Assembly (NCBI GenBank): GCA_964016885.1
Contig: OZ024754.1
Location: 37,758,001 to 37,822,000 of the forward strand
Length of the DNA: 64,000 bases
Direction of reading: 5' to 3'
From: Eledone cirrhosa
Lineage: Eukaryota
Shown: positions 1 through 64,000 of the stretch, piece by piece
Layout of the letters: every line of letters begins with the position of its first letter
How positions within the stretch are numbered: position 1 is the first letter of the stretch
Translations under genes and position numbers: made by a program
Notes under the pieces: generated by a model
The model's database searches: none
What the model was told of the DNA's origin: nothing
What the model saw: the letters and a program-made list of their open reading frames with translations, nothing else

Positions 1-44
<44 letters not shown>

Positions 45-594
45 GGAAGATGCTAAATTGTCGGTTGTCCTCGGGCCTATGATTTTCAGCACCATGGATT
101 TTATCTGTTACATTCATTTATTATATTTCGAATACCTGGTGATATCACCGGATTCATACGGAACCCGGTCATTGAAATGATCATAGTATAATAAACCTTT
201 CAAGGATTTACACAAGTCCAGCCTCCTGTTACTTTATTATAATATTTAACTCCGTACTCGCACCACCAACTACACAAACGAAGACGGTTGAACTGCTTTA
301 CGTTGAGTACTCTCCATATTATTACATCAAGATTGACGATACGGAATTGACCAGCTCTATCCAGTGGTGAACCTTCAAAACTAAATAAATATATATATAT
401 ATATTTGAAGTATTTCCGTAGGAAAGGTAAAGGAAAAGAGAGTGCTCTGTGTAGGCTACAGAGCTTTTTAGTTATGCAATAAACAACATAAGATAATTAT
501 TTCGTTTACCAAAGGTTTCACGAAAACAGACAAGCTTGGCACATACGTCTGCCTTCAATCGTCAGAACGAAATGAATTTTATTAAAATGGAAGT

Positions 595-917
595 GAGGTA
601 TGGATGTCAAAACAGCGTCTAGGTCCACCAGTGATGCCATTGATAGCGTTGGCTACAAATAAAACCCCCAATGGAAGTGTATTATAGATCGTCACTGCAC
701 TTAAAACAATTTTCATGATATTGCCGTAATACATTCACTGAGCGAAGTATCTGGTTGCAAATACGGCATGCTGGTGTCTTCGACCGGCACTATCATGAAA
801 ATCGTTTTAAGTGCAGTGACGATCTACTATACACTTCCATTGGAGGTCTTATTTGTAGCCAACGCTATCAATGGCATCACTGGTGGACCTAGATTCTGTT
901 TTGAAATCCATACCTCA
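595..917. pseudogene. Intronic foldback duplicate of part of SLC46 exon 2 (copy 1)
   Basis: 621-726 is the reverse complement of exon-2 sequence ~1945-2048; 725-889 is a diverged direct copy of ~1883-2048; the arms extend into flanking DNA (595-620 vs 890-917). Confidence 0.85.
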
Positions 918-929
918 GCAGAGTCTAGC

Positions 930-969
<40 letters not shown>

Positions 970-980
970 TTGTGTGTATG

Positions 981-1011
<31 letters not shown>

Positions 1012-1808
1012 TTAGTTCAAGGAGATAAACATATATATATATATATATATATACTACTAAAACTCTCCGATTGCTTGCTTGTCTGTAATGTAATACAGCC
1101 AAAAAGGCGCATAATGGGAAAATACTTTGGAAGAAAGTTGACCCTGAAATGGGAATACAAATGGAATAAAATAAGATATGGGGTTTTCCCGAGATATGGG
1201 GTTTTTCCCGGTACCTTCATAAACAGAGTGAGAGAGAGGGGGGCGGGGAGAAAGATAGAAAGAAAGAGATAGTGGTTGTGAGAGAGTAGATTGAAAGTGA
1301 GAGGGAGAGGAGACAGAGAAAGAAAATGTAAGAGAAAGAGAGAATTCGTGTTGTTGTTGTGTATATATGTGTGTGTGTGTGTGTGTGTCTATGACCAGTG
1401 TATATAGATCACAGGCACCCATATATATATACATATACACACACATGCATGTATATATATGTCTACATACACACACGTATATATATGGTCCTTCCAGTTT
1501 CATTTTACATTATATACATGTCTGTATATTTTAATTATTTAAAAATTATTTTTAAGTGAACATGATTTAAAAAAAATATTCTGAACCAAGCGTGACCCAA
1601 CAGGTCACGTGTAGTCTAGTATCTATTATTCTCTCTGTTATTCACCAACTCTCCAAATACCACTGGTATTTTATCAAGTTACCTCTTCAATTTCCCCTCT
1701 CTATTGAAGAGCTCTATACATCCACTTCCCATTACCGTCCCTGACATTATTTCACACTTGTGTTCTTTCTTCCTCTCTCACATTTATTTTTTGTTTTATC
1801 TTTATTAG

Positions 1809-2658
1809 GTGCAACGTTTGACAGCTTTATGGATAACAGATATGTTAGCTTTGGAATCCTTTCTGAGCTTTTTTACAATAGTCGTAATACATTTACTGAG
1901 CGAAGTATATGGTCGCAAATTCGGCATGCTGGTGTCTTTGAGCGGCACTATCATGAAAATCGTTTTAAGTGCAATGACGATCTACTATACACTTCCATTG
2001 GAGGTCTTATTTGTAGCCAGCGCTATTAATGGCATCACTGGTGGACCTGCGAGCTTTATCACTTGTGCTGTGTCACAGATTACCGATACGTACCCGCACG
2101 AGGAAAATAGTTGCCGTCAATTTATAAGAGCTCAAAATCTTTCATTTGGAATAGCCGGCCTTTTTACAATTTATTTCGGCTTAATCATAGAAATCTTTGG
2201 CTATTTCTCCGCTTGCGTATTTTTGCTCGCTTTAGCTGTACTCAATATAGTCATCATTCTACACCTTCCAGATAACTCCACACAGAAAAAAGACGATTGG
2301 AACTTTTCTAAAATTAAAACGTCGTTTATAAAGATATGGAGCGTAATGACTATTAGGAAACGGTTGTTGTTGTTCTTTTTCATATCAGCCTCACCCATTA
2401 GTTATATGCCTCTTGGAGGACAGACTTTCTATACCACACAATTACTTATTAACAGACCATTTTGCACCAGCATTTTCTTCACCGGATTTACTTTGGCTAT
2501 TTCCGCTTTCACTTTTTTAACACCAAATTACTACTCATACCGACTGAATAAACCAGGTTTTTCGGTCAATACTATAATTGCTGGAAATCTGTTTATCGGA
2601 TTCCTTAGCAGTCTCATCATTACAATAGCAGCAAAAAGAAATACATATTATGATGCAG
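1809..2658 (+). CDS. SLC46-family (PCFT/SLC46A3-like) MFS transporter, copy 1, large exon (exon 2, 850 nt)
   Basis: Pyrimidine tract + AG at 1807-1808, donor GCAG|GTATAA at 2659. Open frame VQRLTALW...LSEVYGRK...INGITGG...SQITDT...LLINRPFC with many TM segments, resembling the SLC46 motifs SDxxGRR, GLxG, ADxS and PLCW. Confidence 0.85.
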
Positions 2659-3015
2659 GTATAACTTTTTTTATTTCTTTTCTTGTGTTTCTTTATCATA
2701 AAAGGCACCTCAATTTGGGGAGGTATTAAAAAAAACTAATAAATGGGTTTAAACTACGAATGTCAGGTGAAGGGTATAAAGTTAGTACATCGTATTCTTT
2801 TATAATCCTTCTAAATTGTAATTCTATTTGTAATATTTTAGTACATTTTTAAACACAAGGAAGAGTTTGCGGTTTAATTTTAGGGCCACTGCAGCTCTTG
2901 AACTCCTCTGGCCACTGCAGCACTAGAATTTCTTTAACCTGTAACACAAATTGACGTAGGGAGAATTTCTGGGGCATTTTTTGGAAAACAATGCATCTTA
3001 TAAGCCGTAAAATAC

Positions 3016-3081
<66 letters not shown>

Positions 3082-3191
3082 TGTTTGCATAGCTACGGCT
3101 TCCTAAATGTTTCTTGTAAACATACCATGTTTCTTTAGAAATACGACATTTCTATACATATTTGTATAAATGTATGCTTGAGGCAAAATCC

Positions 3192-3338
<147 letters not shown>

Positions 3339-3446
3339 TTATTAATGTTATAGTTATAATATTAATGATAGTAGTTATGTCTGATTTACAGGTTGGTATA
3401 TAGCTTAATGCAATGGCGGAGGGTGGGGTCACGCAGAGCTGTAATA

Positions 3447-3632
3447 CACATGTTTCATCAGAGTTTACTAAAATGCTTAATAGTAATTCACATAGAAAAT
3501 ATTAGGAACATCTAATACATAAAATCACTTCACAAAATGCAAAAGTTTCAAAAGATTTTATCTATTAGATGTTCCTAATATTTTCTGTGTGAATTACTAT
3601 TAAGTGTTTTAATAAACTCTGATGAAACATGT
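3447..3632. repeat. Inverted repeat / foldback (~70-bp arms); copies at ~40565-40742 and ~55138-55325
   Basis: acatgtttcatcagagttt...catctaata pairs with tattagatg...aaactctgatgaaacatgt. Confidence 0.75.
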
Positions 3633-3977
3633 GGCTCAGTACAGGTAGAAATGGCTGTCAGTTAAAAATGTTTTAAATCTTTGGTGTTGTTAAAATGTTA
3701 ATGTGTATATATCATGTTTGATATAGAAATGGCTTCTACATTCATTCAAAAGATGAAACAGTTCAAGTCCTGTAGAAGCCATTTCTATATTAAATATGTT
3801 GTTTACACTCTACTAATGTATTGAGAACCTCGATGGTATTAATTGAACGTTCTACCTCACTCAATGAATCTGCCGAATTGCAGTAATGCAATCAGCTGTT
3901 CAGAGTGCACACATTTAATTAATAGTAGAAACGGTGGCTGTGTTTTGGTAGAGATAAAACTAGAAATCTCATTATAT

Positions 3978-4058
3978 ACACAGGGTGACCAAAAATGTAT
4001 ACACACTTTAACACCATTCTAATCAAAGTGTGAATACATTTTGGGGGACACCCTCTGT
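3978..4058. mobile_element. Short Tc1/mariner-like MITE remnant (also ~40777 and ~55670)
   Basis: Terminal CAGGGTG..aaaatgtatacacacttt pairs with aaagtgtgaatacatttt..CACCCT. Confidence 0.45.
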
Positions 4059-4122
4059 GTGTGTGCGTCTGTGCTTACGTATTTTATCTTTCAATTTCTC
4101 TCATTTTTACTAACCTATCTAG

Positions 4123-4206
4123 TTTTGGTCAACAACAACGCTGTCTTTCTGATATTGTATCTGACCATCAGAACCATGTTACCTTCTCTTGAAATTAAAT
4201 TGCACG
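4123..4206 (+). CDS. SLC46-like copy 1, exon 3 (84 nt)
   Basis: CTAAC branch point + AG at 4121-4122, donor G|GTAAAG; phase 1-1, in frame VLVNNNAVFLILYLTIRTMLPSLEIKLHG; conserved in all three copies. Confidence 0.8.
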
Positions 4207-4831
4207 GTAAAGTTATCTTTATGAAAAATCTGAATCACTTGCTCCAATCTCTCTCACTCACTCACTCACTCACTCACTCACTCACTCACTCTCTCTGTCC
4301 CTCTCTCTCCCCCTCTCTCTCTCCTCTCTCTCTCTCAGTCACTCTCTTTCACTTCTTTTGTCTAATGTTCATTCACTGGTGTATGTCTCTCTATCTCCAC
4401 ATCACTCTCACTCCCTCACCCCCTCTCTCTCCCCTCTCTCTCAGTCACTCTCTCTCACTTCTTTTGTCTAATGTTCTTTCACCGACTGTATGTCTCTCCG
4501 TTTTTTTCTTTCGTTTCCTCTCTATTTTTTTCTCTCATTCTCTTTCGTTCTTTCACTGTCTATTTTTATCTCATCCCTCCCTCTCTATCTATGTATATAT
4601 TTATCTCTATATATCTATCTATCTTTCACTGACTGCGTACATGCACATATACGTATCTGATATTTTGTTAAGTTTGTGTCTAAATCTAACCTTGGAGAGA
4701 CATGCTACCTCCTCCTTCAAGCGAATGCTTACATGAGTGAACTCTACTAAAAGTATCCAAGAAGTCCAGTTGGGGAGTGTTCACCCGGGGACACTGGATT
4801 AATAGTCTGGAAACATTATAAATTTACATTC

Positions 4832-5025
4832 AAAGGCGGTGGATTAGCAGTATCGGTAGAGGGTCGGACGCCATGCTTTCCAGCATAGTTACGTCCCTTT
4901 ACGATCTGAGTTCAAATCCCGCCGAGGTTGACTTTGCCTTTCATCCTTACGGGGTCGATAAAATAAAGTACCAGTAATGCACTGGGTAATTGCTGGCCTT
5001 GTGCCTAAAGTAGAAACAATTATTA
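4832..5025 (+). mobile_element. tRNA-derived SINE with Nin/Deu-like core
   Basis: tRNA-like head with B-box GAGTTCAAATCCC, then GCCTTTCATCCTTACGGGGTCGATAAAATAAAGTACCAG; absent at the homologous site in copies 2 and 3. Confidence 0.75.
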
Positions 5026-5048
5026 ATTTACATTCTGTCCCCTATTTT

Positions 5049-5335
5049 AGTGGTCTCCAATCTTTTTTATACCACGTGCCGGCTTGATGCCAGACATTCT
5101 TTCCGTGGTCGGTCCAGTAGTTGCTCATATGTGTTATTTAAGTACATTTCGATAAAGAGAGCAATAATAAAAACAGAAATTTATTAAAGTAGATGATTAT
5201 TGAATATTTAAACAAATCTTTTAAAATTAAAGTCCAATATTCAATTTATCTATTATATAATATATAATTTTAAACAAGTTAATTATTTCTTTGTGGCCCG
5301 GTAGCAAATGATCTGTGACCTGGTGGTTCCCCTAT
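5049..5335. mobile_element. Degenerate hAT-like MITE (shared by all three copies)
   Basis: Starts tagtggtctccaatctttttt and ends ...gtggcccgg...tggtggttccc, resembling Charlie-type ends. Confidence 0.35.
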
Positions 5336-5377
5336 TTTACATAAGTTATATATTTCTTTTGTCTCTTTATTCTTTAG

Positions 5378-5534
5378 GTTATCTCTATGCCTTGTTGTTC
5401 ACTATGAATTCATTTGGTACAACACTAATGTTACCTCTACTCAATACGATATATTTGAAAACATTCACATACTTTCCTGGTGCTGTATTTTGCCCCTATG
5501 CCGCAATCCTTTTTATTGCTACAGTCATTCAAAT
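5378..5534 (+). CDS. SLC46-like copy 1, exon 4 (157 nt)
   Basis: Polypyrimidine TTTAG acceptor, AT|GTAAGT donor; GYLYALLFTMNSFGTTLMLPLLNTIYLKTFTYFPGAVF resembles SLC46 TM11-12 (N.IY..T....PG..F). Confidence 0.85.
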
Positions 5535-5659
5535 GTAAGTAGACAATTCTTTTGTTATTGGCAGTATCGGTAGAGGGTCGGACGCCATGCTTTCCAGCAT
5601 AGTTACGTCCCTTTACGATCTGAGTTCAAATCCCGCTGAGATTGACTTTGCCTTTCATC

Positions 5660-6610
5660 TAAAGATTAAAGTTGTAGAAAAGCTAGGAATTACCAGAAAA
5701 TCCCTGATCAGCAAGACACATCCTCTTTAAGAAAACCCACTGTACGAATAAGAAATGTGTTATATGTAGAATGAACCCCCAGATAAATTGTAAAACTAGA
5801 AATGTAGTCTATAGCATAATATGTACAGAGGGAATTTTCAGAAACATGACAACGACATACAAAGGTGAGATAGCTCAAAGCACAGCACAAAGAATAGACC
5901 AACACTGGGGGGAACTAAAAGGACAAAAAAACAACAAAAAAATGGTTCAGTACTATATGAACACTCCAGACAAAAACATGACCTTAATATAGACAACATA
6001 GCAATTAAAATAATATCTAAGCATAGAAATGACTTAACAAGTAAGGCGAATTAGAGAAGCAACTGAGATAGAACTAAGAAAACCAAAATTAAACAGAAAG
6101 ACCGAATGAAATAACAACAACCATACCCAAACAATACTGACCTCAGGGAAATAGAAATAAATAAATAAATAAATAAATAAATAAATACACAAGTACAATA
6201 ACAACAAACATATAAATACACACTAGTGAACAAAGATAGAATACAAAAACAAAAACACATACACTCAAATGCGAACACACACACCAAACATTAAATACAC
6301 ACGCAAACGCATGCGCAGAGACAGAGACAAGAAGAAATAAATACATAAAAAAAATGAAAGGCTTTACAATACAACGGGAGGAAACATAATAGTACCACTG
6401 ATGCTGTCGCATATGTGTGATGAAAGAACTTTTATATATATTTATATCTGTATTTTTAACCGTTGATCAATCAATGATAAACATTGATTGCCAGATAAAT
6501 TAACTATGGAGATATAAAAGATACAGAAAGAAAACCAACCCAAACCAAACAGTGAGTGTGCTCTGTTATTATTTCTGGCAATATTATAACAATATGACCC
6601 TTCCCAAGTA
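5660..6610 (+). mobile_element. Degenerate Penelope-like 3' fragment (GIY-YIG + pLTR) in intron 4
   Basis: NCKTRNVVYSIICTE...RIDQHWGELK, homologous to 13370-14330, with frameshifts. Confidence 0.8.
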
Positions 6611-6859
6611 TATATATATATATATATGTAACAAATGTAAGTTAACAGGTAATCTTTGTTTTGTTTTTTGTTGTTGTTGTTCTTTTTTCTGTCCAATATT
6701 TCGTGACCTAAAAGTCCCTTCTTCAGGGTTTAAGGAACTTTCAGAGGATAATGTTCCACAAAAAAACAAAACAAATATTACCAGGTAACTTACTTTTCAT
6801 TCCTCATCTTACAGTCCATTTTGTATTGTTTAGCCTTCTATCTCTTTCCACGTTATATA

Positions 6860-7279
6860 TATTACCTCTCTAAGACAATGAGACTGGATCGAGATCTCTG
6901 GCGCCATGCAGTTGTACAGAAGACCCGACTGCCATTGCATACAAACCTACAGTCAGAAGGCACCTCTTAACCCAATGTACAGCCCACCCCATATACACTG
7001 CACCATCCTCTCTTTCCCGTTCCGTCCACTGTGTCAATGACACAACAGTCCACACTGTAAGGTGGTTGTGTAGGTGACACGGTAAAAAGGCTCCCAGTCC
7101 ACACTGTAAATGTGGTTGGTGTTAGGAAGGGCATCCAGCTGTAAAACACCTGCCAGAAACACTTCCATACGAACGAGACACGGTCTCCCGACCATTCCTG
7201 CATCAAATGGAACCTAACCGTCTAACCCATGCTAGCGTGGAAGGTGGATCTTAAACGATAATGGTAATGATGATGATGA

Positions 7280-7282
<3 letters not shown>
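6860..7282 (+). mobile_element. RTE-tail-related SINE/LINE 3' remnant
   Basis: gtggttggtgttaggaagggcatccagc...aacccatgctagcgtggaa...ttaaacgatgatg; copies near 15680, 29450, 45175, 48100, 57430(-), 58615 and 60500. Confidence 0.65.
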
Positions 7283-7373
<91 letters not shown>

Positions 7374-8074
7374 TGTATATATATATATATACATATAAAT
7401 TAATAAAATAATGAATAAACAAAGAAACAGTTCCTTATATTAAAAAATTCATCATTTTACGATCGTTTCTAGGATATATATGTTAGTGTTGGTATGCATA
7501 TCCTATAGATCTATGTAAAATTTTTACAAACTATCAGAGGGAATATACATACCTACACATATATATGCTGTCTTCAGAAATAATGATATTTGTTTATTGA
7601 AAAAACCAACAAAGATTTAATACAATAGGTCTGTTTGGGAACAGGTTTTGAATTGACCAATAGAAAGATAGTGAAGGTCAAGATAGTAATATAGTAGTAA
7701 AAGAACCTTAATTTATGGGTAGAGGAAGGTAGATTTCAGTTTTGGATGGAAAGAATATTATGAATGAAAGATTATTTTAGGGATGAGAATAGGTCATATG
7801 CTGACCTCAGAAATAATTATATTTGTTCATTGAATAAAACCATCAAAGATTTAATATAGTAGGTCTGTTTGGGAACAGGTTTTGAATTAACCAATAGAAA
7901 TTTAATAATTGGCCAAATGGTAAAATAGTAGTAATTGAAATTTATTTTAGGGGTAGAAGAAGGCAGGTTTCAGTTTTGAATGGAAGGAGTATGAAGATTG
8001 AAAAAGTTATTTTAGGGGTGAAAATAGGTCAGGTCAGTAAAAAGTAACACGAAAAGTTGCTGTTATAAAAGAAT

Positions 8075-8258
8075 AATTGTTTCTACTTTAGGCACAAGGC
8101 CACCAATTACCCAGTGCATTACTGGTACTTTATTTTATCGACCCCGTAAGGATGAAAGGCAAAGTCAACCTCGGCGGGATTTGAACTCAGATCGTAAAGG
8201 GACGTAACTATGCTGGAAAGCATGGCGTCCGACCCTCTACCGATACTGCCAATCCACT
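8075..8258 (-). mobile_element. tRNA-derived SINE (same family as 4832)
   Basis: Near-exact reverse complement of 4840-5025. Confidence 0.75.
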
Positions 8259-8487
8259 AAAAGAATAATGCCAATGTAAATATCTAAGGAGACTAAAATT
8301 TTACGATAAAAGTATTAGTGAAAAAAATATATATGGAATTTACATCTATGAAAAGAATATAAATTAATTTAATTGATGGGTATATTTATATTGATAAAAT
8401 TATATTAATGCATATAGATATGATAAATAAGAGTTAGATGTAATTGAAGAGTGCTGTTAATGACGAGGGGAAATTAAAAAAATATAA

Positions 8488-8525
<38 letters not shown>

Positions 8526-8531
<6 letters not shown>

Positions 8532-11500
8532 TAAAATAACAGATTAAAGTTTAAGCAAAGAATCGCTGCTTTCACCCTTAACGGGATCTTCTGAAACTAA
8601 CAAAGTCAATCTGTAAACGCAGAACTGGATATTTCAAAAAACGTTGCAACCGGAGGAAGACAGGAAGACGATACTTTGGTTCGTGGAAACGTTCGCTGGC
8701 AAAGAACGGGAAAAAACGAATAATACGTTATTAATAGGAGCGGTGAAAAACAATTACGCGCAAAGACAGAACCACGTTTATGGTATAAAAGAGGTCGTAG
8801 ACTAATGTTCTCTTAGGTGGTGCATAGAGACGTTCTCTGGCAATGAACCAAAAAGCGAAGATAATAAGTCATATGTGGAGCGTGGAGAAAAATAGCATGC
8901 AAAGACAAAACCACGTAAATGGTATAGCAGAAGTTGTAGACTAAAATTCTAACTAGGAGACCAAATGAACTCCGCTACAGAGTTAAGAACAATGTAAATA
9001 AATACAATACAGAAGTAATAGAAACAAATAAATACATACACGCAAACAGATACGTACATACACAAGCATACGCAAAACCTTACCATAGGTATACAAAACC
9101 ACGCACATATAAATATGTGTGTGTGTGTATGCTTGTGTACAAATAAATAAATAATTATATAAACGTATATAAGTAAATAAATACGTATATAACAAGCGCA
9201 CACACATACCTACAAATACACGAATGTTCGGAGACGTAAGTCAACTAAAACAAGAAGTACACATATACACACACCCACTATACGTACGATATTGCATACT
9301 CACGCAAACGCAAAACTCCCGTATACACATAGCCAAACCCTAAATACCAGAATATGTAAAAATTATACGCCATAACAGTCAAATATACGTACGAGAAGGT
9401 ATACATACCTTCACAAAACATACGGGTAATATATACTTACCTATGCAAATAAGTAACGGAATAAACAAAACATATACTTAGCTCCCACATCAAGACGTAA
9501 AATATCCACGTATAGATCGTGCTATCCGTTAGGGTATAACGTGGGGCTGTAATACAGGAAAGTTTTGTGCAATTTATGTTTACAAGCCGAAATTGCCTCA
9601 GATTTTTTGTTTAAGATGTGGTCTGTGGCGTAGAGTATTTCCAGGGCCTCAGCGGCGCAGAGGTCACATGGTCTTTTATTTCCGTTATACGATCTAGCCC
9701 TAGCTAGGATCTCTCAGTGTAACTTATAGTGGGTGTGGTTGTCTTTTAGACTCCAGATATAAGCTGAAAGTGACGTCATATTCTTTCTTAGAGGGTAACG
9801 AAAAGAATGGGTATGCATGTAAAGACGCTGCTTGAAGCTATTGGCGGTTAACCCTATGTAGGCTCTACGGGACGTGGGTGTTACAACCTTACATTTGTAG
9901 ACAATGTTACTAGAGAGGCATTTCCCGGATAGGGGGCAATCAGCCCGATTCCTACAATTACAGTTAGTACTAACTACAGGGTTGCACGTGTTCCTACGGC
10001 TAGGTAGTTTAGCTAAATTTGAAGCTGTGATGTTATGTGCAAGGTTAGGAGTCGTAGAGTAAGAAATTTTAATAGTATTTCTATTAAAAATTTTACTATA
10101 TTTATGTGTAGGTGGAAAATGCTTCGCAATAAGGGAAAGAAAGATCTTAGCTAATGGTGTGACCACCTCCATATTATATGGTGGGTTAAACCAACAAATG
10201 CGACGGGATCTATTTCTTCTAGGTCTATTTTCGTACTCTGTATATGCTACCTTATCGACAAATCCACTTCGAGCAAGAGCTTCATTGTAATAAGTGGAAT
10301 GGTCGTTGAAAATGCGCTCGTTGGTGGAAAGACGGGAAAGCCTCAACGAAACGTTTTTTACCAGGTTCTTGGTTATACTGGCAGGATGGTTGGAATGCTT
10401 ACTTATGTAATTAAGCGTATCATTCGGCTTTCTATACGGGTAATACAACCCATTCAATAAATTGAGGGTAACGTTGAGGTAATTAACGACCGAGAGATTG
10501 GCCTCAACCTGTATAGAGAGGTTGAAGCCTTTAAAGAAGGCTGTGAGTTCTTTTCTGAACCTGTCGCAAGCACGAGGTCCGCACTTAGTCATGGTCAAAA
10601 GATCATCGTCACAGTACAACCCACCGCCCGCGTTGGGGAATTCGTCCTTGATAGAGAAAAGAAGGAAAAGGCCAATAAGATCAGTAACCTCCGCAGAGTC
10701 ACTGGCGCCCATACTCACGTCGAATGGGGTACTATTGGATTTTTTAATCCAAATAGAGTCGTCGAAATTAATCACCGACTTTCGGGCATTAAGGATGACA
10801 TCAACTTCGAAATCCTTAGCCACTGTGAGTGTTTTAGCGAAATTGATAGCTCTAAGGAGAAGTGGTAAAGTGATGGAGGAGTAGTAATTGTTGATGTCGA
10901 ATTGGATAAAACGGCAATGTTCCTTGTTACATATGCCGTTGAACCAATCAATCACCGCGAAAGAATTGTTCCACAGTGCGAGAGGGGCCAAACTTCTAAT
11001 TTCAGGTATAATTCTATCAAGAATCGTTTTACTAAGTCTACCTAAATCGGACTTCGTAGGGTTAATAAGCCGAATAGAGGGGTTGTTCGGAAAATTGGAT
11101 TTGTGATCCTTCAGGGTAAAGTGTGGAGAGATAGGGTCCAGAGGTTCGGTCCGGTCCAGGATGTTGAGATCGGATGTGATTTTAAACCCAGCATCGTTGA
11201 TTTCATTGATGACACACCGATTAGTTTTACGGCAATCCTTAGTTACAGCATTATGTTATGTAGTAGTTGATGGGAGTTTTGCGTCTGCGTGAGTATGCAG
11301 TATCGTACGTATGGTGGGTGTGTGTATATGTGTACTTCTTGTTTTAGTTGACTTACGTCTCCGAACATTCGTGTATTTGTAGGTATGTGTGTGCGCTTGT
11401 TATATACGTATTTATTTACTTATATACGTTTATATAATTATTTATTTATTTGTACACAAGCATACACACACACACATATTTATATGTGCGTGGTTTTGTA

Positions 11501-12067
11501 TACCTATGGTAAGGTTTTGCGTATGCTTGTGTATGTACGTATCTGTTTGCGTGTATGTATTTATTTGTTTCTATTACTTCTGTATTGTATTTATTTACTT
11601 TGTTCTTAACTCTGTAGCGGAGATTCATTTGGTCTCCTAGTTAGAATTTTAGTCTACAACTTCTGTTATACCATTTACGTGGTTTTGTCTTTGCATGCTA
11701 TTTTTCTCCACGCTCCACATATGACTTATTATCTTCGCCTTTTCGTTCATTGCCAGAGAACGTCTCTATGCACCACCTAAGAGAACATTAGTCTACGACC
11801 TCTTTTATACCATAAACGTGGTTCTGTCTTTGCGCGTAATTGTTTTTCACCGCTCCTATTAATGACGCATTATTCGTTTTTTCCCGTTCTTTGCCAGCGA
11901 ACGTTTCCACGAACCAAAGTATCGTCTTCCTGTCTTCCTCCGGTTGCAACGTTTTTTGAAATATCCAGTTCTGCGTTTACAGATTGACTTTGTTAGTTTC
12001 AGAAGATCCCGTTAAGGGTGAAAGCAGCGATTCTTTGCTTAAACTTTAATCTGTTATTTTAATAAAT
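8526..12067 (-). mobile_element. Penelope-like retroelement, 5'-truncated, with ~790-bp inverted pLTR arms (8526-9320 / 11272-12067)
   Basis: Long inverted repeat seen directly; internal RT + GIY-YIG ORF; flanked by (TA)n. Confidence 0.9.
9714..10991 (-). pseudogene. PLE reverse transcriptase + GIY-YIG endonuclease (partial, probably inactive)
   Basis: FDINNYYSSI, MGASDSAEVTDL, GLYCDDDL (YRDD-like), WFNPPY, CNC...CPLSGKC, NIVYKC...YIGLT..FKQR; a premature stop at 9714 precedes further coding-like sequence (KILARA...CDLC..E). Confidence 0.85.
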
Positions 12068-12153
12068 ATTTGCTCTACGGTTCTTATATATTTGATATAT
12101 ATTTTCCTTATCGAGCCCTCTTTGGATTTTAGTCTTCAATTTTATTATTATTA

Positions 12154-12276
<123 letters not shown>

Positions 12277-12389
12277 TATATATATATATATATAATTATT
12301 GGGGGGGGGGGGGTTAAATTTATTAGTGAGAAATAATAAATATATAGAGATTTCAAGGAACATAGAATCATAACCTGAAATTAAAACAT

Positions 12390-12572
12390 GGATTGGCAGT
12401 ATCGGTAGAGGGTCGGACGCCATGCTTTCCAGCATAGTTACGTCCCTTTACGATCTGAGTTCAAATCCCGCCGAGGTTGACTTTGCCTTTCATCCTTACG
12501 GGGTCGATAAAATAAAGTACCAGTAATGTACTGGATAATTGCTGGCCTTGTGCCTAAAGTAGAAACAATTAT
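12390..12572 (+). mobile_element. tRNA-derived SINE (Nin/Deu-like core)
   Basis: Near-identical to 4840-5025. Confidence 0.75.
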
Positions 12573-12894
12573 ATATGTTTACTTAATGGTATCAATTTTA
12601 GGAAAAGATAGTTGTAAGAAGGAAAGTAAAATTATGTAGTTCATCAGTAGTAGAATATTAATTATAGGTTAACTAAATTAAAAATAGTTTTTATATTAAT
12701 TTCTAAAATGTATATTAATTAGGTTTATAATATTTAAAGGTTTTTCTCAGTTTATGATTACACGATATTATTAATTCCTGTCGCTTATTTAATAGGATAT
12801 CCTTAGATTTCATTATTTCAAAAAGTTCTTGGGAACATAATCTACATTCATATCTATTCATATCTATATATATATATACATATATATATAGACG

Positions 12895-13849
12895 AGAGAG
12901 CCCAAATTCTCCACTCACACTATGCTAAACCCATGGCCTCTAAATACCTGATACTCAAAAACTCAGCAATGTCCAGTAGTGCTAAGTTTAATATTCTGAT
13001 CGCAGATTTGGTACGAGTGATGAAGAATGTATCCCGCGTGTGCGACCCAACAGAAATGGAAAGACACATCCAACACTTCATCAACCGCATGCAGTTCTCA
13101 GGCTACAACCAAAGAGACAGAGTCGGAGTATACGAAGGAGCCATGGAGAAGTATAAGACCCTCATAGAACTGGACATGAAAGGAATTTGCCCATTATACA
13201 GGAGCAAATCATGGAATAGCTTAGATAGGGCTAGACATAAGATAGGGAAAGCCACGTCATGGTACGACAACCAGAGATACCAGAGTGTCATGTTTGTGGA
13301 CGCTACCCCTGGAGGGAAATTAGCTAACCAGTGTAGAAAGGCCCTGAGAAAGACCCACTTGAAAATAAAGGTGGTAGAAAAGCCAGGAACCACCATAAAA
13401 TCCCTGATCAGCAAAACCTACCCTTTTAAGAAAACCCACTGTACCAATAGGAAATGTATCATATGTAACGTGAACCCCCGGATAAACTGTAAAACTAGAA
13501 ACGTAGTTTATAGCATAAGATGTACAGAGGGTACTTGCAGAAACATGACAACAACATACATAGATGAGACAGCTCGTAGCATAGGTGAAAGGATAGACCA
13601 ACACTGGGGGGAACTAAAAGGACGAAAAAACGGGTCAGTACTATACGAACATGCTAGACAACAACATGACGGTAACATAGACAACATAGAAATTAGAATA
13701 ATATCCAAACATAGAAATGACCCAGCAGATAGGCAAATCAGAGAGGCCAGTGAAATAGAAATTAGAAGACCAAGGCTAAACAGAAAGAATGAATGGAATA
13801 ACAACAACACCCAAACAAACAACACTGACCTAAGAGAAGTATAAATAAG

Positions 13850-13880
<31 letters not shown>

Positions 13881-14325
13881 ATACATACACAAGCACAATA
13901 ACAAGCACATAAACACACACTAGTCACCCATCACACAGGAAACAAAACACTATACACACACGCAAACGCATGCGCAAAGAAGACAAAATAAAATAAACAA
14001 ACAAGCAAATAAATAAATAAATATATAGACAGACTGAATAAAAATGGCGTAGACATACAATACAACAGGAGGAAAATATAGCACCACTGACGATGTTGCA
14101 GATGTGCAACGAAAGATTTATGATAAACTATATATATGTGTTTGTGTCTATATTGTATCTGTATTATTTTTGACCGTCGGTCAGTCAATGGCAACAATGA
14201 GGACCTAGTAAGTTAGATTACCGATATAAAACACACAGAAGCGAGAAGCGAAAACCAACCATACAGTGAGTGTGTTCTGTTATTAATTCTGGCAATATTA
14301 CACAAATATGACCCTCCCCAAGTAT

Positions 14326-14332
<7 letters not shown>
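12895..14332 (+). mobile_element. Penelope-like element 3' portion (RT thumb, Cys linker, GIY-YIG, pLTR); ORF 12933-13844
   Basis: SGYNQ..R, CTNRKCIIC, CKTRNVVYSIRC, YIDETARSIGERIDQH, RQIREA.EI...P.LNRK; ends at (TA)n. Confidence 0.88.
14083..14122 (+). ncRNA. Minimal hammerhead-ribozyme-like motif in PLE pLTR (also ~37066 +, ~35250 -)
   Basis: CTGACGA-t-GTTGCA gatg TGCAAC-GAAA-gatt-TA; core and stem II intact, stem I weak. Confidence 0.5.
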
Positions 14333-14406
<74 letters not shown>

Positions 14407-14439
14407 CGAACCATGGGTTATTTTTATTTGTTTTAACAG

Positions 14440-14485
14440 TGGACTGCGGTTTTCAGAAGTTTGGAAGAAAATATGGAGTCATTAA
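14440..14485 (+). CDS. SLC46-like copy 1, terminal exon 5
   Basis: TTGTTTTAACAG acceptor; phase matches exon 4, giving IGLRFSEVWKKIWSH*; conserved in three copies; AATAAA follows at 14564. Confidence 0.7.
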
Positions 14486-14563
14486 GGAGAAGCGGTGATA
14501 AAAACAGTGATGCTAATAATTTCAAGATTTATTTACTGCTGCAACTTGATCATCTACGAGATG

Positions 14564-14569
14564 AATAAA
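14564..14569 (+). terminator. Putative polyadenylation signal (also at 46315 and 59295)
   Basis: AATAAA ~80 nt after the stop, followed by a G/T-rich tract; present in all three copies. Confidence 0.5.
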
Positions 14570-15599
14570 ACTTCGCTAAAATGGCAATGCGGTTTCGTTT
14601 TTATTGTAGTATATGTATGTGCCTGTGTGTGTGTGGTTGCGTGCGTGTGTGTGTGTGTGTTGTGTATGTATGTGAGAGGGATACAGAGAGAGAGAGAGGA
14701 AAAGAGATATAGAGAAATATATATATATATATATATATAGTTTAAAATATTCTTTAAACTAGACTACGAGACCCCTGAATATAAGGCAGCCGACATAGTC
14801 CATATGTAAATCCAGTACTACCTTGGGACGCCGTCGCTTCAGTGAACAAGTTTCCCCCTCTTCTCCTTTTCATCAAGCTGCCTCAAGTTTCCCACCATTG
14901 TGCTTACTAATCATTCTTTCAATATTGCTCAACAAACCACGTGTCATTTCCCTGTTGCTCTAAAATTATTTAACATCTTTCATACAAAATTATTTGGTTC
15001 CAAACTCTGTACTACTATAAATTTTGTATTAAAAGTTCTTGTAGTAGCAAGTAATTTGAGTGAGATTTAGTTGCTATGTTTAGCAGCTTTACACATATTA
15101 AGTCGACAGAAAAGTTTCGTGCTTCACAATTTACACTCCTGTTTGGTTTCAATTTCTGGGCCAATTTAAATTTGGATTAACAGTTCTAACAATATCGAGT
15201 GGGTTGAAAGGAATGTAATTGCTATTTTTAGCAGGTCAACCGACCTAGTATATGGTTTCAGTCATTAGACTGTGGCCATGTTGGAGCCACATTAATGTTT
15301 GTTTCGAGTTTGGCACTTACTTCATCGATTTCCTTTTATACGTGGATATAAACAAACAGTAAACGCAAAGGGCACACACTGCTTCGACCGACCTTATTAT
15401 TCAACCAGAGGCTACAGTAAAAGATACTTGTTCAAGGTGTTATGTAATGTGACTGAGCTTGACCACAATGACAATCTCTCATATATATTTACACACATAC
15501 ACTCATATGTGCGTAAGTATACATATATATATATGTGTACTTACAAAGATATATGTATAATATATACACAAATATATATATATATAAACCATTATCATG

Positions 15600-15649
<50 letters not shown>

Positions 15650-16206
15650 TATGTTGGTACCACAAAACACCCAGCTCACACTAAAGTGGTTGTGTAGGTG
15701 ACATGACATAAAGCAACCAGCACACACTGTAAATATGGTTGGCGCTAGGAAGGGCATCCAGCCGTAGAAAACGAGCCAGAAAGAGTCGTATATGAGCGAG
15801 ACACGGTTACCCGACTCAATTTGCCTCTAAATGGGACAAACCCGACTAACCCATGCTAGCGTGGAAGAAAGACTTTAAACGACGAAGACGACGATGATGA
15901 TGATGATGATGATGATGATGTATAAATATATATATATATATATATAAATAATTTTGAAAACCGTACAATGCTTTAGAAAATTAAAAGTGATAAGATAATA
16001 AAATTTTATCTTAGCAAATTTTATAATCCCAAATATTTTCGCATTTAAAAATTTACTAAGGTAAGATTCTATTGATTTTCTAATGCATTGTATGGTTTTC
16101 AAAATTATTTAAATTTGTGTTTCCTATTCAACAATGCCTCAATCAAACTACAACACTGGGTTTTTTACAAAATGAAAAATAACCGGTGTCCTACACGAGT
16201 GAAAGT

Positions 16207-16430
16207 GTAAGGAAAAAAGATGAAATCGAAAATGCAACTGGAGTCTTATTTTTAAAAATATATATATATTTATTTGGTTCCTTTACCGGTTTCGCAGTTA
16301 TTCTGCTTTTCAAAAGTAGAGTTGAGATGGAGGGTCTGTAGTTTTTCTCATATCTGGAACCAAATAAATATATATATTTTTTAAAAAATAAGACTCCAGT
16401 TGCATTTACGATTTCATCTTTTTTCCTTAT
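16207..16430. repeat. Foldback inverted repeat (~75-bp arms)
   Basis: taaggaaaaaagatgaaatcg...tttggttcc pairs with ggaaccaaa...cgatttcatcttttttcctta. Confidence 0.75.
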
Positions 16431-17081
16431 ATATATATATATATATATATACCATCATCATCATCATCATCTTCGTTTAACGTCCATTTTCCACGCTAGC
16501 ATGGGTTAGACGGGAGTTGTCCCACTTGCGGCAAGGTTGGTCGGGTGACTGTGTCTCGTTCGATATATATATCCCAGAACTTTAGTCTTTGTCACGTTTA
16601 CTTTTAGATCTATCAATTCTAGATTTTACTTTCATATCTGGAATTTTGCCTGTAACTCTTCTACAAGTTTAGCCATCAGAAAACAGTAGATCCCATGGAT
16701 AGCCAGTTTTAAACTCCCCTTTTTATGGCATGGAGAACAATCTATTGTACATTAATAATATTTAATTGTTAATTTAAGAAAAGTACATTTAAAGGAAAGA
16801 CAATGTCATTAAAAGGATTTAACAAAACTTTATTTTTTAGTAACAAATACAATTGACAGAGTGACCAACGAACTAAAAAGATATTTCCTACTTTTACTCC
16901 TAATATGATAGGTAGATAATTTGAAACAAAATTAAAGAAACACACATATATATAATCAGGGAAAAGCGGACGCAAAATGATGATGATGATGATATATATA
17001 TATATATATAAGCAGACCTGTCTAACCCATGCAAGAATGGAAAATAGACATTAAACAGTGATGATGATGATATATATAGAT

Positions 17082-17151
<70 letters not shown>

Positions 17152-17250
17152 CGTCTGTATACATATATGTATGTACGTATACATGCATACTTACATTTAA
17201 GTAAGTGCCATACTAAGAGTGAGAAATGAAATTTCGTTTTCATTTTGTTT

Positions 17251-17316
<66 letters not shown>

Positions 17317-17439
17317 TTGTAAGGTTGCAAGTAAATGCGTCCGTAGGCGGTATGCCGGTTGAGCACTCGATGCTCGCACAGAGCAGAGTATAATACTATA
17401 AAGAACGAGGAATCAGTGTTGCATCATGTCACTTTATAT

Positions 17440-17675
17440 TGTCACTGGATATTTTAGATAATATATATTTTCACTAGCTCTGACAGTTGGCAGGTGATCA
17501 GTGAGTTGTATTGATGAAGGGTAATCACCCAGAAACATTAGTATCTGCAGTGCTGTTTACATGCCAACACAAGAGCAAGAACGAGGGGCTCATTCTACTG
17601 ATATGGCTTAAAAAAAGAGGCTATTTGCATAATTGCAAACGAATCGAATATTATTATTAATATTTGAAAAACTGT
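17440..17675 (+). mobile_element. PLE pLTR-like repeat with degenerate hammerhead
   Basis: Reverse-complement homolog of 28000-28235. Confidence 0.6.
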
Positions 17676-18074
17676 ATTCAGCCAAATAGAGCGATCATTT
17701 TTTTTTTTTATATTTCAAAAAGATTCTTTTATTTCACAAAATGTGGAAAAATTTAATTTCATTCCAAAATTTGGATCACCAGCATTTATAACACGAGTAA
17801 CTTGGGTTTAACCTCTATCAGTTGCAGGGTTCACAAATTCCGTTGCATGGTTTTGTTGTATGACAACAACACCTACCTGTAGTTGTAAACATAGGTTTAA
17901 ATATATCAAATGTCTATAGAAGTAAAAAAAAATGTTAGTTGATGATGATGACGATGGTGGGGGTGGCGGTGGTGGTGGTAGTGGCGGTGGCGGCGGTGGC
18001 CGCGGTGGCGGTGATTTTGGCGGTGATGGTGGTGATGATGATGATGGTGATGATGATGATTATGAGGCCAACCA

Positions 18075-18250
18075 TATTTTGGGAAAGGGAAAGTCAACTA
18101 AATCGACGCAAGTGCACTTTATCGACTCCGTAAGGATGAAAGGGAAATCTGACCTCGGCGGGATTTGAACTCAAAACGTAAAGGGCCATAACTCTATGCC
18201 GCTAAGCATGTTGTCCGACGCTCTACTGATTCTGCCAATCCATCACCCTA
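18075..18250 (-). mobile_element. tRNA-derived SINE (homolog at ~49735-49880)
   Basis: atcgactccgtaaggatgaaagg...cctcggcgggatttgaactca, the reverse complement of the SINE core and head. Confidence 0.7.
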
Positions 18251-18424
18251 AGCTAAAAATAAATAAGAATTAAGTAAAGCTTGTACAGTTACACTGGTAA
18301 GCTCGTGATTAAAGAACGAATGATGTTTTTTCTTTCTTTTAATTTACGTGTTTACCGTGTCATTTATATCTCAAGTATTGTCATTTAGTACCCAGTAAGG
18401 GTAATTACACTTGCTTTTTCTTCT

Positions 18425-18690
18425 TCTTGTCCCACTTATTCATGAGAGGGTCGTGTGAGCAGAGTCCTCAAACACTCCTTCCAGCGGGTTTGTCAGAAGC
18501 AACCGTCTCCAACTGGTCTGAATGAAACCCCAAGCGTGACGAGCGAAGCTCAAGGATGTTATCAACCATGTTGCTCGGGGTCTACCCCGGAGTCTCCTAC
18601 CTGTTGGTTTTGCGCATAAAATTTGTCCAACGATTCTTTCCTGAGACTTTCTAACCACATGTCCATATTATCGGAACTATGATATCTCAA
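18425..18690 (-). mobile_element. RTE-like LINE 3' fragment (homolog at ~50060-50325)
   Basis: Translates to HVVR...KPTGRRLRGRPRATW, a typical RTE C-terminal motif. Confidence 0.6.
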
Positions 18691-18799
18691 TTCGGAGAAA
18701 AAAACAAAAACAAAACAAAAGGAATCCTAGTTCAAATTTTGTCATTAAAAAAAAAAAAAAAAATAGTTAATGAATCAGATCTAAACAGATTCTTAGTAT

Positions 18800-18850
18800 T
18801 TTTCTTTCCGCCATTTTTTGGCGACAGTTAGATCAAGAACAACGCTATTG
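18800..18850 (+). promoter_or_regulatory. Possible promoter/TSS: CTTTCC + YY1-like CCGCCATTTT
   Basis: Motif at 18808-18817, conserved at 50443-50452; downstream part recurs at 63971-64000; lies upstream of each exon array. Confidence 0.25.
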
Positions 18851-18907
18851 CTCGAGAATTTACCTTTCAATTTTTTTTCCAATTGAAAACGCAACAAGTC
18901 ACACATA

Positions 18908-19047
<140 letters not shown>

Positions 19048-19664
19048 ACGCACACATACACACACACACACATATACATACACACATACACACACACACG
19101 CACACATGAACACATATATACTCACACACGCACACACATAGATATATACACCATCTCCTCCAATTGGTAAAATAATATTGACGAAAGATAATTTCCGTCA
19201 ATATTATTTTACCAATTGCTGGCCTTGTGCCAAAAGTAGAAATAATTATTTTACCAAACAATGGACTGGGGTAATTGCTGTCCTTGTGCCAAAAGTAGAA
19301 ATATTATTTTACCAAACATCTCAGCAAGCAGCTGTATGTAAGTAAATCAATAGAGAAGGTACGCAACTGACATATTATTTCGCTACCTAAACATTTCCTT
19401 CGATGCGAATTAAAATTCCCAATGTAGAAAGAAAGGAAATAGAAAAATAATAGAAAATAAAACCAAAATTCGGATAATTTTCGTTCATGCTGACCGTCTA
19501 CAATTAATATAATTTTAAAAGAATTTTACAGAACTGTTTGGATTTTATATTAATATTTCGAGATAAGTAAGCAGTTCACTTCTTTCAAATGTTAACTACA
19601 TTCACACACACACACAGACACACACACACAGACACATACATACATGCGTGCATGTATGCATGCA

Positions 19665-20690
19665 TACATGGTGGCTCCCAACTCGTTTTCGAGTACGGCC
19701 ACTACTTTATATCCATGTAGGAGAACCCCTACTGATGCGCTAAACGAGTGTGACTTTTTAGTCCAGCCAGCAACTTGAAAACTGTTACAAACACTACATT
19801 TGTGACAATATTTGACACATAGTGCTGGGCCCATGGTACCATGTGACGACAAGTGCAGAGAGATCTCCAGATATAAAGCAATGCCTGTGCCGTGAAGCTT
19901 TTATAGTGAGCAAAGGCACTGCACAAAGCCAGTCCCACTCTCTTAACCAAGATGATATTTACCAAAAAGAAGAACAAGTCAACATCATTGGATACCATCA
20001 GGGTTGCAAGTGTTATATCAGAGTTTTCCTTCTCCTAGAATTCTGCCTTGACAAAGACTAAGGGGTCATCTCTCCCGGTGATTTTGGATGTCTATTGAAT
20101 CTTAAGAGCTCCCTTGCCCTTTGACAGGTTTTGTTTTTAGTCCTGCAGGATGTCCAAAGTCACCCTCCTCACCAAGAAACCTTGGTGGGGTTGCCAGTTT
20201 AGTCGCCAACGACCCGACCATGAGACAGGTTGTACTGGGATACATGTTACCAGTAGCACCAACTGGTGACCTGACATATTACATACATACATACATACAT
20301 ACATACATGGTGGCTGCCAACTCGTTTTCGAGTACGGCCACTACTTTATATACATGTAGGAGAACTCCTACCGATGCGCTGAACGAGTGTGACTTTTTAG
20401 TCCAGCCAGCGACTTGAAAACTCTGGTACAAACACTACACTTGTGACAAATATTGACACATAGTGTTGGACCCATGATACCATGTGATGACAAGTGCAGA
20501 GAGATCTCCAGATACAAAGCAATGCCTGTGCCGTGAAGCTTTTATAGTGAGCAAAGGCACTGCACAAAGCCAGTCCCACTCTCTTAACCAAGATAATATT
20601 TACCAAAAAGAAGAACAAGTCAACATCATTGGAGTTTTCCTTCTCCTAGAATTCTGCCTTGACAAAGGCTAAGGGGTCATCTCTCCCGGA
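19665..20690. repeat. Locally duplicated unclassified repeat (19665-20080 vs 20305-20690); diverged relative at ~51665-51960
   Basis: Direct duplication beginning atggtggct(c/g)ccaactcgttttcgagtacggccac, embedded in (TACA)n. Confidence 0.65.
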
Positions 20691-20879
20691 TACATACATA
20701 CATACATACATACATACACACATACATGCATACATACATACATACATACATACAGTGTAAGTGTGTGTGTGTGTACATACATGCATACATACATACACAC
20801 ACATACACACACACACACACACACCCATACACACACAGACGCACACACATACAGACACACACAGACACACGCACATGCT

Positions 20880-21022
20880 AAAATTTATTCGAATTTGTAG
20901 GGATATCCGACTAAATACATAATTCATTTTACAAGGATTTGCTACAAACAACATGGCTGAACGCAACAACACCAACAACATTAAGAAAGTAGAGAAGGAA
21001 AACAACAAGAGAGGTAAACAAA

Positions 21023-21068
<46 letters not shown>

Positions 21069-24000
21069 TTTATTCGAATTCGTAGAGGGATCTGACCAAA
21101 TACATTATTCATTTTACAAGGATTTACTACAAACAACATGGCTGAACGCAGCAAGACCAGCAACATTAAGGAAGCAGCGAAGAAAAGCAGCGAGAAAGGT
21201 AAACAAAATTTACATACATACATACATACAAACATCTTTTCGAATTCGTAGAGATATCTGACTAAATACATAATTCATTTTACAAGAATCTGCTACAGGC
21301 AGCAAGGCTGAACACAAGGACACCAAAATCATTAAGGAAGTACCGAAGAAAAAGAACAAGAAAGGTAAACAAAATTTACATACATACATACATACTTACA
21401 TCTTTTATTCGAATTCGTAGAGATACCCGACTAAATACATGATTCATTTTACAAGGATTTGCTACAAAGAGCCTGGCTAAACACAGCCTCAACAACATTA
21501 TGGAAGTACCGATCGAAAACAATGAGAAAGGTAAACAAAATGTACATACATACATACATCTTTTATTCAAATTCGTAGAGGTATCCGACTAAATACATTA
21601 TTCATTTTACAAGGATTTGCTACAAGCAGCAAGGCTGAACACAAGGACACCAAAATAATTGAGGAAGTACCGAAGAAAAAGGACAAGGAAGGTAAACAAA
21701 ATTTACATATATACACACATAACATCTTTTATTCGAATTCGTAGAGATACCCGACTAAATACATAATTCATTTTACAAGGATTTGCTACAAAGAGCCAGG
21801 GTGAACACATCCTCAACAACACTATGGAAGTACCGAACGAAAACAACGAGAAAGGTAAACAAAATGTACATACATACATACATCTTTTATTCAAATTCGT
21901 AGAGGTATCCGACTAAATACATTATTCATTTTACAAGGATTTGCTACAAGCAGCAAGGCTGAACACAAGGACACCAAAATAATTGAGGAAGTACCGAAGA
22001 AAAAGGACAAGAAAGGTAAACAAAATTTACATACATACACACATAACATCTTTTATTCGAATTCGTAGAGATACCCGACTAAATACATAATTCATTTTAC
22101 AAGGATTTGCTACAAAGAGCCAGGGTGAACACATCCTCAACAACACTATGGAAGTACCGAACGAAAACAACGAGAAAGGTAAACAAAATGTACATACATA
22201 CATACATCTTTTATTCAAATTCGTAGAGGTATCCGACTAAATACATTATTCATTTTACAAGGATTTGCTACAAGCAGCAAGGCTGAACACAAGGACACCA
22301 AAATAATTGAGGAAGTACCGAAGAAAAAGGACAAGAAAGGTAAACAAAATTTACATACATACACACATAACATCTTTTATTCGAATTCGTAGAGATACCC
22401 GACTAAATACATAATTCATTTTACAAGGATTTGCTACAAAGAGCCAGGGTGAACACATCCTCAACAACACTATGGAAGTACCGAACGAAAACAACGAGAA
22501 AGGTAAACAAAATGTACAGACATACATACATACATAAATCTTTCATTCGAATTCGTAGAGATACACGACTAAATACATTATTTATTTTACAAGGATTTGC
22601 TACAAACGGCATGGCAGAACACAACATCAACAACATTATGAAAATACCGAACGAAAACAATGAGAAAGGTAAACAAAATGTACATACATACATCTTTTAT
22701 TCGAATTCGTAGACGTATCCGACTAATACATAATTCATTTTACAAGGATTTGCTACAAAGAGCCTGGCTGAACACATCCTCAAGTACAGTATGGGAGTAC
22801 TGAACGAAAACAATGAGAAAGGTAAACAAAATGTACATACATACATATATCTTTTATTCGAATTCGTAGAGGTATCCGACTAATACATAATTCATTTTAC
22901 AAGGATTTGCTACAAAGAGCCTGGCTGAACACATGCTCAACAACACTATGGAAGTACCGAACGAAAACAATGAGAAAGGTAAACAAAATGTACATACATA
23001 CATATATCTTTTATTCGAATTCGTAGAGGTATCCGACTAAATACATTATTCATTTTACAAGGATTTGCTACAAGCAGCAAGGCTGAACAGAAGGACACCA
23101 AAATAATTGAGGAAGTACCGAAGAAAAAGGACAAGAAAGGTAAACAAAATTTACATACATACATCTTTTATTCGAATTTGTAGAGATACCCGACTAAATA
23201 CATAATTCATTTTACAAGGATTAGCTATAAAGAGCTTGGCTGAACACATCCTCAACACCACTATGGAAGTACCGAACGAAAACAATGAGAAAGGTAAACA
23301 AAATGTACATACATACATATATCGTTTATTCGAATTCGTAGAGATATGCGACTAAATACATTATTCATTTTACAAGGATTTGCTACAAGCAGCAAGCCTG
23401 AACACAAGGACACCAATATAATTGAGGAAGTACCGAAGAAAAAGGACAAGAAAGGTACACAAAATTTACATACATACATACATATATCTTTTATTCGAAT
23501 TCGTAGAGATACCCGACTAAATACATAATTCATTTTACAAGGATTTACTACAAAGAACCTGCATGAACCCATGCTCAACACGACTACGGAAGTACCGAAC
23601 GAAAACAATGAGAAAGGTAAACAAAATGTACATACATACATATATGTTTTATTAGAATTCGTAGAGGTATCCGACTAAATACATTATTCATTTTACAAGG
23701 ATTTGCTACAAGCAGCAAGGCTGAACACAAGGACACCAAAATAATTGAGGAAGTACCGAAGAAAAAGGACCAGAAAGGTAAACAAAATTTACATACATAC
23801 ATACATCTTTTATTCGAATTCGTAGAGATACCCGACTAAATACATAATTCATTTTACAAGGATTTGCTACAAAGAGCCTGGCTGAACACATCCTCAACAC
23901 CACTATGGAAGTACCGAACGAAAACAATGAGAAAGGTAAACAAAATGTACATACATACATATATCTTTTATTCGAATTCGTAGAGGTATCCGACTAAATA

Positions 24001-26082
24001 CATTATTCATTTTACAAGGATTTGCTACAAGCAGCAAGCCTGAACACAAGGACACCAAAATAATTGAGGAAGTACCGAAGAAAAAGGACAATAAAGGTAA
24101 ACAAAATTTACATACATACATACATATATCTTTTATTCGAATTCGTAGAGATACCCGACTAAATACATAATTCATTTTACAAGGATTTGCTACAAAGAGC
24201 CTGCATGAACCCATGCTCAACACGACTATGGAAGTACCGAACGAAAACAATGAGAAAGGTAAACAAAATGTACATACATACATATATCTTTTATTAGAAT
24301 TCGTAGAGGTATCCGACTAAATACATTATTCATTTTACAAGGATTTGCTACAAGCAGCAAGGCTGAACACAAGGACACCAAAATAATTGAGGAAGTACCG
24401 AAGAAAAAGGACAAGAAAGGTAAACAAAATTTACATACATACATACATCTTTTATTCGAATTCGTAGAGATACCCGACTAAATACATAATTCATTTTACA
24501 AGGATTTGCTACAAAGAACCTGGCTGAACTCATCCTCAACACCACTATTGAAGTACCGAACGAAAACAATGAGAAAGGTAAACAAAATGTACATACATAC
24601 ATATATCTTTTATTCGAATTCGTAGAGGTATCCGACTAAATACATTATTCATTTTACAAGGATTTGCTACAAGCAGCAAGCCTGAACACGAGGACACCAA
24701 AATAATTCAGGAAGTACCGAAGAAAAAGGACAAGAAAGGTAAACAAAATTTACATACATACATACATATTTCTTTTATTCGAATTCGTAGAGATACCGGA
24801 CTAAATACATAATTCATTTTACAAGGATTTGCTACAAAGAGCCAGGGTGAACACATCCTCAACAACACTATGGAAGTACCGAACGAAAACAATGAGAAAG
24901 GTAAACAAAATGTACATACATACATATATCTTTTATTAGAATTCGTAGAGGTATCCGACTAAATACATTATTCATTTTACAAGGATTTGCTACAAGCAGC
25001 AAGGCTGAACACAAGGACACCAAAATAATTGAGGAAGTACCGAAGAAAAAGGACCAGAAAGGTAAACAAATTTACATACATACATACATCTTTTATTCGA
25101 ATTCGTAGAGATACCAGACTAAATAGATAATTCCTTTTACAAGGATTTGCTACAAAGAGCCTGGCTGAACACATCCTCAACACCACTATGGACGTACCGA
25201 ATGAAAACAATGAGAAAGGTAAACAAAATGTACATACATACATATATCTTTTATTCGAATTCGTAGAGGTATCCGACTAAATACATTATTCATTTTACAA
25301 GGATTTGCTACAAGCAGCAAGGCTGAACACAAGGACACCAAAATAATTGAGGAAGTACCGAAGAAAAAGGACAAGAAAGGTAAACAAAATTTACATACAT
25401 ACATACATACATCTTTTATTCGAATTCGTAGAGATACCCGACTAAATACATAATTCATTTTACAAGGATTTGCTACAAAGAGCCTAGCTGAACTCATCCT
25501 CAACACCACTATTGAAGTACCGAACGAAAACAATGAGAAAGGTAAACAAAATGTACATACATACATATATCTTTTATTCGAATTCGTAGAGGTATCCGAC
25601 TAAATACATTATTCATTTTACAAGGATTTGCTACAAGCAGCAAGCCTGAACACAAGGACACCAAAATAATTGAGGAAGTACCGAAGAAAAAGGACAAGAA
25701 AGGTAAACAAAATTTACATACATACATACATATTTCTTTTATTCGAATTCGTAGAGATACCCGACTAAATACATAATTCATTTTACAAGGATTTGCTACA
25801 AAGAGCCAGGGTGAACACATCCTCAACAACACTATGGAAGTACCGGACGAAAACAATGAGAAAGGTAAACAAAATGTACATACATACATATATCTTTTAT
25901 TAGAATTCGTAGAGGTATCCGACTAAATACATTATTCATTTTACAAGGATCTGCTACAAAGAGCCTGGCTGAACAAATCCTCAACAACATTATGGAAGTA
26001 CCGATCGAAGACAATGAGAAAGGTAAACAAAATTTACATACATACATACATACATCTTTTATTCGAATTCGTAGAGGTATCC
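20880..26082 (+). repeat. Tandem array of 32 ~160-bp exon+intron units, with A/B alternation
   Basis: Unit: ttcattttacaag|GATTTGCTACA...AAAG|gtaaacaaaat(taca)n..ttcgaattcgtagag.tatccgactaaatac. Confidence 0.95.
20936..26022 (+). CDS. 32 putative 75/78-nt phase-1 exons encoding 25/26-aa repeats (GFATKSLAEHILNTTMEVPNENNEK / GFATSSKAEHKDTKIIEEVPKKKDKK)
   Basis: First exon 20936-21013, last 25948-26022. AG|...|GT boundaries in every unit, exon lengths only 75 or 78, no in-frame stop in the units translated; non-triplet indels are confined to the intron part. Confidence 0.7.
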
Positions 26083-26505
26083 ATGCTACTAGACTTCCTA
26101 GCAGCCAGGTCAAACAGTGCCTTGAAACAACTATGCCTGTAAGAAATTTGACACTTCGTGTACCATCTGAGTCTACCTCGACTGTTGTGGAAAACACTAT
26201 CGATAATAGCACAATCGTTCGGCTACCTGCCCAGGATCTGCTGCCTGCCAAACCGAAGAGGGCAAACTATGCAAATATCCGCCGCTCTCGCATATGTTTG
26301 TGCTAGAGCCTGTAGCAGTGGAGACTTCCAGCATTCTCGGCTTCTGGACCACATCCCTACTCACTGCTATCGGAGAAGAGTTGGCTGCCCGCCTAAGGGA
26401 GCCCCGAAGTGAAAGGGTTGTTCTAGCTTGTCTCCCTCATCGTACTCTAGGACAATGCATGCATTCTCCATCCTGCCTGTCGGGACCCATAGGTGGAGTA
26501 TAAGT
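26083..26505 (+). mobile_element. Non-LTR (CRE-like, restriction-like endonuclease C-terminus) fragment abutting the array
   Basis: KPKRANYANI followed by frameshifted EPVAVETSSILG...IGEELAARLREPR, resembling the K..KY...P.AVET.G.LG motif. Confidence 0.5.
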
Positions 26506-26815
26506 TAGTTGGTGGTAGAGAATACTTGTTCGGACTTCACTTTTACACGTGTTTTGACTGCCTTTTTGTATCCATTCATTTCATATAATATATCAACAAT
26601 AAAATCAATACACAAACACACTAAGACATTAACCTCTCCGATGTGAAATGACGAAAAGGCCATAATATGAGCAAAGGCGAGCAGAATCCCTACTTGACCT
26701 TACAAACCTGCTGTTCATGGAACAAATAGTGCTCTATCCAACAAAGGTTTAAAATGTCATAGAACTCTAGTTCTAATTTTACTTTTGTATCTATATTTAT
26801 ACATACATATATATA

Positions 26816-26915
<100 letters not shown>

Positions 26916-26971
26916 CATATATATATATATATACATATATATATTTATATATATATACATATATATATATA

Positions 26972-27948
<977 letters not shown>

Positions 27949-27999
27949 CAAACAAATAGTTTATCACTACTCTACATGGCTAAATATAATAAATATAAT

Positions 28000-28660
28000 C
28001 TGTGTTTTTCGAATATTAATAATAATATTCGATTCGTTTACAATTCTGCAAACAGCCTCTTTAAAGCCATGTCAGTAGACTGACACCTTCATTCTTGCTC
28101 TTGTGTTGGCATGTCAACAGAACTGCAGACACTAATGTTTCTGGGTGATTACTCGTCATCAGTACAGTTCACTGTTCACCTGCCAACTGTCAGAGCTAGT
28201 GAAAATATATGATATATTCTAAAATATACAGTGACTGATCGGCCTGATTTGCATATTAGGAGACTGCTTGATCAGTCAGATCTTTATATTAGCAGATCCA
28301 CTGATCAGCCAGATCCGCATATCAGCAGATAGGCCACTCAGTCTCATGTATACGAGCGATTAATGGCCGGCTTTGCCATATTCAAATAACAAAAAAATAT
28401 AGTTTATCGCTGTTTACATGCCAACACAAGAGAACGAATGACGTAGTCATTCTACTGACATGGCTTTAAAGAGGCTGTTTGCAGAATTGCAAACGAATCG
28501 AATATTATTATAAGGCAAAGTTAACCTCCCGCCAAGGTTAACTTTGCCTTTCATCCTTACGGGGTTTATAAAATAAAGTACCAGTAATACACTGCGTAAT
28601 TGCTGGCCTTGTGCCAAAAGTAGAAACAATTATTAATATTCGAAAAACTCAGATTACATT
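28000..28660. mobile_element. PLE pLTR-like foldback (28000-28235 with a partial inverted copy at 28405-28660) interrupted by a SINE piece
   Basis: Inverted homology seen directly; SINE core at ~28520-28632. Confidence 0.55.
28122..28168 (-). ncRNA. Type I hammerhead ribozyme-like motif
   Basis: Minus strand reads ACTGTA-CTGATGA-cgagtaatcaccca-GAAA-CATTAGTG-TC-TGCAGT: core intact, GUC triplet, stems I and III pair, stem II imperfect. Confidence 0.6.
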
Positions 28661-28756
28661 TATTTTTTTTTAAAAAGGTGTTTTATAATGTATATAAAAA
28701 TATATATTTTATATATTTTATATACATTATATAATTGTTCCTCTCATCTTTTCAAT

Positions 28757-28945
28757 AATTGTTTCTACTTTTGGCACAAGGCCAGCAATTTCCCAGTGTA
28801 TTACTGGTACTTTATTTTATCGACCCCGTAAGGATGAAAGGCAAAGTTAACCTCGGCGGGATTTGAACTCAGAATGGCAAGGGCCGTAACTCTATGCGTC
28901 AAAGCATGGCGTCCGACCCTCTACCGATACTGCCAATTCACCGCC
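28757..28945 (-). mobile_element. tRNA-derived SINE
   Basis: Reverse complement of the 4832 family. Confidence 0.75.
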
Positions 28946-29067
28946 AATTCACCGCCAATTCACTCTCATCTTTTCAATAATGTCACTTTGACGGATCAAA
29001 AAAGAAAAACAGAAAAAACAGATCCTTAAATATATTTTCCGTGCCATTTCCAATTCCTCTTTCTCTC

Positions 29068-29117
<50 letters not shown>

Positions 29118-29129
29118 ACTCTCTCTCAC

Positions 29130-29224
<95 letters not shown>

Positions 29225-29262
29225 CTATATATACACATACAAACACACGCACAAACACACAT

Positions 29263-29328
<66 letters not shown>

Positions 29329-29339
29329 TGCCCTGCACT

Positions 29340-29836
29340 TATATAAGTGCAGGGCAATGAAAATTGATGGAGGCTGCGGAGTGGGTAGACCAAGAAAAAC
29401 CTGGGACGAGGTGACAAAACCTGACCTTGCCCACCTACAACTCTCTAACACAATGACACTGGATCGAGACCCTTGGCGCCATACAGTTGTACAGAAGACC
29501 CGACTACCATTGCATACAAACCTACAGTCAGTAGGCATATCTTAACTCAATGTACACCCCACCGCTACACCCTCCCTCTCCCGTTCCGTCCACTGTGTCA
29601 AGACACAACAATCCACACTGTAAGGTGGCCGTGCAGGAGTCACGGTGAAAAGTCTCCCAGTCCACACTGTAAAAGTGGTTGGTGTTAGGAAGGGCATCCA
29701 GCTGTAAAAAAAACCCACCAGAGTCGCTTCCGTGCGAGTGAGACACGGTGTCTCGACCATTCCCGCATCAAATGGAACAAAACCGTCTAACCCATGCTAG
29801 CGTGGAAGATGGATCTTAAACGATGATGATGATGAT
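29340..29836 (+). mobile_element. RTE 3' end plus RTE-tail SINE remnant
   Basis: KIDGGCGVGRPRKTWDEV..DL...DRDPWR, then the ggttggtgttaggaagggcatccagc core and a (GAT)n tail. Confidence 0.65.
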
Positions 29837-30085
29837 CATATATATATATATGGAGAGAGAGAGAAGAGAAATAGGACGAAGGTAAACAGTTACAAAAGAA
29901 TTTAATACGTGGATTAAATTCTTTTGTAACTGTTTACCTTCGTCCTATTTCTCTTCTTTGATTACACTCCTCGTTTGTTCGTGTTTCCACTACAGAATCC
30001 CTACCAACCTGTCGAGTCACCTTAACGTATGTTGAGAACTTTCCTCACAACTTGTTCTACCAAGCTTTGGAATACTCCTAATAAC

Positions 30086-30159
<74 letters not shown>

Positions 30160-30471
30160 TAAAATTAGTCATTCATCAGTGATCTTCCAACCATCATTGG
30201 TATTTCATCGCTTTAAAGACCATATACCTCCGGTTGGTGCGAGCAACGGCTAAAAAAAGTCGTTGGGACACGTAAATAAAGGGGACAAGAGTGTAAACAA
30301 CAAAAATGGTGAGCAACGAAAAGTGAGGAAGAAGAAGTCAAGTCCCAAATTTCTATGAATTTAAATTCGGTGAAATCGTGAACGAGAGAGAATAAAGACC
30401 ATCAAACCTGGTTGGAATGTAAGCAAGGAAGGAATGTAACCCATTATCAACGCCGCAGTACGTTTATTTTC

Positions 30472-30588
<117 letters not shown>

Positions 30589-30673
30589 ATTTTCACTTTT
30601 TTCCTAATATCTTGTCCGTATGTGGTTGACGGCTGAGATGAAAGAGTAATCATATTCATATATTCATTCGAAG

Positions 30674-30891
30674 GTCAAGGTGGAAAGAAGGAACAGAAGA
30701 AAGTAACAATCCGCTGGTTTGAACGCTCAGAATTGATATTAATTTTCTTCACCCCTGTGATGCTCTTGTCCCAGACACTCTTGCATTACTACGTGGACTG
30801 GCGAATAGGAAATAATTACTATCAAAACCAAAATACCGTCTTCTCTACGTCTTGTAACCGTCGCTTCCAGTTCTCAAACGATCATCATAAG
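30674..30891 (+). CDS. SLC46-like copy 2, TM1 exon (equivalent to vertebrate exon 1)
   Basis: GQGGKKEQKKVTIRWFERSELILIFFTPVMLLSQTLLHYYVDWRIGNNYYQNQNTVFSTSCNRRFQFSNDHHK ends AAG|GTAAGA, phase 0, in frame with VQRLTALW. Matches the SLC46 E...F......Q....QY...R.....C pattern. The 5' boundary (AG at 30672-30673) is inferred. Confidence 0.7.
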
Positions 30892-31997
30892 GTAAGATGA
30901 AAGATATTAGGAAAAAAGTGTAAACCATAGCCAGAATCAGTTCTGTATGAACAAGACACGGTCATCTGATCTGGCTTGTCACACAACGGACCAACTCGTC
31001 TAACCCATGCTAGTATGGAAAAATGGACATTAAACGGTCACAACGTCGACAATGATGATTATGGTGATGATGATGATAACTGTGTGGTTAAGTAGTTCAC
31101 TTTCCAATAATATGATACCGGGATAACAAATGTTATGCGCTGACGTTCTCATTCAAGCCCCCTTATATCTACTTGGTAGAAGGAGTTATCCTCCTTGACC
31201 ATTGAAATGCCATGATGGACACAGTCAAACGTCTAGATTGGCACCCCAGCGACTAGCTGCACCAGTTACGAGAGAACTTGGTTAATTAAAAAGCACACGT
31301 GCGTATTCAGTGAGCCATTTTTGAGATGTTCTGGTCAAGGGGTGTCTCACGCGTTAGAGAGGTTTAGAAAGGGAGGTAATTATTGATGAAGATGTATGTG
31401 TGTGTGTTTGTGAATTTATATAGCTTGTATTCAATACATGTGTGAATGTGACGTCCGAACGAGTATCCTCCACCACCAACTAACTTACCCTCCGCTTCTA
31501 GGTTCCGGCCGACCGGATGGAGAATGCATTGCTCTGCAGGGTGGTGATGGGGACGCGCTGAAACAGCCACTCCACCTCGCGGGACTTGCATTGATTGTAT
31601 TTGTGTAGTTTAAGTCGGTATTTTTTCAGCAGGTCTAAGTCGAGCAGTTAACCTCTGTCTGAGTACTTCTTTGTCTGATCTGGTGAATTATTTACTCTTA
31701 TGCTTTCATTTCATCGTTTCCTGTCCTTATTTTCACACACTCAAACAATTCCTCATTTCTTCTCTTTCTTTATTCTTTACTCTGCTTTTTTTTTTCTTAA
31801 TCAAAATCTGCCTCAAATTATTATTTTCTATTTTCACTGTCTTCCACCAATACCATAATTCGAAATCATACCCCCCCCCCTCCCCCTCTCTCTCTTTATA
31901 TATATATGTAGAAGAGATATTTAATTTGTTGGAAATCCAACAAATATAGATGTTTATAACTGATTCAGAGCACTCGACAATTTTCTGGAGTAAGTAT

Positions 31998-32236
31998 TCA
32001 ATGATATTAAATAAATGGAAACTATATTTATAAAACCATATTTATTCTATTATATATATTTCAAGGGTACCAAAACTTTGGTACGCTATCTTCAGATAAA
32101 ATACAAAATGTTTTATAAATATTTGACATGACCATTATCTGAAGATAGCGTACCAAAATTTTGGTACCCTTGAAATATATATAATAGAATATATATAGTT
32201 TTATAAATATAGTTTCCATTTATTTAATATCATTGT
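31998..32236. repeat. Foldback inverted repeat (PLE pLTR-like; related sequence at ~54825-54897)
   Basis: caatgatattaaataaatggaaac...cttcagataa pairs with ttatctgaag...tttccatttatttaatatcattg. Confidence 0.75.
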
Positions 32237-32469
32237 ATATATATATATATTAGAAAATGTGTGAGATCCTTGGTACAGCTAGATATACTCAAAATCCCTC
32301 AGTAATTAAACCCGAGATATGTAAAAACTCCAGAGTCTTTCAGTCGGACATGAAAAATAAAAAATATATGTATATATGTATATATGTATATATGTATATA
32401 TATATATATGTACATATGTATATATGAATATATGTATGTATATATATATATATGTATATGTATATATAT

Positions 32470-33030
32470 AGTATCTAGAATAGTATCTTGAATAAGGACG
32501 GGCTGGAAGCAGTTTAGGGAGCTGCTTCCTCTGTTGACAAAGAAGGGTTTCTCCCTGTGTACGAAAGGCCGGTTATATTATGCCTGTGTGAGACCCGCGA
32601 TGCTGCATGGTAGTGAGACATGGGTAGCAACTGCAGAGGATATGCGACAGCTGGAGAGAAATGAAGCAAGCATGCTCAGTTGGATGTGCAATGTCAATGT
32701 GCGTGAACGACCAAGCATGGATGAGTTGAGTGAGAAACTGTATAAGAGGGATAAGTTGTGGTGTACGGGAGGAAAACTGAGATGGTATGGACATGTGATG
32801 CATGGAGGATGACCGCTGGGTAAAGAAGTGCCAAGAAATCCCAGTAGAAGGAAGATGCGGTAGAGGTAGACCACGAAAAACATGGACGGAGGTGGTGAGA
32901 GCAGAACTCAGATCGCTGAAGCTCACGGAGGAGATGATGAAGGACCGTGACAAGTGGAGAGATGATGTGCTGAATAAGACCCGTCCCACCCTTGCAAGCA
33001 GGGAAAAGCGGACGTAAAATGATGATGATA
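32470..33030 (+). mobile_element. RTE-clade LINE 3' fragment
   Basis: [43 protein letters not shown]; same family as 26972-27842. Confidence 0.85.
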
Positions 33031-33834
33031 ATATTTCTTGGTTGTTCTTATTTTCATATATATATGTGTGTGTTTGTGTGTGTGTGTGGTGTGTGTGTGT
33101 ATATATATATGGTAATACATATGATATATAGCTGTATAGATGAGTGTTGAATGTGTGTGTCTATAAGTGTGTATGTATACGTAATTTCCTGTATGGGTTA
33201 GCCGTATATATTTGTATATTGCTCCATCTGGTTCTTTACCACACTTCTTTCGTGGTAAATAAGAACTTTTGGATTAGGACAATGGGATTGATGAGTTAAT
33301 ATCTGTATACAACAACTACAACGGTACGCGATGGGGCCCACCCACAGCCGCGGCGGACAGAATGGAAAAGGCGTTTCCCCGGAGGACGGGAAGGGAGATG
33401 CGCTGGAAGAGCCATTCCAACTCGCGGAGCTCACAGCTGCGGTTGGCCAGCTCAGCGCCTATTGTGGTGAGGGAAGATGGTCATGCCATCTGGCCTTTTG
33501 CCGTCCCCTCGATCCAGCCCCACCGGCTCGAGCTGGGAAGGGAATCCTGCATCGATCAAGCCATGCTTAATGACCTCGTTGAGGGCAGCATGGGGTTACA
33601 TTCACGGCTTGTTACGCAACGCTGAGATTTTTTTATGATGAAAAATGCTGTGTTAGGAGATGGTCATTTCCTTTCACACCCACTCGCCCTACCTCCACCA
33701 CATACACTATACATGCCTGACGTTGTATGCTAACCACTCCCTCGTGCATATAAGATAGAGAAGATACGGGGCAGACGGATGTACCGTAAACCGTATTGTA
33801 GCCAACCCGTCTAGGAGAGCTACCACTAAGTCCC

Positions 33835-34135
33835 CTAAGTCCTGTAAGACAACTTCCCTAGTGCTGGTTGCACGAATAAAAGCACCCAGTCCATGCTGTA
33901 AAAAGGGAGTGGGGTGGGGGTGGAGTGGGCCCCTGAGTCCAGTAAGACAAACTCTCTAGTGCTGGTGGCACGAATATAAGCATCCAGTCCATGCTGTAAA
34001 GTGGGAGTAGGGTGTGGTGGGGGTGGAGAGGGCCCCTGAGTCCAGTAAGACAAACTCTCTAGTGCTGGTGGCACGAATAAAAGCACCCAGTCCATGCTGT
34101 AAAGTGGTGCTGGTGTTAGGAAGGGCATCCAACCA
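33835..34135 (+). repeat. Minisatellite, ~3 units of ~100 bp
   Basis: Repeated gtaagacaaactctctagtgctggtggcacgaataa...ccagtccatgctgtaaa. Confidence 0.7.
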
Positions 34136-34511
34136 TTATGTATTAATGCCAAACCAATTATGAGCACAACAAATAAGTATCGCAATAACTGCGTAAACAG
34201 TAATAACACTAACCAAGTTAGGACTGCGTACGGTAGTGGGGTGGCTGGTGCGGCCATGTGCAAGAACACCCCGACCCTCATCAAGCAATCACACAACAAG
34301 AACATAATGATGATATATATATATATATCATCATCATCATCGTCATCATCATCATCATCAGTAACGTCTACCCTCCGAACTAGCATGGGTTGGACGGGTT
34401 TGTCCCACTTGAGGCAAGATTGTTCAATTAAAGATATTTAGAATCAGCCGACTTTTATATAACAGATGTCAAGCACTCAACGGTATTTGTTCATCTGGAG
34501 TTTTGTTATAA

Positions 34512-34690
34512 TAATTGTTTCTACATTTGGCACAAGGCCAGCAATTACTCAGTACATTATTGGTACTTTATTTTATCGACAAGGCAAAGTTAACCTCGGC
34601 GGGATTAGAACTCAGAATGGCAAGGACCGTAACTCAATGCGTCAAAGCATGGTTCCCGAATCTCTACCGATACTGCCAATCCACTGCCCT
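34512..34690 (-). mobile_element. tRNA-derived SINE
   Basis: Reverse complement of the 4832 family with an internal deletion. Confidence 0.7.
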
Positions 34691-34879
34691 ACTTTAGTCC
34701 ATCCCTATTTATTTTACTATACGTATTTCGAAGACGTATGGCTTGTGTACAACATAAGTCAAAATTTGTTCTCTTCAGATAAAATCCACAGGAGATTTAT
34801 ATTATACATATGCCATACATCTTCGAAATACGTACAGAAAAATAAATAGGGATGGACTAAAGTAACTGTCTGTTTTGTT

Positions 34880-34916
<37 letters not shown>

Positions 34917-34957
34917 GGAAAAATTTGAACAGGAACAAAACAGAGAGGCAGTACAAC

Positions 34958-34996
<39 letters not shown>

Positions 34997-35043
34997 TTGC
35001 GAGGTTTTTTATATGAAATCGTGTGTCGAAACAGATATTGTTA

Positions 35044-37302
35044 TATTTGGGGAGGGTCATATTTGCGTAATATTGCCAGAATTAATAACAGAACACACTC
35101 ACTGTTTGGTTGGTTTTCGCTTCTCGCTGTCTTTTATATATATATATCTGCGATCTAACTTACTCGGTCCTCAATGTTGCCATTGACTGACCGGCGGTCA
35201 AAAATAATACAGATACAATATAGACAAACACATATATATATAGTTTACATAAATCTTTCGTTGCACATCTGCAACATCGTCAGTGGTGTTATATTCATTG
35301 TTCCTCCTGTTGTGTTGTATGTCTACGCCATTTTTTTGTTCAGTCTGTCTATATATTTATTTATTTATTTGCTTGTTTGTTTATCTTATTTTATTTTGTC
35401 TTCTTTGCGCATGCGTTTGCGTGTGTGTATAGTGTTATGTGTGATGTGTGACTAGTGTGGATAGTGTTGTCTCTGCTGGGTGACTGGTGTGTGTTTATAT
35501 GCTTGTGTATGTATTTATTTATCTTATTTTATTTAATTTAATTTACTTATTTATTTATACTTCTCTTAGGTCAGTGTTGTTTGTTTGGGTGTTGTTGTTG
35601 TTCCACTCATTCTTTCTGTTTAGCTTTGGTCTTCTAATTTCTATTTCACTGGCCTCTCTGATTTGCCTATCTGCTGGGTCATTCCTATGTTTAGATATTA
35701 TTCTAATTTCTATGTTGTCTATGTTACCGTCATGATGTTGTCTAGCATGTTCGTATAGTACTGACCCGTTTTTTCGTCCTTTTAGTTCCCCCCAGTGTTG
35801 GTCTATCCTTTCACCTATGCTACGAGCTGTCTCACCTATGTATGTTGTTGTCGTGTTTCTGCAAGTACCCTCTGTACATCTTATGCTATAGACTACGTTT
35901 CTAGTTTTACAGTTTATCCGGGGGTTCACCTTACATATGATACATTTCCTATTGGTACAGTGGGTTTTCTTAAAAGGGTAGGTTTTGCTGATCAGGGATT
36001 TTATGGTGGTTCCTGGCTTTTCTACCACCTTTATTTTTAAGTGGGTCTTTCTCAGGGCCTTTCTACACTGGTTAGCTAATTTCCCTCCAGGGGTGGCGTC
36101 CACAAACATGACACTCTGATATCTCTGGTTGTCGTACCATGATGTGGCCTTCCCTATCTTATGTCTAGCCCTATCTAAGCTATTCCATGATTTGCTCCTG
36201 TATAGTGGGCAAATTCCTTTCATGTCCAGTTCTATGAGGGTCTTATACTTTTCCATGGCTCCTTCGTATACTCTGACTCTGTCTCTTTGGTTGTAGCCAG
36301 AGAACTGCATGCGGTTGATGAAGTGTTGGATGTGTCCTTCCATTTCTGTTGGGTCGCACATGCTGGACACATTCTTCATCACTCGTACCAAATCTGCGAT
36401 CAGAATATTAAACTTAGCACTACTGGACATTGCTGAGTTTTTGAGTAGTAGAAACGTAGTCTATAGCATAAGATGTACAGAGGGTACTTGCAGAAACACG
36501 ACAACAACATACATAGGTGAGACAGCTCGTAGCATAGGTGAAAGGATAGACCAACACTGGGGGGAACTAAAAGGACGAAAAAACGGGTCAGTACTATACG
36601 AACATGCTAGACAACATCATGACGGTAACATAGACAACATAGAAATTAGAATAATATCTAAACATAGGAATGACCCAGCAGATAGGCAAATCAGAGAGGC
36701 CAGTGAAATAGAAATTAGAAGACCAAAGCTAAACAGAAAGAATGAGTGGAACAACAACAACACCCAAACAAACAACACTGACCTAAGAGAAGTATAAATA
36801 AATAAGTAAATTAAATTAAATAAAATAAGATAAATAAATACATACACAAGCACATAAACACACACCAGTCACCCAGCAGACACAACACTATCCACACTAG
36901 TCACACATCACACATAACACTATACACACACGCAAACGCATGCGCAAAGAAGACAAAATAAAATAAGATAAACAAACAAGCAAATAAATAAATAAATATA
37001 TAGACAGACTGAACAAAAAAATGGCGTAGACATACAACACAACAGGAGGAACAATGAATATAACACCACTGACGATGTTGCAGATGTGCAACGAAAGATT
37101 TATGTAAACTATATATATATGTGTTTGTCTATATTGTATCTGTATTATTTTTGACCGCCGGTCAGTCAATGGCAACATTGAGGACCGAGTAAGTTAGATC
37201 GCAGATATATATATATAAAAGACAGCGAGAAGCGAAAACCAACCAAACAGTGAGTGTGTTCTGTTATTAATTCTGGCAATATTACGCAAATATGACCCTC
37301 CC

Positions 37303-37307
<5 letters not shown>
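35044..37307 (-). mobile_element. Penelope-like element with ~860-bp inverted arms (35044-35903 / 36448-37307); ORF 35555-36430
   Basis: Same family as 12895-14332; intact YIGETARSIGERIDQH; the inverted copy includes the GIY-YIG C-terminus and pLTR; flanked by (TA)n. Confidence 0.9.
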
Positions 37308-37396
<89 letters not shown>

Positions 37397-37944
37397 GGAA
37401 GATGCTAAATGGTCGGTCGCCCTCGGGCCTATGATTTTCAACACCATGGATTTTATCTGTTACATTCATTTATTATATTTCGAATACCTGGTGATATCAC
37501 CGGATTCATACGGAACCCGGTCATTGAAATGATCATAGTATAATAAACCTTTCAAGGATTTACACAAGTCCAGCCTCCTGTTACTTTATTATAATATTTA
37601 ACTCCGTACTCGCACCACCAACTACACAAACGAAGACGGTTGAACTGCTTTACGTTGAGTACTCTCCATATTATTACATCAAGATTGACGATACGGAATT
37701 GACCAGCTCTATCCAGTGGTGAACCTTCAAAACTAAATAAATATATATATATATATTTGAAGTATTTCCGTAGGAAAGGTAAAGGAAAAGAGAGTGCTCT
37801 GTGTAGGCTACAGAGCTTTTCAGTTATGTAATAAACAACATAAGATAATTATTTCGTTTACCAAAGGTTTCACGAAAACAGACAAGCTTGGCACATACGT
37901 CTGCCTTCAATCGTCAGAACGAAATGAATTTTATTAAAATGGAA

Positions 37945-38272
37945 GTGAGGTATGGATGTCAAAACAGCGTCTAGGTCCACCAGTGATGCCATTGATAGCG
38001 TTGGCTACAAATAAAACCTCCAATGGAAGTGTATAGTAGATCGTCACTGCACTTAAAACGATTTTCATGATAGTGCCGGTCAAAGACCGTAATACATTCA
38101 CTGAGCGAAGTATATGGTTGCAAATACGGCATGCTGGTGTCTTCGACCGGCACTATCATGAAAATCGTTTTAAGTGCAGTGACGATCTACTATACACTTC
38201 CATTGGAGGTCTTATTTGTAGTCAACGCTATCAATGCCATCACTGAGATTCTGTTTTGAAATCCATACCTCA
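37945..38272. pseudogene. Intronic foldback duplicate of exon-2 fragment (copy 2)
   Basis: Homologous to 595-917. Confidence 0.85.
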
Positions 38273-38331
38273 CCAGAGTCTAGCATGTATATATATATAT
38301 ATATATGTGTGTGTGTATGTTTGTGTGTATG

Positions 38332-38365
<34 letters not shown>

Positions 38366-38582
38366 CGTTTAGTTCAAGGAGATAAATATATATATATATC
38401 TATATACTACTAAAACTCTCCGATTGCTTGCTTGTCTGTAATGTAATACAGCCAAAAAGGCGCATAATGGGAAAATACTTTGGAAGAAAGTTGCCCCTGA
38501 AATGGGAATACAAATGGAATAAAATAAGATATGGGGTTTTCCCGAGATATAGGGTTTTTCCCGGTACCTTCATAAACAGAGT

Positions 38583-38614
<32 letters not shown>

Positions 38615-38725
38615 TGAGAAAGATAGAAAGAAAGAGATAGTGGTTGTGAGAGAGTAGATTGAAAGTGAGAGGGAGAGGAGACAGAGAAAGAAAATGTAAG
38701 AGAAAGAGAGAATTCGTGTTGTTGT

Positions 38726-38760
<35 letters not shown>

Positions 38761-39186
38761 CTATGACCAGTGTATATAGATCACAGGCACCCATATATAT
38801 ATATATATATATACACATACATGCATGTATATATATGTCTACATACACACACGTATATATATGGGCCTTCCAGTTTCATTTTACATTATATACATGTCTG
38901 TGTATATTTTAATTATTTAAAAATTATTTTTAAGTGAACATGATTTTTTTTAAATATTCTGAACCAAGCGTGACCCAACAGGTCACGTGTAGTCTAGTAT
39001 CTATTATTCTCTCTGTTATTTATCAACTCTCCAAATACCACTGGTATTTTATCAAGCTACCTCTTCAATTTCCTCTCTATATTGAAGAGCTCTATACATC
39101 CACTTCCCATTCCCGTCCCGGACATTATTTCACACTTGTGTTCTTTCTTCCTCTCTCACATTTGTTTTTTGTTTTATCTTTTTTAG

Positions 39187-40036
39187 GTGCAACGTTTGAC
39201 AGCTTTATGGATAACAGATATGTTAGCTTTGGAATCCTTTCTGAGCATTTTTACAATATTCGTAATACATTCACTGAGCGAAGTATATGGTCGCAAATTC
39301 GGCATGCTGGTGTCTTTAAGCGGCACTATCATGAAAATCGTTTTAAGTGCAGTGACGATCTACTATACACTTCCATTGGAGGTCTTATTTGTAGCCAGCG
39401 CTATTAATGGCATCACTGGTGGACCTGCGAGCTTTATCACTTGTGCTGTGTCACAGATTACCGATACGTACCCGCACAAAGATAAGAGCTGCCGTAAATT
39501 TATAAAAGCTCAAAATCTTTCATTTGTAATAGCCGGCCTTTTTACAATTTATTTCGGCTTAATCATAGAAATCTTTGGCTATTTCTCCGCTTGCGTATTT
39601 TTGCTCCCTTTAGCTGTACTCAATATAGTCATCATTCTACACCTTCCAGATAACTCCACACAGAAGGAAGTCGATTGGAACTTTTCTAAAATTAAAACGT
39701 CGTTTATAAAGATATGGAACGTAATGACTATTAGGAAACGGTTGTTGTTGTTCTTTTTCATATCAGCCTCACCCATTAGTTATATGCCTCTTGGAGGACA
39801 GACTTTCTATACCACACAATTACTTATTAACATACCATTTTGCACCAGCATTTTCTTCACCGGATTTACTTTGGCTATTTCCGCTTTCACTTTTTTAACA
39901 CCAAATTACTACTCAGACCGACTGAATAAACCAGGTTTTTCTGTCAATACTATAATTGCTGGAAATCTGTTTGTCGGATTCCTTAGCAGTCTCATCATTA
40001 CAATAGCAGCAAAAAGAAATACATATTATGATGCAG
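39187..40036 (+). CDS. SLC46-like copy 2, exon 2 (850 nt)
   Basis: TTTTAG acceptor, GCAG|GTAT donor, open frame; about 94% amino-acid identity to copy 1 by manual count. Confidence 0.85.
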
Positions 40037-40413
40037 GTATAACTTTTTTTATTTCTTTTCTTTTCTTTTCTTCTTCTTTTCTTGTGTTTTTTTATCATAA
40101 AATGCAGCCCAATGTGGGCAGGTATTAAAAAATCTAATAAATGGGTTTAAACTACGAATGTCAGGTGAAGGGTATAATGTTATTACATCGTATTCTTTTA
40201 TAATCCTTCTAAATTGTAATTCTATTTGTAATATTTTAATACATTTTTAAACACAAGGAAGTGTTTGCGGTTTAATTTTAGGGCCACTGCAGCTCTTGAA
40301 CTCCTCCTGCCACTGCAGCACTAGAATTCCTCTAACCTGTCACCCAAATTGACGTAGGGAGAATTTCTGGGACATTTTTTGGAAAACAGTGCATCTTATA
40401 AGCCGTAAAATAC

Positions 40414-40453
<40 letters not shown>

Positions 40454-40923
40454 ATTTTTTATTAATGTTATAGTTATAATATTAATGATAGTAGTTATAC
40501 TGATTTACAGGTTGGTATATAGCTTAATGCAATGGCGGAGGGCGGGGTCACGCAGAGCTGTAATACACATGTTTCATCAGAGTTTATTAAAACGCTTAAT
40601 AGTAATTCACACAGAAAATATTAGGAACATCTAATACATAAAATCCCTTCACAAAATGCAAAAGATTTTATCTATTAGATGTTCCTAATATTTTCTGTGT
40701 GAATTACTATTAAGTGTTTTAATAAACTCTGATGAAACATGTGGCTCTGTACAGGTAGAAATGGCTGTCAGTTTATATACTGGGTGTCCCCAAAATATAT
40801 ACACACTTTAACAGCATTCTAATCAAAGTGTGTATACATTTTGGGGGGACACCCTCTGTGTGTGTGCGTCTGTGCTTACGTATTTTATCTTTCAATTTCT
40901 CTCATTTTTACTAACCTATCTAG

Positions 40924-41007
40924 TTTTGGTCAGCAACAACGCTGTCTTTCTGATATTGTATCTGACCATCAGAACCATGTTACCTTCTCTTGAAATTAAA
41001 TTGCACG
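40924..41007 (+). CDS. SLC46-like copy 2, exon 3
   Basis: Homolog of 4123-4206 with intact splice sites. Confidence 0.8.
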
Positions 41008-41717
41008 GTAAAGTTATCTTTATGAAAAATCTGAATCACTTGCTCCACATCTCTCTCACTCACTCACTCACTCACTCACTCACTCACTCACTCACTCACT
41101 CACTCACTCTCTCCCCTCGCCCCCTCTCTCTCGCTCAGTCACTCTCTCACTTGTTTGTCTAATGTTCTTTCACTGACTGCGTACATGCACATATACGTAT
41201 CTGATATTTTGTTAAGTTTGTGTCTAAATCTAACCTTGGAGAGACATGCTACCTCCTCCTTCAAGCGAATGCTTACATGAGTGAACTCTACTAAAAGTAT
41301 CCAAGAAGTCCAGTTGGGGAGTGTTCACCCGAGGACACTGGATTAATAGTCTGGAAACATTATAAATTTACATTCTGTCCCCTATTTTAGTGGTCTCCAA
41401 TCTTTTTTATACCACGGGCCGGCTTGATGCCAGACTCTCTTTCCGTGGTCGGTCCAGTAGTTGCTCATATGTGTTATTTAAGTACATTTCGATAAAGAGA
41501 GCAATAATAAAAACAGAAATTTATTAAAGTAGATGATTATTGAATATTTAAACAAATCTTTTAAAATTAAAGTCCAATATTCAATTCATCTATTATATAA
41601 TATATAATTTTAAACAAGTTAATTATTTCTTTGTGGCCCGGTAGCAAATGATCTGTGACCTGGTGGTTGCCCTATTTTACATAAGTTATATGTTTCTTTT
41701 GTCTCTTTATTCTTTAG

Positions 41718-41874
41718 GTTATCTCTATGCCTTGTTGTTCACTATGAATTCATTTGGTACAACACTAATGTTACCTCTACTCAATACGATATATTTGAAA
41801 ACATTCACATACTTTCCTGGTGCTGTATTTTGCCCCTATGCCGCAATCGTTTTTATTGCTACAGTCATTCAAAT
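41718..41874 (+). CDS. SLC46-like copy 2, exon 4
   Basis: Homolog of 5378-5534 with intact splice sites. Confidence 0.85.
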
Positions 41875-41981
41875 GTAAGTAGAAAATTCTTTTGTTATTA
41901 TTATTATTTTTAAAAAATTAAATTGATAATTTGATATCTCTATTATTAATAAGTGACGGCACCTGGCTTGGTGGTTAGAGA

Positions 41982-43265
<1,284 letters not shown>

Positions 43266-43384
43266 ATATATATATATATATATATAGGAAGACGATCGAC
43301 TTTCGTCAAATCGGACCGAGGGAACAATGTTTCCGTTGGTCTTTCCAATTGCTAATACTATCTATCGGTCGCAACTCCAGGTAG

Positions 43385-43866
<482 letters not shown>

Positions 43867-43996
43867 GATAAATCTACCAAGAGTTTACCGTAGTGTCCAA
43901 TCCGTATGAAGAACTCAATGTAATCCGGATATCATGGAAAGAAGAGATGCATTCAAAAATCACTTTCGGTGAAAGATAAACGGAATACAGAGTCAA

Positions 43997-44678
43997 GATA
44001 AAATATTTAAAAAATAATGAATAAAACAATGAAACAGTTCCTTATATTAAACAAAAAAAGTTCATTATTTAACGATCGTTTCTAGGACATATATGTGTTA
44101 GAATTGGCATGCATATTCAACAGATCTATGTACAAAATTATACAAAATTATACAAACTATCAAATTTAATATACATACCAACACATATATATGCCGTCTT
44201 CAGAAATAATGAAATATATTTATCTGTAGATTATAAACATACAGAGACATTAGCCCTGAATTTTTGTATTTACATACATTTTTTCGACATGCGTATGCAT
44301 GTGAACATATATTTTTATGCATATCTGTGAACGAAGTTACTTACATATATACACACACCTAACTGTATTTTCTGGACATATTTCTGTGTATTTCATTGGT
44401 CAATTTGAACTCTGTTCCCAAACAGACCTGTAATTTTGAATTGTTGTTATTATCAATAAATATATTTCATTATTTCTGAAGACGGCATATATATGTGTTG
44501 GTATGTATATTAAATTTGATAGTTTGTATAATTTTGTATAATTTTGTACATAGATCTGTTGAATATGCATGCCAATTCTAACACATATATGTCCTAGAAA
44601 CGATCGTTAAATAATGAACTTTTTTTGTTTAATATAAGGAACTGTTTCATTGTTTTATTCATTATTTTTTTAATATTT

Positions 44679-44685
<7 letters not shown>
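43997..44685. repeat. Foldback with ~225-bp arms (PLE pLTR-like; relative at ~7400-7600)
   Basis: 43997-44220 is the reverse complement of ~44460-44685. Confidence 0.8.
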
Positions 44686-44718
<33 letters not shown>

Positions 44719-44837
44719 CAGGAAAGAAGAGTGGCACGGTTTGCTATACAAAAAAAGGTTTTTAACCAACCACTACCCGGAGTACCATAACTGGACTACA
44801 CCTAAGTGGACTGCATATAACAATTATTTGTTACCCC

Positions 44838-44923
<86 letters not shown>

Positions 44924-45604
44924 CTAGATAACGAAGGAAATGTGGTAAGGAACCAGGTGGACCACAACGCACCAAAGTACTCAATACTTAGGGTAGTAGA
45001 GTGGGTAATAGGAACGAGTAGGACCCCGACGGCTGAGCTCAAGCCGTTTCGACGGCTAATTCTAGTCCAGAATTAGCCGTCGAAACGGCTTGAGCTCAGC
45101 TGTCGGGGTCCTACTCGTTCCTATATAGATAGATAGATAGATATAAGTTACCTGGTAATCTTTGGCTATATATATTACCTCTCTAAGACAATGAGACTGG
45201 ATCGAGATCTCTGGAGTCATGCAGTTGTACAGAAGACCCGACTGCCATTGCATACAAACCTACAGTCAGAAGGCACCTCTTAACCCAATGTACAGCCCAC
45301 CCCATATACCCTGCACCATCTTCCCTTTCCCGTTCCGTCCACTGTGTCAATGACACAACAGTCCACACTGTAAGGTGTTTGTGTAGGTGACACGGTAAAA
45401 AGGCTCCCAGCCCACACTGTAAATGTGGTTGGTGTTAGGAAGGGCATCCAGCTGTAATAAAACCTGGCAGACACATTTCCATACGAACGAGACACGGTCT
45501 CCCGACCATTTCCGCATCAAATGGATCCTAACCGTCTAACCCATGCTAGCGTGGAAGGTGGATCTTAAACGATAATGGTAATGATGATGATGATGATGAT
45601 GATG

Positions 45605-45646
<42 letters not shown>

Positions 45647-46190
45647 TTTCTCTGTATACCTGTCAAACAGACACTCATATCATGTGTATGTCTATCGTTA
45701 CATATATACATATATTTACGCACACATTTTCACTGTACACACGCATTTGTACATATATACATATGTATATCTGTGAGTGTATATAGATACATATACACAC
45801 ACCTAAATATATTTCTTAAAATATTTTTTTATTTATTTTATATTTTATATGTCTATTGTATTACCTTCATCTATATATATATATAATTTTTCTTGCATTT
45901 CTTGAGGAGACTTTCAAAATATTTATCTATGTTTTATATTGCCTCGTCCGACGAACGTCTCTTTCGTATTCGTCTTATTCGGAAACCTCTGGTAATGGGG
46001 TAATTATTTTGTATTGATTTTTATACATTAAATTTTGCTCTGGTACTTACATAGAGCACTCTTCACTCCTATGATTTTTTCTATTTTCAACGGAAACTTC
46101 AATACATATATATATATATGTGTATGTATGTATGTATGTATGTATGCATATTCAATCAAACCATGGGTTATATATTTTTTGTTTTAACAG

Positions 46191-46209
46191 TGGACTGCGG
46201 TTTTCATAA
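46191..46209 (+). CDS. SLC46-like copy 2, terminal exon with earlier stop (IGLRFS*)
   Basis: Same acceptor as 14440; GAA>TAA at 46207. Confidence 0.6.
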
Positions 46210-46374
46210 GTTTGGAAGAAAATATGGAGTCGTTAAGGAGAAGCGGTGATAAAAACAGTGTTGCTAATAATTTCAAGATTTATTTACTGCTGCAATTTGG
46301 TCAACTACGAGATGAATAAAACTTCGCTAAAATGACAATGAGGTTTCGTTTTTATTGTGTATATGTATGTGCCA

Positions 46375-46464
<90 letters not shown>

Positions 46465-47054
46465 TGTGTATGTGCCTCTGTGTGTGTGTTGTGTATGTAT
46501 GTGAGAGAGATACGGAGAGAGAGAAGAAAAGAGAGGGAAAGAGATATAGAGAAATATATATAGTTTAAAATATTCTTTAAACTAGACTACGAAACCCCTG
46601 AATTATAAGGCTAAGCCCTGCAGCCGACATAGCCCATGTGTAAATCCAGTACTACCTTGGGACGCCGTTGCTTCAGTGAACAAGTTACCCCCTCTTCTCC
46701 TTTTCATCAAACTGCCTCAAGTTTCCCACCATTGTGCTTACTAATCATTTTTTCAATATTGCTCAACAAACCACGTGTCATTTCCCTGTTCCTCTAAAAT
46801 TATTTAACATTTTTCATACAAAATTATTTGGTTTCAAATTCTGTACTAATATAAATTTTGAATTAAAAGTTCTTGTAATAGCAAGTAATTTGAGTGAGAT
46901 TTAGCTGATATTTTTAGCAGGTTCCTTTACACGTCTTAAGTAAGTGTATATATATATATATATGTATACTTACAAAGATATATGTATATATACACAAATA
47001 CATATATATATATATATACCATTATCATGATATATATATATATATATATATATA

Positions 47055-47322
47055 AAATACGTATTTAAGAAAGCCACAACAATGCAGAGGGAAATCTCGA
47101 GGTAGGAAGTGAAAGATAGATAGGAAAAACAGGTGAAAGTGAAAATTGAGAGAGACAAAGATGAAAACAAAACAAAGGTAGAAGGGTTACCGTAGTAGAG
47201 ATTTAATCCCAATATTTCGGGCTCACGCCCATCAACGGGGGAAAGTTTTTCCTATCTATCTTTCACTTCCTACCTCGAGATTTCCCTCTGCATTGTTGTG
47301 GCTTTCTTAAATACGTATTTTA
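47055..47322. repeat. Foldback inverted repeat (~75-bp arms)
   Basis: aaaatacgtatttaagaaagccac...taggaaaaac pairs with gtttttccta...ttaaatacgtatttt. Confidence 0.75.
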
Positions 47323-47642
47323 CACATTTCACAATGCTTCAAGCAAACTTTAACACCCTCATATATATATATATATATATATAAATTTTAGTACAGCATT
47401 AACGTTAGTTCGCGCCCAAGCTGACGAATGCAAATTCGGTCTGTATATTTAGCACTCGGATGGGGAAAAGTACCCCAGAGTAATAACAATACGTTTAGAC
47501 AGCTTAGCAAATCAAATATAGCGATCGGAGAGTCCAGCCGCATCACCAGAGTAACGAAAATACAGGACTCTGGAAAAATATATATATAAAATAAAGTAAT
47601 TAAGTCAAATATTTAAAATTTGGCTTCGTTTATTAAAGATGT

Positions 47643-47697
47643 ACTGCTATATATATTTCGGTGACAGCCATCATTGGCTGTGACCTCTTCAGGCAGT
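47643..47697 (-). ncRNA. Inverted copy of the same minimal hammerhead
   Basis: Exact reverse complement of 47792-47846 within the foldback 47590-47900. Confidence 0.75.
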
Positions 47698-47791
47698 CCG
47701 AATTGGTGTGGTACCTGTCTCTACCACATGTGTACCATGTGTGGTACCTGTCTCTACCACATGTGTACCTGTCTCTACGACACCAATTCGG

Positions 47792-47846
47792 ACTGCCTGA
47801 AGAGGTCACAGCCAATGATGGCTGTCACCGAAATATATATAGCAGT
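47792..47846 (+). ncRNA. Minimal type I hammerhead ribozyme
   Basis: ACTGC-CTGAAGA-GGtcACAGCCA atga TGGCTGTcaCC-GAAA-TATATA-TA-GCAGT: complete core, stems I and II, palindromic stem/loop III. Confidence 0.75.
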
Positions 47847-47996
47847 ATATCTTTAATAAACGAAGCCAAATTTTAAATATTTGACTTAATTACTTTATTA
47901 AATATTACTCCGGAGTAACCAAACCAACCTGCGTACTTCGCCGAGTGCTCCAATCTGCATACTGAGGTGTCGGTAAACAACCAACATATACTCAAA

Positions 47997-48077
<81 letters not shown>

Positions 48078-48320
48078 GTCGGTACCACAAAACACCCAGC
48101 TCACACTAAAGTGGTTGTGTAGGTGACATGACATAAAGCAACCAGCACACAATGTAAATGTGGTTGGCGCTAGGAAGGGCATCCAGCCGTAGAAAACGAG
48201 CCAGAAAGAGTCGTATATGAGCGAGACACGGTTACCCGACTCAATTTGCCTCTAAATGGGACAAACCCGACTAACCCATGCTAGCGTGGAAGAAAGACTT
48301 TAAACGACGAAGACGACGAC

Positions 48321-48357
<37 letters not shown>

Positions 48358-48578
48358 TATAAATAATTTTGAAAACCGTACAATGCTTTAGAAAATTAAA
48401 AGGGATAAGATAATAAAATTTTACCTTAGCAAATTTTATAATCCCAAATATTTTCGCATTTAAAAATTTACTAAGGTAAGATTATATTGTTATTTTATCA
48501 CTTTTGATTTTCTAATGCATTGTATGGTTTTCAAAATTATTTAAATTTGTGTTTCCTATTCAACAATGCCTCAAGCAA

Positions 48579-48689
<111 letters not shown>

Positions 48690-49067
48690 GGAAAAAATGA
48701 AATTTCATTTCTCACTCTTAGTACGGCTGATACTTAAATATAGGTATGTATACGTACATACATATATGTATACAGACGTACAGTAGTATGTATATATATA
48801 CATACATGCACACATATATATATATGTACGTATGGGTTTACCGAACATTTATTATAATGCTCGGTTTGTTTGTAAACAAACAGCGCGAATTATTAGCCGT
48901 ACAGTGTTCGGCAACCATCGGTGCCTTTTGTTCAACACTGACAAAGGAACAATGAACTAGTTTCTAGCTTATTAGCTGTTATCAGCACCGTATACCTTCC
49001 TGTTAGTTGATTGAACGTTTGAAAGTATATACTTTCCTTATGCATATACTTTCAAACGTTCAATCAA

Positions 49068-49722
49068 CTGATGTTGATGGTGGGGGTGATGGTGGTGGTG
49101 AAGATAATGGTGGTGGCAGTGGTGGCGGCGATTTGGGCGGTGATGGTGGTGATGATGACGACGATAAGAGAAGAAAAGATGATGGGGGTGGGGGTGGTGA
49201 TGATGTTGATGGTGGTGGTGTTGGTGGTGGTGGTGGTGGCGGCGGTGGCGGCGATGACGGCGGTGATGGTGGTGATGGTGATGACGGTGATGGTGATAAT
49301 GACGACGATAAGAGAAGAAAAGATGATGGTGGTGGTGGTGGTGGCGGTGGTGGCGGTGATGGTGGTGATGGTGGTGATGGTGGTGATGGTGATGACGGTG
49401 ATGTTGTTGATGACGACGATAAGAGGAGAAAAGATGATGGTGGTGGTGGTGGCGGTGGTGGTAGTGATGTTGATGGTGGTGATGATGATGGTGGTGTTGG
49501 TGATGATGATAATGGTGGTGGTGGCGGCGGTGCCGGTGGCGGCGGCGGAGATGATGACGGTGATGATGATATGATGACGGTAATGATGATGATGATGATG
49601 ATGATGGTGATGGTGGTGGTGGTGTTGATTGTGGTGATGATAAAAATGGTGGTGGTGGTGGCGGTGGTGATGATGGTGATGATGATGACGATGGTGATGA
49701 TGATGGTGGTGATGATGATTAT
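49068..49722. repeat. (GGT/GAT/GGC)n low-complexity tract with a 3x repeated subunit; shorter homolog at 17940-18062
   Basis: Trinucleotide runs; gatgacgacgataagagaagaaaagatgatgg occurs three times. Confidence 0.85.
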
Positions 49723-50970
49723 GAGGCCAACCATATTTTGGGAAGTGCACTTTATCGACTCCGTAAGGATGAAAGGGAAATCTGACCTCGGCGAGATTTG
49801 AACTCAGAACGTAAAGGGCCATAATTCTATGCCGCTAAGCATGTTGTCCGACGCTCTACTGATTCTGCCAATCCATCACCCTAAGCTAAAAATAAATAAG
49901 AATTAAGTAAAGCTTGTACAGTTACACTGGTAAGCTCGTGATTAAAGAACGAATGATGTTTTTTCTTTCTTTTAATTTACGTGTTTACCGTGTCATTTAT
50001 ATCTCAAGTATTGTCATTTAGTACCCAGTAAGGGTAATTACACTTGCTTTTTCTTCTTCTTGTCCCACTTATTCATGAGAGGGTCGTGTGAGCAGAGTCC
50101 TCAAACACTCCTTCCAGCGGGTTTGTCAGAAGCAACCGTCTCCAACTGGTCTGGATGAAACCCCAAGCGTGACGAGCGAAGCTCAAGGATGTTATCAACC
50201 ATGTTGCTCGGGGTCTACCCCGGAGTCTCCTACCTGTTGGTTTTGCCCATAAAATTTGTCCAACGATTCATTCCTGAGACATTCTAACCACATGTCCATA
50301 TTATCGGAACAATGATCTCTCAATTCGGAGAAAAAAAAACAAAAACAAAACAAAAGGAATCCTAGTTCAAATTTTGTCATTAACAAAAGAAAAAAAAAAG
50401 TTAAATGAATCAGATCTAAACAGATTCTTAGTATTTTTCTTTCCGCCATTTTTTTGCGACAGTTAGAACAAGAACAACGCTATTGCTCGAGAATTTACCT
50501 TTCAATTTTTTTTCCAATTGAAAACGCAACAAGTCACAAATACGAATATTTCCATAAACACACACGCACACACACACACACGCACACACACATACATATA
50601 AACACATGAACATGCCGTCTCCTTATCTTTCGTCAATATTATTTTACGAATTGCTGGCCTTCTGCCAAAAGTAGAAACAATTATTTTACCAAACAATGCA
50701 CTGGGGTAATATTATTTTACCAAACATCTCAGCTACCAACTGTATGTAAGTAAATCAATGGAGAAGGTAGGCAACTGACATATGTTTTCGCTACCTAAAC
50801 ATTTCCTTCGATGCGAATTAAAATTCTCAATGTAGAAAGATAATTTTCGGATAATTTTCGTCCATGCTGATTTAATATAATTTTAAAAGAATTTTACAGA
50901 ACTGTTTGATTTTAACATTACTATTTCGAGGTAAGTAAGCAGTTCGCTTCTTTCAAATGTTAATTACGTT

Positions 50971-51058
<88 letters not shown>

Positions 51059-51062
51059 GAGT

Positions 51063-51205
51063 AAAGGCGCATGGCTTAGTGGTTAGAGCATTGGGCTTGC
51101 AACCGAAAGCCTGTGAGTTCAATTCTCGGACCGAGTGATGTGTTGTTTCCTTGAGCAAGACACTTTATTTCACGTTGCTCCAGTTTACTCAGCTGTAGAA
51201 ATGAG
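51063..51205 (+). mobile_element. tRNA-derived SINE, second family (also ~56908 and ~61630)
   Basis: ggcgcatggcttagtggttagag...gagttcaattc...ccttgagcaagacactttatttcacg. Confidence 0.7.
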
Positions 51206-51538
51206 ATGATAGGGACTGGGGTCCCTATCATTAAATTACCCAAGACACCTCCAACGAGATATACCTTGGAGGAGGCCACCTAAACCTGCATAGGTGGGAG
51301 CTGTCACACACACACACACACATATACATATATACATGCATGCATATATGCATGCATACATACATACATGCATATATGCATGTATGTATGTGTGAGTGTG
51401 TGTGAGTGTATACATACATGCTACATGCATACATACATACACACGCACACACATACACACATACACACACACGCACATACACAAATTCTATTCGAATTCG
51501 TAGAGATATCCGACTAAATACATAAATCATTTTACAAG

Positions 51539-51622
51539 GACTTGATACAAACAACATGGTTCACTACAACAACAACTACACTAAAAATGTACCGAAGACC
51601 AGCAACAAGAAAGGTAAACAAA

Positions 51623-51654
<32 letters not shown>

Positions 51655-52110
51655 GTATACATGATGATGGCTGCCCACTCGTTGTCGAGTATGGCCATTA
51701 CACGATATACCATTCTTAATAATTATTAATTAATTCTATCGTGCAATGCCTGTACGTGAAGATATTTTTTAAAGTGAGGAAAGACTGTACATTGAGCCAA
51801 TCCCACTCTCTGAGCAACAGTAACTATAACCCGAAAGGAAGAAAAGATCAACATCATCGGTAACTACTGAGCCGGAGGTTTTATATCGGAGTTATCCCAG
51901 TTTCCTGAGTTGCCTTCTCCTAGAAGAATGCTCTGACAAAGCTAGGGGTCCTTCACTCCCAGTGGTTTAACCGCGCGATCGGGTGTCCAGCCCGATTATT
52001 TCTATGTTCTCGCGCATATACATAAACATGCACCCATGTATATATACACATATACAACTACATACATACATACATACATACATACATACATACATACATA
52101 CATACATACA

Positions 52111-52141
<31 letters not shown>

Positions 52142-54038
52142 GTACATGTGTATATACATATTTACACACTTTTGGATGGCCGTTGACTCTTATGAGTTCT
52201 TCCGCCCTTTGTAAAAAAAACATGCATACATACATACATACATGCATACATCTTTTAATCGAATTCGTAGAGATATCCGACTAAATACATAATTCATTTT
52301 ACAAGGATTTGCTACGATCATGACTGGACTCAAGAACACCAACAACATTAAGGAAGTACCGAAGAAGAAAATCAAGAAAGGTAAACAAAATTTACATACA
52401 TACATACATCTTTTATTCGAATTCGTAGAGATATCCGACTAAATATATAATTCATTTTACAAGGATTTGCTACAAACAGCATGGCTGAACACAACGGCAC
52501 CAACAAGATTAAGACAGTACCGAAGAAAACCAACAAGAAAGGTAAACAAAATTTACATACATACATACATGCATACATATATATATACATACATCTTTTA
52601 TTCGAATTCGTAGAGATATCCGACTAAATACATTATTCCTTTTACAAGTATTTGCTACAAGGAGGATGGCTGAACACAGCTTCACCAACATCACTCAGGA
52701 AGTACCGAAGAGAAACAACAAGAAAGGTAAACAAAATTTACATATATACATACGTACATCTTTTATTCAAATTCGTAGAGATATCCGACTAAATACATTA
52801 TTCATTTTACAAGGATTTGCTACAAACAACATAAAAGAACACACCAACACCAACAACATTAAGGAAGTACAGAAGGAAAACAACGAGGAAGGTAAACAAA
52901 TTTTACATACATACATATATGTTTTATTCGAATTCGTAGAGATATCCGACTAAATACATAACTCATTTTACAAGGATTTGCTACAAACAACATAGCTGAA
53001 CACAACAACACCAACAACATTAAGGAAGTACAGAAGAAAAACAACGAGAAAGGTAAACAAATTTTAAATACATACATACATCTTTTATTCGAATTTGTAG
53101 AGGTATCCGACTAAATACATAGTTCATTTTACAAGGAGTTGCTACAAACAACATGGCTGAACACGACACCAACAACATTGAGGAAGTACCGAAGGAAAAC
53201 AACGAGAAAGGTAAACAAAATTTACATACATACATATATCTTTTATTCGAATTCGTAGAGATATCCTACTAAATACATACTTCATTTTACAAGGATTTGC
53301 TACAAACATCATAGCTGAACACAACAACACCAACAAGATTAAGGAAGTACCGAGGGAAAACAACGAGAAAGGTAAACAAAATTTACATACATACATACAT
53401 CTTTTATTCGAATTTGTAGAGGTATCCGACTAAATACATAATTCATTTTACAAGGAGTTGCTACAAACAACATGGCTGAACACGACACCAACAACATTGA
53501 GGAAGTACCGAAGGAAAACAACGAGAAAGGTAAACAAAATTTACATACATACATACATCTTTTATTCGAATACGTAGAGATACCCGACTAAATACATAAT
53601 TCATTTTACAAGGATTTGCTAAAAACAGCATGGCTGAACACATCGGCATCAACAAGATTAAGACAGTACCGAAGAAAACCAACAAGAAAGGTAAACAAAA
53701 TTTACATACATACATACGTGTTTTATTCGAATTCGTAGAGATATCCGACTAAATACATAATTCATTTTACAAGGATTTGCTACAAACAGCATGGCTGAAC
53801 ACAGCGGCACCTACAAGATTAAGACAGTACCGAAGAAAACCAACAAGAAAGGTAAACAAAATTTACATACATACATACATGCATACATATATATACATAC
53901 ATACATCTTTTATTCGAATTCGTAGAGATATCCGACTAAATACATTATTCCTTTTACAAGTATTTGCTATAAAGAGGATGGCTGGATACTGCTTCACCAA
54001 CATCACTCAGGAAGTACCGAAGAGAAACAACAGGAAAG
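51539..54038 (+). CDS. Second array of at least 12 putative 75/78-nt repeat exons (copy 3), truncated by the gap
   Basis: Exons start near 51539, 52306, 52464, 52649, 52814, 52975, 53136, 53294, 53455, 53613, 53774 and 53961; e.g. GFATNSMAEHNGTNKIKTVPKKTNKK; same splice context, no stops in the units translated. Confidence 0.7.
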
Positions 54039-54066
54039 GTAAACAAAATTTACATATATACATACG

Positions 54067-54266
54067 NNNNNNNNNNNNNNNNNNNNNNNNNNNNNNNNNN
54101 NNNNNNNNNNNNNNNNNNNNNNNNNNNNNNNNNNNNNNNNNNNNNNNNNNNNNNNNNNNNNNNNNNNNNNNNNNNNNNNNNNNNNNNNNNNNNNNNNNNN
54201 NNNNNNNNNNNNNNNNNNNNNNNNNNNNNNNNNNNNNNNNNNNNNNNNNNNNNNNNNNNNNNNNNN
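54067..54266. other. Assembly gap (200 N)
   Basis: N run; lies where the rest of the array and exons 1-2 of copy 3 would be expected. Confidence 1.
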
Positions 54267-54993
54267 CCTAGCCGAGCGCCAGCCGGACGGGCCAACTAGT
54301 ATTAAAATATATGCGGAAAAATATATCCACTCGTCTATCTAAATATAGGGTATCTTTCACATATTATGTGGTTGTAATTGCTTTAATAAATTAATAGTTC
54401 ACAATTTAATACAATACATTATAATTCTCACCTAAATATTATAAATACTTCCATATTCTTAAAATATTTAAAAAAAATTAAATAAATAAATATAATTATA
54501 TCATTCTTTCTATACCCATGTAAATATGTTTGGGTGTATATATGCATATTTCTATAAATAATTCTAAAATAACTCTACAATATATTTTTCAAATTTAATA
54601 ACAAACCTTTTAAAAAATTTAAATAAATACTTAAAATTTATCTAGCGTCTAAACTTAACGGATCTTTTCAGTTTAACGTTATCTTCATTAGCATATTTCC
54701 CCTGAGTTTTGAAAAATTATATTCGTTATCCTCACTGAACTTATAACATGAAATTCACATGAAGATATGTCACTATCTTTAAACCAAATATTGCATATTA
54801 TCTGACGAAAGCGTACTTGAATATTAGTACCCTTGAAATACGTATAATAAAATAAATATGGTTTTATAAAGATATTTTCCATTTATTAATATTATTGATA
54901 TTAATGATACTCCAGATAAATACTGTTGAGTGCTTCTAATCTGGTGTAAAAAATTAACTTTGTTGAATAATCAACAAACCAAATAACACATTG

Positions 54994-55042
<49 letters not shown>

Positions 55043-55814
55043 TGTATTAATGTTATAATTATGATATTAATGATAGTAGTTATATAGCTTAATGCAGTGG
55101 CGCGGGGGTGGGGGTGGGGGTCACGCAGAGCTGTAATACACATGTTTCATCAGAGTTTATTAAAACGCTTAATAGTAATTCACATAGAAAATATTAGGAA
55201 CATCTAATACATAAAATCACTTCACAAAATGCAAAAGTTTCAAAAGATTTTATCTATTAGATGTTCCTAATATTTTCTGTGTGAATTACTATTAAGTGTT
55301 TTAATAAACTCTGATGAAACATGTGGCTCAGTACAGGTAGAAATGGCTGTCAGTTAAAAATGTTTTAAATCTTTGGTGTTGTTAAAATGTTAATGTGTAT
55401 ATATCATGTTTGATATAGAAATGGCTTCTACATTCATTCAAAAGATGAAACAGTTCAAGTCCTGTAGAAACCATTTCTATATTAAATATGTTGTTTACAC
55501 TCTACTAATGTATTGAGAACCTCGATGGTATTAATTGAACGTTCTACCTCACTCAATGAATCTGCCGAATTGCAGTAATGCAATCAGCTGTTCAGAGTGC
55601 ACACATGTAATTAATAGTAGAAACGGTGGCTGTGTTTTGGTAGAGATAAAACTAGAAATCTCATTATATTCACAGGGTGACCAAAAATGTATACACACTT
55701 TAACACCATTCTAATCAAAGTGTGTATACATTTTGGGGGACACCCTCTGTGTGTGTGCGTCTGTGCTTACGTATTTTATCTTTCAATTTCTCTCATTTTT
55801 ACTAACCTATCTAG

Positions 55815-55898
55815 TTTTGGTCAACAACAACGCTGTCTTTCTGATATTGTATCTGACCATCAGAACCATGTTACCTTCTCTTGAAATTAAATTGCACG
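55815..55898 (+). CDS. SLC46-like copy 3, exon 3
   Basis: Homolog of 4123-4206, splice sites intact. Confidence 0.8.
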
Positions 55899-56669
55899 GT
55901 AAAGTTATCTTTATGAAAAATCTGAATCACTTGCTCCACATCTCTCTCACTCACTCACTCACTCACTCACTCACTCACTCACTCACTCACTCACTCACTC
56001 ACTCACTCACTCACTCACTCACTCACTCACTCACTCTCTCACTCACTCACTCACTCACTCACTCTCTCCCCTCGCCCCCTCTCTCTCGCTCAGTCACTCT
56101 CTCACTTTGTCTAATGTTCTTTCACTGACTGCGTACATGCACATATACGTATCTGATATTTTGTTAAGCTTGTGTCTAAATCTAACCTTGGAGAGACATG
56201 CTACCTCCTCCTTCAAGCAAATGCTTACATGAGTGAACTCTACTAAAAGTATCCAAGAAGTCCAGTTGGGGAGTGTTCACCCGGGGACACTGGATTAATA
56301 GTCTGGAAACATTATAAGTTTACATTCTGTCCCCTATTTTAGTGGTCTCCAATCTTTTTTATACCACGGGCCGGCTTGATGCCAGACACTCTTTCCGTGG
56401 TCGGTCCAGTAGTTGCTCATATGTGTTATTTAAGTACATTTCGATAAAGAGAGCAATAATAAAAACAGAAATTTATTAAAGTAGATGATTATTGAATATT
56501 TAAACAAATCTTTTTAAATTAAAGTCCAATATTCAATTCATCTATTATATAATATATAATTTTAAACAAGTTAATTATTTCTTTGTGGCCCGGTAGCAAA
56601 TGATCTGTGACCTGGTGGTTCCCCTATTTTACATAAGTTATATGTTTCTTTTGTCTCTTTATTCTTTAG

Positions 56670-56826
56670 GTTATCTCTATGCCTTGTTGTTCACTATGAA
56701 TTCATTTGGTACAACACTAATGTTACCTCTACTCAATACAATATATTTGAAAACATTCACATACTTTCCTGGTGCTGTATTTTGCCCCTATGCCGCAATC
56801 CTTTTTATTGCTACAGTCATTCAAAT
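56670..56826 (+). CDS. SLC46-like copy 3, exon 4
   Basis: Homolog of 5378-5534, splice sites intact. Confidence 0.85.
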
Positions 56827-57637
56827 GTAAGTAGACAATACTTTTGTTATTATTATTATTTTTAAAAAATTAAATTGATAATTTGATATCTCTATTATTA
56901 ACAAGTGAAGGCACGTGGCTTAGTGGTTAGAGAATTGGATTCGCAATCGTGAGGTTGCGAGTTCGACACATTATGTCCTTGAGCAACACACTTTTTATAT
57001 CACGCTACTTTATGTGCCAGGAGTGGCGACTAGTAGATAGTATCAACAATGGAAAGACCATATATCCACTGTATGTATCAGATAGGGTTTGGTAAAAACC
57101 AGCTAGACCATAACCCACGAGAGTACTCGATACTTGGGGTAGCAGAGTGGGTTATATGAAAAGATTCAGGACTCCCGACAGCTAAGCTCCGGCTGTTTCG
57201 ACAGCTAGATCCGAACTGTTTGGATATAGCTGTCGAAATGGTTGGAGCTCGGCCGTCGGCGTCTTCAATCTTTTCACATTGTATATAGATATATATATAT
57301 GTGTGTGTGTGTGTGTATATATTTTTGTCACATCGCCAGTTTGAAGAGCAGATTGATAATGGAGACGAGTCCATAACTCCTAAGGAAGACCTTGAGCCAA
57401 TCTTCTGTGATACGCGCATAACAGGTCGATATCATCATCATCATCTTTTAACGTCTATCTTCCACGTTAGTATGGGTTAAACAGGTTTGTTCCATTTGAG
57501 GCAAGTTGGGTCGGGTGACCGTGTCTCGCTCGTATAGGACTGTTTCTAACTGGTTTTCTACGGCTGGATGTCCTTCCTAACGCCAAACACATTTATAGAG
57601 TGTTTGGGTGCTTTTTGAGTGTCCCCTACACGACCAT

Positions 57638-58358
57638 TAGTGGTAGAAATGCCAGGAACTATCATACAATCCCTGATTAGCAAGACTAATTCAGTACTAT
57701 ATGAACACACCAGACGAAGAAATGACGGTAATATAGACAACATAGAAATTAAAATAATATCTAAGCATAGAAATGACTTAACAAGTAGGCGAATTAGAGA
57801 AGCAACTGAGATAGAACTAAGAAAACCAAAGTTAAACAGAAAGACCGAATGAAATAACAACAACCATACCCAAACAAACAATACTGACCTAAGGGAAATA
57901 TAAAGAAATAAACAAATAAATAAATACACAAATACAATAACAACAAACATATAAATACACACTAGTGAACAAAGATAGAATACAAAACAAAAACACATAC
58001 ACGCAGACGCGAACACACACACCAAACATTAAACACACACGCAAACGCATGCGCAGAGACAGAGACAAGAAGAAATAAATAAATAAATAAAATAAAAATA
58101 GCGTAGGCTTTACAATACAACGGGAGGAAACATAATAGTACCACTGATGCTGTCGCATATGTGTGATGAAAGAACTTTTATATATATTTATATCTGTATT
58201 TTTAACCGTTGGTCAATCAATGATAAACATTGATTGCCAGATAAATTAACTATGGAGATATAAAAGATACAGAAAGAAAACCAACCCAACCCAAACAGTG
58301 AGTGTGCTCTGTTATTATTTCTGGCAATATTATAACAATATGACCCTCCCCAAGTATA
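57638..58358 (+). mobile_element. Degenerate PLE 3' fragment in intron 4 of copy 3
   Basis: VVEMPGT..SLISKT...DNIEIKIISKHRND...RIREA.EI, plus pLTR. Confidence 0.75.
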
Positions 58359-59064
58359 TATATATATATATATATATATATGTAACAAATGTAAGTTAAC
58401 AGGTAATCTTTGTTTTGTTTTTTGTTATTGTTGTTCTTTTTTCTGTCCAATATTTCGGGACCTAAAAGTCCCTTCTTCAGGGTTTAAGGAACTTTCAGAG
58501 GATAATGTTCCACAAAAAAACAAAACAAATATTACCAGGTAACTTACTTTTCATTCCTCATCTTACAGTCCATTTTGTATTGTTTAGTCTTCTATCTCTT
58601 TCCACGTTATATATATTACCTCTCTAAGACAATGAGACTGGATCGAGATCTCTGGCGCCATGCAGTTGTACAGAAGACCCGACTGCCATTGCATACAAAC
58701 CTACAGTCAGAAGGCACCTCTTAACCCTATGTACACCCCACCCCATATACCCCCCACCATCCTCTCTTTCCCGTTCCGTCCACTGTGTCAATGACACAAC
58801 AGTCCACACTGTAAGGTGGTTGTGTAGGTGACACGGTAAAAAGGCTCCCAGCCCACACTGTAAATGTGGTTGGTGTTAGGAAGGGCATCCAGCTGTAATA
58901 AAACCTGGCAGACACACTTCCATACGAACGAGACACGGTGTCTCGACCATTCCTGCATCAAATGGATCCTAACCGTCTAACCCATGCTAGCGTGGAAGGT
59001 GGATCTTAAGCGATAATGGTAATGATGATGATGATGATATATATATACATATACATATATATAT

Positions 59065-59106
<42 letters not shown>

Positions 59107-59170
59107 AGAGGTGGGTTGTATGTATGCATATTCAATCAAACCATGGGTTATATTTTTTTTGTTTTAACAG

Positions 59171-59216
59171 TGGACTGCGGTTTTCAGAAGTTTGGAAGAA
59201 AATATGGAGTCATTAA
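59171..59216 (+). CDS. SLC46-like copy 3, terminal exon 5
   Basis: GTTTTAACAG acceptor; IGLRFSEVWKKIWSH*. Confidence 0.7.
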
Positions 59217-59380
59217 GGAGAAGCGGTGATAAAAACAGTGTTGGTAATAATTTCAAGAATTATTTACTGCTGCAATTTGGTCATCTACGAGATGAATAAA
59301 ACATCGCTAAAATGGCAATGAGGTTTCGTTTTTATTGTGTATATGTATGTGCCAGTGTGTTTGTGTGTGTGTGCGTGTGC

Positions 59381-59415
<35 letters not shown>

Positions 59416-60379
59416 TGTATGTGCGTGTGTGTGTGTGTGTTTGTGCGTGTGTGTGTACTGTGTATGTATTTGAGAGGGAGAGAGAGAAGGAAAGAGAGGG
59501 AAAGAGAGATAGAGAAATATATATAGTTTAAAATATTCTTTAAACTAGACTACGAGACCCCTGGATTATAAGGGTAGGCGCTGCAGCCGACATAGCCCAT
59601 ATGTAAATCCAGTGCTACCTTGGGACGCCATTGCTTCAGTGAACAAGTTACCGCCTCTTCTCCTTTTCATGAAACTGCCTCAAGTTTCCCACCATTGTGC
59701 TTACTAATCATTTTTTCAATATTGCTCAACAAACCCCGTGTCATTTCCCTGTTCCTCTAAAATTATTTAACATTTTTCATACAAAATTATTTGGTTCCAA
59801 ACTCTGTACTACTATAAATTTTGGATTAAAAGTTCTTGTAATAGCAAGTAATTTGAGTGAGATTTCACAATTTACACTCCTGTTTGGTTTCAATTTCTGG
59901 GCCAATTTAAATTTTGGATTAACAGTTCTAACAATATCGAGTGGGTTGAAAGGAATGTAATTGCTATTTTTAGCAGGTCAACCGACCTAGTATATGGTTT
60001 CAGTCATTAGACTGTGGCCATGTTGGAGCCACATTAATGTTTGTTTCGAGTTTGGCACTTACTTCATCGATTTCCTTTTGTCGAACCGCTAGTTTACGTG
60101 GATATAAACAAACAGTAAACGCAAAGGGCACACACTGCTTCGACCGACCTTATTATTCAACCAGAGGCTACAGTAAAAGATACTTGTTCAAGGTGTTATG
60201 TAATGTGACTGAGCTTGACCACAATGACAATCTCTCTGTCTCTCATATGTATTTACACACATACACTCATATGTGCGTAAGTATACATATATATATATAT
60301 ATGTGTACTTACAAAGATATATGTATAATATATACACAAATATATATATATAAACCATTATCATGATATATATATATTG

Positions 60380-60468
<89 letters not shown>

Positions 60469-60969
60469 GTTGGTACCACAAAACACCCAGCTCACACTAA
60501 AGTGGTTGTGTAGGTGACATGACATAAAGCAACCAGCACACACTGTAAATGTGGTTGGCGCTAGGAAGGGCATCCAGCCGTAGAAAACCAGCCAGAAACA
60601 GTCGTATATGAGCGAGACACAGTTACCCGACTCAATTTGCCTCTAACTAGGACAAACCTGACTAACCCATGCTAGCGTGGAAGAAAGACGTTAAACGACG
60701 ACGATGATGATGATATATATATATTTATATTTATATTTAAATAATTTTGAAAATCATATAATGCATTAGAAAATTGAAAGTGATAAGATAATAAAATCTT
60801 ACCTTAGCAAATTTTATAATCCCAAATATTTTCGCATTTAAATTTTGCTAATGTAAGATTCTATTGTTATCTTATCACTTTTGATTTTCTAATGCATTGT
60901 ATGGTTTTCAAAATTATTTAAATTTGTGTTTCCTATTCAACAATGCCTCAAGCAAACTACAACATTCTG

Positions 60970-61028
<59 letters not shown>

Positions 61029-61999
61029 TAAAAAAATAGAGCAAGAAATCAGGACTATCCGTCATCAGTGATCTTCTGGCCATCATCAGTATTTCTTCGC
61101 TTTAAAGAACAGATACCTCAAGCCAGTGCGAACAATAACTAAAATAAGTTATTGGGATAAAAAGAATTGGGTGGAGAAAGAGAGACATGTAAACAAACAA
61201 AAATGGTAAGGCAACGTAAAGAGAGGAAAATGGGAAAACACGTCAGTGGTACATGTGAACTTAAGTTCTAGCAAATCATTGACGAGAAGACGAAGGACGC
61301 GTCCGAACCCTGCGAAATGTAAGCGAGAAAAAGATTTCACACAGGTCAGACGGGAGGAAGTGAGAGAGGGGGAGTAGCAGAGAGTGAGTGAGTGAAAGTG
61401 TGAGGAAGAGGCCAGCCGAGAGAGGGTGACCAGCAGAGGGGGTGAATGAAAGTAAGAGGTACAGGAGAGAGAAGGTAAGAGAGAAAGAGGATAGCAGTAA
61501 GAGTACGAGAGAGGGAGAGAGTGTGTGTGTATGTGAGAGAAAGTGTGTACGAGAGAGGGAGAGAGTGTGTGTGTGTATGTGAGAGAAAGTGTGTATGAGA
61601 GAGAAAGAGAGGGAGGAAGAGAGAGTGGAGGTGCTTGGTTCAGCAGTTAGAATGTTCGGCTCACAATCGCAAGGTTGTGAGTTCGAATAATCTGCGACGT
61701 GTTGTGTCCTTCGTGACGATTCTTTATTTCACGTTTCTCGAATTCACTCAGTTGTAAAAAGATTAGTTGTACTTCAAATGACTTGTCACACAATGTCACA
61801 TTCAATATCCCTCTAGACCACGTTAAGAGTAGACATCTCTCTGGAATGCTCAGTCACTTGTATGTCATTCCCTGACCAATAAAATCTTAAAATAGCTACT
61901 GAGTTGAACTTTATTTAGACCTGCCAACCTCTAAAAACCCAAACGGGGAGTACCATGAAAAAAAGGGCCCCAAAATGGAGAGAAATGGGGGAATTTTAC

Positions 62000-62185
62000 A
62001 TAATTGTTTCTACGTTTGGCACAAGGCCAGCAATTACCCAGTACATTACTGGTACTTTATTTTATCGACCCCGTAAGGATGAAAGGCAAAGTTAACCCTG
62101 GCGGGATTTGAACTTAGACCACAAAGGGCCGTAACTCTTTGTTGCAAAGCATGGCGTCCGACTCTCTGCTGATACTGCCAATCAA
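62000..62185 (-). mobile_element. tRNA-derived SINE
   Basis: Reverse complement of the 4832 family. Confidence 0.75.
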
Positions 62186-62544
62186 TGGAAGCTATACCCA
62201 TTTTCACAAGAGAAGACATCTCTCATCCACTCCAGAGTGGGTGGGAGATCACCCCGTCGGGCGGAGAGAGTTAACAGGTCTGTTTATTATCCAATCAAAT
62301 TTACTCTATTTTATTCAGAGAGAGTATCAAGCACTAGGTTATTCTAATTGAAGATTTAGTCGGCATTTATTGCCGAAATATTTACCACGTTGAGGTTTTA
62401 TTGTTGATTTATTTTTCAATATTTGTGGTTTAATCCAAGTTGAGTTATGTCGAACGTACATAGGTTACCAATATTCCACCAGTAACTATGCCGCCTTTTA
62501 ATGTGTTCAGTGCAAACTATGCCGCCTTTTAATGTGTTCAGTGC

Positions 62545-62836
62545 AAACTATGCAGTGTGGAAATACATTAACAGACTAAGATCTGATGTTGGACGTGCAA
62601 AAATCAATCTTGCAAAATGGGGATATTTAAAGGATGGGGGTGTTGTGTGTGATTGCGGCATCGAACCACAGACTACGCAGCACCTCCTGATATGATGCCC
62701 TGTTGGAACACCCCTGTACAGCATTGGACTTGGCAGTGTTTAATGAGAAAGGACAGCAATGTTTTCAGCTGTGGCGGAACCACATCTAGCCAAGCTTTGT
62801 AACTGACACTCTTGTAGCCACGATAAGAAGAAGAAG
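62545..62836 (+). mobile_element. Non-LTR retrotransposon 3' fragment (CCHC C-terminus)
   Basis: WKYINRLRSDVGRAKINLAKWGY...CDCGIEPQTTQHLLI; (AGA)n tail. Confidence 0.6.
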
Positions 62837-63204
62837 CACTTGGTATCTGATACAAGCAAAGGCCTTGTTTCAGGGGGGTACCAGGGGACAAGTCACCCCC
62901 CCCCCCCCATCTCACCCCCACCCCACCCTCACCCCACACACACTATATTTTATTTTTTGTTTATTTGACATAATAAATTCTTTTTAAGCTTATTTTTTTA
63001 TATCTGAACTTCATTTGAATATATAAAATTTAATTAGCGTAAGATTTTCCTTATGTGATAGGGTCCGTGAAATGTGATAGGCACCATAAGCAATACTAAC
63101 AGTGTTCCTTTAAGAATCAACAAATGTTGGTTCGTCCCCATCACACTTTTAAGGCAAACAAGGCCCCTGGATACAAGTATCCTACTTTTAGAATTTGTGC
63201 GTTC

Positions 63205-63900
63205 ACAAATCTTCTTTGCAATATGCACTCGTTCAGTGCCCGAGCATTGCTGACTTGTGGAACTATGTCGAACAGTTGCTGTCACGTGTGGGACTGATCC
63301 GGTTGTCGACTGAGTCCATTGTGCAGATGGTCTCGCCGTCTTCCTTCGAGGAGGAAGGGCAGGCGGTCTTCATCTGCCTGGTGGCCATGGCGAAAGAGAT
63401 TGTGGTGGACAAGGTTAAAAGGGTTAAAGACAGACACTTTCCTCTTCGGCGAATCCCTAATTAACTTTTTCAAGTTTCACTTGAAGAGAAAATCAGGGTG
63501 GAGGGGCAAGTGCTGCCTTCTAGCAAGTTTGTTGAAAGGTGGGTGAATGTAGCGAGAATGGTCCGAGTGAACGGGACCGCTCTGAATATACGTCTGTAGT
63601 TTGAGAGATGGAAAAATTGAGAGAGAGCGCTTGCCCTGGTGGTCAGGGTGGCCGTGGTCTTTTGTGTGGTTTTTGCCACGAGTAACCCTCGGAGGTTTCC
63701 CCCCTATTGGGGAATTTTTCATTGTTTCAATTTTCATTTTTATTGTTTATATATATATATATGTTTTATGTTCTTTTTTTTTTCTTTTCTTATATAAATA
63801 ATAAAAATATTTACACGCACAAAACCCACATCGTACCGTTCTGTGCCGTCTGTAATGTTTTTCTTGATGTCAGCCCTTGTGGCCAATAAAGAAATCAATA
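63205..63900 (+). mobile_element. L1/Tx1-like LINE 3' end
   Basis: ALVQCPSIADLWNYVEQLL...FICLVAMAKE..W..R-type C-terminus, 3' UTR ending ccaataaagaaat. Confidence 0.55.
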
Positions 63901-64000
63901 TTATTATTTAAAAAAAAAATAATAAATAAAGAAATAAAGAAATCAATATTATTATTATTATTATTATTATTTTGGCGACAGTTAGAATGACAATAACGCT

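What the first reader, a model, noticed from the sequence alone, without database searches (positions are those of the whole stretch)
20936..26022. A 'satellite' that looks like a tandem array of 32 symmetric microexons with their introns
Seen: each ~160-bp unit splits into a purine-rich 75- or 78-nt segment bounded by ttcattttacAAG| and AAAG|GTAAAC, and an ~80-110-nt segment containing (TACA)n and a branch-point-like GACTAAA about 25 nt before the AG. Across the two arrays (44 units), the lengths I measured for the first segment were only 75 or 78, and the phase-1 frame had no stop in the units I translated. In contrast, 1- and 4-nt indels occur in the second segment. Spliced together, array 1 gives ~815 aa of K/E/N/T-rich repeats (GFATKSLAEHILNTTMEVPNENNEK alternating with GFATSSKAEHKDTKIIEEVPKKKDKK). 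The ORF track cannot see this. Inference: it is a coding array amplified as exon+intron modules, and any subset of exons could be skipped in frame.
Basis: partly seen in the sequence, partly recalled or inferred. Interest (0 to 1): 0.9.

Follow-up and report, generated by a model that had tools for sequence, protein, structure and literature searches.

The report
Retrotransposon-derived exon array on a transporter
A 160-base scrap of a jumping gene, copied about 360 times in front of six tandem transporter genes, has kept one reading frame open far better than chance, so the copies are likely spliced exons that would give the transporter a charged tail of hundreds to thousands of amino acids, although no RNA has yet shown this.

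Summary
In detail: 44 of 44 window units have a 75- or 78-nt segment, open in phase 1. Each unit is a piece of the 5' end of a dispersed, (TACA)n-targeting non-LTR retrotransposon (R4/Dong-like): the 'exon' holds the start of its ORF, and both splice-like motifs are inherited from it. The locus holds 362 units in six arrays (6 to 240 units). Each array lies in a tandem copy of an SLC46-like MFS transporter gene, upstream of an exon that starts in phase 1 and encodes the first helix. Inheritance alone does not explain the open frame. Only 1 of 319 units with intact AG/GT is broken, against 12 of 80 dispersed copies. Stop gains are 1 of 246 distinct variants (6.6-8.9 expected; P 0.009-0.001), while the other two frames gain stops at the expected rate. 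Amino-acid changes look neutral. Best reading: exonised transposon modules, amplified like a satellite, form a cytosolic N-terminal tail (809 aa for this array) under selection for frame only. No RNA run was available, so splicing is inferred.

The parts
18819..18900 (+). Conserved 5' non-coding element, candidate promoter or first exon of gene copy D
   Evidence: Present before all six arrays and before two array-less paralogs; role inferred
19532..19566 (+). Candidate 35-nt untranslated exon
   Evidence: AG...GT bounded; found before all six arrays and in distant paralog Q; not shown by RNA
19626..20753 (+). Two copies of a ~450-bp (TACA)n-flanked dispersed element
20936..26022 (+). Array D: 32 modules, each a 75/78-nt phase-1 exon-like segment plus a 78-107-nt spacer; first in-frame ATG at 20953
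26081..26208 (+). Remnant of the parent retrotransposon ORF behind the last unit
   Evidence: BLAST with a dispersed element
30674..30891 (+). First-helix exon of transporter copy D, phase 1 to 0; a deletion removed the ancestral acceptor and the exon's own ATG and left a new in-frame AG
39187..40036 (+). Large MFS exon (850 nt, phase 0 to 1) of copy D
   Evidence: 41% identical to XP_014771056.1
40924..41007 (+). 84-nt MFS exon of copy D
41718..41874 (+). 157-nt MFS exon of copy D
46191..46209 (+). Last coding exon of copy D; stop lies 9 codons earlier than in the other four complete copies
1809..14485 (+). 3' exons of the preceding copy C (1809-2658, 4123-4206, 5378-5534, 14440-14485); its array lies left of the window
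51539..54038 (+). Array E: 12 modules, cut by an assembly gap at 54067-54266
55815..59216 (+). 3' exons of copy E (55815-55898, 56670-56826, from 59171); first-helix exon and large exon not found, gap lies where they are expected

Best explanation
Each unit is a fragment of a retrotransposon's 5' end, and the units are likely spliced together as exons and translated from the transposon's ATG into a long, charged, probably disordered N-terminal tail on an SLC46-like transporter. Proposed steps: (1) a (TACA)n-targeting non-LTR element left a truncated copy in the 5' intron of the transporter gene (remnant shown; order inferred). (2) Cryptic AG and GT in the element define a 78-nt phase-1 exon carrying its ATG in a strong context, in frame with the exon that holds the gene's older ATG (sequence shown; use inferred). 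(3) One duplication joined the donor side to the upstream microsatellite; unequal exchange then amplified whole modules into higher-order repeats, and segmental duplication made six gene copies (structure shown; mechanism inferred). (4) Selection removes stops and frameshifts, because either would cut the transporter off from the first ATG, but it ignores amino-acid changes (pattern shown; cause inferred). If all intact units are used the products would be about 600, 5500, 1500, 1250 and 1140 aa.
For: Origin: the acceptor-side 27-mer has 872 exact matches in the genome, 151 of them in the locus. 80 of 81 sampled dispersed copies continue through the whole 'exon' and donor into an ORF with reverse transcriptase. 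The donor-(TACA) junction has 180 matches, all 180 in this locus. Frame selection: 1 of 319 units with intact AG/GT is broken against 12 of 80 dispersed copies (P 2e-8) and 2 of 43 units with a dead splice site (P 0.04). Stop gains are 0 of 245 distinct variants inside exons, or 1 of 246 with a junction stop, against 6.6-8.9 expected (P 0.009-0.001). The other frames gain 20 and 17 stops, with about 16 expected. Frameshifts: none in intact exons, 6-9 events in the shorter non-microsatellite spacer parts (P 0.008-0.001). The transposon ORF behind the last donor is frameshifted in 3 of 3 arrays that keep it. Host gene: 5 of 5 first-helix exons start in phase 1 and the MFS exons are open. Copy D lost its own ATG yet gained an in-frame acceptor. 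The exon chain matches an annotated octopus protein.
Against: No RNA evidence for any junction. The link from array to first-helix exon spans 1.7-10.3 kb of intron and rests on phase alone (1 in 3 by chance, and the five copies share one ancestor). Four of five copies keep their own ATG in the first-helix exon, so they could be made without the tail. dN/dS among transporter copies is about 1 (0.9-2.1, few differences), so their function is not independently shown. 38 units of a dead-donor subtype were amplified too, so amplification is blind to function. One intact-looking unit in array B would create a junction stop, and it was left out of the B length. A 200-exon, 5000-aa tail is a heavy splicing load. 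Variant counts depend on clustering; 298 of 318 intact 75/78-nt units entered that test.
Confidence: 0.62

Rival explanations
1. The exons are used, but mainly as a combinatorial cassette: each mRNA takes a small, variable subset and so diversifies the tail, as schistosome micro-exon genes do.
For: All intact exons are symmetric. There are 25 sequence subtypes and 230 haplotypes. The donors are uniform and modest (GTAAAC in 292 of 319). The spanning-tree count shows fewer synonymous changes than expected (87 against 118-153).
Against: Rarely included exons would tolerate stops, yet almost none exist. The more conservative count shows a neutral synonymous share (54 observed, 55-57 expected). 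The tail is predicted to be cytosolic, so it is not an obvious surface target.
Confidence: 0.15
2. The array is spliced and translated but ends at an unidentified terminal exon, or by read-through at the last donor, giving a repeat protein separate from the transporter.
For: The frame test does not say where the ORF ends. Read-through at the last donor stays open for 9-93 further codons before a stop. Four copies keep a separate ATG for the transporter.
Against: The read-through tails differ between arrays and are frameshifted against the parent ORF. The array always lies between the gene's conserved 5' elements and its first-helix exon, on the same strand and in phase. Copy D has no ATG of its own before the first helix.
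Confidence: 0.13
3. It is a neutral satellite made from a retrotransposon fragment inside an intron; splice motifs, length and open frame are only inherited.
For: The AG, the GT (78 of 80), the 78-nt length (63 of 80) and the open frame are all present in dispersed copies. Dead-donor units amplify as well. Amino-acid changes look neutral.
Against: Array units differ from the element by 14-32% against 5% for dispersed copies, yet are far less often broken. The deficit is specific to one frame and to units with intact splice sites.
Confidence: 0.1

Closest known systems
Titin PEVK region (PMC6469411; abstract and passages seen)
   Same: About 100 short, repetitive, alternatively spliced exons that encode a charged low-complexity segment; copy number varies between lineages.
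   Different: Not titin: no Ig or FN3 exons were seen, the host is an MFS transporter, the modules derive from a retrotransposon, and exon and intron are homogenised together at a 160-bp period.
NBPF / Olduvai (DUF1220) expansion (PMC9313022 abstract; PMC9584774 search listing)
   Same: Lineage-specific amplification of exon+intron modules into higher-order repeats, inside a segmentally duplicated gene family.
   Different: Olduvai units are ~1.6-kb exon doublets; here the unit is one exon in 160 bp, it comes from a retrotransposon, and it is attached to a membrane transporter.
Schistosome micro-exon genes (PMC8293314; passages seen)
   Same: Runs of symmetric exons that can be skipped in frame; an association with transposons.
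   Different: MEG exons are 36 bp or shorter, the proteins carry signal peptides and show high dN/dS; here exons are 75-78 nt, near-identical, themselves transposon sequence, and neutral at the amino-acid level.
R4/Dong non-LTR retrotransposons (PMC7998251; passages seen)
   Same: The parent element has reverse transcriptase, a CCHC motif and a restriction-like endonuclease motif, and sits in microsatellite.
   Different: The target is (TACA)n rather than the (TAA)n reported for most Dong elements; only ~140 bp of its 5' end is amplified.
SLC46 transporters (PCFT, PDB 7bc6; Octopus bimaculoides XP_014771056.1)
   Same: Same fold family and exon chain; 41% identity to the octopus protein in the large exon.
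   Different: The octopus model has a short acidic N-terminal repeat and no array; key PCFT residues are not all kept, so the substrate is open.

Membership tests
Spliced coding exon array | Canonical AG/GT and symmetric length | tested here: met
   319 of 362 units have AG and GT; all 319 have lengths divisible by 3
Spliced coding exon array | Stop and frameshift avoidance beyond a neutral control | tested here: met
   1 of 319 against 12 of 80 broken; frame-specific deficit
Spliced coding exon array | Spliced junctions in RNA | not testable with these tools
   No RNA holder listed; the two runs laid cover the spacers like genomic DNA
R4/Dong non-LTR retrotransposon (parent element) | Reverse transcriptase domain | tested here: met
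   Pfam RVT_1, E 9e-8 and 3e-9
R4/Dong non-LTR retrotransposon (parent element) | C-terminal CCHC and restriction-like endonuclease | tested here: met
   Motif matches in one element; the motif definitions are recalled, no profile hit
R4/Dong non-LTR retrotransposon (parent element) | Microsatellite target | tested here: met
   (TACA)n within 300 nt upstream in 74 of 81 copies; also behind the 3' end in the one element read through
R4/Dong non-LTR retrotransposon (parent element) | Placement in the R4 clade by RT phylogeny | not tested
SLC46-like MFS transporter (host gene) | Homology to SLC46/PCFT | tested here: met
   Named relatives are SLC46A3-like and PCFT-like; a profile with two C2 paralogs hits PDB 7bc6 at 5e-23; the exon alone had no Pfam or PDB hit; Atlas MFS score 0.98
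SLC46-like MFS transporter (host gene) | About 12 transmembrane helices | tested here: inconclusive
   11 segments by simple hydropathy; no structure predicted
PCFT (SLC46A1) proper | Irreplaceable Asp109 in the helix 2-3 loop (PMC8978580) | tested here: not met
   Glu at the aligned place in the window's copies
Schistosome-type micro-exon gene | Exons of 36 bp or less, raised dN/dS | tested here: not met
   Exons 75-78 nt; synonymous share as neutral
Titin PEVK | Embedded between Ig and FN3 exons of titin | tested here: not met
   The flanking coding exons are MFS exons

The most novel reading that the evidence does not exclude
A satellite born from a retrotransposon's start codon has been domesticated as a modular coding exon: the element's own target microsatellite forms the introns, so amplification adds whole exons in frame, and octopod SLC46-like transporters carry cytosolic tails tunable from 150 to 5000 residues by copy number and splicing. 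Charged N-terminal repeats in a neighbouring paralog and in the O. bimaculoides relative suggest repeated selection for such tails.
Probability: 0.35. Interest if true: 0.92.

Novelty: new variant of a known kind. Interest (0 to 1): 0.82.

Why it matters
It would be an unusually complete record of new coding sequence arising from a transposon: the parent element, hundreds of neutral sister copies, dead exons and the decaying remnant all survive as controls. It shows how repeat-masked 'satellite' can hide hundreds of exons, and it separates selection on frame from selection on amino acids. It also makes a general question testable: whether giant disordered tails are adaptive or a ratchet, in which an upstream ATG forces every amplified exon to stay open.

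Tried and rejected
RNA: no RNA holder listed. X1 and X2 (one sample, library not on record) cover spacers and flanks and show no exon-to-exon joint, so they were read as genomic; my first guess that their 0.31 word share meant exon-only RNA was wrong. Word-based protein searches found nothing for the MFS exon or for the unit profile; weak evidence. Pfam and PDB gave nothing for the window's exon alone. Rfam found nothing in 17000-32000. A titin PEVK gene was rejected by the flanking exons. An extracellular-loop position was rejected because the first-helix exon lies after the array. A signal peptide from the small upstream exon would need a donor found only in copy E; left open. A 75/78-period repeat at C14:38.02 Mb is an unrelated 39-bp satellite. 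The 12 stops in the dispersed spanning tree are double-counted; the direct count is 5 of 73 in-frame copies. Spanning-tree P values (1e-6 to 2e-9) are inflated by recombination and not relied on. Three look-ups of earlier findings returned nothing. Ten paper searches (listings only unless stated) showed no report of this locus or of a transposon-derived exon array; subscription papers and supplements were not seen.

Full report
Observation. The window lies at G000:C14:37758001-37822000 of a 3.0-Gb genome; the best protein relative is from Octopus bimaculoides, so a cephalopod source is inferred. Spacers are 78-107 nt with 4-nt and 1-nt differences.

Extent. In 464 kb around the window a profile search gave 367 hits, all on the + strand; 362 have both boundaries and 5 are partial. 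They form six arrays: A 6, B 240, C 44, D 32 (the finding), E 12, F 28. Lengths are 78 x 205, 75 x 154, and one each of 77, 72 and 51. Subtypes form higher-order repeats. The 19-31-kb gaps between arrays are segmental duplicates, mostly 94-99% identical. A second sample (X1 = X2) also holds units and the donor-microsatellite-acceptor junction, so the array is not an assembly artefact.

Origin of the unit. The 27-mer on the acceptor side has 872 exact matches in the genome, 151 in this locus. I fetched 80 stretches around the first 100 listed places, all on C1, giving 81 copies. They are the 5' end of one long dispersed element. 74 of 81 copies have (TACA)n just upstream. This fits the R4/Dong clade as described in PMC7998251 (passages seen); no phylogeny was run. 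So the AG, the branch-like motif, the GT (78 of 80), the 78-nt length (63 of 80) and the open frame are inherited. What is new in the array is the junction of donor side to microsatellite: 180 matches, all in this locus. Arrays B, C and F run on into further element sequence, and D keeps a deleted remnant, which marks the founding insertion.

Is the frame under selection? Dispersed copies are the neutral control: 80 of 81 could be mapped, 7 are frameshifted and 5 have stops, at a median 5% from their majority. Array units differ from that majority by 14-32%. Of 319 units with intact AG and GT none is broken internally and one would form a junction stop: 1 of 319 against 12 of 80, P 2e-8. Copies are not independent, so I counted each distinct variant once against its subtype (298 of 318 intact 75/78-nt units fell in clusters of three or more). 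Stop gains: 0 of 245, or 1 of 246 with the junction case, against 6.6-8.9 expected (P 0.009-0.001); dispersed copies gave 4 of 87 with 2.6 expected. The other two frames gained 20 and 17 stops, about 16 expected each. Frameshift events: 0 per 245 variants against 7 per 87 (P 1e-4), and 6-9 events in the shorter non-microsatellite spacer parts against none in exons (P 0.008-0.001). The internal stop and the 1-nt frameshift both lie in units with a dead CT donor (2 of 43; P 0.04). The element's ORF behind the last donor is frameshifted in 3 of 3 arrays (one or two events). The 25 exon differences listed for the second sample include no stop (these mix array and dispersed copies). Synonymous changes are at the neutral share (54 observed, 55-57 expected): the frame is kept, the residues are free.

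Host gene. Each array precedes exons of an MFS transporter: five intact large exons at 94-100% identity to copy D, plus a 42% paralog P and a broken paralog Q on the other strand. A first-helix exon lies 1.7-10.3 kb behind the array, starts in phase 1 and ends in phase 0, bridging to the large exon. Copies A, B, C, D and F are open through four exons; E lacks two exons at an assembly gap; D stops 9 codons early in its last exon. The chain matches XP_014771056.1, and other named relatives are SLC46A3-like or PCFT-like (5 of 150 hits looked up). The first-helix exon holds an ATG in A, B, C, F and in paralog Q, so that ATG is probably ancestral. Conserved 5' elements lie before every array and before P and Q. 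The insertion therefore sits in a 5' intron. The first unit has an in-frame ATG in strong context in 5 of 6 arrays, the second unit in C, with no out-of-frame ATG before it in the array exons. In D a deletion removed the old acceptor and ATG and left an in-frame AG. By the family's topology the N-terminus is cytosolic (recalled; consistent with passages of PMC8978580). The window's copies have Glu where PCFT needs Asp109, so the substrate is open.

Mechanism. Shown: transposon origin, modular amplification, frame-specific purge of stops, in-phase position before an intact transporter ORF. Inferred: splicing, translation from the transposon ATG, fusion to the transporter, and the reason for selection. 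The simplest reason is that a stop or frameshift would turn the strong upstream ATG into a repressive upstream ORF, so the tail need not be adaptive. Against pure neutrality of tails, paralog P has a 130-aa charged repeat in the same position within one exon and the O. bimaculoides protein has a short acidic repeat. Model lengths are 598, 5519, 1497, 1251 and 1143 aa for A, B, C, D, F, with the junction-stop unit left out of B.

Limits. No RNA run was listed. dN/dS among transporter copies is near 1 on few differences (pairs with B not computed). The array-to-transporter link rests on phase and position. Dead-donor units amplified freely.

Comparison and verdict. It works like titin PEVK or NBPF/Olduvai amplification and resembles schistosome micro-exon genes in symmetry, but belongs to none. 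Exonisation of transposons and exon-module amplification are each known (recalled; PMC6469411, PMC9313022, PMC8293314 as listed). I found no report of the two combined in ten searches of open papers. New variant of a known kind; interest 0.82.

Noticed in passing
L015:8556-9152 (minus strand): Paralog P carries about 130 aa of a five-residue K/E/N/G repeat before its first helix, inside one exon: an independent charged tail.
   Followed up: partly
window 612-899 and the matching place in copies A, B, D: An inverted, duplicated fragment of the large MFS exon about 1 kb upstream of the exon itself; it could form a hairpin.
   Followed up: no
window ~61500-64000 and L029-L030: A 6.5-kb inverted duplication (98%) that carries two more copies of the paralog-P type 5' element.
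   Followed up: no
window 19626-20753 and many places in array B: A ~450-bp element flanked by (TACA)n, often beside the retrotransposon; possibly a non-autonomous partner.
   Followed up: no
window 9714-11255 (-), 12807-13844 (+), 35555-36797: Long ORFs that look like Penelope-type retroelement fragments (label recalled, not tested).
   Followed up: no
C14 array B, subtype K: 38 units share a CT donor and were amplified inside a higher-order repeat; they are probably skipped pseudo-exons.
   Followed up: partly
runs X1/X2 on window 39120-40045: Long contigs match copy D almost exactly and one diverged contig has a 1-nt insertion, so that sample may hold a different set of gene copies; contig depth is no copy number.
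   Followed up: no
L129:3296-4537 and 6974-8302: Two typical SLC46-like genes in tandem on C2, most of the protein in one open frame; one matches PDB 7bc6 at 1e-26.
   Followed up: partly
L048:7100-10000: An unrelated 39-bp satellite with stops in all frames.
   Followed up: yes
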